DNA from: a virus
Length of the DNA stretch: 64,000 nucleotides
Strand: one strand, 5' to 3'
Virus record (IMG/VR): IMGVR_UViG_3300044922_000175
Location: 61,940-125,939 of that record
Part shown: positions 1-64,000 of the stretch, piece after piece
How positions within the stretch are numbered: position 1 is the stretch's first letter
Layout of the letters: every line of letters begins with the position of its first letter
Made by a program: the position numbers and the translations under genes
The notes under the pieces: generated by a model
Told to the model about the DNA's origin: nothing
Databases searched by the model: none
Seen by the model: only the letters and a program-made list of their open reading frames with translations

Positions 1-439
1 CTAAGATTGCTTGACCAACATAAGGATTACCTTTTTGATTTTGACTATTTGCATCTGTAAAATTCTTAAGATAATTACTTTTATCCTGTGCAGCTAATAT
101 ACTTGGAGGAGTAGTAGATGCCACTTCTCCCTCTCTTAAAGTTTGCTCTTGATTACGTATGTCTTGAGACATTCTAGAACCAGGAATACTAGGATCGTAT
201 GTAGGAATACCAAAATCTTTTTTTCTTTTAAAAAAATCACCGGTCATACTTAATTTTCCATTCTGTTTCTCCCATTGCTGTTGCGTAGGAACATTTAATC
301 CCATCATATCAGGAGTAATAGCTTTAGGCATACTTCCTAATGGAGGATAAATATCATAAGGTTTAATGCCTTGTGATGGAATATTATTAAAACCCATTTG
401 AGCTTTTGGTAAGCTCTTAACTCTTACTTTCTTTTTCAT
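1..439 (-). CDS. Cargo-region protein, N-terminal part only (runs off the window edge)
   Basis: Translated by hand from ATG at 439: MKKKVRVKSLPKAQMGFNNIP..., open to position 1. It directly follows the 775-aa gene and carries a KAQMG motif like the KAQTGG linker of its neighbour. Absent from the ORF track. Confidence 0.8.
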   Translation of the reverse strand, partial: MKKKVRVKSLPKAQMGFNNIPSQGIKPYDIYPPLGSMPKAITPDMMGLNVPTQQQWEKQNGKLSMTGDFFKRKKDFGIPTYDPSIPGSRMSQDIRNQEQTLREGEVASTTPPSILAAQDKSNYLKNFTDANSQNQKGNPYVGQAIL

Positions 440-443
440 TGTA

Positions 444-2771
444 TTAGTCTAAATACTCAATACCATAACCCTGATCAATCAATGCTTGAATCTCATCAGG
501 ATGTAATTCTAATTCAGAACCTTGAGTCATACCACCAAATTGTTTCTTCCAACCTGCGGCATTTCTAGCAAAGTTAGCTCTTTTAACTTGTGTTGCACTA
601 TAGTCCTCTTTATTTGCAAGTACCTTTCTAGCAAATTCTTGCACACCCATACCGGCTCTATTAGCTGACTCAGTAAATTTACCTTTGTTAGCAGGATTAA
701 TATAGATACCACCATTCTTCATCTGACCAGTTTGTCCTTGTTGAATAGCTTGCATAATTTTTTGAATAGCTTCTTGTTGCTCTAAAGGAGGTAACTGTTG
801 TAACATCATCATAAGTTGTTCAGGATCTGTTTGAGTCATCTGTGCATACATTTGAATAGCTTGCATCATTTCATCTTGTTGACCACCTTGTTGATATACA
901 TTACCACCACACTCGTAACAAGGTTGTCCACCTTTACCATACCATGCATTTCCACTAAATGTAGAACCACCCTTCATCATATTATACATAGCATCCATAT
1001 CCATTTGACCACCATACATATCAATATCACCACCATACATTCTTCTACCCATTTTACGGAGTTCTTTATTTGATGGAGTTTGATCAGTGCCTAGTCTTGG
1101 ATCATTAGAATTCATAAACTCCTGATAACCTCTTTGCTTACGAGCAGCTCTAATTTCAGAGGCAATAACACCAGCAGCAGTTCCAATACCTAAACCAATA
1201 CCAGTTATTGTATCATTACGTTTCTTTTTCTTAGCAGCAGCTTCTGCAGCGGCAGCTTTTTGTTCTTCTGTTAAAGCAGGACCACCTTCTTGAAATCTAC
1301 GGGCTTGTTGATCAAACGCAGACTTCTGTAAATTAGTACCTTGATTATATACTTTACCGGTATTAGGATCCACACCTTGACTAAATGTAGTTGAACTAGA
1401 AATACTTCCTGGTGCAGAACTAAATATCCTATCTCCTTTCTGATCTACAAGTGATTGAGGATTAGAGGACTGATAATAAGAATAAATATCATTACGTGAT
1501 GGTACTTCTTTTACACCAGCTTTATTAAATTGCTGAAGCTGTTGATTATAATACTGTTCAAATCTAGGATCAGCACCAACACCAGGAGACATAAATGTAT
1601 TAATAGGAGCAGAACCATAGGTTCCTCCTTCTGCCATATTAGATAATATCTTAGCTTGTACGTAAGAAGGTAATGCTTGGAATCCTGCATTACTCGGCTC
1701 ACCACCATTAGCCCAAGTACCAAAACGTTTATGCCAGTATAAAGGAGAGAAAGGATCTGTAGCTTTAGATGAGTTTTTACCACCCATTCTATTCCAGAAA
1801 TTATCTTTACGTTTCTTAGAACCATGTTGGCTAAAGTCTTTCATACCAACATAACCACCATGTACAATTTTATACTTATCACCTTTCTTAGCTAGTACCA
1901 TCCATTTCTTACCAGCTCTATCAGATTTTCTTTTAGCACCTACTTTAGTAAACCCTCTATTTTTATAACGCTGAGGAATACCACCCATCTTCATCTCTTC
2001 CATCTCACCCATGTTCATATCAATATCTTCTTCCTCTTCCGGTCCTTCTTCAGAACCTTCATTGAATTGCATATAGTCAGCAACAGATGTAAGATAATCA
2101 TCAGCTAAAGTTAACTTACTAGCTACCCAAGGCTCAACCTCTGATTCACCATTAATGAAGTTTTGCAATCTAGCAATCTTATCATTCATAGCCATTATTT
2201 GACCCATTGCCATTTCACCACCCTCATCATAATAATTATCACGCATCATCATACCTACACCACCCATTCCCATAGCTGGCATACCCATAAATTTCATAGC
2301 AAGATTAGCCATTTTCATTTTATCTTCACCATTTCCTTCACCATTATCCATTCCTTGACCTATAGCCATTGCAGTATTTTTTAAGAAATCACCAACAGGC
2401 TTTTGAATATTATTGCTATTATACTCATTTACTTTATCATAGTAACTACCAAGAGATTCATAGTTATTAGGATATTGAAACATGTCTTGTCCCATACTAC
2501 CACCAGTTTGAGCTTTTCTATATCCACCACCACGGCTCTTGTAAGTCTTAACAAGCCATGCAGAACCATAAGCTGAAGGCCAGGTATCAAATTTAGATTT
2601 AGCTTCTGATTTAACTCTAGAATATAACTCAGGATTAGTAGGAACATTACCACCCTTTTTCATTTCTACAGCTTGTGGATAGGCTTTAAAAAATGCTTCT
2701 TCTGTAGGGAACATCTTATAGAACTCCTTCTCAGATTTAACACCAGCCATTTTTAAAAATTTATCTTTCAT
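444..2771 (-). CDS. Putative virion cargo/core protein; modular, punctuated by xxxGG motifs
   Basis: 775-aa ORF downstream of the muzzle gene, where crAss-like phages place ejected cargo proteins. About 15 hydrophobic-x-x-GG motifs separate short basic or Met/Gln-rich modules. Confidence 0.6.
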   Translation of the reverse strand: MKDKFLKMAGVKSEKEFYKMFPTEEAFFKAYPQAVEMKKGGNVPTNPELYSRVKSEAKSKFDTWPSAYGSAWLVKTYKSRGGGYRKAQTGGSMGQDMFQYPNNYESLGSYYDKVNEYNSNNIQKPVGDFLKNTAMAIGQGMDNGEGNGEDKMKMANLAMKFMGMPAMGMGGVGMMMRDNYYDEGGEMAMGQIMAMNDKIARLQNFINGESEVEPWVASKLTLADDYLTSVADYMQFNEGSEEGPEEEEDIDMNMGEMEEMKMGGIPQRYKNRGFTKVGAKRKSDRAGKKWMVLAKKGDKYKIVHGGYVGMKDFSQHGSKKRKDNFWNRMGGKNSSKATDPFSPLYWHKRFGTWANGGEPSNAGFQALPSYVQAKILSNMAEGGTYGSAPINTFMSPGVGADPRFEQYYNQQLQQFNKAGVKEVPSRNDIYSYYQSSNPQSLVDQKGDRIFSSAPGSISSSTTFSQGVDPNTGKVYNQGTNLQKSAFDQQARRFQEGGPALTEEQKAAAAEAAAKKKKRNDTITGIGLGIGTAAGVIASEIRAARKQRGYQEFMNSNDPRLGTDQTPSNKELRKMGRRMYGGDIDMYGGQMDMDAMYNMMKGGSTFSGNAWYGKGGQPCYECGGNVYQQGGQQDEMMQAIQMYAQMTQTDPEQLMMMLQQLPPLEQQEAIQKIMQAIQQGQTGQMKNGGIYINPANKGKFTESANRAGMGVQEFARKVLANKEDYSATQVKRANFARNAAGWKKQFGGMTQGSELELHPDEIQALIDQGYGIEYLD

Positions 2772-2772
2772 T

Positions 2773-5700
2773 TTAGTTATTGTATTTGTTTAGCCAACTA
2801 GTTTGGCCGCCTTGTTTTTGTTCTTGTAACTGTGATGCTGCAACTGCTGCAGGTGGAACCGCCCATAGTCTATTAAATAGATAAGCTAATTTTTTAGGAT
2901 CTCTATCTATAATATTAAGAAATTTAGGATCTACAAATGTTTGATCAGCTGCTTCATCTATAATATTTATTATATTTTTAGCTTGACCTGGAGTAACATT
3001 TTTAGATTGTTCAGGTGTCATGTTTAAAGCTTTTCTCAATTGCATAATTCTTGCATGCACTTCAGTAGGATTAGCCAAATAACCAGATATAGCATTTTCT
3101 CTTCCCATAAGTTTATTAGCGTCTAAACCTTGATCATATAATTGTTTCCATTTATTTGAATTTAATCTTACTTCATCAGATAATGTTTTTCTTATATCTC
3201 CCATTTGTCCAGATTCTTTTAATAAAAAATCTGAAGTCCAATCATGTGTTCCTTCATGTGCAGTTATTGAAGATCTTTGATTTTGAGGAATATTAATATC
3301 TCTACTAACCCAACTACCATATCTTGGATTAGTATTTGCTTTTTCTAAAATTCTTCTTGTATCTGGAGAATAATTATATAAATAACTTATACCTTTATTA
3401 CCAGAATGAATATGTGAATTAGGATTCTTTAAAAATAAACTTTCACCAAGATCTTGTATTTGATTTGATATAGGGTATTGTTTTGTATTAGGTACAAAAG
3501 ATTTAGCTTGCTCATAACCTAAATCAAATTTATCTTTTAAGATATTACCTCTTTGTGGAATCCAGCCTAAGTCTGTATCTATTTTGGCCTGAGTTACTGG
3601 ATCATTAATCCAATTTTTTAACCAAGTATTTCCTTCAGCAATAGCAGCTTTATTGCCTCTGTTTCTTACTGCACCTAATAGTTCATTCGCAATATTTTTA
3701 ATATGACCTCCTACTGGTGGTGTAGCTGACATCTGACCTACATTAGAAACTTCTACAGGTTTGTATCCAAGCAACCAATCTTTTTGTAATAATCTTATAT
3801 TAGGGTCGTCTATAGGTAAATGTCCTAATTGTGAAGTTTTAACGCCAGGTGTAATATTTCCTAAGTAAACTTCATCAACCCACTCTGGATTTAAAGGAAC
3901 AGCTCCTGCATCTTTATTATTAAAAATAATCTGGTTAGGTTCTATATTTTTAACCTGTAAAACATCAATTCCTTTGGCTTCTATTAACGCATCTGGATTA
4001 TAATAAAGAGCAGTTTTAAACTCATTTGGTCTTGCAAAATAAGGAGAAGGAAATAAATCTTGATCTCTTGATTTAATCACACGTGACTCTAATGCGTCCT
4101 TTATTCCTTCTTTACCTACCCCTCTATAATATGCTTCAGGATTAGGTTTAAATGCCCAAGGATTATATTTGTATGTATTTTTTAAAGGAGTTTGAGTTGT
4201 AAGATATTTTCCTGCTGACTTCAGGAGTCCACGTAATTCTGCAGTAGCTGGTATAACATTAATAGCATTAAAACCAGCATCAAGAGCATTACCAGCAGCT
4301 TCACTAAAATTACCTTTAGCTAAGTTGTTTACACCCATTGCAGTATTACCTACTAAATCAATTCCAGAAAATGGAAGAAATGCCGGATTAACAATGTCTA
4401 ATACATAGTCTAATGGATCAGCAGAACCTTTACGTTGTTCTGCTTGAGATACAAATGAACTAGCTTCTCTTGCTTTCTCATAAGCAGATTTAGTTTCTCC
4501 TTGACTAATACTACCTACACGTTTAGCATACTCTGCAGCTTCAGCTGCTTTTCTATTAGCTGCACTAACGTTTGTATTTTGATTAACTACTCTTGTATTA
4601 TCTGAGTATCCGGCATTACCTGCAGGACTAGTTCTCATATAGGGCTTACCTACATTAGGTGTCCAACCAGCCCAACCACCTGTCTGGAATTGATCTAACC
4701 ATCCTCCATACTTCTTATTTTCTGGATAGTCATAACTATAACCTCTACCTTCAGTTACTTTAGCTTTACTAATATCTAAGTTATTTGCAGCTTTCCAATC
4801 CTGGAACTCTTTCTCAGTTCTAAATGATTTCCGGTTACCATCTTGTAATGTAACACCAATGTTATATTCTCTAGCCATTCCACCATTAGGGGTATACATA
4901 TCTCTATCTATATTAGATACAAATAAAGAAGGCTTAGGTGGTTCTACTACTGGAGTATTAACTACATCAGGAACAACTTCTGGTTTTTTATATACGTATG
5001 GTTGAACAGGTTTTTTAAATCTAAAAACAGAATTTAAATCTGGAGTAACACCAGTTAATCCTAAATCTAGAAAATCTTCTTTAGTTACACTAACAGGCCA
5101 CATTCTATTTTTTCTAGCAGCATTATTTTTAATCTGAGCAGCAGTTAGTCCAACATTATAAGGTAACCATTGACCATCAGGTCTCGTTGCTCTATGATGA
5201 TACGTTTGTTTTGGATTAGGTGTAAGATAATCAGATATTTTAGTTTCTAAATAATTATTTCCTGGTTTTTCATAAAGATGAGTAAATCCACCCACAACAC
5301 CCGAACGAGGTCTTAGATAATGATGCATCATTTCTTCTACAGGTTTTATTATTATATTCTCATTATAAGGAGAAGGACCTTTAGGTTTATTAGGACCCCA
5401 ATACTGATTAAATAAATCATTACCTTGTAAAGAAGCAGTTTGTATATTATTTAGTCTAGTCCAGTTTTTATATTTATCAAAGGATGGTTGATATTTATTA
5501 TATAAATTTAAACTATCCTGATAAAGTTGTACTTTTCTTGGATTAGATGTATAGATAGGAGGTAATGTTCCACCAGTTTGATATTCATCTAACCAACCTG
5601 TCTCACCACCCTCTTCTCTACGCTTATGATTATAGTCTATACGCTTACCAGATGTTTTCTCTCTTTTAAATCTAGCTTTCTCTGCTGATGATAATTCTGA

Positions 5701-6057
5701 TGATGTCTTAGGGGTTGTTTCATTTACCCGTTTGCTTGGTCTGCATGCAGGATAAGGTCTAGAGTTTTTATCTTTACCTGATCTACCACATGTCTTACCT
5801 GTCTTAACATCCACCCATTTTTCATCAAACCACTGTCTTAAACCACCTTTACCCATCTGAGGTATCTCAGTTACATAGTCACCGGGGAATGTATAATCCT
5901 GACCGGGCATCATCATTTGCTGATTACCTAAATCATCTATACCTAATACAGGATAGTTAACCCCCTTCATTGTTATATTAGAAGAGGGTATAATTGTAAC
6001 TTCACCGGGATATGCCCACTGACCTAAAGGAGATATGATAGGTTTTTTTCTAGCCAT
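2773..6057 (-). CDS. Putative cargo protein, multi-module, with C-terminal zincin-like (HExxH) domain
   Basis: 1094 aa. Contains AHEGTH plus downstream YLANPTEVHARIMQLR, and three GG..WL(D/N)x(Y/F) linkers. It is the first gene after the muzzle gene. Confidence 0.6.
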   Translation of the reverse strand: MARKKPIISPLGQWAYPGEVTIIPSSNITMKGVNYPVLGIDDLGNQQMMMPGQDYTFPGDYVTEIPQMGKGGLRQWFDEKWVDVKTGKTCGRSGKDKNSRPYPACRPSKRVNETTPKTSSELSSAEKARFKREKTSGKRIDYNHKRREEGGETGWLDEYQTGGTLPPIYTSNPRKVQLYQDSLNLYNKYQPSFDKYKNWTRLNNIQTASLQGNDLFNQYWGPNKPKGPSPYNENIIIKPVEEMMHHYLRPRSGVVGGFTHLYEKPGNNYLETKISDYLTPNPKQTYHHRATRPDGQWLPYNVGLTAAQIKNNAARKNRMWPVSVTKEDFLDLGLTGVTPDLNSVFRFKKPVQPYVYKKPEVVPDVVNTPVVEPPKPSLFVSNIDRDMYTPNGGMAREYNIGVTLQDGNRKSFRTEKEFQDWKAANNLDISKAKVTEGRGYSYDYPENKKYGGWLDQFQTGGWAGWTPNVGKPYMRTSPAGNAGYSDNTRVVNQNTNVSAANRKAAEAAEYAKRVGSISQGETKSAYEKAREASSFVSQAEQRKGSADPLDYVLDIVNPAFLPFSGIDLVGNTAMGVNNLAKGNFSEAAGNALDAGFNAINVIPATAELRGLLKSAGKYLTTQTPLKNTYKYNPWAFKPNPEAYYRGVGKEGIKDALESRVIKSRDQDLFPSPYFARPNEFKTALYYNPDALIEAKGIDVLQVKNIEPNQIIFNNKDAGAVPLNPEWVDEVYLGNITPGVKTSQLGHLPIDDPNIRLLQKDWLLGYKPVEVSNVGQMSATPPVGGHIKNIANELLGAVRNRGNKAAIAEGNTWLKNWINDPVTQAKIDTDLGWIPQRGNILKDKFDLGYEQAKSFVPNTKQYPISNQIQDLGESLFLKNPNSHIHSGNKGISYLYNYSPDTRRILEKANTNPRYGSWVSRDINIPQNQRSSITAHEGTHDWTSDFLLKESGQMGDIRKTLSDEVRLNSNKWKQLYDQGLDANKLMGRENAISGYLANPTEVHARIMQLRKALNMTPEQSKNVTPGQAKNIINIIDEAADQTFVDPKFLNIIDRDPKKLAYLFNRLWAVPPAAVAASQLQEQKQGGQTSWLNKYNN

Positions 6058-6061
6058 TTTA

Positions 6062-9000
6062 TTACCTAAATGAAGCTAACAATTTGTTATTACTGAGCTT
6101 CAATAAGAACTTAGATGAGCCAGAAACAAGTTTCTTTAATATAACCTTGTTAATGTAATGTCTAAACTTCTTTCTTTGTGTAGCTCCCTTATTATAATTT
6201 ACATAACTTGTATTAATATTCCTAATATAACCGTTGGCTTCAGTGGTCCACATGGGTACAAAAGTCCCAGTAAATTCACCACGATCATTAGTAATATCCC
6301 AGAACTGATTGAATCTATACTTCTGTTCTTCTTTAGAGAATAGAATATCAATATCACTAGTATTTACTAAAGGATAGTTATTAATTAAGTAAGGATTATT
6401 CTTAGGAGATAGGTTTAATATTAGGTCCCCAGAAATTTGTTCTGTGTTATATACAATAGCCCGATCAAAGTTCTCATCTAATAGATGATGATAATCTAAA
6501 CAGTTAGGAGAATACTTATAACACTCTAAAATATATTCTACTGAACGGGTTGTTGTAACGGTTTGACCTTGGTTCTGTACATACTCAATCTCAAATGGAT
6601 AGTCAACACCATAGTAATTACAATAAGAATTACATACTAAGTTATGTTTCCAAATGGTATTACCTTTAACAGTCATGTAGTATGTCTTACTAGCCATTAC
6701 TAAATCCGGATGCCAGTCATGAAAAGATATAAAAGCTTTAGCTTTAGGATCATAACTAACAGTCCATGATACATTATCAAAATATGTAGGATCACCTAAA
6801 TTAATTATTAATCCTGCATACTCTGTAGATATGAGTTTGTTCTGTGCTCCGGCTTTAAATTTATTTTTAAACTCAGGTTTTAATTTATAGTCTTTCTTAC
6901 AGAAATAAAGAATCTCATTTATGTTATCATAGGTAGTTTGTAGTCCAACTCCAATAATTGTATTATCTAAAACTATAGGATCTAGATCAGGAAAATCTTC
7001 AAGAACAGCATAAGGACTGTATTGTGAAAACCACCACTTCATACCAGACTTAGAAATGTCTTGTATTCCTTGACCAAAAGAAAATACCTTTCCTTGGTTT
7101 TGGCTTGCATAAAACAATCCAGCTGGAGTATTGATTACAGATAATCTATTCTGACAACTACCATATTCAAACTCAGGATCTACGTTTATTACGTTTTGTA
7201 AAGGTTGGCCGTTAAATAACTGACCATCACCAATAGTTAATTTAGTTCCACCATTAAGATCTAAAGTTTCTGCACCTTGGAATATAATAGGAGAGCTATC
7301 ATTAAACATAATAACTGCACCAGTTTTACCAAAGTTTCTCATAGTTACAACCTTAGAATTAAAGTCGTAATAGTTATTTGCTAAGAACTGTCTCCAGTTA
7401 TCTTTTCTTAATTCATACTGTTGCTGTAAAGAATAAAGAACTCTTGTATCATAAGAGGTAAAGCAACTTATATTATTAGGATCATATATTCTTGGTTGAA
7501 GATTACCCCATGAAACAAAGTTTGATACATGCTTACTAATACTTAAAGAGTAATCATACTTATAGTAGTTTGTATCTTTAATATAAGCAGCATTAAACAA
7601 CTGTTCATAATCACTATATGTTTTAAAATCGTAATGTCTTTTACCAGGATTATCATCATGATCTCTGTATGCTAAGTTAATTTCTGACTCTACATAGAAA
7701 TCTCTAATACCAGAATTAAACAAATACATATAAGCAAATCTAACCATCAAGAATCCTGAAGTCATTCTTCTATCAAAGTGATGATAATCATTAGGTAAAA
7801 TGCTATCACTGGTTGGCTCAAAAATAATATCTAATAAATCGCCAACGTTATACTTTCCAGTGTTCATCCAATATCTTGGATAAGGAAGCATGTTGTATAA
7901 TCTATAATCCCACTCTGTGCTATCTGGTAAATTCTGCATCCACTGAGTAAAATAGAAGAATGTAGATTTTTCAGTGTAACGGTTTACATACATGTCTCCA
8001 CCAAATACTAAACCAGAGGTAGCTTTAAGAGCTTTATTAATAGTCCAAAGATTTATACAGCCCACAGGTATTTGTCTAATACCATCTAATTGACCATATA
8101 AATTATCATTCTTAATTTTTAAAGCAGCGTAGTGAGCAGAAGTAACAGATGTTTGAGTATATGCTTCTGGTTCTTTCCAGATATCTTTAGCATTAAAAGG
8201 TTTACCTTTATCATCTACACCATAAACACTTAAATCAGGCCTACCATTTTGTGAGCGTGCAATATGACCAATAGTAAATAAAGTATTGTCTTTAGTTATT
8301 GGATCATTAATTGTTCTTTCAGTAGTTAAGACAACAGTATTTGCTCTATATAAATTATTAATCTTATAGATAGTATCATAGTCTTGAACAACAGGATCAA
8401 GATATAAAGAGTTCTTAATACCTCTTCTTCTACTACCAACTGCAGCTTTTATAAGATTATTATAAAAACCATGTGATACATATTGATAAGCAAACTGTCT
8501 TTTTTTACCAATGGATTCTATGATATCAACTATATTTCTTGTTGATTCTAACCAATAATAAGATACTAAAAATGCTTGACCTATTGCATAAGCAGCTGCG
8601 CCAGCAAATGCTCCAACTACTGCGCCTGATGCACCTGCTACTGGTGTTCCTATAATGCCACCTAAAGCAATTGTCATAAGAGCAGCCTTAGTTTGATCTG
8701 CAAAATTTCCATTAGCCGCATTGGCTGCAGTTACACCAACAGCAACACCAGCTAGTGAGGAAAGTATTACAGCAGTGTCTGTTATAAATTTATCTTTAGG
8801 ATGATTCTCAACCGGAATAAATCTACCAATTACATTACCGTATACCTCACCATAAACTTTTAATTCTGTGGCAGATAAAAAAGGATTTCTAAATGTTGTC
8901 TCAGGTGAGTGAAAAGAAAAGATATCCCGCTTAACACCATCAAATAATGTAACATCAACATTACTTAATCCAGTGCTATCATATTTATCTTTATCTCTAA

Positions 9001-10801
9001 ACGCTCCACCCTTAGTTTGTACACTTCTATTACCAGGTCTATCTAAAGTAGCTTTATCTCTACCTAAGAATGGATCATGATCTAAGAAGTTATAAGGATA
9101 GTTTACATATAAACCAGTTGTAATCTTATTGCCTGCAACCTTGTCGGGTATATCATACTCCCGCATGTTATTAATAAGACCCTTGGCAATAATAGTACGG
9201 TTACCTTCTCTAGTACCCCTTAAAATCTCATAACCTATAATAGTATTTATATATTGATTATTTTGATCTACCGGGAATTCTATATTAGAGAACTCAACAC
9301 CTAAAATAATAATACTATTAGTAGTAGGATTATAGTTAGGTATTACAATGTCATCAGGCATCTTATGATGTCTAATGTTTTCAGCACAAAGATCTCCCCA
9401 AATATCCGGTTTGTTATCAGGATACTTCTCAGTAGATTCCCAATAAGCTAGCTCACCAGAATACTTAATGAGGCCACCATCATCTGTTGTTCCAGAAGCC
9501 GGTATTACTGTAGCTGTATTATTTACTTGCCATTCTTGCTCTTGACCAAAATCTATAATGTGATCAGGGCTAGCATTATTATTAAGTTCTCCGGGCTTTG
9601 GAGCACGTCCTGGAATATGATAACTAGATGATTTATCACCGGTGTTATAAATCCATCGTATAAAGAAACTATATACTTCATCTCTTAAAAATGTTGGTTT
9701 GTTTCCGCCTTTATAATAATAGTCAGCGGGATATTCTACACCCACCCACTTTGCTGTAATATTATTAGCTAGGGGTTGGTAATTAAAGTCTTCATAAGTA
9801 GTAGGACCGACTCTAATTAAATAATCATTTACATTGTACATACCAGCTGATTTCTCATATGCCGGTGTACGTAAAGGTATTTGTTCTAAAGGAATTGTTA
9901 CTAATGTTGGATCAACAGCATCTAAAGATATAGTGGTTGTTTGAGTAGAATAATAACCAATCTTTCTAGCTACAGCTTGTTGATTAACAAAGCCTATTAA
10001 AACTAATTCAAACTCATCATAGTCTGCATCTATATCACTAATGATAATATCTAATGACCCATTAACGTTATCATGACTCCATAATGCTTGAACATTAGAG
10101 ATAGCTAAGTAATCAGTAACTTTAATACCATTTACAGAATATGCAATAGTTGCTTGATAAGAACCATTTAATAATGTTCCTAAGCCATGACCCTTTTGAA
10201 TTTTTATACAAGGGGTTTTAGCATAAGCTGCTAATCTTAGTTTATCACAATCTAATACCCCTGTAGATACTTCATCCTTACATGGTCCTGGATCCAGGTC
10301 ATTCATAAGATATGGAACACCCTCCCAGTTTAAAGGACTATAAGGCCAAGCTTCTTCCTTACCAATATTCATTGTTCTTGATGGGTTATTACCATCATCC
10401 CAATAAAGATTCCAAGTACAGTCAGAGGTATATTTAGATACTCCAATGATTGGATAAACCTTATTAAACTTAAAACATTGGTTTAAAGCATCATTGTGAA
10501 TTGTATTATATGTGCAACCATTCTCATCAAACAAACCAATCTCTGAAGAAAAGTCATTTGTTGAGTAAATAGCCCACTTACCATTACTTATATAAATAGT
10601 ACCTATAATAGTGTAGGGTACTTCTACACAAGCTATATTACTAGGTTCATTACCCAATACTCCAACATCTCCAGAAGGAGAATTGTTTACAGCATTTCTA
10701 GCATGTGTCCAATATCCCTCACCAATATAAGCATCACTTACATCTTTTAGTAAGCCTTTATTATACAGCTCGGTGTGAATTAAACCGGTCTTACCATCCA
10801 T
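6062..10801 (-). CDS. Tail stabilisation / muzzle protein (P22 gp10-like, crAss-type)
   Basis: 1579 aa with beta-rich character and a C-terminal WTVSY...FISFHDWHP motif. It sits after two ring-like genes and an HU-like gene, matching crAss-like tail synteny. Confidence 0.75.
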   Translation of the reverse strand: MDGKTGLIHTELYNKGLLKDVSDAYIGEGYWTHARNAVNNSPSGDVGVLGNEPSNIACVEVPYTIIGTIYISNGKWAIYSTNDFSSEIGLFDENGCTYNTIHNDALNQCFKFNKVYPIIGVSKYTSDCTWNLYWDDGNNPSRTMNIGKEEAWPYSPLNWEGVPYLMNDLDPGPCKDEVSTGVLDCDKLRLAAYAKTPCIKIQKGHGLGTLLNGSYQATIAYSVNGIKVTDYLAISNVQALWSHDNVNGSLDIIISDIDADYDEFELVLIGFVNQQAVARKIGYYSTQTTTISLDAVDPTLVTIPLEQIPLRTPAYEKSAGMYNVNDYLIRVGPTTYEDFNYQPLANNITAKWVGVEYPADYYYKGGNKPTFLRDEVYSFFIRWIYNTGDKSSSYHIPGRAPKPGELNNNASPDHIIDFGQEQEWQVNNTATVIPASGTTDDGGLIKYSGELAYWESTEKYPDNKPDIWGDLCAENIRHHKMPDDIVIPNYNPTTNSIIILGVEFSNIEFPVDQNNQYINTIIGYEILRGTREGNRTIIAKGLINNMREYDIPDKVAGNKITTGLYVNYPYNFLDHDPFLGRDKATLDRPGNRSVQTKGGAFRDKDKYDSTGLSNVDVTLFDGVKRDIFSFHSPETTFRNPFLSATELKVYGEVYGNVIGRFIPVENHPKDKFITDTAVILSSLAGVAVGVTAANAANGNFADQTKAALMTIALGGIIGTPVAGASGAVVGAFAGAAAYAIGQAFLVSYYWLESTRNIVDIIESIGKKRQFAYQYVSHGFYNNLIKAAVGSRRRGIKNSLYLDPVVQDYDTIYKINNLYRANTVVLTTERTINDPITKDNTLFTIGHIARSQNGRPDLSVYGVDDKGKPFNAKDIWKEPEAYTQTSVTSAHYAALKIKNDNLYGQLDGIRQIPVGCINLWTINKALKATSGLVFGGDMYVNRYTEKSTFFYFTQWMQNLPDSTEWDYRLYNMLPYPRYWMNTGKYNVGDLLDIIFEPTSDSILPNDYHHFDRRMTSGFLMVRFAYMYLFNSGIRDFYVESEINLAYRDHDDNPGKRHYDFKTYSDYEQLFNAAYIKDTNYYKYDYSLSISKHVSNFVSWGNLQPRIYDPNNISCFTSYDTRVLYSLQQQYELRKDNWRQFLANNYYDFNSKVVTMRNFGKTGAVIMFNDSSPIIFQGAETLDLNGGTKLTIGDGQLFNGQPLQNVINVDPEFEYGSCQNRLSVINTPAGLFYASQNQGKVFSFGQGIQDISKSGMKWWFSQYSPYAVLEDFPDLDPIVLDNTIIGVGLQTTYDNINEILYFCKKDYKLKPEFKNKFKAGAQNKLISTEYAGLIINLGDPTYFDNVSWTVSYDPKAKAFISFHDWHPDLVMASKTYYMTVKGNTIWKHNLVCNSYCNYYGVDYPFEIEYVQNQGQTVTTTRSVEYILECYKYSPNCLDYHHLLDENFDRAIVYNTEQISGDLILNLSPKNNPYLINNYPLVNTSDIDILFSKEEQKYRFNQFWDITNDRGEFTGTFVPMWTTEANGYIRNINTSYVNYNKGATQRKKFRHYINKVILKKLVSGSSKFLLKLSNNKLLASFR

Positions 10802-11655
10802 TATCTAGAACTATTATAGTTGTAACTTTTAAATTGATCATAGTACTTGCCGTACATGGCACGTCTATTCATATCATGCAATTTAGATAACTCTTTAAAG
10901 TTAGGAGTATTTACAATAGACAATGCATTGTTACGAGCTCCTCTGAATCTTTGTTCAATAAGGTTTAACTTCTGCATTACATCCTCTCCATTCATGTAAA
11001 GGTTCTCAAGTATTCTTTGCTTTAAACCATATTCATAGTACTCATTAATCATTGGATGATCCAAGATTAACAAGTTACCATCTTCATCTTCTAAAGCTCC
11101 TTGATAGTTAACGTATAGTTTTCCGGTCTCTAAGTTCATGTATATGAAACCATCTTTAAGTTTACCAACGTATGGTGACTTATAAGAGGTATTAGGACAA
11201 TCACAAGAAATACTTTTAGAGTTACCAGTTAATGTAATTGGTGTATTTATATCGTATATTCGTGTCTCATACTGTAATTTTTGTACAAGACGCATATGAT
11301 CACCACAATCAGTAATACAAGTATCCCCACATGGAGTAGTAACAGTTGCCGGATCAATTATAACTTCCTCAACGTGAGTACCACTCATGGCCGGTTGTTC
11401 AACTTTGTATTGACCACAAAGTAAAGCATAGTTCATTACATAGAAATCATCTGGTAGTTTTACCAGATTATTCTCAATGTCTAGAACCTCTTCTTTAGTT
11501 TTAAATATTCTTAAACCTAAATCATAATTTATTCTCTGAACAACTTTAATAAGTTGTTGAGGCTCAATCATACCCTCTAAAGAATACATTGAGAAATCAA
11601 CGCTTACATCTTCAAGTAATTCATCAAAGGTTTTATATTTTAATTCTGTAAGCAT
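10801..11655 (-). CDS. Tail ring / tubular protein
   Basis: 284 aa immediately upstream of the muzzle gene. LPDDFY and HPMINEYYEY segments resemble tail tubular/adaptor proteins. Call is mainly by synteny. Confidence 0.6.
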   Translation of the reverse strand: MLTELKYKTFDELLEDVSVDFSMYSLEGMIEPQQLIKVVQRINYDLGLRIFKTKEEVLDIENNLVKLPDDFYVMNYALLCGQYKVEQPAMSGTHVEEVIIDPATVTTPCGDTCITDCGDHMRLVQKLQYETRIYDINTPITLTGNSKSISCDCPNTSYKSPYVGKLKDGFIYMNLETGKLYVNYQGALEDEDGNLLILDHPMINEYYEYGLKQRILENLYMNGEDVMQKLNLIEQRFRGARNNALSIVNTPNFKELSKLHDMNRRAMYGKYYDQFKSYNYNSSR

Positions 11656-11659
11656 TGCC

Positions 11660-12325
11660 TTATCTGTTTAAGTTAATATTGTCATCTGATAAATCTGAAG
11701 GGATCTGTAATCTTCCAATAAAATCTTGGATAGCCATTTTCTCTGCTTCAGCTAATAAAAATTCAGGAACATTAATCTTGTGATCCATTCTTTTAATACA
11801 AGTATCTTCATCTGTATACTGAGATACATCTTGAATAAAAATACCTTCTATCTTTAAAGCTTCCCAGCTAATATTCGGCATATATAAATAACCGTTTAAA
11901 AACCAGTAGTACTTAGTGTTGTTATATTTAAAACCTGTAGTCTTAGTCATAGAGGTATAAATACCAGGTGTAGTAGGATTTAATTCCTGACTACCATCTA
12001 TAGACGTTACAGATCTAATTAAAGGACCCCAGTAACCTTCCATGAATGTGGGAAGTTTATCTTTTGTACGCATTATAGTACGCCCAGATTTTATACCAGC
12101 GCAGCATGCTTCAACCTTATCTATTTCAATTAACTCTAAACATGGTAAAGTTTGCCAAATAGAATTAAATTTAGATAGTTTATTCTGAGAGTCTTGTCTC
12201 CTCATCAGAACTTGGGCATATTTAATTACAACATTATAAACATACCTATTAGTAAGAAATGCATCTTGTCTTACACTCTTAACTTGATTTTTTACCCTTG
12301 AGACTACGGTTCCAATAGTTACCAT
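11660..12325 (-). CDS. Tail ring protein
   Basis: 221 aa in the conserved ring-HU-ring-muzzle block. Contains YYWFLNGYLY. Call is by synteny. Confidence 0.5.
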   Translation of the reverse strand: MVTIGTVVSRVKNQVKSVRQDAFLTNRYVYNVVIKYAQVLMRRQDSQNKLSKFNSIWQTLPCLELIEIDKVEACCAGIKSGRTIMRTKDKLPTFMEGYWGPLIRSVTSIDGSQELNPTTPGIYTSMTKTTGFKYNNTKYYWFLNGYLYMPNISWEALKIEGIFIQDVSQYTDEDTCIKRMDHKINVPEFLLAEAEKMAIQDFIGRLQIPSDLSDDNINLNR

Positions 12326-12330
12326 TTTTA

Positions 12331-12912
12331 TTAAAATTCAAATTCATCATATGAGCTAAGTATATCCTTATCTTCCTTCTTAACTCTTTGCTTTCTAAGA
12401 GCTTTTGAAAACATCTCTGACACTTTCTTATATGAATCTACAACAATATATTTTTGCCAAGACACAGGATACTCTTTAGCTACAGATCTCTTGAATTGTC
12501 TAACTGCTTGAAAACCCCATAACTCACGGTTTGCAAACTTATATTTGGTCTGATAGTTTGTATAGAAAATCTTAGCTAACTTAGAATCTGACTCTAGATT
12601 CCTGTTCTTTATTTCTTTACCGTATTTAACAGATAGACCATAATTTACATTAGTGTCCCGGTTAAATGTACAGGTACCTATGAACAGGTATCCCAGACTT
12701 TCTGGTAACTCAACTCCATCTCTATACGCAATTACCTCTTTCCAAATATTTTCATTAAACTTCATCACTATCTTCTTGATAGTTTTGTCATCTAATGTAG
12801 AAAACTCAGGATGCCTCTCCTTGAACTCTGCTAAAAAATCTTTTGTTAAGATTCTCTTAGGTTTTATTCTCAGCCTTGAGGCATGTAAATCAGGTGCTTT
12901 ATATCCTCTCAT
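12331..12912 (-). CDS. HU/IHF-like DNA-binding protein
   Basis: Basic 193-aa protein with two helices followed by GVELPESLGYLFIG, resembling the HU beta-ribbon signature. An IHF-like gene in the tail module is typical of crAss-like phages. Confidence 0.6.
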   Translation of the reverse strand: MRGYKAPDLHASRLRIKPKRILTKDFLAEFKERHPEFSTLDDKTIKKIVMKFNENIWKEVIAYRDGVELPESLGYLFIGTCTFNRDTNVNYGLSVKYGKEIKNRNLESDSKLAKIFYTNYQTKYKFANRELWGFQAVRQFKRSVAKEYPVSWQKYIVVDSYKKVSEMFSKALRKQRVKKEDKDILSSYDEFEF

Positions 12913-12951
12913 ACCTTGACTACATTAATAAGATACAAAATTTAATCCAGA

Positions 12952-14160
12952 TTAAATACAGTTATAAACAAACTCTCCAATCTTACCATTGTCATAGTCA
13001 TGAACCTCAATAAGGGCAGCTCTCTTACTACCAATAAACTTATTATGGTAGTGCCAGTAGTCTGTTTTAGATAGACTAGGAATAATCTTAATAGAGAAAC
13101 CAGTTATTTCATCCTCTGTAATATACTCTACAGTTTTCTTCTTATGATAATGTCCAGTATATAGAGTTCTAAATTTAGTATTACCCCAGGGCTCTGAAAA
13201 TTCAGTAGCATAAACTAGTAATGAGTTCTTAGTATTTACATCTCCGTGCTCAAATGCAAAGAAGTTATTGTTAAACGTAAGTACTTTTCTCTCTGCATAA
13301 TCAGCATGCCATACTATACCATCCTCTTGTACAGCTTTAGAGAGAGCATGTACTAGATGATAAGATGATAGTCTATCATGATTACCGGGTATAAACATTA
13401 TATGTAATGTCTCACACCTCTCCTTTAAAAAACGAATGCCCCGGTATAGGGCATCAAAAGCTTCAGCATATACTTTGTAGGCTTTATCAGAGTTCTCTAC
13501 CGGAGTACCTGATGTAGTAGTACCATTAAACGTATCCATGTTTAATATATCACCACCTACAACATACACTAGATCATCTATAAAGTAATTATTAGATACA
13601 CTCTCTGTAAGTTGTTCTAGTGAAGCAAAGTACTGTTCTATGATATCATCATTACCATCCTTACCAATATGCATATCTTGCATAGATAGTACACAGCTTA
13701 CATATCGGTGTCTCTTTTGCTTCTTTACTACTACTGGTTTATAATCCGGTTTAAAGTTTTCTATGATGTCTTTTAGATAATCTTCTTTAGTCTTTACTAC
13801 TTTAGTTACTAAAGCTGATACTAACCATTTATCACTTCTCTCCTTATTCCAATATTGAGATAACTTCCACTCTGTAGTATCTATACCCAAGATCTCTATA
13901 ATCTCTTCAGGGGTTTTAGGATTAACTGATACTAATTTCTCTATCTTACCTGTGCCTTTTTCTAAATCATAAGACTCCGAATTAATTCTTTCTACATTAT
14001 GTTCTGAATTGTATTTTAATTTTTTAGATTTAAATCCTAGAGACTTTTTAATCTTTAAATATTCATCTAAAGTAATACCAATTCTTCTTGCACACTCAAT
14101 ATTAGATAGCTTCCATTCTTTACTTTTAGCTACCTTATCTTTTAATTCTTGTGAATACAT
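12952..14160 (-). CDS. Calcineurin-like metallophosphoesterase with N-terminal HTH-like region
   Basis: All five metallophosphoesterase motifs are present: QDMHIG, GGDILN, IPGNHD, EHGD and TGHYH. Confidence 0.85.
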   Translation of the reverse strand: MYSQELKDKVAKSKEWKLSNIECARRIGITLDEYLKIKKSLGFKSKKLKYNSEHNVERINSESYDLEKGTGKIEKLVSVNPKTPEEIIEILGIDTTEWKLSQYWNKERSDKWLVSALVTKVVKTKEDYLKDIIENFKPDYKPVVVKKQKRHRYVSCVLSMQDMHIGKDGNDDIIEQYFASLEQLTESVSNNYFIDDLVYVVGGDILNMDTFNGTTTSGTPVENSDKAYKVYAEAFDALYRGIRFLKERCETLHIMFIPGNHDRLSSYHLVHALSKAVQEDGIVWHADYAERKVLTFNNNFFAFEHGDVNTKNSLLVYATEFSEPWGNTKFRTLYTGHYHKKKTVEYITEDEITGFSIKIIPSLSKTDYWHYHNKFIGSKRAALIEVHDYDNGKIGEFVYNCI

Positions 14161-14176
14161 GCGGTAATTGTTTTAT

Positions 14177-14184
14177 CAAATGTA
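14177..14184 (-). promoter_or_regulatory. Bacteroidota sigma-A type -7 element (TACATTTG)
   Basis: Matches TAnnTTTG 17 nt upstream of the phosphoesterase ATG. A TTG element lies about 18 nt further upstream. Confidence 0.55.
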
Positions 14185-14211
14185 GTAAAAATAGTTTATA
14201 ATCAAGTTATT

Positions 14212-14243
14212 ATAAAATAAACCCCGGCTTTTTACACCGGGGT
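14212..14243 (-). terminator. Intrinsic terminator
   Basis: ACCCCGG/CCGGGGT 7-bp stem followed by TTATTTTAT on the minus strand. Confidence 0.7.
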
Positions 14244-14322
14244 CTAATCAGAGGGGTAAACCAACAAACCCTCTTAGTACTTATACAATATTAATATAGT
14301 AAATGATTTTTAATTATCCAAA

Positions 14323-14766
14323 TTAAAGTGGTGGTACGCAAGCACTACCTGCAGTAACAACTAATCCTGAAGCAGCTGTATACTGTCCAGTAACAATACA
14401 TAATGAAATAGTAGTTCCAGCATTAATATTTAAATTAACTTCTTCACCACTTGTACCACAAGCTTCATAGTTTAAAAGCTTAGCACTTCCTGTAGGATTA
14501 TTAACTGTATAACTAGTACAACTTTGTACAATAGTTGTATCAGATGATACTAAGCTAAGCGTTACGTCTTCGCCAGAACCACAACGTGCATATACTTCAA
14601 CATCATAAACAGTTGATGTTAATCCTGCTAACTGAATTGGTCCACTAGATTGTGGAAAAACCATACTTTGCCATGCTCCTTGAGGAGAATTAACTCTGTA
14701 TTTTACCAAATAACCAAGAGCTGGTATAGGATTAGGAGGAGTAAAAGTTAAATATAAAGATGCCAT
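14323..14766 (-). CDS. Small FN3/Ig-like structural protein
   Basis: GYLVKYR...W...LAGLTSTVYDVEVYARC is the FN3 strand pattern. The second module is Cys-rich. Confidence 0.6.
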   Translation of the reverse strand: MASLYLTFTPPNPIPALGYLVKYRVNSPQGAWQSMVFPQSSGPIQLAGLTSTVYDVEVYARCGSGEDVTLSLVSSDTTIVQSCTSYTVNNPTGSAKLLNYEACGTSGEEVNLNINAGTTISLCIVTGQYTAASGLVVTAGSACVPPL

Positions 14767-15302
14767 TAGGTTGTTAATGTTTTAAATGATAAGGTGATAG
14801 ATGTACAGCAATCAGCACTACCAGAAGTACTAGTAAGTAATCTTACATAATAAGTTGTGTTTGCTGACAAGTTAATAATAGTCCACTTAGGCGTAGCACT
14901 AACAAGAATTGACTGAGAACCTGTAACCGTTACAAACGCAGGGTCTGTAGACCATTGTAATTTAGTTGAAGTAATAGTAGCAGGAGCACCAGGAACAGTA
15001 TAACTGACAGTTGCTTCGGTTTGTTTAACATTACTAATATTAAAATTCTTGATTGATTGACAAGTAGCTAGTGGATTAAAGCAGTTTGGATTAGTTAAAT
15101 ATAATACTAATTTTTTTACTACTAAATCAAGACGCTCATTCTTCTTGATATCAATAGTATAAATATCATTACCGGTATACTTAACGCATTCAAAACTTAC
15201 TACCTCATCACATAGTTCAGAGATAGCACATTCAGTAGTAACTGGGGATACCAATTTGGTATCCTCACAGCCACAGGGTTTTGGTTGACAATTACAGCTC
15301 AT
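14766..15302 (-). CDS. Cys-rich protein with C-terminal FN3-like domain
   Basis: Starts MSCNCQPKPCGC. C-terminal IINLSANTTYYVRL is an FN3 motif. Confidence 0.6.
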   Translation of the reverse strand: MSCNCQPKPCGCEDTKLVSPVTTECAISELCDEVVSFECVKYTGNDIYTIDIKKNERLDLVVKKLVLYLTNPNCFNPLATCQSIKNFNISNVKQTEATVSYTVPGAPATITSTKLQWSTDPAFVTVTGSQSILVSATPKWTIINLSANTTYYVRLLTSTSGSADCCTSITLSFKTLTT

Positions 15303-15304
15303 GA

Positions 15305-16843
15305 TTAGTTAATTATAAAGGAATTAAGGTTGCTTATTGGAGGACAACTGCCTGAACCAACAACGGTAGTTTGTTTAGGACAAACTTTGCTAACTACATT
15401 TACTCCAGATGCTACATCAATAATTGAAATTTCTACCTTGTAGGTTCCAACTGTAAGACCTTGAAGTGTACCACTAATAGTTCCACCATATGTATTTGCA
15501 ATGTTAGTAGTAGTTTCTGAAAGCAATGCATCAGCATTAGTATACAATTTGATTCTGTATTTCTTAGTAGAGCTAGACGAGTAAACGTTATTAAAGCTAT
15601 AACTAAGAGTATAGGTTGTTCCAGATAAAGCAGAAGATAATGATAATGTAGGACAACTAATATTAGAGGTAACGTTGTAGGTTAAAGTATTCTGACAAAC
15701 CAAACCTTGGTTATCAGTGAAACAATAAGCAATAGCTACTTGATAAGAACCAGACAAATCTAACTGAGTGCTAGACAAGTTCAAATCATAATAGTTAGTA
15801 CCACCAATTAAGTTAGCAATATTAGGGAAGTTGTAGGTCTCAGTAAAAGGAATATTACTTACTGGAGATGCTACAGATAATGTAATAGTTGATCCTGGTG
15901 TAGGACATTGTACAAAACCTGAAGGAATTACACTAGTGCCGGTTAACCGTACACGTAAGTTTGTACTAGATGTCATATCTAATAAGAAACCTAAATCAAT
16001 ATCAGCACAAGTTTTAGTGCAACATGCTTTTAATGACTCAATTTCATTACGTAAATCACAGATTGTAATCCAAAGATTATTTACGCTATCTGCTACAGTA
16101 GATACAGTAGTCTTCCATCTATCTGAATAAGCACTTGCCATAGTACCAGTAGTACTTAAAGCAGGCTCATTAGAGATATCACAGTAAGGAACAATGCTGG
16201 CTGATAATAAAGCCGGAGTTCCAACAACTGATTGTAGATCACAAAGCTTCTGTTCAATAGTAGAAACAATTGTAGTCAATGGTGCAGAACCACTACTTAA
16301 ACAAACGTAAGTAGAATTCTTAGGTGCATAGTTTGTACTTAAAGAAGAAAGGGTGTTATTAATAGTTGTAATAGAATTACTATTACTAACTACACTAGAT
16401 TGTAAAGTAGTAACTGTTGTTTCTAATGTACAAAGCCTAGTTCCTAATAACTGGGCATATGATACAACACCTAATGTTGCACCACCAGCGGCTGCTTGCA
16501 AACAAGCTGCTACTGAACAAGTTAAATTAGCTGCAGCAGGAATACTAATAGCACTAATCTGTGATTGTAAACTACAAATTTTAGTTACTAAAGCTTGTAT
16601 TAAAGCTGTAGAACTAGCTGGTGTAGAACCTAAACTAAGACATGATAAGTTTAAAGTTGCAATATCAATACAGCAATCAGTTAAAATATCACATAACTGT
16701 TCACCCAGTTTTGCAACTACTTCACTTACTGTATCTCCTTTACAAAGACTTAAACAAGGAATGTTAGGACCTTGCCAGATAACGCAGTTAGATGATACCT
16801 CTGAACATCCTGTGCTTTTATAATTTGAACCTACGGGAAGCAT
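15305..16843 (-). CDS. Cys-rich coiled-coil fibre/spike-like structural protein
   Basis: 512 aa, Ser/Thr/Cys-rich. Heptad segments (LCTLETTVTTLQSSV, ICDLRNEIESLKACC) precede Ig/FN3-like C-terminal domains. Confidence 0.55.
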   Translation of the reverse strand: MLPVGSNYKSTGCSEVSSNCVIWQGPNIPCLSLCKGDTVSEVVAKLGEQLCDILTDCCIDIATLNLSCLSLGSTPASSTALIQALVTKICSLQSQISAISIPAAANLTCSVAACLQAAAGGATLGVVSYAQLLGTRLCTLETTVTTLQSSVVSNSNSITTINNTLSSLSTNYAPKNSTYVCLSSGSAPLTTIVSTIEQKLCDLQSVVGTPALLSASIVPYCDISNEPALSTTGTMASAYSDRWKTTVSTVADSVNNLWITICDLRNEIESLKACCTKTCADIDLGFLLDMTSSTNLRVRLTGTSVIPSGFVQCPTPGSTITLSVASPVSNIPFTETYNFPNIANLIGGTNYYDLNLSSTQLDLSGSYQVAIAYCFTDNQGLVCQNTLTYNVTSNISCPTLSLSSALSGTTYTLSYSFNNVYSSSSTKKYRIKLYTNADALLSETTTNIANTYGGTISGTLQGLTVGTYKVEISIIDVASGVNVVSKVCPKQTTVVGSGSCPPISNLNSFIIN

Positions 16844-16907
16844 TTTTTATAAATATAAGAGTACACGACTATAGTGTACACTATAATATAAACAATTAAT
16901 CACTAAT

Positions 16908-16934
16908 AAAAAAGACCCCCGAAGGAGTCTTTTT
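16908..16934 (-). terminator. Intrinsic terminator with C(UUCG)G tetraloop
   Basis: Minus strand reads GACTCC-TTCG-GGGGTC-TTTTTT. Confidence 0.8.
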
Positions 16935-16958
16935 ATTAAAATTAAAAATAATTAGAGA

Positions 16959-17240
16959 TTACTCTACTACAGACATAGTAGGTTCTGCAGGAGCTTCAGC
17001 AGCAATGTGCTCAAAGGTATCCAAATTGATCTGACCTTTACCGTAGTTAGCTTCAATAGATTGGAAGAACTCATTCTGTTCTTTTACTACTTCAGCCATT
17101 GCTTCCTTTACTTTTTCTTTTACAGAAAGCAAGTCATTCATTTGAAGTTCGATCTTACCCAAATCCATAATTACGTTTTGAGTCTTTTGTTGGAAGCCTT
17201 TGATTGCTTCGATCTCTTGTTCGTTTAATTTAGTTGCCAT
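16959..17240 (-). CDS. Small coiled-coil protein, possibly a fibre assembly chaperone
   Basis: 93 aa of helical heptads with strong codon bias. It has its own promoter and a downstream terminator. Confidence 0.6.
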   Translation of the reverse strand: MATKLNEQEIEAIKGFQQKTQNVIMDLGKIELQMNDLLSVKEKVKEAMAEVVKEQNEFFQSIEANYGKGQINLDTFEHIAAEAPAEPTMSVVE

Positions 17241-17265
17241 GATTTATATGTTTAGTTGGTTTATG

Positions 17266-17298
17266 CAAATATAATGCTTTTTTGTAGAATCTGCCAAA
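17266..17298 (-). promoter_or_regulatory. Bacteroidota sigma-A type promoter (-33 TTTG, -7 TATATTTG)
   Basis: TTTG at 17298-17295 and TATATTTG at 17273-17266, with a 21-nt spacer. Confidence 0.65.
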
Positions 17299-17805
17299 TT
17301 AGCAGTCTTCTACTTTAGCAGCAGTAAATAAGCTGACAAGTTTTGCTTTCAAGTGGGTATAACCGAATGCAAAAATGTCAACACCTTCTGCAGAAGATAA
17401 ATCAGGAACAGTCAAAGTAACAGTGTACTCTTCAGTAACTTCTTCAGTTACGTACTCTTGTACAGTGTACTCTTCTGATACTTCTTCACCTGCTTCATTA
17501 GTGATAGTACGAGTCTTAACTACGTCTTTCTGTACAGGCTGCATCATAGTGCGAGTCTTAGTCTCTTCAACTTGCTTAGTCAAAGGAATAGACAAGTACT
17601 CACCGATTTGTTGGTTACGTGCTTGACCTCCGTCAATAGGAGCCATAGCGTTAGGAGAAGCTACTGCATCTGCAGCGCTCATGAACAATTGAATACGGAA
17701 GTTAGCGTTACCACTCTTAGAGATTTGGTAGTCAGCAATACGTACGTAAGCTTCATTGGTAATACCTTTATCGGTACCAATGCTTTTTGTGATTTTAAGT
17801 GCCAT
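17299..17805 (-). CDS. Hypothetical fibre-associated protein
   Basis: 168-aa ORF with strong codon bias and an internal EYTV/EEV low-complexity repeat. Confidence 0.6.
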   Translation of the reverse strand: MALKITKSIGTDKGITNEAYVRIADYQISKSGNANFRIQLFMSAADAVASPNAMAPIDGGQARNQQIGEYLSIPLTKQVEETKTRTMMQPVQKDVVKTRTITNEAGEEVSEEYTVQEYVTEEVTEEYTVTLTVPDLSSAEGVDIFAFGYTHLKAKLVSLFTAAKVEDC

Positions 17806-17860
17806 TGTTGTAAAATTATAATTTTAGATTTGTATACATAACAAATATACTAAATAAAGT

Positions 17861-18208
17861 TTAGTTTGTCAAGTTACTTAAGGGGTTGTCTTTCCTGTTC
17901 CACTCATCTGTAGCTAGCAGTTCTAAAATTTCTTCATGAGTGTACTCTTGCATACCCTCCTGATAAACATTAGGTCTACCGTATACACCTGCAGGAATAG
18001 TTACAATTAAAGTTTCTCCTGTCTCAGAGTTAACAGTCTCTACTTGACTCTCTTGAGTTTCTACAAGATTATACTTAATAAAGGTTTTTGTACCATCTAC
18101 AGAATACCTTAAAGTCTCTAAAGAGTTCTCTAGTATCTCGTCAAAGTTAATGTTTTCTACTTCTGTAGCTGGAATGACTAGCCATCTACGATTTATAAAA
18201 TGTGTCAT
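17861..18208 (-). CDS. Hypothetical protein adjoining the LamG cluster
   Basis: 115-aa ORF in operon context, containing LRYSVDGTKTFIKY and YTHEEILELL...EW. Confidence 0.6.
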   Translation of the reverse strand: MTHFINRRWLVIPATEVENINFDEILENSLETLRYSVDGTKTFIKYNLVETQESQVETVNSETGETLIVTIPAGVYGRPNVYQEGMQEYTHEEILELLATDEWNRKDNPLSNLTN

Positions 18209-18210
18209 AG

Positions 18211-19497
18211 TTAAATAATGTTATATCTTGTTTTATAGTGTCTAAAGTTTTGTAATACTTCTGAATCTAAAAGTATCTTATTGTATTGTTTAAATACTCC
18301 TATCTCTCCGTTAAACTGGGAAGGTGCACCACCATACCATTGCTGAGATATTGGATCATGGCCTAAGTACCATTTCTGTGTTGAAGATGCAGCAATATTA
18401 GATCCTTCAGTATCATTTGTAATATTAGCTTCTAATACTCCATCAGTATAAATTTTCATTTGTTTGGTAACGTTGTTGTAGGTAAAAACAACATGATGCC
18501 AGTTACCATCAGTTATTATCTTAGATCCTTGTGGATCTGATGATCCCCAACCATGCCACTGTGCTCTATTATTTTCAATACCTAACCAAAATCTTTCATA
18601 GTAAGTAATAGAAGAAGCATTTGTCATAACAGCTATAGGCATCATAGATCCTCCGTAAGTTTTAAAAACCATCTCAAAACTTCTAGTATTGGATGCATAC
18701 ACTAGTGGATTCTCTATAACTACATGCGAGTTAGTACCATCAAACTCTAATTGCATATTACTACCAAATGGTGTATTAACTACCGTTACAGATGTACTAT
18801 TACCTGTAAGATCCAGTATCGACTGAGTTGCAGTTCTACTAGCCAAAGGTAAAAACATTTGTCTAGGGTCCTGTATTTCTGTTCCCTTTACAAGATTTAC
18901 AGCAGCTAAAGAAACTTTATCAGAAACTCCATATTGATAGTACCACATTCCAGGATAAAATGTACTAGTGTTTGCTGCTGTTGTTAAGTAGTTCCACGCA
19001 AAATACCAACCATCTCCTAGATGTGTTCTTTGTGCTTCAGTATGTACACCGTATTCAGTAACGTATCCAGAAGGACCATACTGATAATGGTACATAAAGT
19101 TTGGATGAGTGTAACCAGACTGAGTCTTATATATAATAGAATAAGTATAAGTAGTTGAAGCTTCAATAGGTACACCCCAGTCACCGTATCTCCATAGTGA
19201 AGGACAACAATAACAGTAATCTGCACAACCACAACAGTTATAATCATTTCTAATTAAAACAAACTGAACAGTTTTTTCCCCAAGTTGAGGAATATAAGCT
19301 TGTTCTTGTCCTACTTGAGTAAAAAAACTTTGACCATTTGCATAGTTTACTAAGTTAGCATTGCCTCCCCATTGAACAGGTGTACCAAGAATATTTGTTC
19401 CTGGTTTACCTTTATAGCAATTAAGCATATCTTTAGTATCAATAGATAATACTAAAGAATCTCTTACTATCTGACCGTATCCTTGTGTTACTCCCAT
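18211..19497 (-). CDS. LamG/concanavalin-A-like lectin domain protein
   Basis: C-terminal FDGTNSHV...WHHVVFTY...MKIYTDG...FNGEIGVFKQYNKIL...EVLQNF is the LamG_3 pattern. Confidence 0.8.
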   Translation of the reverse strand: MGVTQGYGQIVRDSLVLSIDTKDMLNCYKGKPGTNILGTPVQWGGNANLVNYANGQSFFTQVGQEQAYIPQLGEKTVQFVLIRNDYNCCGCADYCYCCPSLWRYGDWGVPIEASTTYTYSIIYKTQSGYTHPNFMYHYQYGPSGYVTEYGVHTEAQRTHLGDGWYFAWNYLTTAANTSTFYPGMWYYQYGVSDKVSLAAVNLVKGTEIQDPRQMFLPLASRTATQSILDLTGNSTSVTVVNTPFGSNMQLEFDGTNSHVVIENPLVYASNTRSFEMVFKTYGGSMMPIAVMTNASSITYYERFWLGIENNRAQWHGWGSSDPQGSKIITDGNWHHVVFTYNNVTKQMKIYTDGVLEANITNDTEGSNIAASSTQKWYLGHDPISQQWYGGAPSQFNGEIGVFKQYNKILLDSEVLQNFRHYKTRYNII

Positions 19498-19499
19498 CT

Positions 19500-20630
19500 T
19501 TAAATGCTATGTTGTGTTTTAAGTGCGTTAAAATTTTCTTGTACTTCTGAAGCTAAAAGAACTCTATTATATACTTTAAGTACAGGAAGAGTCATTGGAA
19601 AGTTTTCTCCAGGAGTTCCTCCAATGTAATGATTGACTTGGGTAGTATTTAAGCCTCCTGAATCTTTTCTGTTTCCATCTACTGTCCTAACAAGCACTCC
19701 ATTTTTATAACACTTAAACTCTCCTGTCCCTGCCTCATGGGTAAATACAAAGTGAATTGTTTCATTAGCAGGAGCAGAATAGTATATACCAGTTGTATAT
19801 CCCCAAGCAGAGTCCCCATAGTTTCCACTATTATTAACTCTTCGTAGAAAATATAAAAGATCTCCAGCCCAATCTCCCCTCATAAATATTGTAAATCCTA
19901 TTCCTCCTACACCATACAATAGATACCTAGACCCAATCAAATTATGAGTATGTCTAAAAACAAACTCTACAGTACAACTATCTGTAGGATAAAATCCTGA
20001 AGAAAGTGTTAAGTAGTCATCTGTTCCATCAAACACTATCTGACCTGAAGAGTCATAAGAAAGATTTGTAAGAGTGATTGTAGTATTACCTGTCAAGTCT
20101 TTTAAAGATTCTGTTGTAGATCTAGTTCCTGCTGTAAATGGACTAACATATGGGCCTGCCTCTATCTGAACATTTCTAACTGTTGGATTTCTTCCTGTGC
20201 CATAAATAGTGTAAGTAGCAAGCATTGCTCTGTTATCTCCAGGAGTATTTGCTTGCCAAGTAGCGTCTGGACCAGAAGGCGTAATATTAGGAAATACAAA
20301 ACGTTGCCACTCTGTTGTTAAAGTTACCCATTGACCTACAAATCCATACTTAGTATATGAACCATTCTGCATATAAACAAGACAGTCTCCAAAAATATTA
20401 CCCTTCATTTCCATAGAAAGAGTATAAGGTATTAAACCATATGTTTCAAAAATTGGGACAAGATTATAATATTGACCAAACTCACCTCTAGACATAACCT
20501 CTGCAGGATTTCCTATTGTAGATATATAATTTACAATAGGCTTGCCTAAATAAGAATTCTTAATGTCCTTTGTGTTAAAAGAGAATGTTAAACCTTGTTT
20601 AACTGTTTTAGGTCCTACTTTAGTTGGCAT
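19500..20630 (-). CDS. LamG/concanavalin-A-like lectin domain protein
   Basis: FDGTDDYL...IHFVFTH...KCYKNG...LKVYNRVLLASEVQENF. The N-terminal module resembles a carbohydrate-binding domain. Confidence 0.8.
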   Translation of the reverse strand: MPTKVGPKTVKQGLTFSFNTKDIKNSYLGKPIVNYISTIGNPAEVMSRGEFGQYYNLVPIFETYGLIPYTLSMEMKGNIFGDCLVYMQNGSYTKYGFVGQWVTLTTEWQRFVFPNITPSGPDATWQANTPGDNRAMLATYTIYGTGRNPTVRNVQIEAGPYVSPFTAGTRSTTESLKDLTGNTTITLTNLSYDSSGQIVFDGTDDYLTLSSGFYPTDSCTVEFVFRHTHNLIGSRYLLYGVGGIGFTIFMRGDWAGDLLYFLRRVNNSGNYGDSAWGYTTGIYYSAPANETIHFVFTHEAGTGEFKCYKNGVLVRTVDGNRKDSGGLNTTQVNHYIGGTPGENFPMTLPVLKVYNRVLLASEVQENFNALKTQHSI

Positions 20631-20644
20631 TGCTTTAGTTGTAT

Positions 20645-21361
20645 TTATACACCATACCGACTACGGTACATGTTAAAAGTCTGTTGTACTTTAGCTAAAT
20701 CATGTGCTTCAAAATAAATCATAAACACACCAATATAACCATTAAAAAATCTCCATCCCCACAAAGAACCTAAAACTCCTTGGTTACCTCCTCCAAAATA
20801 CTGTCCTGTACCAGTATCAGCAGTTAAAGTTCCATTCAAACTATCATTTAAATATAGATTCATAGTAGTAGAACTGTTTCTAACCCATGCAATCTGAGAC
20901 CAAGTATTCAAAGGAACAGAAGAACCTGTACTAACATACTCCCTCCATTCGGTGTAGTATTGGTAAACCCCAATCTTTCCACCCGCTATCTCATATCCTA
21001 AATTCACAGGTCCACCACTATAGTGTGAAAATATTCCTCCCGTAGAAGATATGGGGTATACCCAAGCATAGACGGTACAAATTTCAGGTAAACCTAAAGG
21101 ATTATATGTATTAGCTCCTAAATCATATCTAATCTGATCATTACTACCATCAAAGAAAAATGATCCTGCACCAAGAGAAGAAAACTCAGCACCATTTGTT
21201 AAGTTAGCAGTAGCGTTAATAGAATTATAAGCTGAGTTTACAACAAGATTACTAGCAGAGGTACTACCGTTATAGGATTTTCCTAACACGGGATCTAAGT
21301 AGTATTCACGATTTAAAACAATTCCTGGAATTTTAGGACCATGATGTAGTGCCATATACAA
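20645..21361 (-). CDS. LamG/concanavalin-A-like lectin domain protein
   Basis: FFFDGSNDQI...WSQIAWVR...LYLND...FNGYIG...VQQTFN. Confidence 0.8.
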   Translation of the reverse strand: MYMALHHGPKIPGIVLNREYYLDPVLGKSYNGSTSASNLVVNSAYNSINATANLTNGAEFSSLGAGSFFFDGSNDQIRYDLGANTYNPLGLPEICTVYAWVYPISSTGGIFSHYSGGPVNLGYEIAGGKIGVYQYYTEWREYVSTGSSVPLNTWSQIAWVRNSSTTMNLYLNDSLNGTLTADTGTGQYFGGGNQGVLGSLWGWRFFNGYIGVFMIYFEAHDLAKVQQTFNMYRSRYGV

Positions 21362-21367
21362 ATATAA

Positions 21368-24300
21368 TTATTTATTTTCTAAGGCTTCTAAACGAGCAAG
21401 TAAACTATCTATAGTAGCCTGTTGTTCCTTCATTGCTTCTACCAACAGAGGGATAACTTTGTTGTAAGCCAAGTTTTTGTATCCATCTTCTTGAGTAGTA
21501 ACTGCTTCTGGAAGTACTGCCTCAACATCTTGAGCAATAAGACCTACGTCATGTGTGCCTACTTGCTCACCTGAGTTCCAATCAAATTCTACACCACGTA
21601 GAGACTTAATCTTGTCTACAGGAGTGCTAATAGGAGTGATGTTGTCCTTAAGTCTAGAATCTGAAGGTTGAACAATTGGGTAGTCAAAGTTAACAGTGTT
21701 TGCACCTCTAGGTACATACCACATTCTAGAGTCTGTACCATTCTCTGCTATACGTCTGAACTCAATGTCTTGTCCACCTGCATCTCCAGTTAAGCGTATT
21801 TTAAGTGCTTTCCAACTGGTATCTGCTTGACCTCTTATCAAGAAGTAAGTCAAAGGATCTTGGTTGTAACCTACGTTACCATGAACCTCTAGACCTGTTC
21901 CGTTACCACCTACAATAGTACACAAGTTACCTTCCTGTTCTACTAATGTTTTCCAAGTACTCCAGTTACCATTCCATCCAGTTCTATAAGTACCTTTTCT
22001 AAAAATAGTACCAATGTTACCTGAGTTTTCTGGGAAGTACATTTGCAATAATGGACCACCAGTTTCTCCGTAAGATAAAGCTACACCATAGTCATAGGTA
22101 AGGTTAGGTCTGTTAGCTCCACTGTGTCCTAATGCGTTAGATACAATTAACTTACCACTTACATAGTAACTGTTCCAGTCTTGTCCATAGATGTCACCAA
22201 ACTTAGTAAGTTGTTGTGCTGTAGTAGCACTTCCTGCAGTACTAGCACTACCTGCGGTTGAAGCATAACTAACTGATTGGCTACCTATGTTTCCATTATG
22301 TACAAGTGTTCTCCAAGGTCCTACATCTCCAGGACTAATACTTCTAACAAAGAAGTCTGATTTATTCCAGAAAGCAGTTGCTAATTGAAACTCATACTGG
22401 TTACTTGTTGCACTGTTGTAGTGAGAATTTACAATCAAATGATACCAATCACTTGTTGGCATATTTGACATACCACTTCCGTCATAGAATCCAGAAGATA
22501 GTCCTCCAGCAGAGTTACCCCCAGTATGGTTAGTTGTTCTATAACCAAGTGCGTTTACTCCATTACCTTTAACAAAGTATATTGAATCAGTTCCGTCAAA
22601 TAGTTCTGAGTCCGCAGCTTTTCCTCCTGTAGTTAACCAGCCACCATAGTTACCCAAATCATTACTAAATTGAGATAAAGCTGTTGGTCTTCCAGTTACC
22701 CCTGTCCATGCTACGTTAGTAGCTGTAGCAGCGTTACCTGATATAGATCCAGAAGAAGTAATCCAACCACCATAGTTTCCTAGATCATTAGTGAACTGTG
22801 ATAAGTTTGTAGGTCTGCTAGATACGTTAGTCCAAGCAACACTTCCTGCACTGCCTGTAACATTTATACCCCATGTACCACTTGCTCCACTGCCTGTCAA
22901 TCCAGGAGCATAACTAGTGTAGTTACTACTATCTAGTACTGTTCTCCAAGCTTGCCAAGATCCTGCATTTTTACCACGAATAGCAATCTGACCTGTTCTA
23001 AAGTCACCATAAATTTGGTGAATCCAAGCAGAACTATACGCAGAAGAATAAAGACCTCCATCAGTTTGACCAAACAAACTTACACTTGTATTATAACCTA
23101 TTTGGTTTTGTGTAACACTGTCAGGATTAATTCCATTGCTAGAAGAAGTTAAGGTTAAGCCTCCAACAGTGTTTGCACTACCTGAAGTTGCCGCATATGA
23201 TACTGATTGTGAACCAATGTTTCCTGTATTAATTGCAGATGCAATCGGTTGAGCCCAAGAAGAATAGTTAGAAGAGTCAAGAATAGTTGCATCAGTGCCT
23301 CCATTTGCACCCTTGCCAATATACAACGTACCATTATCCCATCTGATTTGCCAACCATAAGAATTATTATGAAATCCAACAACTCTAGAATCTGTTGCAA
23401 TCATCATAGTCACGTTTCCATTAGTACCAGAATTAAACTCAATACCTTGCCAGCCATTACGAGAACCTGTCATCTGCCAAGAACCATAACTTGCATCGTT
23501 AGGTCTTAAGTGGGCACCATTTGTTGGAGAGTACAATCCATAGATACCATTAAGTTGAATCCAACTTTCAGGAATAAAATAACCACTTGCATTTCTAGTA
23601 GGAATAGTATTAGCACTAGCTCCTACAGATACACTATAACCACCTACAGTTGAAGAGTTACCCCCATTAGCTGGAGCAGATCCTGCTGTAGTGGCATAGC
23701 TTACCGATTGGCTTCCTATATTAGCAGTAGTAATTGCATCTGTAATTCCATAACCACTAATTGTAGTTGGCTTAGATGAAACATTTGCAAATGAAATACC
23801 AGTTATGTATCCACTATTATTAGTAAACTGGGAAATGTTCATACTACTTAAAGAACCAGAAGTACTTGCGTAAGATACACTTTGAGACCCAATAGTAGCT
23901 GCTGTGATTACAATACTATTATTTACTAAAAGATCTTTATTAAAATAGAAATTAGGTCTATCTGTATAAATATGAGCATGATTACTATTTGCAGGACCAA
24001 AGCTAATATTTCCTGAATCCGTTGTAAGACGCATTCCCCAATCTCCTGCCCCACTTAATGTTCCGTTATTGGTAGAAGTTCCAAAACGGATAGCATTCAT
24101 TACAGAAGTAGAAGCAAAATCTCCATAGTACCCAGTATCATTAGAGTCATAAAAAATAGGTGCTCTTAATGAACTTCCAGCCTGTAAGCTATTGTTAACA
24201 TATACATTACCTGCCCCAAGTGGGTCACTTCCATTATTAACAGACATGACTTGTGTAACCATGTCATAGTCAGTATAAAATTTTATACCTTGATAGCCAG

Positions 24301-27300
24301 AATTTGCTCCTAATTTAATTCCTGTATGAAATGCAATCCTTAAATCAGGATAAGGATGATCCCATGATCCACTTTCTCTATATATTCCATATGCACTAGA
24401 TAGATTATTATCAAAGTACATTCCATAAGAATGATCAGTACTTACACTATAATGATTTCTTAAATGATAAGAACTAAGTTTATCAGCGCTGAAATCTTGA
24501 CCAGCTGCACCAGCTTTGTATGCATATCTACCATCTGATTCACTTTCTGTGTAGTATCTGTCATCGTGATTATGTGAAGGTAAAGAAGTAAGGTATCCAG
24601 CGGATGCATGGTTACCCCACCCAAATGCGGTATTCCACTGACTAGAGTTACCGTATCCAGTAGAATATATAAGTCCACTAAAGGTTGCATTACCGTCTGG
24701 AGTCAATGCTAAGGAGTCTATTCTAGTAGCAAAATTCTTTACAAAGAAATTTAAAGAACCTGAAGACCATCCTCCGCAGTTTCCAACGCTTTCTTTTTTA
24801 GCTACAATACCTGCTAAATTTACTGAGTTACTTCCTACAACACATTCATTGGAAGCAAATACCATACTTGCAGTAGTTTGATCTCCTCCGTTATTGTTGA
24901 ATATTACTAAAGATGGAATAGAACCATTTACTCCTGTAGAAGCGTTATCTCTTCTAAGAATAAGACGGGCAGTCCATTGATTAGGATTCTGATAAGTTGC
25001 TCCATCCCACTGAAAGTTACTTTGTCCATTAGATGTGGTACCTCCAATAGATTGGTATCCTACAATACTTAAATTAGTAAGGTTAGAGTTACTATTAGGG
25101 TCAAGATAGTAGTTGGTATCATTTGAATCATAAAAGATAGGAGCACGGAATGAACCAGCAACAGTATTGTTACCACTCATATCCAATACCCAACGATCTG
25201 CAGAAGCAGACCATCCACCAATACGCATTATGTTATCAGAATCTAAACCAAAGTTTACAGCATAGTTTCCTGCTCTATGGAATGACATAAACGCAGCATT
25301 ACCACCTGTAGCATATGCTTGAAGACTAGGACTGTCTAGTCCTCCCAAGTAAGATCCTCTATTACTTCTAAAGTAGAAATAGTTTCCTTCCGTTAATGTA
25401 GTTCCAGACAGAGGTACATAAGAACTTAAGGCAGAAGAAGTAATATAGCCTGGACCATTAGAAAGTTGATTTAAATTAGTTAAATTACCCGAATCCCAAA
25501 CTTGTCTCCAAGCCTGAGAATTATTTATAGCAGTTGCACTAAAACTCCTATAATACATACTTCCATTAGAACTGAATCCTAATTGACTATTATATTCTCC
25601 AGGATGTCTGTTAATATTTAAAAACGCATTGGAGTTATCAGTAGCAGGCATTCCCAGTACTTCAGATCCTGCACTTAATTGCCCTGTGAATATTAACCTA
25701 CTTGTTCCTGGATGTGTATCTGCAGCACCCCCATCACCTAAAAAAGTATTGGTTTCTGTATAACCTGTAATATATCCATTAGGATTACTAGAGTTGTAAG
25801 GAGTATACCCTAAAGCACCTGTTACTTGTCCTGATGTTATTCCTGTTAAGTATCCCGCACTAGCATGATTACCCCAGTTGTAAGCGGCTAGCCAGTTTGC
25901 AGATGTTCCATAATCAGTAGTAGTAATAAGTCCTACAGTCCAAATACCATAACCAATAGCTGTTTGGGTACTACCATTAGCCATAAATAAAGCCTGATGC
26001 CCTAGTCCAGATTTAGATTGTCCACCTACGTTTGTGTGTGTCCATGCTATACCATAAAGAGATCCAGAAGATGTACCATCAGCAGATAACTTGTATGCAT
26101 CACCCATTGCAAACACACCTTGATATCTATCAGAAGCATAAAGACCTACAAGACCGTGCCCATAGTTTTGATTTGTATAAACATTACCGTCAACTGCTAT
26201 ACCTGCAGAAATAGTACTTAACCTCCAGTTTCCTGCATAAAATAAGTCAGTTCCAATATTTCCTGGATTTAATCTAATACCCCAGTTTCCTGTAGAATTA
26301 AGAAGACCAAATCCACTACCATCAAAGTATGCACTATATCCTCTTGTGCTAGAATTTCCATCCCTAACAAGAATTCCTCCTACAGAAGTAGAGTCTGGTT
26401 GAAAATATAAGTAGTTACTGTTATAAGTAACAAAACGAGTACCTCCATTAAAATGAAGTTGACTAACATAGTTAACCTCACGATTCTGCATGTTAAAATT
26501 CCTAGACCAGTTTACATAACTAGTATCATTAGTTAGATAACTAAACAAAGCAGTATCTGTACCTGCATTTCTAGTATACCAAGTAAATGTGTAACTTGAG
26601 TCCCAATACCAATGAGAACCATAATCAGAACCTGCTGATCCACCCTCACCAAAGTAAAAGTGTGCATCACCTGAATCAGTTGCTCCTACTCTAAGGATGT
26701 CATTAATATGTACTTCATCTCCGTTACCATCCCCTAAGTAAGTATTTCCGTAAACACTTAACTGATTGATATTCAATGTACCTAGTCTAGAGGTACCATC
26801 CATATTTAGGTAGTAGTTATTATTATCACGGTCGACCAGAGTGTATGTATACAATGTATTATTGAAGTACATATCACCACTTACAATAAAGTAATTACTA
26901 CTATTCCACATAATTCTTCCCCCACTATCTTGACCAGTAGAAGTTACAAAATCAATGTAAGATCCGTTTCCTCCAAATAATTGTAATTGAGCATAGTTAT
27001 CAGCTAGGTTAAAGCCCATACCCTTATTAGTCAAAGAGTATCTAGAACCTGCTACACTTCTGTCTCCTACATAGAATGGGAAGTTTGCATCTACTGTATC
27101 ACTATTGATAGCAATTTTACTATCTGAAATTGTAATAGAGTTAGATCCGTATTTACCAATATTAACTCTATTGTCAGCAAAAGCCTCAATTACAGGAAGA
27201 CCTGCAATTGTATTTACTGAAAAAAGAGAATCACTTAAGTCATCTGTTACTGTAAATAAACGTCCATTTACTCCGTCTACTGCTAATACATCTAAACCAC

Positions 27301-28339
27301 TAGTTGTACCAGTAACATATAATGGTACAGAACTTGGAGAAACTACAGCCTCTCCTTCACCAATTGAAAGAGATTTTGCAATAACCATTCTACCATCTGT
27401 CGTAAGAGATGCAGCACCTTGATTATCATTATGAGCTTCATCCCCCCACCAGAATCCTCTACCACTATTGTTATTCATTTGAAATGACATAGCATACTCA
27501 TCAGTACCCAAATGACCATAGTCATAGCCACTTTTCATACCAATAGTATAAGTACCGCTATCCCAAACTCTTAACTTATCTCTTGTTTGGTTACTATTAT
27601 AACCAACAAACCCTACTGCTTCAATGTTTAGTACACGTGATGTACTGTTAGGATCTAGATAATATCCAGTATCAGCAGAGTCATAAAAAATTGGAGCACG
27701 CATAGATTGATCGCTATGCCAACTACCGTCACTTGCAGCCCATGATCCCCATGTGTTAGATGTACTCAAGAAACCAACTCTACCAGAATTACAGTGAATT
27801 CTTCTATTACCCTCATCTGTATCTACCATATAGATATCAGATGATGTGGTATTTCCGATAGTTAAAGACATTCCATATACTCTTACATTCTTTGAAGAAT
27901 CAACTTGTAGACCCCAGTTACCGTCATTAGTTAAGAAACCAATTTCATTTGAGGTGTTTGCGTATATATAACCTCGCAATGCACTTACGTGACCACCTGT
28001 GTAGAATCTAATACCGGAATGTGATGTAGTACTTGACATATCCCAGTATCCATTTGAATTTGAGGACAAGTGCTGTGTGGTACTCTCATTATAGAGACCT
28101 GTATTAGAGTTATCATTTCTAAACCATGCAGTAGTATAAGTATTTGAAAACCTTACAGTACTTGAGGTAGATACTCTTTGATTCTCTAAAGGTTGAAATC
28201 TTCCATCAGACTCAGTCTCAGTAAAATACCTGTCATCATGATTATGAGACGGAAGACTAGTTAAAGCATAACTCCCGATGTTACCTGTGTGTATAGACTG
28301 GTAACCGCCTATTGTGGTATTGGATAATAAATTAGCCAT
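21368..28339 (-). CDS. Long tail fibre / receptor-binding protein with C-terminal peptidase S74 chaperone
   Basis: 2323 aa of Gly/Ser/Asn-rich fibre repeats. The C-terminus SDSRLKDNI...LRGVEFDWN...GLIAQDVEAVLPEAV...L.EAMKEQQ is the S74 intramolecular chaperone pattern. Confidence 0.9.
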   Translation of the reverse strand: MANLLSNTTIGGYQSIHTGNIGSYALTSLPSHNHDDRYFTETESDGRFQPLENQRVSTSSTVRFSNTYTTAWFRNDNSNTGLYNESTTQHLSSNSNGYWDMSSTTSHSGIRFYTGGHVSALRGYIYANTSNEIGFLTNDGNWGLQVDSSKNVRVYGMSLTIGNTTSSDIYMVDTDEGNRRIHCNSGRVGFLSTSNTWGSWAASDGSWHSDQSMRAPIFYDSADTGYYLDPNSTSRVLNIEAVGFVGYNSNQTRDKLRVWDSGTYTIGMKSGYDYGHLGTDEYAMSFQMNNNSGRGFWWGDEAHNDNQGAASLTTDGRMVIAKSLSIGEGEAVVSPSSVPLYVTGTTSGLDVLAVDGVNGRLFTVTDDLSDSLFSVNTIAGLPVIEAFADNRVNIGKYGSNSITISDSKIAINSDTVDANFPFYVGDRSVAGSRYSLTNKGMGFNLADNYAQLQLFGGNGSYIDFVTSTGQDSGGRIMWNSSNYFIVSGDMYFNNTLYTYTLVDRDNNNYYLNMDGTSRLGTLNINQLSVYGNTYLGDGNGDEVHINDILRVGATDSGDAHFYFGEGGSAGSDYGSHWYWDSSYTFTWYTRNAGTDTALFSYLTNDTSYVNWSRNFNMQNREVNYVSQLHFNGGTRFVTYNSNYLYFQPDSTSVGGILVRDGNSSTRGYSAYFDGSGFGLLNSTGNWGIRLNPGNIGTDLFYAGNWRLSTISAGIAVDGNVYTNQNYGHGLVGLYASDRYQGVFAMGDAYKLSADGTSSGSLYGIAWTHTNVGGQSKSGLGHQALFMANGSTQTAIGYGIWTVGLITTTDYGTSANWLAAYNWGNHASAGYLTGITSGQVTGALGYTPYNSSNPNGYITGYTETNTFLGDGGAADTHPGTSRLIFTGQLSAGSEVLGMPATDNSNAFLNINRHPGEYNSQLGFSSNGSMYYRSFSATAINNSQAWRQVWDSGNLTNLNQLSNGPGYITSSALSSYVPLSGTTLTEGNYFYFRSNRGSYLGGLDSPSLQAYATGGNAAFMSFHRAGNYAVNFGLDSDNIMRIGGWSASADRWVLDMSGNNTVAGSFRAPIFYDSNDTNYYLDPNSNSNLTNLSIVGYQSIGGTTSNGQSNFQWDGATYQNPNQWTARLILRRDNASTGVNGSIPSLVIFNNNGGDQTTASMVFASNECVVGSNSVNLAGIVAKKESVGNCGGWSSGSLNFFVKNFATRIDSLALTPDGNATFSGLIYSTGYGNSSQWNTAFGWGNHASAGYLTSLPSHNHDDRYYTESESDGRYAYKAGAAGQDFSADKLSSYHLRNHYSVSTDHSYGMYFDNNLSSAYGIYRESGSWDHPYPDLRIAFHTGIKLGANSGYQGIKFYTDYDMVTQVMSVNNGSDPLGAGNVYVNNSLQAGSSLRAPIFYDSNDTGYYGDFASTSVMNAIRFGTSTNNGTLSGAGDWGMRLTTDSGNISFGPANSNHAHIYTDRPNFYFNKDLLVNNSIVITAATIGSQSVSYASTSGSLSSMNISQFTNNSGYITGISFANVSSKPTTISGYGITDAITTANIGSQSVSYATTAGSAPANGGNSSTVGGYSVSVGASANTIPTRNASGYFIPESWIQLNGIYGLYSPTNGAHLRPNDASYGSWQMTGSRNGWQGIEFNSGTNGNVTMMIATDSRVVGFHNNSYGWQIRWDNGTLYIGKGANGGTDATILDSSNYSSWAQPIASAINTGNIGSQSVSYAATSGSANTVGGLTLTSSSNGINPDSVTQNQIGYNTSVSLFGQTDGGLYSSAYSSAWIHQIYGDFRTGQIAIRGKNAGSWQAWRTVLDSSNYTSYAPGLTGSGASGTWGINVTGSAGSVAWTNVSSRPTNLSQFTNDLGNYGGWITSSGSISGNAATATNVAWTGVTGRPTALSQFSNDLGNYGGWLTTGGKAADSELFDGTDSIYFVKGNGVNALGYRTTNHTGGNSAGGLSSGFYDGSGMSNMPTSDWYHLIVNSHYNSATSNQYEFQLATAFWNKSDFFVRSISPGDVGPWRTLVHNGNIGSQSVSYASTAGSASTAGSATTAQQLTKFGDIYGQDWNSYYVSGKLIVSNALGHSGANRPNLTYDYGVALSYGETGGPLLQMYFPENSGNIGTIFRKGTYRTGWNGNWSTWKTLVEQEGNLCTIVGGNGTGLEVHGNVGYNQDPLTYFLIRGQADTSWKALKIRLTGDAGGQDIEFRRIAENGTDSRMWYVPRGANTVNFDYPIVQPSDSRLKDNITPISTPVDKIKSLRGVEFDWNSGEQVGTHDVGLIAQDVEAVLPEAVTTQEDGYKNLAYNKVIPLLVEAMKEQQATIDSLLARLEALENK

Positions 28340-31300
28340 TTATCTTTTTGTTTAATTCTTGAACTTGATTTGTTAATTCTTTTACTGCACCGATAAGAGC
28401 AGCAGTTAAGCGTGAGTAGTGAACCCCTATAGGTTCTCCGTTCTCATCGTATTGTACAAACTCTGGGTATACTTCTGCCACTTCTTCTGCAATAAGTCCT
28501 AACTCCATAGTCTGAGACCCAATCTTATTATAAGTGACTGGTCTCAAATTTACTACCTTTTCCAAATTTCCCTCGCTAGTTTCTACATTTTCTTTTAGTT
28601 TAATAGAAGAGTTTTCTGTGATAGTTCCGTTAACTATTAAACTATTGTATATAGTGTGTACTCCAGCACCGTCTATTCTCCAAGCAAATCCAGATCCTCC
28701 TCCGTCACTCTTGTAAACATAAAACTCTCCATCTCTACCTACTACTTCCCATTTATTATTTGCAGCAGCGTCTTGGAATTGAATAATATTTCCAGAGCCC
28801 CTAATATACATTACTCTACTAGAACCATCATTTGTAAGAATTGCGTGAGTAGCGTTTACCTGTCCAATATTAATGACATTGTTGCCATTCATATTGATAC
28901 TACCACTCATTGTACCTCCAGCAAGAGGAAGCTTAGCAGCAATACTATTAGTTACTGTGGTAGCAAAGTTTGAATCATCTCCTAATGCAGCAGCCAATTC
29001 GTCTAGTGTATCTAATACTCCTGGTGCTCCTGCAATTAAGTTGTTGATTTGAGTAGTTACATAAGATGTAGTAGCATACCCAGAAGAAGCGTGATTACCC
29101 CATCCAAAGGCTGTGTTCCAATTAGTGCTATTGCCACCAGTTGCTGTAATTACTCCAGTAGATTCAAGTGCCGCATCAAATCTAAACTGACTTCCGTTAT
29201 AGCGAAGATTATTACTAGTATACCCACCTCTATGAAAGTTGATTACAATATTTCCAGCATCACTATTCTCAAGACTAAATGTGTGATCGCTATTAGGCCA
29301 AGAACCATCAATAGTTCCAATATTTCTAAATACTTTTAATCCCGCAAGTGCTGAATTATATATATCATTTCTTACAAATACTGACGCTTGTAGACCATCG
29401 AGCAGATCAGCATCTAATCCACTTCCACTTCCATCATTACCTGCGTGCCATACTGTACTTCCGCTTACTTGAAAACCTCCATCTGCTCTCATTAATCCTG
29501 GAGTGTATACACCAGAACCATAATCTCCACTTTGGTTAAGTCTTAGCCAAGAATCGGTTGAATCAATTGTATTTTTTCCTCTTAGATTTACTCCATTAGC
29601 AGTCAATGCCATATGCTCGTATGAGCCATAACCTTCATTATTAAATATAAAAGTCTGAGCATTAAACTTATGGGTAGACCCACTTGCGTATGTTCTAGTA
29701 GTCCAGGCTCCTATATTTCCTGTGGTGTGTCCAAAATATATAAAGTTACTTCCTACAATACCTAAAGCACCATTAACATCTAATTTAACTTGAGGAGTGC
29801 TAGTTCCAATACCCACATTCCCTGATATAATAGCTCCACCACTAGGAGGAGTTGCTCCTCCATATCCTACAGTAAGTCCTCCATCAGTTCCTAATAGTCC
29901 TGTTTGAGTCCAGATAGATTTATAGTTTACAGTTCTAATCCAAGAAGAATCTTGCATGTAGAATCCACCACCATAACTAGGGAAATAAAGTGCTGAAGTT
30001 CCACTAATATGTAAGTTCTGACTTGTACTTAGACCACTTGCACCAATAGAAACCTGAACATTATTAGAACTATCTCTAAAGTACATATTTCTCCAAAGAG
30101 AGTTATCTTGTGCTTTATTGATAATTCCTAATTCATATTGGCCAGGTCTACCCATTACATATTCCCACTGAGAAAACCAAGTAGCAACTGAAGAGCCTGA
30201 GTTAATAGTAATCTCTATTTCAACCATATAGTTGCCACCAGGAACGTTACCTCTCCAAACGGCATAAGAAGCATTATTAGCTACGTTAGTCCATCCTGAT
30301 ATATTTTCCCAGGTTCCATTTTGCCGTCTTACTCTTCCTGAAACAGATGCAGGAATTTGTACGTAATAGAAAGAAAGATATACGTAACCTTCTGTATAGG
30401 TAATTCCAGAAGAACCATTTCCCTTTGTATTTAATACAATAGAATAAGTACGAGAAGTATTTACTGGAATAATATCTACCCACTGGTCATAGTTAAGATT
30501 AAAAGGACTGTTAGTATTCCAAGCTACTCCATCCTTAAATACCTCAAATCTATCTGCTGCACTGTAAAGAACGTTATCAACTAAGTTAGACTTAATACCA
30601 TACTGACCAAATACAGGACTAGTCCAAGAATAAGAACCTGGACCAAAATATCCACTATTGTTAGTGAATTGTGATATGTTCATGGAAGTCAATGCACCAG
30701 CAGTAGCTGCATAACCAGCACTGTTTGCGTAATTTACTGATCCCGAACTTGTTACGTAGCCAGCTGAAGCATGGTTGCCCCAAGAGTAAGCGGTGTTCCA
30801 ATTTGAAGAATTGTACCCAGATGCACTAAATGTTCCTGTAACAGATAAATTACCAGAAGCATCTAATTGCATTACTTGGTCAGAACTAGTCTGAGAAGTG
30901 GTCTTGTACCATCTATGATGACCACCTGTATAGTAAGAAACAGTATCTGAATGTATACCAAAACCACCAATCCAACTACCACCATTATCATGCATAACAA
31001 TTTTGTTAGGTCCACGATTGGTATCACTGTGTAAGTTATCAAACTTCAACTGAGAAAAATCTCCAAAAGGTTGACTAGAAGAAGTACTAGCAGCACTTCC
31101 AATTGTTATATCTCCAGATGGAACTAAAACATTTGTAGAGGCAGCAAGACTTACAAGATTAGTTGCATAACCAGCAATTGTGTCTACAAATAAAACCCCA
31201 GATTGTATGTATGTATTTCCTACTACGTGTAATTTAGCTCCAGGACTAGTAGTGCCAATACCTATGTTTGTTCCATTATCATATATAATAGAATCATCTA

Positions 31301-32882
31301 AGATGCTTCCATTAAATTTAACAACGTAATTAGTTACAATATTAGTAACGCCTATACTACCTTCTACTTTTACATTACCAACTACATGTAACTTTTCACT
31401 AGGACTAACCGTACCAATACCAACATTTCCTGTAGAATCTATTTTTAATCTTTCTGAACCATTTGTAAAGAAACGAGTTATACCGTGAGTATAGTTAGCG
31501 TTGTTCTTATTTGTCTGACCAATACTAAGTACTCCTGCAGCTGCACCTACAGTATTTGGTACATAATCAAATTCAACTTGATTATCCCAATCCCAACTAG
31601 AGGCAAGAACAATAGAGGGATTATTATTTCCAATCATCCAAAGATGACCATCACTATATCCTAATAAATCAAAGTTATTATATCTTACTTTCTCATAACT
31701 TTGAGTGAGTTTAGCAGATACATAACCACTTCCAACTGCACCTACTTCAAACTTAAATGCTGGATTTGTAGTTCCAATACCCACATTCCCCGTAGTGTGT
31801 TGAAATACTAAAAAATTTGTAGCTAAAGCGTGTGAATACCAAGTCATTGACGTAGTATTTACAGCCATCTCCATTCTGGTTGTACCTCCGTTGTCTAAAA
31901 AGTGCATGTTAGCACCATTTAAATCAGAAGCACGACTTCTTATAAATCCAACTTTAGATATACTAACATAGGTCTTACTATTATAACCCGTAAAAGAAAA
32001 AGAATTACCACTTGACTCAGAGGATCCTGTTAGGATATCAAGTGTAGCAGAAGGTGATGTATTACCTATCCCTACATTTCCTAATTCATCAATACGTACT
32101 CGCTCAGTAGAACCTAAAGCTGATGCTCCTGTACTAAAAGTAATACCATTACCTGCTGCTCCATTTAAACTAATTTTAGCGTTATCAGTAGAGTAGCCCC
32201 AATCATAACTAGTACGGATATCAATTTGTCCTCCCCAGTTACCTTTCTTAGTATAATAAATACCATTAGGTACACCTGCGTGAGTTCCATTTACAGTAGG
32301 AAATAAAATACTATTAGTGTCTCCTATACTTCCTCCAGTAGTACCTAAAGTTATATTTTGTGCAACATTTAGACCACTACTGCCTAATGTCATCCAGTAT
32401 ACAGCTCCAGCTGATCTCCAATAATGAATAGGTGAATCTACATAAACACCATTTCCCCCATTATATAGATGAATGTTACTATAAGTGTCAAGAAGATTTA
32501 AAAAACTACCACTCTTTTCTAATCTTACATTATTAGCAACTGCTGTAAATAAAAGACTACCAGTCATTGTATCACCACTCTTAGAAACTTTGTTTCCTAT
32601 AGATGTAGTAATAGTTGTGGAGAAGTTGGCATCGTCTCCAAGTGCTGCTGCTAACTCATTAAGAGTATCTAACGCTGCAGGTGCTGAGTCTACTAAAGCA
32701 GCTATTGCACTAGTCACATAAGACTGTGTAGCATATCCGCTTAAACTAGCAGAAGTTAAGTACCCTTGAGAAGTAACCCAAGATTGTGTAGCTGCAAGAG
32801 CTCCATTAATAGTAATAGTTCCCGATGTGGTTAGGTCTCCTATTACTATAAGACCATTTTTGACTTTAAATTCGTTTGCCAT
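28332..32882 (-). CDS. Tail fibre with GNVGIGT repeats and C-terminal peptidase S74 chaperone
   Basis: 1516 aa with two LDTLxELAAALGDDxNF motifs and several GNVGIGTxxP repeats. C-terminus SSIKLKENV...GLIAEEVAEVYPEFV. Confidence 0.9.
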   Translation of the reverse strand: MANEFKVKNGLIVIGDLTTSGTITINGALAATQSWVTSQGYLTSASLSGYATQSYVTSAIAALVDSAPAALDTLNELAAALGDDANFSTTITTSIGNKVSKSGDTMTGSLLFTAVANNVRLEKSGSFLNLLDTYSNIHLYNGGNGVYVDSPIHYWRSAGAVYWMTLGSSGLNVAQNITLGTTGGSIGDTNSILFPTVNGTHAGVPNGIYYTKKGNWGGQIDIRTSYDWGYSTDNAKISLNGAAGNGITFSTGASALGSTERVRIDELGNVGIGNTSPSATLDILTGSSESSGNSFSFTGYNSKTYVSISKVGFIRSRASDLNGANMHFLDNGGTTRMEMAVNTTSMTWYSHALATNFLVFQHTTGNVGIGTTNPAFKFEVGAVGSGYVSAKLTQSYEKVRYNNFDLLGYSDGHLWMIGNNNPSIVLASSWDWDNQVEFDYVPNTVGAAAGVLSIGQTNKNNANYTHGITRFFTNGSERLKIDSTGNVGIGTVSPSEKLHVVGNVKVEGSIGVTNIVTNYVVKFNGSILDDSIIYDNGTNIGIGTTSPGAKLHVVGNTYIQSGVLFVDTIAGYATNLVSLAASTNVLVPSGDITIGSAASTSSSQPFGDFSQLKFDNLHSDTNRGPNKIVMHDNGGSWIGGFGIHSDTVSYYTGGHHRWYKTTSQTSSDQVMQLDASGNLSVTGTFSASGYNSSNWNTAYSWGNHASAGYVTSSGSVNYANSAGYAATAGALTSMNISQFTNNSGYFGPGSYSWTSPVFGQYGIKSNLVDNVLYSAADRFEVFKDGVAWNTNSPFNLNYDQWVDIIPVNTSRTYSIVLNTKGNGSSGITYTEGYVYLSFYYVQIPASVSGRVRRQNGTWENISGWTNVANNASYAVWRGNVPGGNYMVEIEITINSGSSVATWFSQWEYVMGRPGQYELGIINKAQDNSLWRNMYFRDSSNNVQVSIGASGLSTSQNLHISGTSALYFPSYGGGFYMQDSSWIRTVNYKSIWTQTGLLGTDGGLTVGYGGATPPSGGAIISGNVGIGTSTPQVKLDVNGALGIVGSNFIYFGHTTGNIGAWTTRTYASGSTHKFNAQTFIFNNEGYGSYEHMALTANGVNLRGKNTIDSTDSWLRLNQSGDYGSGVYTPGLMRADGGFQVSGSTVWHAGNDGSGSGLDADLLDGLQASVFVRNDIYNSALAGLKVFRNIGTIDGSWPNSDHTFSLENSDAGNIVINFHRGGYTSNNLRYNGSQFRFDAALESTGVITATGGNSTNWNTAFGWGNHASSGYATTSYVTTQINNLIAGAPGVLDTLDELAAALGDDSNFATTVTNSIAAKLPLAGGTMSGSINMNGNNVINIGQVNATHAILTNDGSSRVMYIRGSGNIIQFQDAAANNKWEVVGRDGEFYVYKSDGGGSGFAWRIDGAGVHTIYNSLIVNGTITENSSIKLKENVETSEGNLEKVVNLRPVTYNKIGSQTMELGLIAEEVAEVYPEFVQYDENGEPIGVHYSRLTAALIGAVKELTNQVQELNKKING

Positions 32883-32914
32883 TTTTTATTGTTTTCACTA
32901 TCCAACAATGTTCA

Positions 32915-35900
32915 TTAAAAATATTTATAACTCATTACTATGGTATAAGGAGCAGAGCTAGAGTTAACTGCATTAATTCGTGCATCTGAGCCCACTAGAG
33001 AGCTTGTAAAGTTAATAGCGGTAGTTGACCCTATATCAGGTGTAGTTGTTTCTGTGTGAGCGATTGTAGGCGTTCCTGACTGATTCCAAGTAACCATAAT
33101 TGTACCTGCTCTTTGATCTGTAGTTGTGTTGTTGTTCAAAATGTAATATTCAATAAACGCACACATACCTACGCTTACGTTCTGAGACCAAACAATAGTA
33201 GTAGCACTAGGATTAATAGTAGCCGTAGAAGACATGTGTACTACTCCGTTACCAGAGTTAACATTACCTACTCTTAGTTTATCTTGTACTCTTACTTGAC
33301 CATTTACGTCTAAGTCATATCCTGGGGATGCTTGGTTAATACCTACTCTGTTAGTTCCTGAATCATAGGTAAGCGCAGAAGCTCCTGCCAATGTTCCAGA
33401 ACTATTGTATTGGAATTGGGTATTAGATCCTCCTGGAGTTGTTGTTGCTATGGTCCAACTTCTGTTTGCGCTTAGGTCATAAGTAGTTCCATTAATAGTA
33501 AGCGTTCTTGCTTGGGGAACATACCCTGCAGAACTATGATTACCCCAGCTATAAGCAGTATTCCAGTTAGTACTGTTTCCTCCTGTTGCTGTAATAACTC
33601 CGTTTACGTCCAATAAAGTAGCAGGGCTAGAAGTACCAATACCAACAGCTCCCCCACCTAAATTAAATATTACACTATTACCTAACTCATTAATACGAAG
33701 TGGTTTAGAAGAGTGACTTTGAATCCAACTATAGGCACTGTTTCCTCCTAACTTTAAATTAGTTCCTCCACCTGTGGCTAATTCTAAAACTCCAGTACCT
33801 GATGCATCATCCCCACCTAGAATTGTTAATTTAGTATTAGGACTATTAGTCCCTATACCTACATTCCCTCCATTAAAATGAGTTACCCCATTAGATCTAA
33901 TAGCAATACTTGTTGATCCAGCCGATGTACTTGCAAACAGACCAGAATCAATACCTCCTGCCGCATATGCGTGAACATTACCTGCTACATGAAGTTTTTC
34001 GTTTGGACTAGTCGTACCTATTCCAAGATTACCAAAAAGATCAAATCTTCCAACTTCAGCATTGTTTGAACCAAAAATAAGACCCATTCCTGTACGCCCA
34101 TATAAGTAATAATATGAGCCACTAGGAAACTGATAGTAATTTCCGTGATAAAGTACACCACTATTATAAGTTAAATATACTCCGCTAGTTACAAAATTAA
34201 ATGAGCCATTAACATCTAACTTATAAGAAGGATTGGTAACACCAATACCTACGTTACCTGTCGATGTAATACGTGCTTTTTCAGAACCATCTGTCTGAAA
34301 GTACATGTATTCCGAAATATTATCGTATCCTATTTTACCTTTGTACTGCTCACTTTCATCTGTAAATATAATCCCAGCTTCCGCATTATATGCACCAAAC
34401 AAACTAATATAAGCATTATTTCCTGCGGAAGAATTTTGGAAAGAAGCTACGTTTCCTGTAGGTCCGCCTGATGTATTTCCATTAAGTAATACATGTAGTT
34501 TACTACCTGTTGTTGTTGTTCCAATTCCTACGTTGCCACTAGTATCAATGGTCATATCAGGACTAGAACCATTAGACGCTAGGTATAACTTATTACCACT
34601 AGTTGCGTAGACAGTAGCTTGCCCTGTATCCCAAGTTAATCCTCCGTATGCTGTCGGATAACCTCCCCAGAATGAAATTGCAGCACTAACAGTCCATAGG
34701 GAATTTGATGAGAATGTTCCGTTAACGCTTAATTTTTCTGCAGGGTTAGTAGTCCCTATACCTACGTTACCTCCAGTAGTAATGTTAACAACAGGATTTC
34801 CTCCGTTGTAGAGTCTTAATTGGTTTGAAGCACCAACCAAATACATTGAATTTGCTATATCAAGAGTTACTGCTTGACCTGCATCTACTCTTATTTCACC
34901 ACCAGCAACGTGTAATTTAGCACCAGGACTAGATGTACCTATACCAACAAGACCTGCAGAGGTGATGCGTACACGTTCAGTATCAAGTGTACCAAGAATT
35001 AAGTTACCTGCTTCTCTAGAAAAAACATATGCATCAATTCCATTTAAACCAACTGTAAGTCCATCATTACTTGAATTAGTACCTGTACTAGTATTATAAT
35101 ACTGTGTATATGATACCGTATTTGAGCTTTGAACTATGTTTACAATACCACTTCCTACAGTGTGTAATGTAGCTGTAGGACTGGTAGTACCAATACCAAC
35201 GTTTCCATCAGAAGTAATACGCATACGTTCTACTGGGGTATTGCTACCGCCTGATGCAGCCGTGTATAATCTTATACTTCCAGGACTTCCAGTTGAACTA
35301 TATGTATCTTGAGATAAAGCTATTTGAGAACCTGAATATGTATTAAGAATCTTAAATGCTGTAACTCCAGTACTTTGTCCATAATCATGATAAATAGCAC
35401 CCTCTCCATACCCTCCTGAACTCTGTAAAAGTATACCTTCGTCAGCGTGTGTTGCATTAGATATTCCTATTTGCAACTTCTTACTTGGATTAGTAGTACC
35501 TATTCCTACATTACCACTATCTGTTATTTGAAATCTACCTCCAGTAATACCTGGGGCATCAACAGTTAGTGAACCTGTGCCTCCTATGTTTAAAGCGGAG
35601 TACCCTCCACCATTAGTATCAATACGTATACCATTAGAGTTTCCAGAAGAAATAGATAGTTTACCAAACATGGTAGTAGTACCTATCCCTACATTAGTTC
35701 CATCATCAAAGATCTGAGAGTTACCTAAGGTAGTAGATCCTGTGAACTTAGAAATATAGTTAGTAGTTCCACTTGCATTGGCTGGAGTGTATCCTAGCCA
35801 ACCTGCAATTGTTTTATTTACCCAAAGGGTTCCGTTATAACCTAATAAATGCCCGTTTATAGGGGCAGTTGTCTTTAAATCTACGTCATGAAGCTCGTCT

Positions 35901-36586
35901 AACTCAAAACCATTCTGAACCTTTACAAAGATTTCTCCGTTATTAGCGTTCTTACGGGTTACGATACCTATAAAAACTAAGTGAGCAGGGGCGTAAGGCT
36001 TATTAGTTAATCCGTAAATTAAGTTTCCTCCTGTTCCCAACCATACAGGATCACCTGCTGCGCCTGCAGTTGAGGTATCTAATCCATCTAAAAGACCTTC
36101 TGTCACTACATTGGCAAAACCATTTGTAGAAACTGTGGCATCCAAAAGACCCATAGTCTTACTAGATGTGGCCTCAGAAGCATTAGAAGCCAAACCAACA
36201 ATCATGTTAGTTCCATCTGCACTAGTAACGTAAACTGCTTGTCCCTTGTTAATAGCTACACCTGCCTTTACGGTATGCTGTAGTTTAGAAACATAAGGAG
36301 TTGTAATTGTCCAAGACCTATTAGCAGTTAAATCATAACTTACACCGTTAATAGTTAACGTGCGAGATGTAGGAACGTAACCACTTAAGCCTATGCCAGA
36401 TGTAATATCTGACATTAATTGAGCATAGGTTCTAGTATATAGTTGTCCTTGTGCAGTTGTTCCTACAATAACATGATCCCAGCTAGCTGTGTTGGTTATT
36501 CCTGTTAAATAAACAGTCCCTGAAAGAGTGGTTAAACCTTGTATAGTTACACCACATTGAAAAGTTTTAGCACTTAGAGACTTCAT
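32915..36586 (-). CDS. Tail fibre protein with many GNVGIGTTxP repeats
   Basis: 1223 aa with about 9 GxVGIG repeats and a head-fibre-like module (INKGQAVYV...GLL...VVTEG). No S74 domain. Confidence 0.85.
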   Translation of the reverse strand: MKSLSAKTFQCGVTIQGLTTLSGTVYLTGITNTASWDHVIVGTTAQGQLYTRTYAQLMSDITSGIGLSGYVPTSRTLTINGVSYDLTANRSWTITTPYVSKLQHTVKAGVAINKGQAVYVTSADGTNMIVGLASNASEATSSKTMGLLDATVSTNGFANVVTEGLLDGLDTSTAGAAGDPVWLGTGGNLIYGLTNKPYAPAHLVFIGIVTRKNANNGEIFVKVQNGFELDELHDVDLKTTAPINGHLLGYNGTLWVNKTIAGWLGYTPANASGTTNYISKFTGSTTLGNSQIFDDGTNVGIGTTTMFGKLSISSGNSNGIRIDTNGGGYSALNIGGTGSLTVDAPGITGGRFQITDSGNVGIGTTNPSKKLQIGISNATHADEGILLQSSGGYGEGAIYHDYGQSTGVTAFKILNTYSGSQIALSQDTYSSTGSPGSIRLYTAASGGSNTPVERMRITSDGNVGIGTTSPTATLHTVGSGIVNIVQSSNTVSYTQYYNTSTGTNSSNDGLTVGLNGIDAYVFSREAGNLILGTLDTERVRITSAGLVGIGTSSPGAKLHVAGGEIRVDAGQAVTLDIANSMYLVGASNQLRLYNGGNPVVNITTGGNVGIGTTNPAEKLSVNGTFSSNSLWTVSAAISFWGGYPTAYGGLTWDTGQATVYATSGNKLYLASNGSSPDMTIDTSGNVGIGTTTTGSKLHVLLNGNTSGGPTGNVASFQNSSAGNNAYISLFGAYNAEAGIIFTDESEQYKGKIGYDNISEYMYFQTDGSEKARITSTGNVGIGVTNPSYKLDVNGSFNFVTSGVYLTYNSGVLYHGNYYQFPSGSYYYLYGRTGMGLIFGSNNAEVGRFDLFGNLGIGTTSPNEKLHVAGNVHAYAAGGIDSGLFASTSAGSTSIAIRSNGVTHFNGGNVGIGTNSPNTKLTILGGDDASGTGVLELATGGGTNLKLGGNSAYSWIQSHSSKPLRINELGNSVIFNLGGGAVGIGTSSPATLLDVNGVITATGGNSTNWNTAYSWGNHSSAGYVPQARTLTINGTTYDLSANRSWTIATTTPGGSNTQFQYNSSGTLAGASALTYDSGTNRVGINQASPGYDLDVNGQVRVQDKLRVGNVNSGNGVVHMSSTATINPSATTIVWSQNVSVGMCAFIEYYILNNNTTTDQRAGTIMVTWNQSGTPTIAHTETTTPDIGSTTAINFTSSLVGSDARINAVNSSSAPYTIVMSYKYF

Positions 36587-36601
36587 TATTGTTTATGTAT
36601 A

Positions 36602-36630
36602 TAAAAGCTAGGGGTTTTTAGGCCCCTAGC
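36602..36630 (-). terminator. Intrinsic terminator
   Basis: GCTAGGGG/CCCCTAGC 8-bp stem followed by TTTTAT on the minus strand. Confidence 0.75.
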
Positions 36631-36651
36631 AAAGATAAGGTTTAAAATAAA

Positions 36652-38085
36652 TTAAGCAATTTTAATCACCAATACTCTAAGAGCATTTGTAGCAACAGGA
36701 GAACAGAATCCTAAAGTAACTACGTTGATGGTTGTACGTACTACGTCACACTCTACGTTCTCACCAGTAGCTAGTTCATAAACTTGAACTATGATATCGT
36801 TAGAAGCTAAACCGTGAGTCACTATCATGCTAGTAGCTGGAGCTGCTGGACCTGTTGCAGCATAACGCAAAGCAGCTAATCCAGAAGGAGTTACTGCTAC
36901 TGTAGAGCTACTTAAAGCATTTACTTCAGCACTAGTAGCCAATTCTACAACACCTGCAGCACTTGTAGTAGCGTTTACACCACTTACAGTGATAGAAGTT
37001 GTTCCTGAACCAGCAACTGCAACACCGTTAGATCCACTGATTGTGATTCCTGTAATAACGTCACCTGCTAAGTCAGCAGAAGTTAAGTATTTGATTACAC
37101 CTGAGTCAGAAACCAAGTATTTGTTTCCTGTGTAAGCAGCACCAGCATCAGCAATAGAACCTACGTGTAAAGGCTCAGTTACAGTAGACCAGTAGTCACT
37201 AGTCTCATTCCAGATGAAAGAAACGTTAGTACTTGTTCCTCTTTCTACTTCAATACCTGCGTTCTGAGAAGGAGCACTAACTTCATCTCTGTTAAGAAGA
37301 AGAATGTTATCACCAATCTCTACAGTGTTTGAGTTAACGTAAGTTACTGTACCGTTTACAGTTAAGTTGCCACCGACAGTTACGGTAGTTCCGTCATCTG
37401 TAATAGTTGAGTTAGAAAATCCTGTACCGTTCCACTTAGTTAAGTAGTTGTTAGTCAATGATCCAGCTCCTGTGATAGCAATATCATCAGCGTTAACTGT
37501 GATACCAGTTCCAGCACCTACTGTGAATGTACGTGAAGCTGTAATATCTCCACCACCTGTCAAACCTGCACCTGCTGTCAAGACAACTGCAGAGTGATCA
37601 GTGTTAAGAGTAGAGCTAGTATCTAACTGAACGCTGTCTGCATTTACAGTAATACCTGTACCTGCTCCAATGTTAAGAGTTACAGAAGCTCCAAGAGCAA
37701 CAGAACCACCATCAGTAAGACCTGCTCCAGCAACTACAGAAAGAGAGGAGTTAACCAACATTCCGTTAGTAACACCACCTGCCTTAATGTAAAGTTGGTT
37801 AGAACCATTTAAACCAATAGAAGCATCGTCATACAGAACGTTTACGGTAATATCTCTGGTTCCGCTAACAGATATAGCGTTACCAGCTACAATTGACCTT
37901 AGATCACCTCCTACGTCTACCCAGGCAGTACCATCATAGAAGTAGATTGACTTGTCTCCAGTAGAGGAGTTGAAGTAGACCTGACCTGCAGCAGGAGTAC
38001 CTGGTGCTGTACCTAAGTTCTGGATGACCGCATTCTGCAGTTCGCATTTATTGAGGTCTATCGCAGTTAAGAATTTTTTTGCCAT
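36652..38085 (-). CDS. Fibre / virion appendage protein
   Basis: 477 aa with AGAGLTGG and AGTGITVNAD repeats, an N-terminal PGTPAAGQVYFNS motif and a C-terminal ITHGL...DIIVQVYE module. Strong codon bias. Confidence 0.75.
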   Translation of the reverse strand: MAKKFLTAIDLNKCELQNAVIQNLGTAPGTPAAGQVYFNSSTGDKSIYFYDGTAWVDVGGDLRSIVAGNAISVSGTRDITVNVLYDDASIGLNGSNQLYIKAGGVTNGMLVNSSLSVVAGAGLTDGGSVALGASVTLNIGAGTGITVNADSVQLDTSSTLNTDHSAVVLTAGAGLTGGGDITASRTFTVGAGTGITVNADDIAITGAGSLTNNYLTKWNGTGFSNSTITDDGTTVTVGGNLTVNGTVTYVNSNTVEIGDNILLLNRDEVSAPSQNAGIEVERGTSTNVSFIWNETSDYWSTVTEPLHVGSIADAGAAYTGNKYLVSDSGVIKYLTSADLAGDVITGITISGSNGVAVAGSGTTSITVSGVNATTSAAGVVELATSAEVNALSSSTVAVTPSGLAALRYAATGPAAPATSMIVTHGLASNDIIVQVYELATGENVECDVVRTTINVVTLGFCSPVATNALRVLVIKIA

Positions 38086-38112
38086 GATTATATTATTTTA
38101 TATTTTTATTTT

Positions 38113-38568
38113 TTAGTTAAAGTAAGCTTTGCCACTAAATGCTCCACAAAAAGTAATCTTGCAACTATTAAGAGAGAGATAATCAACAGCTCCTTCAACA
38201 ATACTTCCAGCAGAATCTACAACAGTAACGGAAGGATATTTATTCATGTTATGAATAGCAGTCCATTCTATATTAGGTGTATTTTCATAGTGCACATAAG
38301 TATCTACATAGGATACAGTAAGTGCTGCAGCATTTCTTCTATTAAAAACAATAGTTTTTATCAGATCTCCTACTAAAGATATAGATGTAATTGTTTCATC
38401 ATATGCCTGATCTCCTTTTTGAGATAAAACAGCTGATAAATTATCTAGTGTTATTTTCTTTGTAATGTTATTTACAACATCTACAATTGGAATAACATCA
38501 TAGTAAATATTTACCTCTTGTGAGAAGTAAGGAGGTAGTTGTGTTATAGTAGGATCGTAACTACGCAT
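38113..38568 (-). CDS. Fibre-associated structural protein
   Basis: C-terminal WTAIHNMNKYPSVTVVDSAG...G.VDY...CKITF...FSGKAYFN module, as seen in phage fibre proteins. Confidence 0.6.
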   Translation of the reverse strand: MRSYDPTITQLPPYFSQEVNIYYDVIPIVDVVNNITKKITLDNLSAVLSQKGDQAYDETITSISLVGDLIKTIVFNRRNAAALTVSYVDTYVHYENTPNIEWTAIHNMNKYPSVTVVDSAGSIVEGAVDYLSLNSCKITFCGAFSGKAYFN

Positions 38569-38816
38569 TATACAATGAATCTATTTCCTGCTTGAGTTAA
38601 TAAGTATTGAGGACCATAATCTACAACTTCAGTCTCAGTATACTCAGCATCAATTAATTTCATGAGATCAAAAACCTCTTTGTTGTAAATATCTATTTCT
38701 GCTGTATCACTACAACCAGTTTCAATACCATACTTGGTCTCTCTAAATTCAGCATACATTGCTTCACCAAATTTTAAAGAAACTTTAGCTTCATCACAGT
38801 TAGTGCACTTACCCAT
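38568..38816 (-). CDS. Hypothetical tail-region protein
   Basis: 82-aa ORF coupled by overlap to both neighbours. Confidence 0.6.
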   Translation of the reverse strand: MGKCTNCDEAKVSLKFGEAMYAEFRETKYGIETGCSDTAEIDIYNKEVFDLMKLIDAEYTETEVVDYGPQYLLTQAGNRFIV

Positions 38817-38937
38817 TTTTTTGTTTTAAACTTTGTTCATACCCGTCTATACAATTAGCACAGACTTGTTTACCATCAGATGCAGTTTTCTTTTGACAAC
38901 CACAACTTAATCTTGATCCACAATTTTGACAATTCAT
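38809..38937 (-). CDS. 42-aa Cys-rich (zinc-binding-like) protein
   Basis: Translated by hand: MNCQNCGSRLSCGCQKKTASDGKQVCANCIDGYEQSLKQKNG. It fills the gap exactly and overlaps the next start. Absent from the ORF track. Confidence 0.75.
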   Translation of the reverse strand: MNCQNCGSRLSCGCQKKTASDGKQVCANCIDGYEQSLKQKNG

Positions 38938-38953
38938 ATTGGTTTATATTTAA

Positions 38954-39502
38954 TTAATTGCAATAAGTACAGTTTAGTTTTTCAAGTTGTTTCTTAGCAT
39001 AGTTATATATTGCTTGACCTTGTTCAGGGCTATGGCAAAATTCTACTTTTGCTTTAGCACCCTCTAACATCATTTTTAACAACCTTAACTTATTTAATTT
39101 TTCTTTTTCTGCAGGTAATGGCTCACATCCAGACAAGTTAATACTACAAAGAATATTGTAGTATATATTCATAGACTGTGCTATACGTAAATGATTATAT
39201 TCTACCCAAACTTTATCATTTGGTGCAACACTGTAGCGCAAAGTATAAATACCGTCAGGTAATTCACTTAATGCTGTATCACAGTTTGTATCTTGCAAAT
39301 GTAAAGTACATGCATTAAATACGTTTTCACTATTAGGTAAAATCTCAAGAACTACTTCCTCTAAATACCCCGGAAGTAAAATTTGTAATCTATTACAAGT
39401 AATTCCTAACTCTGTACTGTATGTACTAGTATCTACAACTCTAAAGATTTTTGCATTAAGAGTTTCTGGAATATCTAAACTGAGGATGTGTTTTTGTGCC
39501 AT
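38954..39502 (-). CDS. Putative tail hub / structural protein
   Basis: 182 aa containing LPDGIYTLRYSVAPN, located after the auxiliary capsid-like gene. Call is by synteny. Confidence 0.45.
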   Translation of the reverse strand: MAQKHILSLDIPETLNAKIFRVVDTSTYSTELGITCNRLQILLPGYLEEVVLEILPNSENVFNACTLHLQDTNCDTALSELPDGIYTLRYSVAPNDKVWVEYNHLRIAQSMNIYYNILCSINLSGCEPLPAEKEKLNKLRLLKMMLEGAKAKVEFCHSPEQGQAIYNYAKKQLEKLNCTYCN

Positions 39503-39560
39503 AGGATTGTTAAATAGACGGTATGCCTACTCATATATAATTTACTAAATAAATCTAAAT

Positions 39561-39592
39561 AAAAAAAGGGGAAGATCACTCCTCCCCTTTTT
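39561..39592. terminator. Bidirectional intrinsic terminator
   Basis: AAAAAAAGGGGA...TCCCCTTTTT. Confidence 0.75.
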
Positions 39593-39611
39593 ATATGATA
39601 ATAAAGTGTTA

Positions 39612-41042
39612 TTACAATGATTGTAAAGTTACACCATTACCAGCAGCGCTCAAAATTGAAGCCATATCGCTTTCAAAAGTAGAAGCTACTGAGCTAGTAA
39701 TTACTTCACACACATACTGATCATTATCAAATGTGCTAGTAGGATTACTGAAGCGAGGTACATTGTGTACAACCATATAACGGTAGTAAGAGTTGTTACG
39801 GTTAACACCAAATACTGCATTACCATTCAAGATTTCACGGATACGTGGATCATCATTGAAATGATTCTGTGCATAACGCTCAGACAAAATCAAATCACGG
39901 ATGATAGTTTCACCAAAACCTTCACCTTGCTTAGGAAGTTGTAAAGTATTAACACAAGTTCCACCAAAAGCACAAGGATCACCAACTTGATCAATTTCAG
40001 AAGCTAAAACAATAACGCCCTCTTTTTCAAAATGATCAGTAGGTTGGAAAGAACAATCACCAAACTTAGTGTCAACATAAGCACCAGTAATGATAATACC
40101 AGCTTTGTTGTCAGCAGTTGGAGTAGTATCTTCAACAAAAGAATCCCAAGAGATAGCTTTAACAGCGTAAGCAGCAGCACCAGATCCAGAACCACCAGAG
40201 AAAGTAACACCAGCAGCATCAGATAAAACATAACCTGAACCAGATACATTGATGGTAATTGCAGTAACAGCACCACCAGAAATAGTAGCAGTAGCAGTAG
40301 CTTGAACACCTGAAGCAGGAGCAGCAATAGCTACAGTAGGAGCAGAAGAATAACCACTACCACCGTTAGTAATTTTAATTTCAATTACTTTACCAACGTT
40401 AGCAGAAGTAGGATTAACATATGCAGTGTAGCTAACACCAGCATTAGTACTAACGTAAGCTACAGGAGAAATGAACTGATTAATACGGGGATCTTCAGCC
40501 AAGCTCTTAGCCCAACCAACCATAACTGCAGCAGGATCAACACTAGTTTGACCAGTAGCGCAACAACCAGTGTAGTAATCAGCTACATAGTAAGCATTAC
40601 GACCCAAGAAACGCAAAGCAGGAGAACCTTTAACATCTACACGTAAGTAGTAGGTTTCATCACACTTGTAAGTTTTGGTACAAGCAGCATAAGGAGTGTT
40701 GTTCAAACCAGCAGTAAGTCCTACAGCAACAATACTATTAGTTGCAGTTTTAGGAGATACTTTGTAGAAACCGCTAATGTACTTAGGGTTAATAGTTTTA
40801 GACTTTGAAGACTCAGCATAACCACCGTGGAAAGGACCAATCTTGTCATTAGCAGGAGTTAAGCTAGAAGATGCAAGAATAAAGTTTGTTCCGGTAGTAG
40901 CATTTAAGTTTACAAAAGTAGAGGCATTGTAAAGACCAAAGTTACCTACAGTGGTCAATTCAGATGCAGTAGTTCCGCTGGCGCTTTTCTGGTAAGTACC
41001 AGTCCCAAGGAACACCTTTTTGAAAGCATGATTGAAATACAT
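39612..41042 (-). CDS. Abundant structural protein (auxiliary capsid-like)
   Basis: 476 aa with very strong codon bias, its own promoter-like motif and terminator, and an inserted ITNGGSGYSSAPTV module. It lies five genes downstream of the MCP. Confidence 0.6.
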   Translation of the reverse strand: MYFNHAFKKVFLGTGTYQKSASGTTASELTTVGNFGLYNASTFVNLNATTGTNFILASSSLTPANDKIGPFHGGYAESSKSKTINPKYISGFYKVSPKTATNSIVAVGLTAGLNNTPYAACTKTYKCDETYYLRVDVKGSPALRFLGRNAYYVADYYTGCCATGQTSVDPAAVMVGWAKSLAEDPRINQFISPVAYVSTNAGVSYTAYVNPTSANVGKVIEIKITNGGSGYSSAPTVAIAAPASGVQATATATISGGAVTAITINVSGSGYVLSDAAGVTFSGGSGSGAAAYAVKAISWDSFVEDTTPTADNKAGIIITGAYVDTKFGDCSFQPTDHFEKEGVIVLASEIDQVGDPCAFGGTCVNTLQLPKQGEGFGETIIRDLILSERYAQNHFNDDPRIREILNGNAVFGVNRNNSYYRYMVVHNVPRFSNPTSTFDNDQYVCEVITSSVASTFESDMASILSAAGNGVTLQSL

Positions 41043-41093
41043 AATTTTATTTTTTTAATTGTTTATAAATAGATACACTAATATTATACTAAA

Positions 41094-41498
41094 TTATTTT
41101 AAGAAAAGCAACTTATATTTTGTAGAATTTATTAAAGCCTTGATTTCATCCATAGTATTTATGATGCTAGAGCATGTTACCATACCTTGAACAAGACCAA
41201 TTTTATCATATAAACTGCGAAGATATTTTACAGCTTCATCTGTAGTTTTAATAGTAGGAATAGCTGCTTGATCCGGGTAAGGTAATAATACCTCTTCTTT
41301 ACCCTGATACTGTTCTGCTAAACCATCCGTAATATCTACAAGAGAATCATAAAACTCTCCCATTGCAACGTGTGCTGAATAATTTGTACTTAATAGATGA
41401 GCAACATGCACCTTAGTTGAGGCATGTAATAACTCATAAATCAACTCTCCCATTGCTTTATGGACAGAGGAAGAAGGTCTTTGTAATTTATTAATCAT
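41094..41498 (-). CDS. Ferritin/Dps-like four-helix-bundle protein
   Basis: KVHVAHL...YSAHVAMGEFYDSL.D.TDGLAEQYQG resembles the Dps H..HW...H...E..D..AE pattern. Confidence 0.6.
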   Translation of the reverse strand: MINKLQRPSSSVHKAMGELIYELLHASTKVHVAHLLSTNYSAHVAMGEFYDSLVDITDGLAEQYQGKEEVLLPYPDQAAIPTIKTTDEAVKYLRSLYDKIGLVQGMVTCSSIINTMDEIKALINSTKYKLLFLK

Positions 41499-41500
41499 CT

Positions 41501-42202
41501 TTAATTATTTCTTTCAGCGTTTTGAGAACCACGAGCAAACTGATTTACTGATTCAATATCACCAGCAATAATGCTAACTGTTTCATCAATAAGTACTTCA
41601 GTTATATCATCTTTAAATTCACAAATTACATCAACTGTAGATACTAAACCAGTGTAAGGATTTACTGCACCAGTGATTTCTATATAAGCTGGTTTCCTGT
41701 AATATGTAAGAATAGGATTTACAATAGTAAATAAACCATCATGATAGATCTTTATTCTATTACCCATGATAGTACAGAATGTTTCACCCCATTCAAAACT
41801 GGGCTTTCTAAATTCATCAACTAATAAGTTTGCAGTATTAGCTTCTTCAACTAGATATACAGTCATTGAATCAGCAGGACAGCATTCTGATTTAGCATCA
41901 GTAGACACTTTCTTATACTCTAAGTAATCAGCAGGTAAAGGGTTAGACTCAAAATACTCAGGTTTATTTAAGCCAGTTATTGGTAATTCTAACAACAAGA
42001 TCTGTAAATCATCTATACGTCTTTTAGAACCCTCATCACCTTCACGGAAAACATTACTAGCATGGAGTTGTCTTCTAACCCATTCTAGTTGTGCCTTGTT
42101 AAAAGCTTCAATAATCTGCCATGCCTCAAGATTATCATAATCATTTGAGGCCAACTTATTAAGCCGCTGCTTAATTTTTAACTGGAGTATATCGTTATTC
42201 AT
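41501..42202 (-). CDS. Head-tail ring/adaptor protein
   Basis: 233 aa containing LTYYRKP and RRIDDLQIL. Call is by crAss-like synteny downstream of the MCP. Confidence 0.6.
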   Translation of the reverse strand: MNNDILQLKIKQRLNKLASNDYDNLEAWQIIEAFNKAQLEWVRRQLHASNVFREGDEGSKRRIDDLQILLLELPITGLNKPEYFESNPLPADYLEYKKVSTDAKSECCPADSMTVYLVEEANTANLLVDEFRKPSFEWGETFCTIMGNRIKIYHDGLFTIVNPILTYYRKPAYIEITGAVNPYTGLVSTVDVICEFKDDITEVLIDETVSIIAGDIESVNQFARGSQNAERNN

Positions 42203-42215
42203 ATGTGTTAACTGT

Positions 42216-42240
42216 AGGGGGTATTATATTATACCCCCTC
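42216..42240. terminator. Intergenic GC-rich hairpin (terminator or RNA-stability element)
   Basis: GGGGGTAT/ATACCCCC stem with only a weak U-tract. Confidence 0.45.
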
Positions 42241-42259
42241 AGTGTTATTCTATATTAGA

Positions 42260-43273
42260 TTACTCTTTCCAATGCTTTTCAACCTTCTCTATAATCTTGT
42301 CAGAAACATCCTGATTTAAAGGATTTTTCATATACTCAACTATATCAGCCGGTGTTCTACCAAGCATTGTGCTAGATTCAAGATGATAAATAAATCCATC
42401 ACTCTTACTAACTATATATTTATAAAAAGAAGAATCTTTAACAACTGCTCTGAGTTTAAGATTAGTTAAATCCTCATTAGCAAGTGCTAAGAACTTCTCT
42501 GCTGTTTTAGTTTTATCAGTTTCAATTGTCTCACCATTAATGTATTTGTCCATGTTATCATAAACAATATCATTAGGTGTAGACTTTTTATACTGTGCAC
42601 TATCAATGTCAAGAACTTTGGCAATATAAAATAATTTTCCTTGGTTCTTGTCAAACATTTTTTGTAATTCAGACAAAGCTTTGTTACGTAACTTTTTACT
42701 TTCTGTTTTAATTGTTACAGTCTCTTCAGCTCTATCTAAATAGAATTTTGGAGGAACGGCCCTACGTCTTGCATCATCGTAGTTTTTAGCTACAATACTA
42801 AAACCATTTGACTCAATTGCATAAAGCTTGATAAGATCATATGGATCTTTAGCAGGCTCTAAGAATAATGGTTCATTACCACATCTTATTGCAATCTTAC
42901 TCCAGAACTCATCATTATCTGGTTTAAGAAGTTTAATCTTATTCCAGAAATCAGGATCATCAGGATTAACAACGTTAGCTGCTAATTCCTTTTCTAATTG
43001 AGAAACTACTTTTCTAATCTCTCTGATTTTAGCTTCACGCTCATCATCTGGTAAGAATTTTACTTCAGGAGCAAATTCATTTAATCCAGTTACATAGCGC
43101 TTAATCCCGTTAATCTCAAGACAAGCAAGTTGTTCTTCATGAAATACCCCATCAAAAAGGGATAATCCATACTTTTCAAGACCCATATTATTGATTGTTG
43201 AATCAAAATAGGGACGTACACTTACAGTACTTTTTTTGTTCTGTGGGTACCTTTCTACAATTGTTATACTCAT
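42260..43273 (-). CDS. Conserved capsid-module protein of crAss-like phages (function unknown)
   Basis: 337-aa helical protein two genes downstream of the MCP. Confidence 0.55.
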   Translation of the reverse strand: MSITIVERYPQNKKSTVSVRPYFDSTINNMGLEKYGLSLFDGVFHEEQLACLEINGIKRYVTGLNEFAPEVKFLPDDEREAKIREIRKVVSQLEKELAANVVNPDDPDFWNKIKLLKPDNDEFWSKIAIRCGNEPLFLEPAKDPYDLIKLYAIESNGFSIVAKNYDDARRRAVPPKFYLDRAEETVTIKTESKKLRNKALSELQKMFDKNQGKLFYIAKVLDIDSAQYKKSTPNDIVYDNMDKYINGETIETDKTKTAEKFLALANEDLTNLKLRAVVKDSSFYKYIVSKSDGFIYHLESSTMLGRTPADIVEYMKNPLNQDVSDKIIEKVEKHWKE

Positions 43274-43295
43274 GGTTTTTTGTTGGTTTGATTAT

Positions 43296-43320
43296 ATAGG
43301 GGAGCTATTAACTCCCCTAT
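43296..43320. terminator. Intergenic hairpin
   Basis: ATAGGGGAG/CTCCCCTAT 9-bp stem. Confidence 0.5.
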
Positions 43321-43326
43321 AATTTT

Positions 43327-43761
43327 TTAATTAATTACTGAGAAATGTACAGATACTGCAGCATTTAATGCAGCAGAAGAATGCACATTGTAAAGTTTTA
43401 CACTGAAACTATTAGCAGCAATAGCTGAAATAGTTGCATATGCAATACCATTTCCTGCGTATTGTACAGATACTAAAACTTTAGAAGTAGCTAACACTTT
43501 GCTATTTGTAACAACAAATACAGCAGAAGCATCAGCAGCTAAAGTACTAGATACTGTAGTAATAACACCTGCTTCAGCATTCACAGTAACACCTGAAGTA
43601 ATGCTACTAGATTGAGTTACATTAGCAGTAGTAATAGCAGCAGCTTTTGTATTTAATTCATTTACAATAGCATTAATGTGTCCAAATTTAGCTAAGGACA
43701 TATCAGATTCTTTTACTAAGAAAGCATCTGGAGAAGCGGGAGAAAATGTAGAGATTGCCAT
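43327..43761 (-). CDS. Putative capsid decoration / head fibre protein
   Basis: 144 aa, Ala/Ser/Val-rich and beta-stranded, directly after the MCP. Confidence 0.5.
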   Translation of the reverse strand: MAISTFSPASPDAFLVKESDMSLAKFGHINAIVNELNTKAAAITTANVTQSSSITSGVTVNAEAGVITTVSSTLAADASAVFVVTNSKVLATSKVLVSVQYAGNGIAYATISAIAANSFSVKLYNVHSSAALNAAVSVHFSVIN

Positions 43762-43786
43762 TTTATTTTATATTTTTTTTAATTAG

Positions 43787-43819
43787 AACCCAGAGCCAGC
43801 AACGAAGTGACTCTGGGTT
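43787..43819. terminator. Hairpin after the MCP stop codon
   Basis: AACCCAGAG/CTCTGGGTT 9-bp stem. Confidence 0.5.
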
Positions 43820-43832
43820 GATATGTTTATTA

Positions 43833-45452
43833 TTAGAAGCTTCCGCCAGTAATAGGGTTACGCATAACAATTTTCAACACTTTAGTTGGGTCTTTTACCC
43901 AAACTGCAGGCATTGTTTGAGACATCATTACACGGTATCCGTTAAAGTTACCAGAAGATTGGAATCCTTGGCTACGGCCCATATAATCCATAGTTCCGTT
44001 TTGGTAGAACCACTTCAATTGATTATCCCAAGACAATTTCAACAAGTAAAGGTTTTCATTTACGTTATCAGTAATGTCAAAGATAATGAAATTATATGAA
44101 CTCAAAGGATGACCATCAATTAAGGGGTTTTCAATATCGTTAGTATGTAAGTTATCAAATGCAGGGTTCAATACAAACTTAACGTTAGCCAAGAAAGGAA
44201 TTACGTAGCTGGTGTATGCAAATCCAAAGTTCAAATCCATACCTTTACCGGTAATAGCTCCAACTTCAGAAGCATTGATAACCAAACCACTGTTAACAGC
44301 TTCTTTCTTAATAGCCTCATTCACCATTTTCATACCACCCAAACCGGTTTGTACAATCAATTGGCGCTTAGGATCTGGACCTTGGAAGTCAACTTTACCA
44401 ACGTAGAAGTTGTACAATTCAGCACGGAACATATCCAAAGTGAAACTAGATTTGTTGTAGATACGCTTGAAAGAGTTATCCAACTGCTTCCAAAGACCCA
44501 CTGACAAACGGATATCATCTGGACCATCTTGCTTAATCTTACCACCTTGTCCCCACATCAAGTAGGTCTCAATGTCATTAGCAATTTTGCTCAAGTGAGC
44601 AGCTTCCATAGTAGTCAAGAAAGTACGGCTTAACTGACCATTGTCAAATGCACGCTTAACTGCATCTTTACCCATAGTCTGTACCATAGACTCCAAGCTA
44701 TTGATTGCAGGGTCCATAGACTTATCAAAGTTACGCCAGATTTCTACAACAGGAACAGTACCATCAGCTTTCATACCACCCTTCAACATCAAGTCAGCAC
44801 GACTAGAGATTGAGTAAGATACGTGAGCTTCAGCACCACCTACGAAGTTGTAGAATTCACGGAAACCAGCACCATAGTGTCCGATATCAGAGAAACGCTC
44901 ACCGTATTCACCACGAGCAGAACCTTTACGGAAAACTTTAGTACCAGATGCTAAGTATTTGTTATCCAAGTATTTAGCATTGTCATTGTTTACTAACTGA
45001 ACAGTGTAGATGAAACCATCACCTGTAGGAAGAATATCAGCAGCAGTTACGTACATTTCCAAACCGTTGTATTTGTCATAAGTGATGATATCACCATGTC
45101 CAAAAGAACGCTTGTTTAATTTGATTTTGAAGGTAGTACCATCAACACCTTTAGCAGCATTTGCAGATTCAATATCTTCTACAATGTAAGGAAGATCTTG
45201 AGCTACAGGAACTTGCCATTTGTACTCACCACGAGCATTGTCTACAGAGATGATGTTTTTTCCACCAAAACTAGAGAATTGATACAAGGGCATTTCAACT
45301 TTTTGAGCCATTGCCCATAAGTCTACTGGACCCATGTCCATAGGTTCACTGCTTTTCAGCATGTTTACGAGGTGGTATGAATCTACGTGAGAGCTAGCTT
45401 GGTAGCTGGTATCACGCAGAAATATACCATTGTTTAAAACTGGAGTTGCCAT
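43833..45452 (-). CDS. Major capsid protein (crAss-like)
   Basis: 539 aa with the strongest codon bias in the window. It follows the portal and an acidic scaffold gene, and ends WVKDPTKVLKIVMRNP. Confidence 0.9.
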   Translation of the reverse strand: MATPVLNNGIFLRDTSYQASSHVDSYHLVNMLKSSEPMDMGPVDLWAMAQKVEMPLYQFSSFGGKNIISVDNARGEYKWQVPVAQDLPYIVEDIESANAAKGVDGTTFKIKLNKRSFGHGDIITYDKYNGLEMYVTAADILPTGDGFIYTVQLVNNDNAKYLDNKYLASGTKVFRKGSARGEYGERFSDIGHYGAGFREFYNFVGGAEAHVSYSISSRADLMLKGGMKADGTVPVVEIWRNFDKSMDPAINSLESMVQTMGKDAVKRAFDNGQLSRTFLTTMEAAHLSKIANDIETYLMWGQGGKIKQDGPDDIRLSVGLWKQLDNSFKRIYNKSSFTLDMFRAELYNFYVGKVDFQGPDPKRQLIVQTGLGGMKMVNEAIKKEAVNSGLVINASEVGAITGKGMDLNFGFAYTSYVIPFLANVKFVLNPAFDNLHTNDIENPLIDGHPLSSYNFIIFDITDNVNENLYLLKLSWDNQLKWFYQNGTMDYMGRSQGFQSSGNFNGYRVMMSQTMPAVWVKDPTKVLKIVMRNPITGGSF

Positions 45453-45485
45453 AATTATTTATTTATTTGTTTGTTTGTTGTGTTG

Positions 45486-46712
45486 TTAAAATCTTTTAAA
45501 AATATTTGCTTGTCTTGGAATCTTACGCTGTTTGGGTTCCTCTCTTTCTTCAGGTACAGTACTAGAAACTTTTCTTGACTGTTCTGTTTTAAGTTGCCTT
45601 ACAGTGTTTTCAACCACTTTATTTTTGCCTTGCTCCATGATCTTTGACTTGTATCCATCAGGATCTGCCAATAACCACAGCGCTTCAGCTACTAATGGGT
45701 AGTTAGGTTCTACAAATTGATGTTTCTCTAACAAATGACCCAATAGGTTTGTGTTTCTTCCTGAGATAGAAGGATAGTTAGGTTGTACAAGACCAGCATA
45801 TAACATAGACTGGGTTTTCTTATCCAACTTAACACCAGCTAACTCAGCGGGTTTAAGAGCCTCATACACGTTATCCATGTAAGCTGCTGCTGCTTGTTCT
45901 TGTTGTGCCTTCATATGCTCTTGTTCAGCAATCTTTTGGGCTACAATAGACTCTTGCATCTTATCCAACTTTGGTTTAAACTTATTAGCTTGTTGTTCTA
46001 ACTTACCTAAGTCTTTCCAGGTTGTGATTTCCTCATCAATATCTTCATCATTACCAAATCCAGTAGCACGCAAATAAGAACGTACAATTTGTTCTTGATC
46101 CATTTCATCTGTAGGATCTAAACCACGTACTTCTTCTACTTGTGCTAATGCACTGAACAAACCTTTAAGATCTGTACCACCATTAGCTACATACTGGGCA
46201 GCATACTGAAGTTCTTCAGGAAGCGCTTCAAAGAACTCTTTTGGAGTTTGCTCTTTAATTGCTCGCTCCTTTTCTTCAAAGTTAGCTTGCAAGAGCTCCT
46301 TCCAATCTTTAATAGAGTATTCATCCATTGGTTTATCATCTTCAAAACCAATCAATACACCCTCTTCAATAAGTTTAGAGAAGGTTTCCACCATACCACT
46401 CTTATCTACTTTAGGTCTACCTCCTCTGGGTGACTCCTCTTCTTGCTCTAATAAATCATCAACCTCATTGGTTAACTCTTTAAGAACTTGTTCAGCAGAT
46501 TGAGTTGGTTTCTTGATGTTACCATCCTCATCCTCTTCTTCTTTATCTAAGAACGTTAAATCCGTTTTAGGAGATGAAAAGATACTTGGTTTCTTTTCTT
46601 CTTCTGTTGGAAGCATGATACTATCTGCTCCCGGAGCTCCACCAAAGATATCATCAATGTTGATATCTACTTGTTGTACGGTGGTTTGCTCAGTTGGTTT
46701 GGTTTCACTCAT
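45486..46712 (-). CDS. Putative scaffold protein
   Basis: 408 aa, very acidic and helical, located between portal and MCP. Confidence 0.7.
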   Translation of the reverse strand: MSETKPTEQTTVQQVDINIDDIFGGAPGADSIMLPTEEEKKPSIFSSPKTDLTFLDKEEEDEDGNIKKPTQSAEQVLKELTNEVDDLLEQEEESPRGGRPKVDKSGMVETFSKLIEEGVLIGFEDDKPMDEYSIKDWKELLQANFEEKERAIKEQTPKEFFEALPEELQYAAQYVANGGTDLKGLFSALAQVEEVRGLDPTDEMDQEQIVRSYLRATGFGNDEDIDEEITTWKDLGKLEQQANKFKPKLDKMQESIVAQKIAEQEHMKAQQEQAAAAYMDNVYEALKPAELAGVKLDKKTQSMLYAGLVQPNYPSISGRNTNLLGHLLEKHQFVEPNYPLVAEALWLLADPDGYKSKIMEQGKNKVVENTVRQLKTEQSRKVSSTVPEEREEPKQRKIPRQANIFKRF

Positions 46713-46819
46713 ATAGTTGGTTATTTTAGTTTGTAGTGTACATTAAGAATATAATATATTACTTCTAATAAACTTTAAAAATTTGATTTTAAAGCCGTAT
46801 TTTTTGTAATATAAGGCTA

Positions 46820-49567
46820 TTACTTCTTCTTGTTATCTTTAACATCATACTTATTCTTGTTCACTCTAGCTATTTCTAATTGTTTATTAGCAATCTCTCT
46901 TTGTGAAGCAAGCTTTTCTCTTTCAATAGATAACTTATCCATGTTAATAGCTTTCTGAGTACTGGCAGATTCTTTCTTTAAGTCCATTTGTTGCTGAAAC
47001 TCCTCACTCTTACGGATATCTTTCATAGCATCTTGATAATCAGACTGTAAATTTTGGTTAATATCTACACCAGCACCATAACCAGCAGCCCTAATTTCAG
47101 CAATAACAATATCATTCTGTCTATTCTTCTCATTCTCTTCAGCTTCAAACTGCATCTTCATCATAGCCTCTTGATTCTTAGCTTGTAAAGCCTGCTCTTG
47201 CATAGCTTGTTGTTGTTGCATTTCCTGCTGACGTTGAGCTTGTTGTTTCTCATCAGAAGATTTAAGGATGTGAGATACTTCTGCAATAGACTCAGCCTTC
47301 ATGATATTACCTAAATCATAAATAGAGGCACCTGCGGTGTTGTTTGTGATAGCCAATTGCTTTAACTGCTCCAGAGTAGCTCTGTGATTAGTTTTGGTCG
47401 TACAGAAGATATTAAAGTCTCTAAGCAATAAGTCAGTACCATTCATCTCAAAGTTAACCTTCTCATCAGTAGAGGTAATATACTGCAATCTAATAGATGG
47501 TTTGGTTGACTGATAGAACTGGGCTAAGTCTGTACGCATCTGATGTACACGAGGCATTAAGTAATCACAGTGATTAATAAAGTATGTCTCTGTCTGTGCA
47601 TAAGAGTTTGATACAGCAATTCTTACACCAGTAGCTGTTGCTTGCTCTACTTGTTCTCCAAGACGCTGTGGTGTAATACCTATTACCTCAAATGCTTGCT
47701 GCTTAAAGTAGTTAGCCAATTGAGTTCTAGACATCAAACGCTGTGTCTGTTCTAAGTTTAATACCTGATAGTGTTGAAAGTTAAGAGCATTCTCAGTGTT
47801 AGTGATAGATGTATCCAATGGTAACATCTGGAAGTTCTTCATTGCAACGTAGGCTTTTGCTAAGTTGTTCTTTCCCCAATCTTCTCCCAATGAGTGTCTA
47901 GGTAAAGCATTCTGATCTAACATGATCACAGTACCTAATTCATCTACAAGAATATCAGCAATTTGGTTATTTACAATGTTATAACCAATCTGGTAAGGCT
48001 TCATTAAATCTACTAAAGATGTAGACTTAGTGTTTCTATCTGAGAATACAGATCCTTCTACTGGTAATTTACAACCGTACAATGTAGAATCTCCTTTAAA
48101 TTGGAAAGGTACTCGTCCTGGTTTAGAACGATTAATACCTAAGTAAATAGGATTAATACCACTTGCATTGTTGTTCATCCCAAAATATGCAGGGTAGTTA
48201 GGCCCAATTTTTACTCCACCCCATACCTCATTAATCCAAATCCAATCAATATGTTCTCCTGCAATTAAGTTCTCTTTAGTTTTATTCTTAAGTACACTTG
48301 TATCATAGATAGGTTTTTGAGTAATAGCATATGACTCATCTACCACATCTTGCATAACTTGTCCGGTCTCATCAATCTTAATTAAATGTCCAACTTTACG
48401 CTGTGACTTCCAATAGATATGAGCTACACGTAACATATCTGTATTCTGATAATCTGTATAATCTTCAGATTCAGACATGATATAACTAACTATATCATTA
48501 CCAGCAGTACTATTTTGCTCCCATACAGACATAAACTGACGGTATTGTAATGATGGCATGTTAGTATTCCATTCATGAGACTTAGTAGCATCATAGTAAG
48601 AACCATCATTTTGCATTCCTTGCAATGGATATCCTGCTGCTCTTGTTGGATAAATAGCTTCTAATGATTGTAATTGAGCATCAGTCATTAAATATCCATA
48701 CTTGTCAATAATATCAGAGACTGTATATAACTCAACTTTACCTACCCAGTTACCTTGAGAGATATACCTAATGTCTGGAGACTTATGATAGAAAGTAACC
48801 AAAGGATTCCACAATTCTAATTCATAATCATCTTCATTCATCTTAAAGTGCCAGAACTCTCTATCTGTGATTAACATATCACGGAAAGCTCTTTCCTCAA
48901 GCTCATCCATTTTAAATCTTTCTTCATCTACACGGGCTTGATGTTCTGCCCACTCTTCTAACATTGAACGATAGTCTTTCTTAAAGAACTGTTCAATCTC
49001 AGGTAATGATTTAAGATTTTCTGGGGCTAATGCTTTCTGAATCTCAGGATCTTCCATATCAGCACCCTGCTCAATCATACTCATAACCATCTTACGTTCA
49101 GCATCAGCTAATAGCCTTTGCTCAATCATAGCTCTTTTCTGATCTAATAATTCATTGTAGGAGATCTCATCTACAGCCCGGAATGTTACTCTTGTATTTC
49201 TTTTAGCAAATTCTGCTACTAATACATTAATTACATTAGGAATAATTGGGTAAAATTTTAACTCTAATGCTGACTGATCTTCTTTAGTAAGAACATCAAT
49301 TAATTCAGCATACTCTACATCTTCCTCAACTATATAATCACTACGATCAATAATACCTTTAGCAAGCTTGTAGTTCTTAGAGAGTCTGCGTGCATTTCTA
49401 CGCAACTGCTTCATACCCTGCCACTCTAACCAATCAAGGTTATGTGCAGCCCAATCATCATCTTTATCCTTTCTTGGAATAAATTGGATTGGTTGAGTAA
49501 GAGTACTCATCTTATTGTATTCTGCCTTAGCTCCATTTTTGAGCTGCATAGCATTATATAACTGCAT
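46820..49567 (-). CDS. Portal protein
   Basis: 915 aa containing FYPIIPNVINVL, VWGGVKIG and QQAFEVIGITPQRLG, with a Gln-rich coiled-coil tail. Located between terminase and scaffold. Confidence 0.9.
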   Translation of the reverse strand: MQLYNAMQLKNGAKAEYNKMSTLTQPIQFIPRKDKDDDWAAHNLDWLEWQGMKQLRRNARRLSKNYKLAKGIIDRSDYIVEEDVEYAELIDVLTKEDQSALELKFYPIIPNVINVLVAEFAKRNTRVTFRAVDEISYNELLDQKRAMIEQRLLADAERKMVMSMIEQGADMEDPEIQKALAPENLKSLPEIEQFFKKDYRSMLEEWAEHQARVDEERFKMDELEERAFRDMLITDREFWHFKMNEDDYELELWNPLVTFYHKSPDIRYISQGNWVGKVELYTVSDIIDKYGYLMTDAQLQSLEAIYPTRAAGYPLQGMQNDGSYYDATKSHEWNTNMPSLQYRQFMSVWEQNSTAGNDIVSYIMSESEDYTDYQNTDMLRVAHIYWKSQRKVGHLIKIDETGQVMQDVVDESYAITQKPIYDTSVLKNKTKENLIAGEHIDWIWINEVWGGVKIGPNYPAYFGMNNNASGINPIYLGINRSKPGRVPFQFKGDSTLYGCKLPVEGSVFSDRNTKSTSLVDLMKPYQIGYNIVNNQIADILVDELGTVIMLDQNALPRHSLGEDWGKNNLAKAYVAMKNFQMLPLDTSITNTENALNFQHYQVLNLEQTQRLMSRTQLANYFKQQAFEVIGITPQRLGEQVEQATATGVRIAVSNSYAQTETYFINHCDYLMPRVHQMRTDLAQFYQSTKPSIRLQYITSTDEKVNFEMNGTDLLLRDFNIFCTTKTNHRATLEQLKQLAITNNTAGASIYDLGNIMKAESIAEVSHILKSSDEKQQAQRQQEMQQQQAMQEQALQAKNQEAMMKMQFEAEENEKNRQNDIVIAEIRAAGYGAGVDINQNLQSDYQDAMKDIRKSEEFQQQMDLKKESASTQKAINMDKLSIEREKLASQREIANKQLEIARVNKNKYDVKDNKKK

Positions 49568-49700
49568 AGTCTGTAATTGTTGTATTAAATTGTTCTATTA
49601 ATTCATTAACATTAATGTCAACAGTTTCTTCATCTTCATCAGAATAATAACTGATATAAGTTACATTAACTGTAACATTTTCCATCGCTGTAGTACTCAT
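49554..49700 (-). CDS. 48-aa acidic hypothetical protein
   Basis: Translated by hand: MSTTAMENVTVNVTYISYYSDEDEETVDINVNELIEQFNTTITDYAVI. It fills the terL-portal gap and overlaps the portal start. Confidence 0.55.
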   Translation of the reverse strand: MSTTAMENVTVNVTYISYYSDEDEETVDINVNELIEQFNTTITDYAVI

Positions 49701-49711
49701 GCACCAGTTTA

Positions 49712-51904
49712 TCATTTTAAATTTCTAAACGCCTGTTTTGGTCTTTGCATATTACCAGAAGACCCACTTTTTCCAATATGCCTAAAAGCCCCTACTTTTA
49801 ATTTATATAAATCTTTTGACTTATCCAAACTTTCAGGGTTTAGTTCTCTACGTTTTAAATATCCACGGTTTGATTGTTGGATCTTTGCAAAGGCTACAAG
49901 AGCTGTAAATGCCACTAATCTATCCACGTTTAAACCCTCTCTATATGACAACATCTCTTTGATCAGCATAGGATCTGGTATTCTAGATACACCATAGGTA
50001 GTCTTTACAACTGTACCATCTGTTTTATAATCATGATCAATCTCCTCTCTAAGAAATTCAATTGCATAAGAAAGTAAATGAGCTTTAAATAATGTACCCG
50101 TGTTTCTCCAACCATACTGTTGATATACACTAGCATTACTACCAATGTCTTTCAAGAATAAGATCTGATCTTTAGTAACCAGGTATCTCTGTTTTCTCTG
50201 GGATATCATGTACTGGATAAATAGGGATACGTTATTCTCCACTAATGTCCAGGCATTATACCACTCAATAATTAACTCTAGTCTTTCATGTGTTTTCTTG
50301 ATATCATCAAAACGTCCACACCATGCTGCTACAATTCTATCCTGTTCTATATGCGTTTTCTGTTCTCCACCCTCTTCTCTAGATACTTCCACAGGAGCTT
50401 TATAAACAAAAATGGAACAAAGAGAATCAGAGGTAGTAGTCTTACCTTCAGAAACCGGGTCAATACTTGCATAATACATTCCAAATGTAGGATCTTTTTT
50501 AGGTCTTTCCCACACGACCAAGCATCCTGTCTTATCTTCTGTCTTTTTAGAGATAGGAAACTCATTAATAGGTAGTTTATTAGAGTCTTTAACAGCTAAA
50601 TTACTATGCTCATCTCTATATAACTCTAATAATTCATAAGCATATTCTTTATCTTCAATTCTTCGTAATTGTGCAGCAAGTAAATGTACAGAAAATACAG
50701 ACTCTCTTCTAAATGCAAAAGCCTCTTCAATATTTGTAGGCTTCTGGGAGATACGTAACTGGTACTTATCAGGCTCAATCTCTTTCTTCCACTTAATCCT
50801 CTCTTCTTTAATAGCTTCTAAAGCAGTCTCTACTAATGAGTTACCATACTTATCTACATACGGCATCATTGACCACTGTTCAGGAATAAATAATCCGGCT
50901 GTACCAATAGTCCCTTTGCCATCTAATAGATTAGTTTCTACAGCAAAGATATCATTAGCTTCCGGGTTCATGATTAAGTTCTTTAATGGTTCACACTGAT
51001 CAAGGTCACCGACAGATCCTGCTGCAATAAATACCCCGGTAGTTACCATACCAGATTGTAATGCAGGACGTAAGTATTCATATGTCTCCCCCATCTTAGG
51101 AGCAATACCTGCTTCCTCGTGGAAGAAGTACTGACAAGGACCACCCACACCCGCTGTTGCAGATTTCTCAAATGACATACCTTGTATAGTACCTTTTAAT
51201 CCTACCTCAGTTTTCTTATTCCCTTTTCTTACCTCAATCTTTTGCTGCCATAGCATTACTTTATCCGGATTCATTGGTCTGTACCAGGCTGTATGCTCAT
51301 TCAGAAACGATGCATACTCATCTAAGAACTTCCATGTACCCTTATCGTTTATATAATCTTTAAGCGAAGCTCCTATCTTAAGAGTAACACCCTCTTCAAA
51401 CCATAATGAGTTGATTAGTTTACCAGCATGAAAGTATGAAGATGCAATCTGACGTTTCTTAAGAATAGCTACGTGCTTGTAGTATAGTTCAGCCAAGATC
51501 TCATACAGAGCCATGTGGTACTGAGCATCCCGGACTTTAGCAAATCCAAACCTCTTCTCTTCTTTATCATAAATAGGTAAGAAGTTTAACCACATGTAAT
51601 AATCTCTGCTTAAGTACCAAACATTTGTTTGATCCTTATACAGTACACCATTCCTGCATTTCTTTTTCTGGTCATCCCAGTAATATATGTAATCCTTAGA
51701 TTTAAAAGGCGCTACTGTATAGAAGCCTAACTTATTAAAAGTAGTTGCCTCTTTATTAAACAATAGACTAGTCTCATTAAAATTATACTGCCCTGGTTCC
51801 TTAAATAGTGTAAGTAAATAACTCCTCCATTCTTCTTTAGAAGAAAATTCTGTAGTTGTCCAAACACCATTATCCCAAGTAGGAATTTCAATAATACTAT
51901 TCAT
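49712..51904 (-). CDS. terL: Terminase large subunit
   Basis: Walker A-like ILKKRQIASSY, Walker B YFFHEEAG, and nuclease motifs YYASIDP, WTLVENN and NVDRLVA. Confidence 0.92.
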   Translation of the reverse strand: MNSIIEIPTWDNGVWTTTEFSSKEEWRSYLLTLFKEPGQYNFNETSLLFNKEATTFNKLGFYTVAPFKSKDYIYYWDDQKKKCRNGVLYKDQTNVWYLSRDYYMWLNFLPIYDKEEKRFGFAKVRDAQYHMALYEILAELYYKHVAILKKRQIASSYFHAGKLINSLWFEEGVTLKIGASLKDYINDKGTWKFLDEYASFLNEHTAWYRPMNPDKVMLWQQKIEVRKGNKKTEVGLKGTIQGMSFEKSATAGVGGPCQYFFHEEAGIAPKMGETYEYLRPALQSGMVTTGVFIAAGSVGDLDQCEPLKNLIMNPEANDIFAVETNLLDGKGTIGTAGLFIPEQWSMMPYVDKYGNSLVETALEAIKEERIKWKKEIEPDKYQLRISQKPTNIEEAFAFRRESVFSVHLLAAQLRRIEDKEYAYELLELYRDEHSNLAVKDSNKLPINEFPISKKTEDKTGCLVVWERPKKDPTFGMYYASIDPVSEGKTTTSDSLCSIFVYKAPVEVSREEGGEQKTHIEQDRIVAAWCGRFDDIKKTHERLELIIEWYNAWTLVENNVSLFIQYMISQRKQRYLVTKDQILFLKDIGSNASVYQQYGWRNTGTLFKAHLLSYAIEFLREEIDHDYKTDGTVVKTTYGVSRIPDPMLIKEMLSYREGLNVDRLVAFTALVAFAKIQQSNRGYLKRRELNPESLDKSKDLYKLKVGAFRHIGKSGSSGNMQRPKQAFRNLK

Positions 51905-52130
51905 CTTCTACAACGTCTACAATGCTTTCAAAGTTTTCAGGTTTACCATTTGTAGTAATAATCATATAAAGTAATGTATCAATTGTCTTAGATGCAATCT
52001 TTGACTTACATTCTTTACCATTACCAAAATATGCTTCTTTATCATCACGATGAAAAGCATTCCATTGTTTTGTGTACGTGTTGTAATTAAACAACCAGTT
52101 GTACAAGCTGTGTTCTATCTCATTGATCAT
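51897..52130 (-). CDS. Hypothetical protein
   Basis: 77-aa ORF overlapping both neighbours. Confidence 0.65.
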   Translation of the reverse strand: MINEIEHSLYNWLFNYNTYTKQWNAFHRDDKEAYFGNGKECKSKIASKTIDTLLYMIITTNGKPENFESIVDVVEDE

Positions 52131-52635
52131 AAGCTAATCCTATATTTCCTCTTACTTGACTTTGCTGTTCTTCAGCTAAATCTTTATACGCTCCCTTAAA
52201 TGACTGTCTAATCTGCTCAAACTTAGCAGCAGCATTCACTAAAGCTGTAATATTACCATCTCTACCATGCTGTATTTCCGTAGTCTCCATGTAATGGGCT
52301 AATCTATCCAGCATAGACTTAATTCCTACATACGTTCTATACGTGGGAGTCTCGTATAACTTCTTACATGTATTCATACCCCGGATAATAAATTCATCCT
52401 CAGTAGAAACATCCATATCAATCTCAGACATAATAATCTCTTCCTTCTCATGTTCAGGAACATTGAAGAAAGGATTAAGATCTGGGTTAGGGCAAGTCAT
52501 ATAAAACAGGTAGGTATATACTTTTAAATAATCCTCTGGATATTCCGTCATTATATCATTAAGAGAGGAGATTGTATAACAATGTTCCGTAGGAACCACT
52601 TTATTATTAACTATATCAAATAGTTTAATTAGCAT
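52120..52635 (-). CDS. Candidate terminase small subunit
   Basis: 171-aa helical protein two genes upstream of terL. Call is positional only. Confidence 0.45.
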   Translation of the reverse strand: MLIKLFDIVNNKVVPTEHCYTISSLNDIMTEYPEDYLKVYTYLFYMTCPNPDLNPFFNVPEHEKEEIIMSEIDMDVSTEDEFIIRGMNTCKKLYETPTYRTYVGIKSMLDRLAHYMETTEIQHGRDGNITALVNAAAKFEQIRQSFKGAYKDLAEEQQSQVRGNIGLAYDQ

Positions 52636-53437
52636 CTTGTTTATGTTTAATTAGGTTTATCACCTCTGTTTTAAGGTAGGGTAGATCATAAGGAACAATC
52701 TTTTTAACTAAGGGTTCCCCTTGATTATCAAGCTTAGTAATAGGGTTACCAAACTTATCTGTACCCTCTGTATAAAACAAAACGTGGTGAATTGTTAGTT
52801 TTCCCGGTTTTAGTTTTGGGTTGTGCTTCAATATAATATACATATATGTAGACAACTGTAGTGCATAATGCCAGAAATTACAGTCATCTAAATGACTTAC
52901 AGGTGCTGACATCTTTTGACTAATACCCTCCCAATTTACATAGGATTCTTTCTTTATCTCTTTATTCGTCTTATAATCTGTGATATTTACATAACCTTTT
53001 GCCACCTCTACAAGATCAGATTGACCACATATACCAGCAGACTTCAAGTAAACAAAATGCTCCGGATACATACCCTCTACTAGCTTCTGTGCTGGAGCAT
53101 ACTTTATATCATCAGTAACTAGGGGCCTAATAATAGGGAGAATACAACCGTGTCTTTCAATAGTATTTAACTGGAGTAAGTCTGCTTCACGCTGATTGTG
53201 ATACCAGTTACCCTGATCAATAGCCCTATTAGATTCATTAGACCAAGCCTGTAAGATATCCTCTACAGTCATACCGTACCACTTAGACTTCTTAGACTTA
53301 GCTGACTTCTCTGCTACAGTTTGAGCATCAAATGGCTTCTTATACTTAGATATAAAAGAGGTGACTGAGGTCCATTCAATACCATCACTGTCTACAGACT
53401 CGTATTTATGATTCTGGGATTTAAATATTACACTCAT
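52625..53437 (-). CDS. PD-(D/E)xK (RecB/Cas4-like) nuclease
   Basis: GICGQSDLV...ITDYKTNK and YALQLSTY match RecB-family motifs II, III and QxxxY. Confidence 0.8.
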   Translation of the reverse strand: MSVIFKSQNHKYESVDSDGIEWTSVTSFISKYKKPFDAQTVAEKSAKSKKSKWYGMTVEDILQAWSNESNRAIDQGNWYHNQREADLLQLNTIERHGCILPIIRPLVTDDIKYAPAQKLVEGMYPEHFVYLKSAGICGQSDLVEVAKGYVNITDYKTNKEIKKESYVNWEGISQKMSAPVSHLDDCNFWHYALQLSTYMYIILKHNPKLKPGKLTIHHVLFYTEGTDKFGNPITKLDNQGEPLVKKIVPYDLPYLKTEVINLIKHKQDAN

Positions 53438-53769
53438 AGTTTAGATAATAAATCATTCTCTTGTTCTTCAGTAAGTAAAGCTGGCCATTTCTTTAATGGA
53501 CACTCAGAAGATAAACTCCGTGTCTTAAACTTTAAAGAACACCCACACTCAGAACAACATGGTTGTGTACCAGGTGCTAAACAATTAACACCACTAAGAT
53601 CTACATTAGGACAAGCCAAACAAATAGTGTTACGCTCAAGAGCAATCTGCTCAATAGTATCTGTAGTAAACAAATAATTCTTAATTCCCTCAAGAATAAG
53701 TTCTTTGTTATTCCACAGAGTCGTCAGTTTGTTGTTTTTTATTTTTTCTATGATCTTTCTTTTTCTCAT
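53434..53769 (-). CDS. Cys-rich hypothetical protein
   Basis: ICLAC...NC...CCSECGC...ECP..KW. The start is uncertain because of a 62-nt overlap with the upstream gene. Confidence 0.65.
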   Translation of the reverse strand: MRKRKIIEKIKNNKLTTLWNNKELILEGIKNYLFTTDTIEQIALERNTICLACPNVDLSGVNCLAPGTQPCCSECGCSLKFKTRSLSSECPLKKWPALLTEEQENDLLSKL

Positions 53770-54091
53770 ACTCTTCTTTCATTTTAATCTCTAAATTTTG
53801 CATCTTCTCTAGCTTATCCACTGTACCCTTGTACACGTGATACCTAGAAAAAATTAAATTCTCCCGGTTTTCTAAATACTCAGAATACCTCCGGATATTA
53901 GTCTGGAGAATATCCCACTTAATATTAAACGTACCAAGACCATCTATAAGTACATGGGGATCCTCTAAAGAAGAGAGAGACTTCCTAGCTTTATCCCAGT
54001 AAAAGTCCGTCACTGCTTTAATAACCTTTTGTTCCATGTCTAACTCTACAGCTGTCTCCTTTAAAATGTCCTTATACTTCTTCGGATTCAA
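53708..54091 (-). CDS. HU/IHF-like protein
   Basis: Two helices followed by HVLIDGLGTFNIK, matching the HU signature. Confidence 0.65.
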   Translation of the reverse strand: MNPKKYKDILKETAVELDMEQKVIKAVTDFYWDKARKSLSSLEDPHVLIDGLGTFNIKWDILQTNIRRYSEYLENRENLIFSRYHVYKGTVDKLEKMQNLEIKMKEEYEKKKDHRKNKKQQTDDSVE

Positions 54092-54440
54092 GACTTACAA
54101 ATTTATAATCTAATAAAACATTACCCTTTGCTTGCACATTAAGAAAAGTTGCTAACCTAATCATCTTCCTACCCTTACCATTCTTCTCAATCATCCCCTT
54201 ACGCTCAAACTTAATAACCGCATTACGCACAGACTGAGGGGTTTTAAATATCCCCTCATCTGATGCATAATTACAAAACTCGGTAAGCTCAATCTCCCCG
54301 TTAAATGCAAGCATAGTAAGACAATCCAAATCAGCATTACTAACAGTAATCCTCTCTAAATAACAATGTGTAAGGAGCTGATACTTTACAATATCCCCCT
54401 TACTCATCTTAACCTTCTTACTAACTTGATTTACAATCAT
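54072..54440 (-). CDS. Winged-helix DNA-binding protein
   Basis: TPQSVRNAVIKFERKGMIEK..G is a wHTH-type recognition helix and wing. Confidence 0.6.
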   Translation of the reverse strand: MIVNQVSKKVKMSKGDIVKYQLLTHCYLERITVSNADLDCLTMLAFNGEIELTEFCNYASDEGIFKTPQSVRNAVIKFERKGMIEKNGKGRKMIRLATFLNVQAKGNVLLDYKFVSLESEEV

Positions 54441-54676
54441 GACCTTTTAAGTGTTCTGGGTTGTTCAGCTTCCTCCTCTTCAGGTTCTTCAGCCAACATA
54501 TTAGCCACCATCACCTGAAACTGTAAGCGCTTAGCTCTCTGTTCCTCAATGTCAGTGATTAACGTTTCATACTTTAACTGTACAGTTAAAAACTCTACTT
54601 GCTCAGTATAGTACTGAACCAACTTGTCTTTGCGCTCTTTTACCTCTTCAGGTGTAAGCTCTTTATTTTCTTCCAT
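54437..54676 (-). CDS. Coiled-coil hypothetical protein
   Basis: The likely start is MEENKELT at 54676, downstream of the track start. Confidence 0.65.
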   Translation of the reverse strand: MEENKELTPEEVKERKDKLVQYYTEQVEFLTVQLKYETLITDIEEQRAKRLQFQVMVANMLAEEPEEEEAEQPRTLKRS

Positions 54677-54681
54677 AATTA

Positions 54682-54807
54682 TTAAATTTCCCAATATATA
54701 AATACTAACTCATTGCAATCACAGGGATCTCTAGAGTCCATGGGTTTACCACACCTAATACAACTAGTGCCTGGTTTACCATCATCCTTAACTTCTTCAT
54801 TCTCCAT
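54682..54807 (-). CDS. 41-aa zinc-ribbon-like protein, first gene of the late strand
   Basis: Translated by hand: MENEEVKDDGKPGTSCIRCGKPMDSRDPCDCNELVFIYWEI (CxxC...CxC). Absent from the ORF track. Confidence 0.6.
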   Translation of the reverse strand: MENEEVKDDGKPGTSCIRCGKPMDSRDPCDCNELVFIYWEI

Positions 54808-55002
54808 GATATACAAGATTACACTTTATATATTTACCCCCACTAACATTTTACCAACAAATACCCCCCGTACATGGGGTTCACTCTAATACCCCCTACC
54901 ACGTATATGGAGATTGTTTTATGTATGGGGGTGTGGAAGACTATAAGCTATCAACTCCCCTCCTTACTTTTAGCAGGGACTAACCCCCTCTGCTGAACTA
55001 CC

Positions 55003-55260
55003 ATGCTGTACTTTTACAAAAAAACTGAACGTGCTATCGTTTGCACAGACAAGATCTTTGGTAAGAAAATCAAAGTAACTCTTGAAAACGGAAATGAAAT
55101 TGAGGTAAATGCTCAAGTGAAATTTGGCATCATTGCAATCGGAGACCAAGAGATTGGTGAGATTGCTCAAGGTACTAAATTGCCTTTTACTCTCACTAAC
55201 CAAAAAGTGAAAGATCAAGAGGGCAATGAAACCAGCCTGTATTGGTGCACACCTGATTAA
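55003..55260 (+). CDS. Hypothetical protein, first gene of the plus strand
   Basis: 85-aa ORF with strong codon bias, followed by a hairpin. Confidence 0.65.
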   Translation: MLYFYKKTERAIVCTDKIFGKKIKVTLENGNEIEVNAQVKFGIIAIGDQEIGEIAQGTKLPFTLTNQKVKDQEGNETSLYWCTPD

Positions 55261-55604
55261 GGTGTGCCCTTACGGGTTACAGGCATAAGCACTTTCTATA
55301 CAAGTTCCTAATTGTCCAGGGATTAAATCATGGTGGCTCCATGAGCTTGTTATATAGTTAAATATAGTTTTGTTTAACTTTTAAAACTATAAACCCCGTA
55401 AATCCTGAGACAATTGTCATAATGTTTAACTTTTTTATGACAAACTGTATAATACAGTAGACATGTGTAAGGGTGTGTGTGAGTGTGACTAAAACACTTC
55501 ACACCAAAACATCATGTGGGACAAAGTGGTAAGAAGTGGGGTCAGATGGGGAAGATAGGACCATTATATGGCTAATTGATTGAATAACATGCTTTAATGC
55601 ATCA

Positions 55605-55890
55605 TAACCTACTTCACAAGGGTAGGCAAATATGTAGTACACTTTGATAAGCATAGCATAGAAGCTTATTGGATTGGTCTAAGACTAGGATGAAAGACTC
55701 CTATTACTACATATTTGAATGCAGAGTGGAGTAACTAAATCATATAGGCAAGTTCCAAAGCCTTAAGTGCGGAAATGATGGATAGGTTTGTTCCGCTGTA
55801 GTAATACAGTATCTCAAAACAGAGCCATTGAAGTAAGGTAGTTGAAGTCATCCCTTACAAACACCTAAGCATGTGTTTAAACTGCTTCTT
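55605..55890 (+). ncRNA. Candidate structured non-coding RNA
   Basis: No ORF of 60 aa or more. Contains a 10-bp long-range stem (55702-55711/55797-55806), several hairpins and an H-type pseudoknot (55859-55887). Strand is uncertain. Confidence 0.5.
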
Positions 55891-55955
55891 ATACTCTATG
55901 GTATTATACCTACTAGTATTACCGGATTTTTTAATTGAGCTAAACTTAAATAGAT

Positions 55956-56150
55956 ATGATACAGAATATTAATCAAGAGATAGAGTCTCTTAAGATTGAG
56001 ATTGCGGCACTTAGGGTAATCTATACCCGGATTAATCAATATGCTCTAGAAACTTATGGAAGTAGTATTCTTGAGATTGAGAGTTCTTTAGAGTTTAAAG
56101 AAAGATTACTCTCTTGTATTGATGATGAGGGAGATTGGTTTAATGAATAA
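55956..56150 (+). CDS. Hypothetical protein
   Basis: 64-aa ORF with an A-rich leader. Confidence 0.6.
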   Translation: MIQNINQEIESLKIEIAALRVIYTRINQYALETYGSSILEIESSLEFKERLLSCIDDEGDWFNE

Positions 56151-56162
56151 ATATACACAGAT

Positions 56163-56327
56163 ATGACTTTTGAAGAAGCATCGGATATGTTTGCTATGTA
56201 TAGCATCAGTCCACAGTTAACTTGTCAGTGTGATGAAGAATTAAGAGTTCTTTGTCAGCAATGCTATGAAGACGCTAAGAATGAAAGTGATCTTAATGCA
56301 TTAGAGAATCAAACTTATGAAGGATAA
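56163..56327 (+). CDS. 54-aa protein with CxC...CxxC motif
   Basis: Translated by hand: MTFEEASDMFAMYSISPQLTCQCDEELRVLCQQCYEDAKNESDLNALENQTYEG. Confidence 0.6.
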   Translation: MTFEEASDMFAMYSISPQLTCQCDEELRVLCQQCYEDAKNESDLNALENQTYEG

Positions 56328-56335
56328 ATATACAA

Positions 56336-56367
56336 CTTGCCCTATTACCGGGTGAGTTGTATATTTG
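56336..56367 (+). promoter_or_regulatory. Bacteroidota sigma-A type promoter for the tRNA cluster, embedded in a long hairpin
   Basis: TATATTTG at 56360-56367 and (C)TTG at 56336-56339 with a 20-nt spacer. Both lie within the inverted repeat 56327-56365. Confidence 0.6.
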
Positions 56368-56373
56368 TACTAT

Positions 56374-56459
56374 GCTACTATGGCGGAATAGGTAGACGCG
56401 CAGGACTTAAAATCCTGTTGTCAGTAATGACAGTGTGGGTTCGATTCCCACTGGTAGTA
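56374..56459 (+). tRNA. trnL: tRNA-Leu(TAA), type II, CCA not encoded
   Basis: Full cloverleaf: acceptor GCTACTA/TGGTAGT, anticodon arm CAGGA-CTTAAAA-TCCTG, variable arm TGTCA/TGACA, T arm GTGGG-TTCGATT-CCCAC, discriminator A. Confidence 0.95.
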
Positions 56460-56545
56460 CAAACTTAATTCCGTGGGGGAATTGAGTGTTTTGTAAAATG
56501 TACTTAGTAGCATACCGTAAGATCTGCTACTAGGTCTTTTTAAAT

Positions 56546-56673
56546 AGTCAGGTGGCGGAAATTGGTAGACGCATGAATAAGGGTTAATAGTAAAGATAAC
56601 GTAGAGTAACCTTGAAACACCCGTAAAGTTCAGCTCATAAGTTATCATACAGGTTCAAATCCTGTCCTGACTG
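56546..56673 (+). ncRNA. tRNA-like RNA with a 42-nt insertion in the anticodon arm (GTA anticodon in one fold)
   Basis: Perfect acceptor AGTCAGG/CCTGACT, Leu-type D arm and T arm ACAGG-TTCAAAT-CCTGT. There are 76 nt between the D and T arms, against 35 nt in the neighbouring tRNA-Leu. Confidence 0.75.
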
Positions 56674-56740
56674 CAAAGGCTACCCAATAGTGGCCCTAAC
56701 CAATGAGTGGTTAAAATCTTTTTCATATCTGTATTACGTC

Positions 56741-56770
56741 AAAGGAGGTTATTGGGCCTCCTTTTTCTTT
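56741..56770 (+). terminator. Intrinsic terminator closing the tRNA unit
   Basis: AAAGGAGG/CCTCCTTT stem followed by TTTTTCTTTT. Confidence 0.8.
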
Positions 56771-56812
56771 TAGCAGATATATAATCTTGTAACTAATTAA
56801 TAAAAACCACAT

Positions 56813-56995
56813 ATGAAAAAATTTAATTTTAAACTAGTGTCCTCATTGATAATGACCGCATTAGGAATCACACAAATTTGTACTATGGTATTGCTTATGT
56901 TTACCGGTAATGTAAATTATCTGTATGCTGCCGTATCATTATTAGTATCAATGTTCTTTGTTATGGTATTCTTTGACCGTTTTATTGAAGATTAA
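56813..56995 (+). CDS. Small two-TM membrane protein
   Basis: 60 aa with a basic N-terminus and two hydrophobic helices. Confidence 0.65.
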   Translation: MKKFNFKLVSSLIMTALGITQICTMVLLMFTGNVNYLYAAVSLLVSMFFVMVFFDRFIED

Positions 56996-56996
56996 C

Positions 56997-57242
56997 ATGA
57001 GCCAGATACTTTCTTACCGTAAAACTGAAGAACCAGGTAAAATCATTCTTCTTGTCAAAGACATAAAGGGTGGTGAACATGAGGTTGGTCCCGTTAATCA
57101 TATAGATTTAAACTTCTATATGCAAGGTGGACATGTGCAATCAGCATTTCCTTATCTTAGTGTAGATCAGAGAGAGTTAATTATCTCTGGCTATACACAA
57201 CAGATGTGGGATGATTTAGTGGCCGGAATCGGAGGACTGTAG
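56997..57242 (+). CDS. Hypothetical protein
   Basis: The likely start is MSQILSY at 56997. Contains AFPYLSVDQRELIISG...WDDL. Confidence 0.65.
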   Translation: MSQILSYRKTEEPGKIILLVKDIKGGEHEVGPVNHIDLNFYMQGGHVQSAFPYLSVDQRELIISGYTQQMWDDLVAGIGGL

Positions 57243-57290
57243 GTCGTATACTACAGTCCAATGTGTTTTTAAATATTAATATTTGTAACC

Positions 57291-57317
57291 GGGGGTGTAT
57301 ACGAGCACCCCTTTTTT
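57291..57317 (+). terminator. Intrinsic terminator
   Basis: GGGGTG/CACCCC stem followed by TTTTTT. Confidence 0.75.
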
Positions 57318-57332
57318 AATTAAACTACTACA

Positions 57333-57965
57333 ATGAACTCTTTTACATTTAAAAAAGCAAAAAAAGTACAGTGTTTTCATGATGATAACACACAACTTAT
57401 GCTGGTTATTTATGATAGCTGGCATTGGTCCTATGATTACAGCAAGAAAAAACTAAGTGTTTGGTTTGCTACAACTCCTACAAAATGGACTAAAAACATT
57501 CCTGTTCAGGACTTTTCTATTAAAATACAGACTCCTATCTATTTCAAAGATGGTAGACTATCTGTTAGGCGTAAGCCCGTTTATGAAAAACAGAGTGTAG
57601 ATTGGGATCAAGATAGTGCACACTGTGTATCTTTTAAGATTTCATTCTTTAGTAACTATTTTAATCTATCATTTGATGAATCAGTAGATGCTCTTTATGG
57701 TGATGACATTATTGTTATCCTTGAAAGTATGCGCGGATTTTTTACAGAATTTAGAGAGGAACTTAAAAGAATAAAGTCTTTTGATCTAGATACTGTAGAT
57801 GCTATCTTAACATCTCTAAACTGCAGATTATGTAAGTTTGGTATAAACAACTCTACTCCTGAAAAAGTTAGGGATGAAAGAATTCCAAAAAGATATAGTA
57901 TCTTGCCGGCAACTCAATCAATATTCAATGAAGAAACTACTGATATTGACCCTCTTCCTTTCTAA
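57333..57965 (+). CDS. Hypothetical protein
   Basis: 210-aa ORF with an acidic ...DIDPLPF tail. Confidence 0.65.
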   Translation: MNSFTFKKAKKVQCFHDDNTQLMLVIYDSWHWSYDYSKKKLSVWFATTPTKWTKNIPVQDFSIKIQTPIYFKDGRLSVRRKPVYEKQSVDWDQDSAHCVSFKISFFSNYFNLSFDESVDALYGDDIIVILESMRGFFTEFREELKRIKSFDLDTVDAILTSLNCRLCKFGINNSTPEKVRDERIPKRYSILPATQSIFNEETTDIDPLPF

Positions 57966-58269
57966 TACATTGTACTCTCAATCTATTAAGATTAAAGTAC
58001 ATAAATTTGAAAGTGATGAAATCTGTCACCGGTTAACTTGTGATGATACAGCCGCTGTTATTAGTTTAGCAGAAGAAGAGGGTGTAGATAATGCCTTTGT
58101 AATGAAAGTATCAGAACAGAAGATGTTAGTTACTATGAAATGTGACGATTGTGAAGTACAGTACGTGCTTTATGATCGTTACATACACATGATTGTTAAA
58201 TATTACCCAACTAAAACCCTATTTTATGACAAAAACTACAATGTTTACAAACCCAAGACCTGTGATTGA
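57928..58269 (+). CDS. Putative secreted protein
   Basis: Starting from the second Met, MKKLLILTLFLSNTLYSQ is a Bacteroidota-style signal peptide. Confidence 0.55.
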   Translation: MKKLLILTLFLSNTLYSQSIKIKVHKFESDEICHRLTCDDTAAVISLAEEEGVDNAFVMKVSEQKMLVTMKCDDCEVQYVLYDRYIHMIVKYYPTKTLFYDKNYNVYKPKTCD

Positions 58270-58413
58270 AGGTAAAATCATAGGTAAAGTGTCACAGAAT
58301 GGCACTATTATTGGTCTTATGGTTAAGACCGGTCAAAGAATTACAATGATGAAGTACTCTGGTTCCGTATAAACTAGAGTATTTCGTATTTAGATTAGTT
58401 ATAAGTTGAAAAC

Positions 58414-58443
58414 AATGGGGGTCTATACGGTACCCCCATTTTT
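58414..58443 (+). terminator. Intrinsic terminator
   Basis: AATGGGGGT/ACCCCCATT stem followed by TTT. Confidence 0.7.
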
Positions 58444-58456
58444 AATCTAAAATCCT

Positions 58457-58951
58457 ATGATACTAAAAGTTAATGATGATCTCAGTGTGACTCACACTAA
58501 ATCGTACAAGAAATTGTTTATTGTTTCTCTATCCCTGAATGTAATACTATTGTTTACATCTATGATGGATCTAAGTACCGAGATTGTCTCGGTAGTTAAA
58601 GACACTGTTACAATTGAAAAGACTGTGGAAGATATGAAACTTACTGACTCTGGCTTAACAGCTGAGTTAGTGAAGTATGGCTGTGTATTACCGGCTGTTG
58701 CTGTTGCCCAAGCTAAGATAGAATCTAGTATTGGTAAAAGTAACGTTGGTGTAAAAGCCAAGAACATGTTTGGATTAACTTACCATAAGTGTAAGTATGT
58801 AGATGGCAAACATGGTGTATATGCAAAGTATAAGTCTTACAGAGACAATGTAAGATGCTATATTGATATACAGAATAAGTATCTACGTAAAATTGATGGT
58901 GTCTACGCCAGTGACCCAAACTACCTGAGTGCTCTTAGAGCCGCTAAATAA
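58457..58951 (+). CDS. Membrane-anchored GH73/FlgJ-like peptidoglycan glucosaminidase
   Basis: AVAQAKIES...KNMFGL...YAKYKSYRDNVR.Y...YASDPNY are GH73 motifs. There is an N-terminal TM helix. Confidence 0.8.
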   Translation: MILKVNDDLSVTHTKSYKKLFIVSLSLNVILLFTSMMDLSTEIVSVVKDTVTIEKTVEDMKLTDSGLTAELVKYGCVLPAVAVAQAKIESSIGKSNVGVKAKNMFGLTYHKCKYVDGKHGVYAKYKSYRDNVRCYIDIQNKYLRKIDGVYASDPNYLSALRAAK

Positions 58952-58988
58952 GCTCGCAATGTGGTAGTTGATTAGAGAATTAGTAAAT

Positions 58989-59017
58989 AAGGGCTGGGAG
59001 AAATCCTGGCCCTTTTT
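58989..59017 (+). terminator. Intrinsic terminator
   Basis: AGGGCTGGG/CCTGGCCCT stem followed by TTTT. Confidence 0.75.
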
Positions 59018-59058
59018 CTAATGTGGCTACCTTGTAAATATATAAAAAATCATCTATC

Positions 59059-59505
59059 ATGAATAACACAGAAGTTAAACAAGCAACCAAAAGAATTCAA
59101 AACCTGCAGAAGTATGGCTTTGATTTAGAAGCTGTCCAGATTATTACTGGGTATGAACAACATGTAGTTGTAAATTTTGCAACACCTATGCACAAAGTAA
59201 AAAAGTATCCTAAAAAACACTTAAGTCACGGACAAAAAGGCTATGTCCGTAAGTGTAAGGATATTGTAGAAGCTAAATCACCAGGATTTTGGCAGAAAAA
59301 GTTACAAAAAACAGTTACCAATGTAGAGTATCCTGATAATGTTGTAGCTGTAACTGCTAAACCTGACTTGATTAAGCCGGTTTCTCACACAATTAAAAAT
59401 ATTAAAGCAGACAAACCCGTGAGTTTAGTGATTGGAGAAGAGGGTAGAGCTCTACTTATTGATATTGAAATGTTGCCAAAGGGTATTAAAATTACCTGGC
59501 AATAG
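59059..59505 (+). CDS. Basic hypothetical protein, possibly DNA-binding
   Basis: 148 aa, Lys-rich, with an N-terminal HTH-like segment. Confidence 0.55.
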   Translation: MNNTEVKQATKRIQNLQKYGFDLEAVQIITGYEQHVVVNFATPMHKVKKYPKKHLSHGQKGYVRKCKDIVEAKSPGFWQKKLQKTVTNVEYPDNVVAVTAKPDLIKPVSHTIKNIKADKPVSLVIGEEGRALLIDIEMLPKGIKITWQ

Positions 59506-59573
59506 CCTTATAATAGAAATAACTTATATATAGGGTAGTTAATTAATTTAATTACTCTATATATTTGAATGAG

Positions 59574-59825
59574 ATGTTGTACCAATTAAGGAATGGTAAG
59601 GTTATAGAGTTATCTGTAGAGCAGTATCTTGACTGCACTGATGATGACTTGCAATACCTCATGTGCCTTAATGCCGGTGATGTAGTTGAAGACCCGTTCT
59701 TTGGTGCATCTATTAGCAGTACAACAATTACAATCCTAGAAGTTGAAGAACTAGAGATAGAGGAGATAGACCCTTCAGAGTTTGAAGCTGATATACTCCC
59801 GGAAGATTTACTTCCAGACATGTAA
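59574..59825 (+). CDS. Acidic hypothetical protein
   Basis: The likely ATG is at 59574 (MLYQLRNG), just after TATATTTG at 59560-59567. Confidence 0.6.
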   Translation: MLYQLRNGKVIELSVEQYLDCTDDDLQYLMCLNAGDVVEDPFFGASISSTTITILEVEELEIEEIDPSEFEADILPEDLLPDM

Positions 59826-59848
59826 GCCGGTTAATAGCCGGTTTTTTT
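59824..59848 (+). terminator. Intrinsic terminator
   Basis: GCCGG/CCGGT stem followed by TTTTTTT. Confidence 0.65.
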
Positions 59849-59884
59849 ATGCATTAAACAATTTAAAAAACCCTAAAAAATATT

Positions 59885-60415
59885 ATGAACAAAGTTAAAG
59901 TTGTTGCTGATGAGTTCGGCAGCGTAATCCGTGTGTCTCAAAACAATCCTGAGTATGGTTTTGTACGTGTTGAACAAGATGCTATTGAAGTATCTAATGG
60001 TTGGGTACGTAGGAAAGTAAGATCATCTATTGTACCAGGTTTGGTAGCTGATCTTAAAGCAATTGGTTGGAAAGCTAATGAAGAATTAGTTGGTAAGATT
60101 ACTGTTAAAGAATCTCTTGATCCTATTATGGAGTCTAATCCTGATTTTGGTGTTAAGCGTGCTGGTCAAGATGGTCCTGTTTGTTTATTTGAAGATCAAG
60201 CTATTTACAGACGTACTTACTATACTCTTGATACACAAGATCAAGATGTATTTATTCAACACACAAATGTTGATGAGATCCGTGAATCTAATGCTAGCCG
60301 TGTAACTACAGCTGTTGCTGCAAAACCTGCTGCTAAAGCTAAAGTAGAAGTAAAACAAGAGGAAGCACTTGAAGTTCCTGTAACTTCTGATTCTGACGTA
60401 ACATTTGATTTCTAA
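59885..60415 (+). CDS. Putative single-stranded DNA-binding protein
   Basis: Beta-rich N-terminal domain, Ala/Lys linker and acidic-aromatic tail (DSDVTFDF). Strong codon bias. Confidence 0.55.
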   Translation: MNKVKVVADEFGSVIRVSQNNPEYGFVRVEQDAIEVSNGWVRRKVRSSIVPGLVADLKAIGWKANEELVGKITVKESLDPIMESNPDFGVKRAGQDGPVCLFEDQAIYRRTYYTLDTQDQDVFIQHTNVDEIRESNASRVTTAVAAKPAAKAKVEVKQEEALEVPVTSDSDVTFDF

Positions 60416-60423
60416 TGTAATAA

Positions 60424-60450
60424 GGGGCTGGGGAAACTCAGCCCCATTAT
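60424..60450 (+). terminator. Intrinsic terminator-like hairpin
   Basis: GGGGCTGGG-GAAA-CTCAGCCCC. Confidence 0.65.
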
Positions 60451-60488
60451 TATAAATTTTATCTAATTAACAAACCAAATTACCACAT

Positions 60489-60953
60489 ATGACAAAAGAA
60501 AATCGGGTTATGTATAGCGGTAAGCTATCTACCTATCAAGCAAACACAAAGAACTTTAATGGTAAGTCTTATCAAGTTTATGATAAAGATCCCTTTAACC
60601 CTAACCAGAACTTCTTGTACAAGAGAGCCATGTTTGGCATCACTATGTATACAGAAGAAGAATTAAAAGAGATGTCTGAAGCTAAAAAGCTAAGAGTCAT
60701 CAAAGCCCACAGAAAAACTCAGTTTATTCTAAACTCCTGGAAGCAAGAGATGATGATTAAATTTAGTAATAGTTTATTGGGACATTTCTTTAAGGATCAT
60801 CCTTTCTTAAATCCTTTTTGGGAAAATACAGAACCAGATCCTAAATTTGTATGTACGCTATCATTTAAAGATTTGGGTATCAATAAAAAAGATATCATAG
60901 ACAAGTTAATAGATGTTGGTATATTACCAGTTAATTTCTACCAAATATCATGA
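60489..60953 (+). CDS. Hypothetical protein
   Basis: 154-aa ORF containing LSFKDLGINKKDIIDKLI..GILP.NF. Confidence 0.65.
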   Translation: MTKENRVMYSGKLSTYQANTKNFNGKSYQVYDKDPFNPNQNFLYKRAMFGITMYTEEELKEMSEAKKLRVIKAHRKTQFILNSWKQEMMIKFSNSLLGHFFKDHPFLNPFWENTEPDPKFVCTLSFKDLGINKKDIIDKLIDVGILPVNFYQIS

Positions 60954-61270
60954 CAAAATTCCACGGCCTTGACAACAGACAAATTGTATTCTGTTATTTA
61001 AACAATCTAAATCAGTTAGAACAACTAGAAGAGCTTATTGCAGAAGCTGAAATCAGCTCTACTGTACCTTTTATGGGTACTGCAGTAACTTTATCTATGA
61101 TTCTAACTGAAGATAATCTTAACAAGCTTAAACAGCATGACATGTATATCCTTCTAAATCAAGTTAATGATATTCTATACCCAGTTGTAGAGCTCATTAA
61201 AGATAGTGATCCGGATTTATATGATGATGTAGCAGCTGCCTTTGATATTGGGTTAGATGACTTAATATGA
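60950..61270 (+). CDS. Hypothetical protein
   Basis: 106-aa ORF coupled by an ATGA overlap. Confidence 0.6.
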   Translation: MTKFHGLDNRQIVFCYLNNLNQLEQLEELIAEAEISSTVPFMGTAVTLSMILTEDNLNKLKQHDMYILLNQVNDILYPVVELIKDSDPDLYDDVAAAFDIGLDDLI

Positions 61271-61650
61271 AACAGTGTCAAGACTGTGGAATTACTTTAC
61301 CAGCATTTTGGAAGAGAATATTGGGTAAAGGCTATTGTAAGAACTGTGCTAACAAGTATAGTAAACCAAAGTCTTTACCTAAAATCTCTAAGAAGAAACT
61401 TGTAGAGAATCAAGAGTATAGTATCCTACGTGTAGAGTTCTTAACTAAACATAGTACATGTCAGGCTAAACTTCCTGGATGTACTGTGATGAGTACAGAT
61501 GTACATCACCTTTATTCTGGTAAAGATAGAAGTAAATATTATCTAGAATCTAGTACATGGAAAGCAGTATGCAGGATGTGCCACAATTTTATACATGATA
61601 AGCTATCATCTGAAGAAGCTATAGAATTAGGACTTAAACTTAAATATTAA
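61267..61650 (+). CDS. HNH-family nuclease with zinc fingers
   Basis: CQDC...CKNC, then CQAKLPGC...DVHH...KAVCRMCHNFIH. Confidence 0.75.
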   Translation: MKQCQDCGITLPAFWKRILGKGYCKNCANKYSKPKSLPKISKKKLVENQEYSILRVEFLTKHSTCQAKLPGCTVMSTDVHHLYSGKDRSKYYLESSTWKAVCRMCHNFIHDKLSSEEAIELGLKLKY

Positions 61651-61707
61651 TTTGTTAATTTGTAGTATTTGTCATATATTGTATTGTAAAACAAATTATA
61701 TGGCATT

Positions 61708-62589
61708 ATGAACAAACAATTTTATCTTTATACGCATATAAGACCAGATACTAATGATATATTTTATGTAGGTATTGGTTCAGATTTTCCCGGTAGATAT
61801 TCTAGAGCACATGAATTTGGACCTAATAAAAGAAATTCTATATGGAACAAAATCTGGTTTAAAAATAAAAAACAAATTATAGTAGATATTATAAAAATAT
61901 ATGATAATCAAGATGAATGTATGCAAGCTGAAATAGATTTAATTAAAAAATATGGTAGAATATGTCATAATACAGGTCCATTAGCTAATATATCTATTGG
62001 TGGTGAATCTAAGAATAAAGACCCTAAAAAAGTAATTCAATATGATTTAGAAGGTAATTTTATTCGTATTTGGAATAGTGTAGCAGAAATTACAAATACT
62101 TTAAAAATTAAAGATAGAAGTATATATCCTACTTTAAATGGAATGTCTGTTACTTCTAATAACTTTATTTGGAAATGGTACACAGAAGATTATTTACAAA
62201 AAATTACAGTAGATATTCCTAATAGAAGAAAACGTTTTGTATATCAGTATGATAAACAATGTAATTGTATAAATACTTATAAATCTGTTTTTCAAGCCAG
62301 TAGTATAACCAACATAGATGCCGCCTCTATTTTTAAAGTAACAAATAATCAAAGAAAAACAGCTGGAGGTTATATATGGTCTTACGATAATACTTGTGAT
62401 TCTTATTATAAAAATAAAATAGCTCAATATTCTATAGATGGTGAATTAATAAAAATTTATGATAATTTAGAAACAGTAGTAAAAGATTTAAAATTAACCA
62501 GCAGAACAGCTATTAAAAATTGTTTTAATGGAAAACAAAAAAGAGCATATGGATACATATGGAAAAAATATCCAGAATTAATAAAATAA
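61708..62589 (+). mobile_element. Free-standing GIY-YIG-like homing endonuclease with three NUMOD1 repeats
   Basis: N-terminal FYLYTH...IFYVGIG. Three (V/I)xQYxxxG...S...A...I...G.RKTAGGYIW-type modules. The DNA is markedly more AT-rich than its flanks. Confidence 0.8.
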
Positions 62590-62609
62590 AATAACTAAAC
62601 AACTAAGCA

Positions 62610-62960
62610 ATGACAAACAATAAACAACAAACACCACACGGTTTTTGTGAAACCCCAGAACAAAAATGTACAATGAATTATTGTGATGAAAACGGATGTC
62701 AAAATAGAAAAAGAACTTTGGCAGAACCTACGGAGATGCCAAATAATAAACAGCAAACAGTAGTACAACTAATTATTAAAGCCTTAGATATTGAATGCAA
62801 ATCAAGAGGAATGAATGTAAATTGGGATATGTATTTAGAAACGGAGAAAGAAAGAATTGAAACTGCATACAACAAAGGAACAGTTCATGGAATTGATTAT
62901 CCTGAAAGTACACTACCAATAACTGGTGAACAATACTACAACGAAACATTTGGAGGTTAA
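62610..62960 (+). CDS. Composite accessory protein (MxNNKQQT...YYNETFGG family)
   Basis: Two MxNNKQQT leaders (62610 and 62736) are fused in frame. Confidence 0.65.
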   Translation: MTNNKQQTPHGFCETPEQKCTMNYCDENGCQNRKRTLAEPTEMPNNKQQTVVQLIIKALDIECKSRGMNVNWDMYLETEKERIETAYNKGTVHGIDYPESTLPITGEQYYNETFGG

Positions 62961-62969
62961 AAATAATTT

Positions 62970-63185
62970 ATGGACAAGTTTAAATATCAATACGGGTTTA
63001 TGACTTTAAGTAGACCAGAATTAAGCAAAAAACTAAACGAATTAGGTTCTGAGGGCTGGGATATTATATCTACACCTAGAGAACTTTTTGAAACTGATGA
63101 GCTTGATAGTGAAGGTACTGTTAGAATGAGGTGGGAAATCTTTATGAAGCAGAAAATATTCGGAGGTAACAATGAGCAACAATAA
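62970..63185 (+). CDS. DUF4177-like small protein
   Basis: YQY...LSKKLNELGSEGWDII resembles the DUF4177 core. Confidence 0.55.
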   Translation: MDKFKYQYGFMTLSRPELSKKLNELGSEGWDIISTPRELFETDELDSEGTVRMRWEIFMKQKIFGGNNEQQ

Positions 63186-63540
63186 ACGTATGAAAAATAA
63201 AGAAGAACAGATTTTACAAGTATTCAAAGACGGCCTCTTAGAATGCTTAAAGGATGTAACTCTGACATCAGCACAAACAAACCACATCTACAGATGTTAT
63301 TTATTCGCATTGGAGAAAGGTTTTATTTCCAATTCGGTAAATTGGCTCCCAAGTTATATCTTCTACAAAAATGTATTATCAGGGTTGGCTCACGCAAAAA
63401 TAAGCGTTCATGTTCACGAAGAGATTTTAGCTTTGTACCAGCAAGTACAGAAAACAGAACTTGATTATGCCAATCGTGAGGAAATGAAATCCTCAAAGAA
63501 GTCTAATTACATTAATACAATGTTCTACTCAAGCAATTAA
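63172..63540 (+). CDS. Hypothetical accessory protein
   Basis: Starts MSNNK at a repeat junction. Confidence 0.55.
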   Translation: MSNNKRMKNKEEQILQVFKDGLLECLKDVTLTSAQTNHIYRCYLFALEKGFISNSVNWLPSYIFYKNVLSGLAHAKISVHVHEEILALYQQVQKTELDYANREEMKSSKKSNYINTMFYSSN

Positions 63541-63544
63541 ATCA

Positions 63545-63778
63545 ATGAAAAAAACAATACTGCTGTTAATGCTTTTGGTCTCCTTAGCAACAGCGAATGC
63601 AAAATGTACATGGGCTTCTGTTAACATTGAACAAATGAGTAGTGGAAACTTCTTTCTTTGGAGAATAACCGGAGATGCGTTCAAGGATACTTGTACTAAG
63701 TACGACTATGACATTATTACTGAGAGTGGTAAAACATTGAAACACATTTATGTAGAACAAGGAGGGAACAATGAGTAA
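63545..63778 (+). CDS. Signal-peptide-bearing protein, possibly truncated
   Basis: MKKTILLLMLLVSLATANA signal peptide. Ends abruptly at a GGNNE junction. Confidence 0.55.
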   Translation: MKKTILLLMLLVSLATANAKCTWASVNIEQMSSGNFFLWRITGDAFKDTCTKYDYDIITESGKTLKHIYVEQGGNNE

Positions 63779-63974
63779 CTATGAAAATCTATCGCTAATT
63801 GATGCACTTTGCATTGTGAAAACAGGATGGCGAACAGAACAAGAAAAAGAATTATTAGACAATGCGTATTTAGTAATCAAAAAACATTCAGAAATACTGC
63901 ATCTTGAGTATCAAAGAGAATGCATTGATGAGAAACTAACTGAAATCAAAGGAGGTAACAATGAGCAACAATAA
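63771..63974 (+). CDS. Hypothetical accessory protein
   Basis: 67 aa bounded by junction repeats. Confidence 0.55.
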   Translation: MSNYENLSLIDALCIVKTGWRTEQEKELLDNAYLVIKKHSEILHLEYQRECIDEKLTEIKGGNNEQQ

Positions 63975-64000
63975 ACAAAGTATGAAACTATACACAGAAG
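63961..64000 (+). CDS. Partial ORF (MSNNKQSMKLYTE...)
   Basis: Starts at the junction repeat and runs off the window. Confidence 0.55.
   Translation, partial: MSNNKQSMKLYTE

Follow-up and report, generated by a model that had tools for sequence, protein, structure and literature searches.

Conserved Gly-Gly seams at the module boundaries of a cargo-position protein from a crAss-like phage

No phages are more abundant in the human gut than the Crassvirales, which are also common in marine and other environments. Virion polyproteins processed at Gly-Gly-X are known from ASFV, where pp220 and pp62 are cut by pS273R, and from adenovirus, where adenain cuts the precursors with the consensus (M/I/L)XGG-X. 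The double-glycine leader peptides of class II bacteriocins are cut by C39 peptidase domains. For the polyvalent proteins of phages and conjugative elements, it has been proposed that embedded metallopeptidases process the chain (Iyer, Burroughs, Anand, de Souza, Aravind 2017, PMC5512222). For the crAss-like phages, one preprint calls fused cargo polyproteins 'likely cleaved' and notes a zincin domain close by (bioRxiv 10.1101/2020.03.07.982082). Cargo protein C1 (gp45) of Bacteroides phage crAss001 (PDB 7QOG and related entries) is thought to be ejected before the DNA; it has a predicted TM helix at 136-158, and its 12 copies interlock with the SH3-like loops of the portal wing (Bayfield et al. 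2023, PMC10172136).

The phage studied here is uncultured and crAss-like; its genome is 125.9 kb long and 100% complete per CheckV, and the window is a stretch of 64,000 nucleotides of it. The gene order on the minus strand is ring protein, muzzle protein, P0002, P0001 and then proteins of 1194, 853, 4566 (DFDxD) and 1762 aa, with the ring protein (PF24228, Pfam scan) encoded by the gene upstream of the muzzle gene. P0001 is encoded by the second gene after the muzzle gene and ahead of the RNAP-associated giants, i.e., in the block position of C1. The original prediction put P0001 in the cargo position, and this is borne out, as its gene lies after that of the muzzle (PF25731). P0001 is most likely carried in the particle and injected by this crAss-like phage.

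444..2771, minus strand: P0001, modular cargo-position protein of 775 aa (ORF list and translation; stop codon 444-446)
2773..6057, minus strand: P0002, polyvalent cargo protein of 1094 aa with larger GG-bounded modules, directly after the muzzle gene
6062..10801, minus strand: muzzle protein gene, as context (PF25731 crAss_MUZ, E 1.6e-30)

P0001 has more than 1400 homologues, and its relatives number 4223 representative clusters at E<=0.001. A megablast search of the P0001 and P0002 genes against 50,697 phage records gave no match, and neither did phmmer searches of P0001, P0002 and the zincin region of P0002 against PDB sequences. The 4566-, 1194- and 853-aa cargo proteins have no match in Pfam or PHROGs.

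All 15 Gly-Gly motifs originally listed for P0001 are found in its translation (444-2771, minus strand), with the last Gly at residues 41, 91, 171, 185, 264, 357, 383, 497, 581, 588, 602, 615, 630, 688 and 747. There are four extra GG pairs, three inside conserved modules (82-83, 305-306, 330-331) and one that is part of a tandem array (622-623). P0001 contains 20 GG pairs against 10.9 +/- 3.0 in composition-preserving shuffles, where 25 out of 5000 shuffles reach 20. The strict motif [MFYW]xxGG occurs 12 times against an expected 1.9 +/- 1.3, a count reached by 0/5000 shuffles. Enrichment over the rest of the proteome had been proposed as a check and is strong, with 15.5 motifs per 1000 aa in P0001 compared to 0.55 in the other 125 ORFs (28-fold, Fisher p 9e-13). 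At 12/19 GG sites in P0001, M, F, Y or W stands three residues ahead of the first Gly, against a background of 17% (p 8e-6). We refer to these motifs as seams. Their consensus is [M/Y/F/W]-[Q/K/A/E]-x-Gly-Gly, usually directly after a helix end and often with Pro on both sides; at the residue following GG, Pro is halved (0.027 vs 0.055).

The six motifs named for P0002 are all present as well (residues 68, 147, 159, 448, 457 and 1080), although the strict motif is enriched only weakly there (3 vs 0.75 expected, p about 0.04). KAQMG, claimed for the next ORF, is found at residue 12 but is not a GG motif; beyond it, this 1194-aa protein holds seven xxxGG sites. Over 79 related loci, the seam rate is 11.6 per 1000 aa in 81 ORFs and 1.2 in the remaining 634 ORFs. 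GG follows the terminal Trp of one widespread module, module C below, in 156/156 distinct instances, with the two preceding residues variable. Since GG is retained throughout in highly diverged sequences with varying neighbour residues, selection acts on the protein. The seams are real, specific to cargo genes and very strongly selected. The pattern is widespread and apparently undescribed so far; no description of it was found in the literature on DUF5872/DUF5754 and on Gly-Gly motifs in crAss phages.

At the nucleotide level, GGTGGT is present at 16 of the 19 GG sites because GGT dominates the Gly codons here (76/93), and a DNA-level signal at the seams was dropped as a candidate, GGT being merely the usual Gly codon. 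The AF2 model of the whole P0001 has a mean pLDDT of 41. In this low-confidence model, 8/19 GG pairs lie 0-3 residues past a predicted helix end, and all seams have pLDDT <50.

The regions between the seams of P0001 are as follows, from the N-terminus to the C-terminus.

2664..2771, minus strand: N-terminal module, residues 1-36, followed by the first seam (37-41); HSPs start at residue 1 in 13 representatives and the next block starts from 42; nearly invariant in A1
2499..2648, minus strand: module A, residues 42-91, basic, N-terminal half of DUF5872 (PF19197 positions 1-44, E 4e-8)
1995..2216, minus strand: module B, residues 186-259, acidic helical, pI 4.1, predicted helices 186-206 and 214-235; a separate BLAST block in 72/149 representatives
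1701..1979, minus strand: module C, residues 265-357, basic DUF5754 with WxxGG at its end (PF19058, E 2.8e-6)
1623..1700, minus strand: mini-module of 26 residues, 358-383, with a seam at its end; lost as a unit (359-384) in 13 homologues
1281..1622, minus strand: module H, residues 384-497; local matches 370-497 in representatives, indels from 381/386 to 576/578
1029..1280, minus strand: module I, residues 498-581, containing a Gly-zipper-like hydrophobic helix (522-540); removed from motif to motif (495-578) in 10 homologues
882..1043, minus strand: tandem array, residues 577-630, six seams in 54 residues (motif positions 577, 584, 598, 611, 619, 626)
708..881, minus strand: module K, residues 631-688, Met/Gln-rich, acidic helical, predicted helices 632-683; a separate BLAST block with variable placement in representatives
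531..707, minus strand: module D, residues 689-747, basic, common to crAss001 C1 (gp45), from BLASTP, hhalign and tblastn
447..530, minus strand: conserved C-terminal tail, residues 748-775, past the last seam; HSPs end at 772-775 in 35 representatives

The original prediction described compact, unrelated modules between the motifs, and these are real separate homology blocks. In 149 distant representatives, BLAST HSP starts cluster at residues 42, 263 and 684 and their ends at 90, 357/358, 381/383 and 747, i.e., they pile up at the motifs. Gains and losses were likewise expected to break at GG. Among indels of at least 10 aa (52 boundaries, 47 homologues), 35/52 boundaries have a GG end no more than 5 residues away, where 27% would be expected (p 1.5e-9). 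The representatives show 52 module orders, 26 of them non-collinear, and in other phages modules of P0001 and P0002 are fused, with the order F-G-A-B-C in 10 or more representatives. The idea that the linkers permit swapping also holds, as it is exactly at the motifs that modules come and go, double or change places. The seams are thus points of module insertion, deletion, duplication and re-ordering.

Module C is the most widespread (136/149 representatives), and almost all its residues are invariant in A1. Module A is found in 74/149 representatives and is lost as a unit (38-86) in 6 homologues. The mini-module is present in two copies in P0188, and the position past residue 358 is an insertion hot spot in 19 homologues. 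Module H has two copies in P0007 and is missing from P0025. The helix at 522-540 in module I is the most hydrophobic 19-mer of P0001 (KD 1.48). The tandem array leaves pieces of 7-14 aa between its seams, and its unit 600-612 is absent from 39 homologues. A loose pattern for the C-terminal tail matches 37/70 seam-rich ORFs but 4/487 others, and in its own genome it matches P0001 only.

At least one module, D, also occurs as an ORF of its own, in Suoliviridae. Despite having no upstream module, the stand-alone form carries a variable leader of 12-23 aa and the motif, and these ORFs adjoin a portal-adjacent HExxH gene. The portal-adjacent slot is the prohead protease position in HK97-type phages. 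With tblastn, module D matches 18 crAss-like phage records, including the C1-position genes of cr128_1 and cr108_1; a 19th record, a cyanophage, is matched by module A.

P0002 follows the same GG rule with larger modules, its block boundaries being at 71, 151-177, 449-461, 783-792 and 1068-1094. Its homologues bear LysM, YkuD, glucosaminidase, VanY, SET, GNAT, lysozyme and CARG1 domains. Two of its regions are needed here.

5605..5841, minus strand: P0002 module G, residues 73-151, C-terminal half of DUF5872 (PF19197 positions 52-113, E 2.2e-12)
2860..3690, minus strand: P0002 zincin-like domain, residues 790-1066, with HExxH at residues 934-938 (window 3244-3258)

DUF5872 is thus shown to combine two modules that move separately, and DUF5754 to be a single bead of the seam system. 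In the zincin-like domain, the His, Glu and His of HExxH and a downstream Glu are invariant in 29 homologues, and the AF2 model of the domain has pLDDT 80-96. The domain has no Pfam match, its tblastn search gave no match, and Foldseek against PDB gave nothing at E<=0.001, only helical-bundle noise. Its sole long structural matches are the Zn metallopeptidases M13 (PepO, ECE-1, Zmp1) and M34 (PPEP-2/3), and these are weak (Z 5.0-6.2). In BFVD, the domain best matches a structural protein of Cellulophaga phage phi14:2 (E 1.5e-3). The portal-adjacent HExxH gene and the P0002 domain have HExxH...YLxNPTE in common, and hhalign gives the P0002 domain only a weak link (probability 4%) to the cr50_1 peptidase. 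The cargo block contains a second zincin-like domain, in the 4566-aa giant (residue 1984). A GG-Trp-Leu element occurs three times in P0002, once at the extreme C-terminus, and also in the tails of related proteins.

We tentatively favour, at a little short of an even chance, the reading in which P0001, from a crAss-like phage with a Bacteroidota host, is ejected cargo akin to C1 (gp45), and its seams are functional joints which stay uncut in the virion. About a dozen small modules, each evolving independently, make up the P0001 chain, with one conserved C-terminal tail at the end. The beads are basic (DUF5872-N, DUF5754, D), acidic helical or, in one case, a Gly-zipper hydrophobic helix, with a seam at every joint. 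Each seam could act as a helix-stop and hinge that insulates neighbouring modules, and these might then fold and unfold singly during loading and later during threading through the portal, tail barrel and muzzle. A single address tag, the C-terminal tail here and CARG1 in crAss001, would bring numerous passenger modules both into the particle and into the host. The 100% Gly-Gly and the fixed hydrophobic residue exceed what a plain hinge needs, which points to recognition by a partner, possibly a protease, and the seam is probably also a short handle for a virion part. We infer that the joint is uncut because of the tandem seams, the crAss001 density, the absent GG-specific protease families and a zincin that is not co-inherited with P0001.

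The original prediction was that a phage protease cuts these proteins into numerous small peptides for packaging or injection. In a wider form, the protease could be of the phage or the host and could cut after or just before each seam, in the procapsid or post-injection, with many small proteins and peptides being released. Modularity, swapping, the cargo position and the motifs as boundaries all stand from this prediction; cleavage itself is a proposal that we consider rather unlikely. It would account for the strict GG with its upstream hydrophobic residue, and for modules that are unrelated and in some cases found alone. Processing has been proposed in print (PMC5512222; bioRxiv 10.1101/2020.03.07.982082), the cargo block has two zincin-like domains (P0002 934-938 and the giant at residue 1984), and phi14:2 and gut crAss phages have virion proteins with folds related to the P0002 domain. 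Three observations in particular run counter to an uncut joint: the halved Pro after GG, the leader plus motif on stand-alone module D beside the portal-adjacent HExxH gene, and the C1 of the crAss001 relative cr112_1, which is naturally divided at a seam into two ORFs; continuity of the chain across that seam is therefore not essential. Against cleavage, the complete genome has no match to clan CE families C48 (PF02902) and C5 (PF00770) at E<=1 or to C39 (PF03412), and its six frames have none to MPTase-PolyVal (PF18818) at E<=1. The zincin-like domain of P0002 is missing from five related genomes that retain P0001 homologues, and from within 10 kb at about 70/79 related loci, i.e., its co-occurrence does not support a dedicated seam protease. 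The cr50_1 peptidase, besides its weak link to P0002, is missing from crAss001 and four other seam-bearing phages. The fused zincin-RNAP giant, the very protein which the literature expects to be cut, is nearly free of motifs (2 in 4566 aa). Six tandem seams 7-14 aa apart (577-630) would yield useless peptides, and conserved GG pairs lie inside module C. In crAss001, the modelled gp45 density 425-552 (PMC10172136, per text) begins inside a seam and spans this seam and two more GG pairs; as the reported density runs across it, that seam is apparently intact in virions. This concerns one seam in one phage and is taken from the text of the paper. None of the crAss001 peptides named there (79-101, 181-190, 275-300, 307-320) crosses a GG. 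A special form of cleavage, which we hold to be a little more doubtful still, is that the seams are recognised by an enzyme borne in the virion, e.g., a divergent zincin that is portal-adjacent or cargo-fused depending on the crassvirus.

Alternatively, the uncut aromatic/Met-x-x-Gly-Gly motifs could be stickers, linear motifs that bind the portal wing, the ring proteins or each other and thereby enrich cargo locally so that it can be loaded into the procapsid or tail barrel. The motif occurs only in cargo genes, frequently in tandem, and Pro is enriched on both flanks, as is typical of exposed linear motifs. The ordered, portal-bound density of crAss001 C1 starts within a seam followed by Trp-Leu, GG-Trp-Leu recurs in P0002, and the 12 C1 copies contact the portal at its SH3-like wing loops (PMC10172136). 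However, the ordered seams in crAss001 are one of about eight, and stickiness alone does not explain the exact placement of seams at module boundaries, so this is improbable to us. Finally, the seam could be a by-product without a role in the protein, either recombination microhomology or a consequence of Gly/Met-rich linkers. The common indels are in register from motif to motif, and GGTGGT marks most GG sites, as this would predict. We give it very little weight, since composition-keeping shuffles never attain the observed count, the residue bias is position-specific, GG is kept in every instance amid diverged neighbours, and a six-base homology is too short to direct recombination.

A conserved seam at every module boundary provides a simple parsing rule for cargo proteins that are otherwise unannotatable, and it accounts for how crassvirus cargo repertoires diversify. 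If the seams are uncut, as in the reading we favour, they would be a new type of joint, suited to a multi-domain chain that has to be threaded through a phage tail. If they are cut, this would be a GG-type polyprotein system without precedent in tailed phages. With a virion-borne enzyme, one chain with one address tag would give a cocktail of at least 12 small proteins or peptides in the host, and phages would have in the seam a universal 'cut here / swap here' code for exchanging effectors with each other.

Several described systems resemble this one in part. As with the bacteriocin leaders, the 12-23 aa leader of stand-alone module D ends in GG, and on PF10439 (Bacteriocin_IIc) a gut C1-like protein reaches 25.0 bits with its Gly-zipper, just below the cut-off of 27.1. 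However, this phage lacks a C39 domain, and the hydrophobic spacing of the leader differs from the bacteriocin consensus. Like P0001, which is most likely carried in the particle, the ASFV and adenovirus polyproteins are virion-internal, with Gly-Gly at unit boundaries and a hydrophobic residue upstream. They differ in their clan CE protease, which has no match here, and in the spacing, since the P0001 seam has its hydrophobic residue one position farther away from GG than the adenain consensus does; moreover, this phage is a bacterial virus of an unrelated lineage.

The polyvalent proteins (PMC5512222) are similar in having many unrelated domains per polypeptide that are delivered with DNA and rampantly shuffled, and P0001 has at least 10 unrelated modules in shuffled orders within a cargo context. 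A zincin-like peptidase in the same or a neighbouring protein, here the putative one of P0002, and cell-wall and modifying enzymes in the P0002 homologues, add to the likeness. The P0001 modules are, however, much smaller (7-114 aa) and mostly non-enzymatic, and of the hallmark domains, PF18818 was not found and no LPD family appeared in the Pfam scans. The text of PMC5512222 uses neither 'linker' nor 'glycine', i.e., a conserved junction motif is not described there.

With crAss001 C1 (gp45; PF25725 crAss_CARG1) there are also differences. P0001 is second after the muzzle gene and gp45 is first; modules DUF5872-N, DUF5754, B, H and K are not in gp45; and the aromatic residue of the gp45 seam is often one place before GG, in P0001 three. 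The portal-binding CARG1 domain of gp45 is absent from P0001, which has a short conserved tail instead, and from the whole genome: PF25725 has no match in P0001, P0002 and the next two proteins at E<=10 and none in six genome frames at E<=1, while the positive controls gp45, cr112_1 ORF3, cr128_1 and cr108_1 score 196-223 bits. In the split C1 of cr112_1, ORF1 ends in a P0001-type C-terminal tail. Homology of the P0001 tail to the start of CARG1 is not claimed, as it appeared in a low-confidence stretch of one hhalign alignment, and tail and CARG1 are on different ORFs in cr112_1. What the two proteins have in common is a gene that follows the muzzle gene, a Gly-rich design (21 xxxGG sites in gp45), a hydrophobic Gly-zipper helix (the predicted TM helix of gp45 being comparable to 522-540 of P0001) and module D (BLASTP, gp45 355-437, E 4e-4; hhalign E 1.8e-4, probability 48%; about 60 residues only). 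In gp45, CARG1 (424-555) and the cryo-EM-resolved pieces 214-245 and 425-552 (PMC10172136) each fill one inter-seam interval. The C1 of crAss001, a cultured model, is thus of the same design as P0001.

We are highly confident that P0001, the 775-aa protein at the cargo position of this crAss-like phage, is a modular cargo protein jointed by seams, i.e., short peptides ending in Gly-Gly. The window spans positions 61940-125939, the right half of one 125.9-kb viral contig that is 100% complete according to CheckV. The minus-strand order is TerL, portal and MCP, then tail fibres with S74 chaperones, ring protein, muzzle, the 1094-aa neighbour P0002 and P0001. The cargo position in the original prediction was right, as both proteins follow the muzzle gene (PF25731) and an RNAP giant lies beyond. 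A T9SS sorting domain on another protein of the phage points to a Bacteroidota host.

Genes of the cargo region and its surroundings
Window 21368-32882, two giant tail-fibre genes (2323 and 1516 aa) with C-terminal Peptidase_S74 intramolecular chaperone domains
Gene before the muzzle gene, minus strand, ring protein (PF24228)
Window 6062-10801, minus strand, muzzle protein (PF25731)
Window 2773-6057, minus strand, P0002 (1094 aa), directly after the muzzle gene
Window 444-2771, minus strand, P0001 (775 aa), after P0002
Past the window edge, after P0001, minus strand, proteins of 1194, 853, 4566 and 1762 aa
Genome 42458-56158 (L001:59-13759), outside the window, minus strand, the 4566-aa protein, with HExxH at residue 1984 and DFDID at residue 3463

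All 15 motifs named in the original prediction are found in the P0001 translation. The strict motif [MFYW]xxGG occurs 12 times, against 1.9 +/- 1.3 expected, and none of 5000 composition-preserving shuffles reaches 12; the predicted enrichment is clear, with 15.5 motifs per 1000 aa compared to 0.55 in the remaining proteome. The bias is position-specific, as M/F/Y/W lies exactly three residues ahead of the first Gly at 12 of the 19 GG pairs. In P0002, all six named motifs are present, but the statistical excess is weak. Across 79 related IMG/VR loci, 81 seam-rich ORFs contain 11.6 motifs per 1000 aa, while the other 634 ORFs contain 1.2. The consensus from 589 distinct sites in related loci is P-x-[M/Y>F/W]-[Q/K/A/E]-x-G-G-[E/Q/I]-[P/Y/I]-P; Pro is about 3-fold enriched two positions ahead of the hydrophobic residue and again at the second and third residues past GG, and is halved at the residue directly after GG. 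In all 156 distinct instances, the terminal Trp of module C (DUF5754) is followed by x-x-G-G with both x positions varying freely, and in 127 of 139 the GG ahead of this module abuts it without a gap. Beyond their last seam, seam-rich proteins share a C-terminal tail (by a loose pattern, 37/70 such ORFs vs 4/487 others); within its own genome only P0001 has it.

The motifs coincide with module boundaries. Over 1400 homologues of P0001 come from one database and 4223 representative clusters from another. When P0001 is aligned locally with 149 distant representatives, the starts pile up at residues 42, 263 and 684 and the ends at 90, 357/358, 381/383 and 747, in every case at a seam. Among 47 closer homologues, 35 of 52 long-indel boundaries lie at most five residues from a GG end, compared to an expected 27% (p 1.5e-9), as predicted for gains and losses that break at GG. 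Frequent indels run in register from motif to motif (38-86, 359-384, 495-578, 600-612), and insertions occur after residues 358 and 576/578. Module swapping at the linkers is also borne out: 12 module queries mapped onto the 149 representatives give 52 different module strings, with duplications and with an order other than that of P0001 in 26 proteins. In other phages the N-terminal modules of P0002 are fused with those of P0001 in the order F-G-A-B-C, and many relatives have the two halves of DUF5872 reversed (G before A). As these modules are shuffled separately, Pfam DUF5872 is a composite of two separately mobile modules, here located in two genes:

Window 2499-2648, in P0001, module A, N-terminal half of DUF5872
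Window 5605-5841, in P0002, module G, C-terminal half of DUF5872

The same boundary rule applies to P0002 with larger modules; its zincin-like domain starts right after the GG at 783-784. Domains swapped in among P0002 homologues include LysM/YkuD, glucosaminidase, VanY, SET, GNAT, lysozyme and CARG1, a portal-binding domain.

A phage protease had been predicted to cut at Gly-Gly. The complete genome, searched in six frames with HMMs, yields no C48, C5 or C39 protease and no MPTase-PolyVal domain. P0002 contains a zincin-like HExxH domain (residues 790-1066), but it is not co-inherited with P0001 homologues. HExxH and a downstream Glu are invariant in 29 homologues, and the structure model is confident. 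Its only long PDB matches, all weak (Z 5.0-6.2), are the zinc metallopeptidases PepO, ECE-1 and Zmp1 (M13) and PPEP-2/3 (M34); the BFVD entries most similar to it are virion 'structural proteins' from two Cellulophaga phages, phi14:2 and phi4:1, along with several gut crAss proteins. The domain HMM matches about 7-9 of the 79 related loci, and among five related genomes keeping P0001 homologues, three of which have a completeness of 94% or more, a single-sequence search finds the domain in none. Given this patchy occurrence, it behaves as one more swappable cargo module and not as an obligate seam partner. The 4566-aa giant has no Pfam or PHROG match; from its HExxH and DFDID it is a fused zincin-RNAP cargo as in other crAss-like phages, where cleavage is expected (bioRxiv 10.1101/2020.03.07.982082). 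It has only two strict seam motifs.

Module D of P0001 exists alone, as the prediction of stand-alone ORFs required, in 72-83 aa ORFs of three Suoliviridae phages, annotated 'transcriptional regulator' and lying in these regions:

cr50_1, L087:4661-6180
cr10_1, L089:1649-3180
cr118_1, L090:2929-3180

Each consists of a variable 12-23-aa leader, a seam and the module, i.e., the seam is kept despite there being no upstream neighbour module. There is no downstream seam in cr10_1 and cr118_1, and a second seam follows the module in cr50_1. The gene order in cr50_1 and cr10_1 is portal, HExxH 'peptidase', module D, acidic scaffold-like protein, MCP; in cr118_1 module D directly follows the portal gene and the next ORF lacks HExxH. 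The HExxH peptidase occupies the slot that holds the prohead protease in HK97-type phages, and could be a candidate crassvirus maturation protease. It has HExxH and a YLxNPTE helix in common with the P0002 domain, a weak similarity (hmmsearch 11 bits, hhalign probability 4%), and was undetected in crAss001 and four other seam-bearing phages.

The cargo protein C1 of crAss001, gp45, contains 21 xxxGG sites, and module D is common to it and P0001 (BLASTP E 4e-4; hhalign E 1.8e-4, probability 48%). Pfam CARG1 covers gp45 424-555, exactly one inter-seam interval. The pieces of gp45 resolved by cryo-EM, residues 214-245 within the tail barrel and 425-552 at the portal (PMC10172136), both fall between seams. 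Residue 425 is inside the seam closing module D, and the published density range includes this GG together with two others (PMC10172136); judged from this residue range, not from coordinates, at least that seam is apparently uncut in virions.

Two further elements were seen. Trp-Leu directly follows GG three times in P0002 (residues 155, 453 and 1088, including the extreme C-terminus), in the tails that end related proteins, and at gp45 residue 429, where the portal-bound C1 density starts; this may be a docking strand. In the C1-like protein of cr128_1 (L091:2311-4875), a Gly-zipper hydrophobic region (residues 102-155) scores 25.0 bits on PF10439, under the 27.1-bit cut-off. PF10439 comprises class II bacteriocins with double-glycine leaders, and this sub-threshold match hints at a membrane-active peptide.

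The seam is under selection, and it is very improbable that it is a by-product of recombination or composition. We tentatively suggest that it is an uncut joint, acting as a helix stop, a hinge and a handle for loading and threading. Proteolytic processing at the seams is less likely: tandem seams at 577-630 are only 7-14 residues apart, conserved GG pairs occur inside module C, the crAss001 seam appears intact, no protease is co-inherited, and the giant expected to be cleaved has almost no strict motifs. However, a mere hinge does not account for the extreme GG conservation or for stand-alone module D with its leader and seam, and the latter keeps the cleavage reading alive. That the seams are purely a sticker or docking code is more doubtful still.

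No description of the seam was found in the literature searched, and the words 'linker' and 'glycine' are absent from the polyvalent-protein paper (PMC5512222). New here are the statistics on module boundaries, the conserved C-terminal tails, the neighbour's zincin-like domain that is not co-inherited, the RNAP giant nearly without motifs, the stand-alone module D with leader and seam next to an HExxH gene adjoining the portal gene, and a natural split of C1 in cr112_1.

CARG1 is absent from P0001 and its genome; thus P0001 resembles C1 in its position, its design and one of its modules, and is not a member of the CARG1 family. In cr112_1 (MT774388.1, same genus as crAss001; L085:8275-11324), C1 is encoded as two ORFs of 326 and 516 aa; between them lies a 191-aa ORF, which RefSeq NC_055881.1 lists as an endonuclease. 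The break falls at the seam where module D meets the CARG1 domain: the first ORF has module D, then the seam and a P0001-type tail at its end, and the second begins 21 residues ahead of the seam opening CARG1. The tail-barrel and portal-bound halves of C1 can therefore be separate polypeptides, which also keeps cleavage alive. Outside this group, a protein of the T4-like cyanophage Synechococcus phage S-BM3 (L088:1021-2034), adjoining the small terminase gene, has modules G and A strung with Lys-rich xxxGG spacers that lack the hydrophobic seam consensus. Beads with GG spacers are therefore not limited to crAss-like phages.

What the first reader, a model, noticed from the sequence alone, without database searches (positions are those of the whole stretch)
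56546..56676. tRNA-shaped RNA with a 42-nt hairpin inserted beside a GTA anticodon loop
Seen: the acceptor stem (7/7 pairs), D arm and T arm are intact. In one fold, TGAAT (56574-56578) pairs with GTTCA (56628-56632) as the anticodon stem, CC-GTA-AA (56621-56627) is the loop, and a 16-nt type II variable arm follows. The extra 42 nt (56579-56620) form their own hairpin (AAGGGTTA/TAACCTT) between positions 31 and 32. The identity elements are mixed: Tyr anticodon, Leu-like D arm, G73 discriminator, A1-T72 pair and C33 in place of U33. An alternative fold pairs ATGAATAA with TTATCAT and exposes a second anticodon-loop-like heptamer, CT-CAT-AA (56634-56640). Known: bacterial tRNA introns are self-splicing group I/II introns, far longer than 42 nt, and phages use variant tRNAs against anticodon nucleases. 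Inference: a tRNA mimic or decoy, a new short-intron tRNA, or a scaffold using tRNA processing. Intact stems argue against simple decay.
Basis: partly seen in the sequence, partly recalled or inferred. Interest (0 to 1): 0.78.

Follow-up and report, generated by a model that had tools for sequence, protein, structure and literature searches.

The report
Phage tRNA shell carrying permuted RNA module
This lake-phage gene makes an RNA with the upper body of a leucine tRNA but no anticodon; in place of the anticodon arm it carries a rearranged copy of a folded RNA module that stands alone between tRNA genes in many E. coli-type phages, so the tRNA part looks like a carrier for a separate RNA of unknown function.

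Summary
The tRNA-shaped RNA at 56546-56673 is real and under selection. Its acceptor stem, Leu-type D arm and T arm all show compensatory changes in relatives.

It is not a decoding tRNA. The proposed anticodon stem (TGAAT/GTTCA) and the GTA triplet are not kept in relatives.

It belongs to a very large family of uncultured-phage RNAs. They share a near-constant tRNA-Leu "shell" and have hundreds of unrelated folded "cores". This scan has reported the family before on other DNA. I found it in neither Rfam nor the papers searched. The closest known analogues are the phage T5 stable RNAs RNA1 and RNA2.

New here: this core is a circularly permuted copy of a ~95-nt pseudoknotted module.
- The module stands alone between tRNA genes in T4-like, T5-like, rV5-like and jumbo enterobacterial phages.
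- In one Klebsiella phage it sits in helix P6 of a group I intron.
- A covariance model built only from those cultured phages hits the window once, exactly here (E = 3e-8).

Best reading: the shell is a carrier that gives tRNA-type processing and stability, and possibly charging. The module is the active part and acts in trans on an unknown conserved target. Expression evidence is only a weak hint, and the function is unknown.

The parts
56546..56552 (+). acceptor stem, 5' strand (AGTCAGG), pairs with 56666-56672
   Evidence: 7/7 pairs in the sequence. 6 of 7 pairs show changes on both sides among 35 relatives carrying the same core.
56553..56572 (+). U8-G9 and Leu-type D arm (stem GCG 56555-57 with CGC 56570-72; loop with GG)
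   Evidence: Near-identical to the D arm of the neighbouring tRNA-Leu. D-stem pair 11-27 reads CG 30, UA 4. A canonical Leu-like D arm is present in 193 of 273 family members.
56573..56648 (+). core: circularly permuted copy of a free-standing phage RNA module, in place of the anticodon and variable arms
   Evidence: Model R1, built from 13 cultured-phage copies, hits 56555-56635 only (41.8 bits, E 3e-8). blastn to Pectobacterium phage PM2 gives E 6e-5. The permuted core aligns to the module HMM in one piece, positions 16-89. 66 loci carry this core at 85-97% identity.
56581..56612 (+). module helix P3 (GGGTTA 56581-86 with TAACCT 56607-12); its loop holds AUAGUAAA and the P2 3' strand
   Evidence: Pair 38-69 reads AU 29, GC 3, GU 3. 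The same helix is present in alignment A2.
56595..56600 (+). pseudoknot helix P2, strand GATAAC; pairs with GTTATC at 56641-56646
   Evidence: Invariant within this core type, partly because of how the relatives were found. In free-standing homologues the same two positions covary at 6 of 6 pairs with 97% of cells paired.
56604..56606 (+). helix P2a, GAG; pairs with CUC at 56634-56636
   Evidence: 100% paired in A2, with one CG to GC double change. RNAalifold predicts it on A1.
56614..56622 (+). invariant junction GAAACACCC of the module
   Evidence: Conserved in A1 and A2.
56623..56633 (+). variable cap that replaces the module's closing stem P1
   Evidence: This is the segment that differs between sub-lineages. 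In some it forms a GG..GAAAG..CC mini-hairpin.
56634..56646 (+). CUCAUAA plus P2 5' strand GTTATC; corresponds to the module's 5' part (CGCUC(A/U)UA(A/G)+P2), moved to the 3' side
   Evidence: nhmmer alignment of the permuted core. Sequence comparison with IME260 and My1.
56649..56665 (+). T arm (ACAGG TTCAAAT CCTGT)
   Evidence: 3 of 5 stem pairs show changes on both sides.
56666..56673 (+). acceptor stem 3' strand (CCTGACT) and discriminator G73; followed by CAA, with CCA not encoded
   Evidence: In the family the discriminator is A in 244 and G in 27 of 273, position 74 is C in 269 of 273, and CCA is encoded in 10 of 273.
56374..56460 (+). genuine tRNA-Leu(UAA), the only tRNA of the 125.9-kb phage; a neighbour, not a parent copy (different acceptor and T stems)
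   Evidence: ARAGORN and Rfam, 60.4 bits.

Best explanation
The locus encodes a stable, non-decoding RNA with two parts.

Part 1, the shell. It is the acceptor stem, D arm and T arm of a class II tRNA-Leu, shared almost letter for letter by a very large family of uncultured-phage RNAs. I infer that it makes the transcript a substrate for RNase P, 3' trimming and CCA addition, and gives it tRNA-like stability. In the A73 majority of the family it may also allow charging by LeuRS, which does not read the anticodon. This copy has G73.

Part 2, the core. It replaces the anticodon and variable arms and is an autonomous pseudoknotted module (helices P2, P2a, P3 and invariant junctions). The same module stands alone, closed by its own stem P1, in the tRNA arrays of many cultured enterobacterial phages, and sits in P6 of a group I intron in one of them. 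Here it is circularly permuted: P1 is capped by a short loop, and the tRNA shell is joined at the module's J2/3 linker.

I infer that the module is the effector and acts in trans on a partner conserved across bacterial phyla, or is itself catalytic or ligand-binding. The shell is then one of several interchangeable ways to make it as a processed, long-lived RNA.

Shown: the structure, the family membership and the module homology. Inferred: processing, charging and action in trans.
For: Shell under selection:
- Compensatory changes in acceptor (6/7 pairs), T (3/5) and D (1/3) stems among 35 relatives with the same core.
- These relatives share no detectable similarity with the window's flanks over +-2.5 kb.

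Family:
- 288 elements, 273 distinct, length 67-160 nt.
- Their cores fall into 223 clusters, 189 of them singletons.
- There are up to 6 per locus, usually in tRNA arrays.

No anticodon arm.

Module homology:
- blastn hits to 52 GenBank phage records, none annotated at the match.
- Alignment A2: P1 9/9 and P2 6/6 pairs with double changes, P2a 100% paired.
- R1 hits the window once at E 3e-8.
- The permuted order is confirmed by nhmmer.
- Free-standing copies occur in IMG/VR loci that also carry shells.

Module context:
- It fills the gap between two tRNAs in mogra, G2469, Stubb, pEp01 and KP13-26, and follows a tRNA in IME260 and RaK2.
- It lies inside a group I intron in VLCpiM5b.
- pEp01 has a hairpin inserted at the same linker where the shell is joined here.

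Tertiary-fold hints: the U48-equivalent is T in 237/273 and C74 is kept in 269/273.

Weak hint of expression: a metatranscriptome contig identical to 56484-56674 ends one base after the discriminator.
Against: - No direct evidence here for processing, CCA addition, charging or any partner.
- The RNA-library contig could be carried-over DNA. The same run has a contig of similar depth over 56871-57000.
- If the shell were only a processing handle, any tRNA would do and its sequence should drift. Instead the Leu type and even the acceptor sequence are strongly kept, which suggests the shell itself is read by something.
- This copy has G73, and 27 of 273 members do, which argues against LeuRS charging as a universal requirement.
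- Within this core type P2 never varies, partly because my search pattern fixed it. Support for P2 in the window therefore rests on homology with the free-standing form.
- No conserved neighbouring protein was found.
Confidence: 0.6

Rival explanations
1. A functional decoding tRNA (Tyr-GUA, Met/Ile-CAU or Phe-GAA) interrupted by a short intron that is spliced out.
For: ARAGORN in intron mode proposes tRNA-Phe(gaa) with a 33-nt intron. In the window's own lineage TGAAT can pair with GTTCA.
Against: - The stem is paired in only 64% of cells in relatives, with no covariation, and the 'anticodon' letters vary.
- The ARAGORN model has two mismatches in a 5-bp anticodon stem.
- The Rfam tRNA model gives no hit at E<=10.
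- The insert is a conserved module with its own long-range helices that use the supposed exon letters.
- Joints seen in RNA libraries are other family members with other cores, and they also occur in a DNA run.
- No bacterial or phage splicing system for 33-42-nt tRNA introns is known (own knowledge).
Confidence: 0.03
2. The shell itself is the effector: a tRNA-body decoy or sponge for a host factor that reads the acceptor/T/D body. Candidates are LeuRS, EF-Tu, the CCA-adding enzyme, or an acceptor-end-directed defence toxin. The cores only tune folding or specificity.
For: - The shell sequence is extremely well kept, including the unusual A1-U72 pair, C74 and the Leu-type D arm.
- The Leu type is one of the few tRNA identities read without the anticodon (own knowledge: Asahara 1993, Larkin 2002).
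- There are several copies per phage.
Against: - Cores are themselves conserved families with covariation: core A in 66 loci and other clusters.
- This core has a life of its own without any shell.
- The discriminator is not invariant, with G in 10% of members.
Confidence: 0.17
3. A charged, anticodon-less RNA that acts on the ribosome, like a miniature tmRNA or a codon-anticodon-mimicking pseudoknot that enters the A site.
For: - The shell is of a type whose synthetase ignores the anticodon, as tmRNA uses Ala identity.
- Many cores, including this one, are pseudoknots.
- A73 in 89% of members.
Against: - Neither ARAGORN nor Rfam calls a tmRNA.
- Cores go down to 16 nt and share no reading frame or resume signal.
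- The same module works without any tRNA body in other phages.
- This copy has G73.
Confidence: 0.08
4. A decayed tRNA-Leu gene that happened to receive an insertion (pseudogene), or an assembly chimera.
For: The element is not called by standard tRNA finders.
Against: - Shell and core are kept at 85-97% identity in 66 loci whose flanks are unrelated.
- The stems show compensatory changes.
- The stretch is held at >=91% of its sampled words by ten lake-water DNA runs of ten studies, beyond the possible source samples.
Confidence: 0.02

Closest known systems
Phage T5 RNA1 and RNA2 (NC_005859 misc_RNA T5s03 30501-30644 and T5s06 32959-33083, annotated 'tRNA-like stable RNA with unknown functions')
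   Same: - They lie in a phage tRNA cluster.
- They have an acceptor-like stem and a T arm.
- RNA1 has a Leu-type D arm (GCCGGAATTGGTAGACGG).
- A ~75-nt structured segment takes the place of the anticodon arm.
- Function is unknown.
   Different: - There is no close sequence kinship. The shell model R2 scores RNA1 at 31 bits, like ordinary tRNAs, against 80 bits for the window.
- Their cores are unrelated to this one.
- The T5 region fetched lacks the module.
- They are not known as a family with exchangeable cores.
Phage T4 stable RNAs rnaC and rnaD (species 1 and 2; NC_000866 70908-71171)
   Same: Small stable RNAs made from a phage tRNA operon and released by tRNA processing. rnaC ends in a T arm plus an acceptor-like stem. 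Function is still unknown.
   Different: rnaC has no canonical D arm, scores only 24 bits with R2, and has no similarity to the module.
Unannotated ~95-nt pseudoknot module in tRNA arrays of T4-like (Mosigvirus, PM2), T5-like (My1, IME260, PM135, Stubb), rV5-like, phi92-like and RaK2-like phages
   Same: It has the same helices P2, P2a and P3 and the same invariant junctions (CGAAUAAGGGUUAA.AGUA, GAGUAACC, GAAACACCC, GCUC(A/U)UA). Support: R1 E 3e-8 and blastn E 6e-5.
   Different: There it is a stand-alone RNA closed by stem P1, or an arm of a group I intron. Here it is circularly permuted, P1 is reduced to a cap, and a tRNA shell is joined at J2/3. It is in no Rfam family.
Engineered tRNA scaffolds for recombinant RNA (anticodon arm replaced by an RNA of interest; Ponchon and Dardel 2007, own knowledge)
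   Same: The design is the same: acceptor, D and T arms are kept so that the cell processes and protects the RNA, and the cargo replaces the anticodon arm.
   Different: That design is man-made. Here it is natural, Leu-type, with the variable arm also replaced and a permuted cargo.
tmRNA tRNA-like domain and bacterial Y RNA YrlA (Rfam RF00023, RF02553)
   Same: These are tRNA mimics without an anticodon, joined to another functional RNA domain.
   Different: - tmRNA has Ala identity, no true D stem and a tag reading frame.
- YrlA has its ends at the anticodon side.
- Neither model matches the window.
Class II tRNA-Leu (Rfam RF00005)
   Same: Acceptor stem, D arm, T arm, the U48-equivalent and (in most members) A73 are as in tRNA-Leu. 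Many other members score 30-47 bits on RF00005, above its gathering score.
   Different: There is no anticodon stem-loop. This copy gives no RF00005 hit at E<=10. A1-U72 and G73 are atypical for tRNA-Leu.

Membership tests
Decoding tRNA (Rfam RF00005 / ARAGORN) | 7-bp acceptor stem, D arm and T arm with a TTCRANT loop | tested here: met
   Sequence; covariation in all three stems.
Decoding tRNA (Rfam RF00005 / ARAGORN) | 5-bp anticodon stem with a 7-nt loop at positions 27-43, conserved in relatives | tested here: not met
   The proposed stem is 64% paired with no covariation, and the loop letters vary. The ARAGORN intron-mode model has 2 mismatches.
Decoding tRNA (Rfam RF00005 / ARAGORN) | Reaches the family's gathering score or is called by default settings | tested here: not met
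   No RF00005 match at E<=10 over 56200-57000. Default ARAGORN calls only the tRNA-Leu at 56374.
Phage tRNA-Leu 'shell' RNAs with variable cores (informal family, seen earlier in this scan) | 5' AGUCAGG-UG-GCGG..GG..GACGC and 3' ACAGGUUCRAAUCCUGU-CCUGACU-N73-C74 | tested here: met
   The letters are identical apart from G73. R2 gives 79.6 bits, but the window is in the training set.
Phage tRNA-Leu 'shell' RNAs with variable cores (informal family, seen earlier in this scan) | A core between the D stem and T stem that is unrelated between members but conserved within a core type | tested here: met
   223 core clusters among 273 elements. This core type occurs in 66 loci at 85-97% identity.
Free-standing phage pseudoknot module (model R1, alignment A2) | Helices P3, P2 (pseudoknot) and P2a with the invariant junction sequences | tested here: met
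   R1 41.8 bits, E 3e-8, the single hit in 64 kb. P2 and P2a partners are present at 56595-600/56641-46 and 56604-06/56634-36.
Free-standing phage pseudoknot module (model R1, alignment A2) | Closing stem P1 that joins the 5' and 3' ends, in the order P1-P2-P3-P2'-P3'-P1' | tested here: not met
   The order is permuted and P1 is replaced by an 11-nt cap at 56623-33. R1's P1 alignment in the window is spurious and 18 model positions are deleted.
tmRNA | tRNA-Ala-like domain plus a tag reading frame and pseudoknots; called by ARAGORN -m or RF00023 | tested here: not met
   ARAGORN -m finds nothing at 80% threshold. No RF00023 match.
Group I intron in a tRNA-Leu gene | Catalytic core P3-P9 (RF00028) inserted in the anticodon loop | tested here: not met
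   No RF00028 match in the window. The insert is 76 nt. RF00028 does match L512, where the module is only an arm (P6) of the intron.
T5 RNA1/RNA2-type tRNA-like stable RNAs | Stable RNA of a phage tRNA region with tRNA-like ends and a long non-tRNA middle | tested here: inconclusive
   The architecture is shared. By sequence RNA1 scores no better than ordinary tRNAs on R2. Stability and processing of the window's RNA were not tested.

The most novel reading that the evidence does not exclude
Phages have a natural 'plug-and-play' RNA expression system. A leucine-tRNA chassis, possibly charged and handled like a tRNA, displays a library of hundreds of autonomous RNA effectors such as aptamers, ribozymes or anti-defence decoys. 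The effector in this window is an ancient module shared by phages of distant hosts, from E. coli phages to lake phages. It can be moved between three carriers: free between tRNAs, an arm of a group I intron, or a tRNA shell. This implies a target or chemistry common to many bacteria.
Probability: 0.3. Interest if true: 0.9.

Novelty: new variant of a known kind. Interest (0 to 1): 0.72.

Why it matters
Small stable RNAs in phage tRNA clusters (T4 species 1 and 2; T5 RNA1 and RNA2) have been known for decades without a function. This window links two apparently undescribed and very widespread phage RNA classes. One is the tRNA-Leu shell family of uncultured phages. The other is a pseudoknotted module present in cultured, genetically tractable E. 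coli, Klebsiella, Proteus and Pectobacterium phages. The link shows that the shell cores are autonomous domains that can be transplanted and even permuted. That makes the question testable: the module can be deleted or mutated in a Mosigvirus or a T5-like phage. The natural shell also offers a ready design for stable RNA display in bacteria. Finally, it warns annotators that such genes are neither tRNAs with introns nor pseudogenes.

Tried and rejected
- **Rfam on the cores:** a scan of 17 shell-rich loci (about 48 shell RNAs) at E<=0.05 gave no core matching a known family. Many shells matched RF00005 with a large insertion. A near-threshold freshwater-1 hit in L100 lies outside any shell.
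- **Rfam on the module:** no family matches it in 13 cultured-phage loci.
- **Neighbouring genes:** I clustered 2135 ORFs within 3 kb of the elements in 264 loci. No protein family was present in more than 18 loci, and none was tied to this core type.
- **Window's flanks and the 3' trailer hairpins (56678-56770):** they are not conserved in any of about 500 loci. I did not pursue the 'kissing loop' idea.
- **Shell in cultured phages:** no match beyond chance T-arm hits to ordinary tRNAs in 50,697 GenBank phage records.
- **Module in E. coli:** no match in 5,426 complete genomes. It is therefore not in prophages and has no long antisense target in the host.
- **Host or kin of the phage:** an exonuclease tblastn gave only 26-31% matches to mycobacteriophages and crAss-like phages, which is uninformative. 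MAG bins holding the shell span many phyla and are probably mis-binned phage contigs.
- **Whole-element MFE folding:** z = -0.74, uninformative for a pseudoknotted RNA.
- **RNA libraries:** only contigs were available, so ends, strand and level cannot be read. Parts without cover say nothing.
- **True tRNA-Leu with this shell:** ARAGORN's few 'tRNA-Leu' calls among shell elements have mismatched anticodon stems or vanish on re-run. No bona fide parent tRNA was found.
- **Papers:** four full-text searches found no description of either family. A 2023 survey lists some IMG/VR 'tRNA or tRNA-like' candidates that I could not compare. A 2026 preprint on three tRNA-mimic families concerns other RNAs.

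Full report
**What is there.** The window is the second half of a 125,939-bp IMG/VR phage record rated complete (34% G+C). Its only standard tRNA is tRNA-Leu(UAA) at 56374-56460. About 85 nt downstream, after two terminator-like hairpins, lies the flagged element. It has a 7-bp acceptor stem (56546-52 with 56666-72), U8-G9, and a D arm that is almost the D arm of the neighbouring tRNA-Leu. It also has a T arm (56649-65) and discriminator G (56673), followed by CAA rather than CCA. Between the D stem and the T stem lie 76 nt (56573-56648) instead of the ~40 nt of a class II anticodon arm plus variable arm. Default ARAGORN and the Rfam tRNA model do not call it, even at E<=10. ARAGORN in intron mode forces a tRNA-Phe(gaa) with a 33-nt intron and a mismatched anticodon stem.

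**It is a member of a very large family.**
- The exact 3' 22-mer occurs in 12 IMG/VR loci. All have the same 5' part but wholly different middles.
- From these loci I extracted 288 elements (273 distinct), 67-160 nt long with a median of 100.
- ARAGORN calls only 50 of 274, with scattered or impossible anticodons.
- The cores fall into 223 clusters, 189 of them singletons. Members of a cluster are well conserved and show covariation.
- One locus carries six shells with six different cores, and most shells lie in tRNA arrays.
- Across the family the discriminator is A in 244, G in 27 and T in 2 of 273. Position 74 is C in 269. CCA is encoded in only 10. The base before the T stem (the U48 position) is T in 237.
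- The window's G73 is therefore a minority state.
- The shell is absent from 50,697 GenBank phage records.
- In species-representative genomes it occurs only on MAG contigs from many phyla, probably mis-binned phage DNA.
- This scan had already reported the family on other DNA.

The window's core recurs in 66 loci at 85-97% identity. None of these loci shares any detectable similarity with the window's flanks over +-2.5 kb. Several carry different acceptor stems that stay complementary: AGTGAGG/CCTCACT, AATGCAG/CTGCATT, GACTAAG/CTTAGTC and TTTAGGG/CCCTGAA. On a 35-sequence alignment (A1):
- The acceptor stem has changes on both sides at 6 of 7 pairs, the T stem at 3 of 5, and the D stem at 1 of 3.
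- The hairpin GGGTTA/TAACCT is supported (AU 29, GC 3, GU 3 at one pair).
- The alternative stem ATGAATAA/TTATCAT is nearly invariant and thus uninformative. It also competes for the same 3' letters as a better-supported helix (and below).

So the body of a tRNA is confirmed, and an anticodon arm is not.

**The new link.** A blastn of the element against GenBank phages matched only its core. The best hit was Pectobacterium phage PM2, a T4 relative (E 6e-5). Other hits were T5-like phages (My1, DU_PP_V, IME260, KpGranit, PM135, Stubb), Mosigvirus phages of E. coli (mogra, G2469), rV5-like and phi92-like phages, and RaK2-like jumbo phages. In all, 52 records matched, none annotated at the match.

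In these phages the matching ~95-nt stretch is a self-contained RNA. Thirteen copies (A2) share:
- a closing stem P1, with 9 of 9 pairs changed on both sides;
- a pseudoknot helix P2, with 6 of 6 pairs changed and 97% of cells paired;
- a 3-bp helix P2a, 100% paired with one CG to GC swap;
- helix P3;
- long invariant junctions.

The module fills the ~100-nt gap between two tRNA genes in mogra, G2469, Stubb, pEp01 and KP13-26, and follows a tRNA in IME260 and RaK2. tRNA processing would therefore release it. In Klebsiella phage VLCpiM5b it sits in the P6 arm of a group I intron (RF00028, 69.8 bits) that splits the DNA polymerase gene. No Rfam family matches it. It is absent from 5,426 complete E. 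coli genomes.

**Homology and permutation.** A covariance model built only from the 13 cultured-phage copies (R1) hits the 64-kb window once, at 56555-56635 (41.8 bits, E 3e-8). It aligns UGAAUA-P3-loop-P2'-GAG-P3'-GAAACACCC and deletes the 18 model positions that hold CGCUCUUAG and the 5' strand of P2. Those letters are present in the window, but on the other side: GCUCAUAA followed by GTTATC (56633-46), directly before the T stem. GTTATC pairs with GATAAC (56595-600) in the P3 loop, and CUC (56634-36) pairs with GAG (56604-06). When the core is cut at GCUCAUAA and the two pieces are swapped, it aligns to the module HMM in a single piece over positions 16-89 (38.2 bits, against 32.8 for the native order).

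The core is thus a circular permutation of the module. P1 is reduced to a short variable cap (56623-33). The RNA is opened at the linker between P2 and CGAAUA, where the tRNA shell is attached. Phage pEp01 carries an extra hairpin at that same linker. R1 also finds unpermuted, P1-closed copies in uncultured loci that carry shells (L080 at 61.5 bits, L062, L057) and permuted in-shell copies (L180, L201, L265). Earlier notes of this scan had seen the free module in RB69-like phages. I found none that connected it with the shell family.

**How it most likely works.**

Shown:
- A tRNA-Leu upper body and an autonomous module are both under purifying selection.
- The module occurs in three different carriers.

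Inferred:
- The shell makes the transcript a substrate for RNase P, 3' trimming and the CCA-adding enzyme, and protects it as tRNAs are protected.
- The Leu type suggests that LeuRS, which ignores the anticodon, can bind or charge at least the A73 members.
- The module is the effector and acts in trans.
- The module's letters are about 80% identical between phages of enterobacteria and an uncultured lake phage whose host I could not identify. If the hosts are as distant as this suggests, its partner should be something common to many bacteria, or the module is itself a ribozyme or a ligand binder.

Against a pure 'handle' role, the shell is too well conserved in sequence. I keep a 'shell is read by a host factor' rival at 0.17.

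**Expression and reality of the DNA.** Ten lake-water DNA runs from ten studies, beyond four possible source samples, hold at least 91% of the sampled words of 56200-57000. In one rRNA-depleted metatranscriptome, a 192-nt contig is identical to 56484-56674 and ends one base after the discriminator. In another, a contig matches 56546-56668 with 12 differences and unrelated flanks, which is a relative with the same core. These are contigs, and DNA carry-over cannot be excluded, so this is only a weak hint. Contigs that match the shell ends with other letters between them occur in both RNA and DNA runs. They are other family members, not splice products.

**Comparison with what is known.**
- The closest described analogues are T5 RNA1 and RNA2, annotated 'tRNA-like stable RNA with unknown functions'. 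RNA1 has a Leu-type D arm, a T arm, an acceptor-like stem and a ~75-nt middle. By sequence it scores no better on my shell model than ordinary tRNAs do (31 bits against 80).
- T4 rnaC shares only the T arm and acceptor-like end.
- The design equals the engineered tRNA scaffold used to express recombinant RNAs (own knowledge).
- tmRNA, YrlA and group I intron models do not match the window.
- Full-text searches found no description of either family.

**Verdict.** The scaffold interpretation is supported, and the intron interpretation is rejected. I file the element as a new variant of a known kind, the phage tRNA-like stable RNAs. The added result is that its cargo is a permuted copy of a widespread, undescribed phage RNA module that can be studied in cultured phages.

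Noticed in passing
window 56374-56460: tRNA-Leu(UAA) is the only standard tRNA of the whole 125.9-kb phage. A sigma-70-like promoter match lies at 56337-56365, and two terminator-like hairpins (56463-56487, 56500-56541) separate it from the shell RNA.
   Followed up: partly
window 56678-56770: The 3' trailer hairpins and the terminator (56741-56764) after the shell RNA are not conserved in any of about 500 related loci. A trailer 'kissing loop' proposed on this window would therefore be specific to this phage.
   Followed up: partly
L512:260-564 (Klebsiella phage VLCpiM5b, ON602729.1 about 28514-28818): A group I intron (RF00028, 69.8 bits) splits the DNA polymerase gene, which is annotated as two CDS. 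The intron's P6 arm carries the same pseudoknot module.
   Followed up: partly
L507:393-492, L509:392-492, L513:354-463, L515:364-463, L506:393-491, L514:362-462: In cultured T4-like, T5-like, rV5-like, phi92-like and RaK2-like phages, the unannotated ~100-nt gap next to or between tRNA genes is a conserved pseudoknotted RNA with strong covariation. It is in no Rfam family.
   Followed up: yes
L484:5225-5369 and L488:7068-7216: Two relatives with the same core carry an extra hairpin inside the D loop of the shell. The shell therefore tolerates a second insertion site.
   Followed up: no
L100:5127-8052: One uncultured phage locus holds six shell RNAs with six unrelated cores (81-151 nt) interleaved with ordinary tRNAs.
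   Followed up: partly
L100:8501-8562: A near-threshold match to the Rfam freshwater-1 RNA (70 bits; gathering score 72) lies in the same tRNA array, outside any shell.
   Followed up: partly
L006, L024:3307-3409, L025, L021: Several other cores contain an internal T-arm-like hairpin (GGGTTCAAGTCCC, GGGGTTCGACCCC, GGTTCGATTCCG). This looks like a second tRNA elbow inside the shell.
   Followed up: no
L080:7276-7373, L062:5471-5591, L057:8162-8286: Unpermuted, P1-closed copies of the module occur in uncultured phage loci that also carry shell RNAs with other cores.
   Followed up: partly
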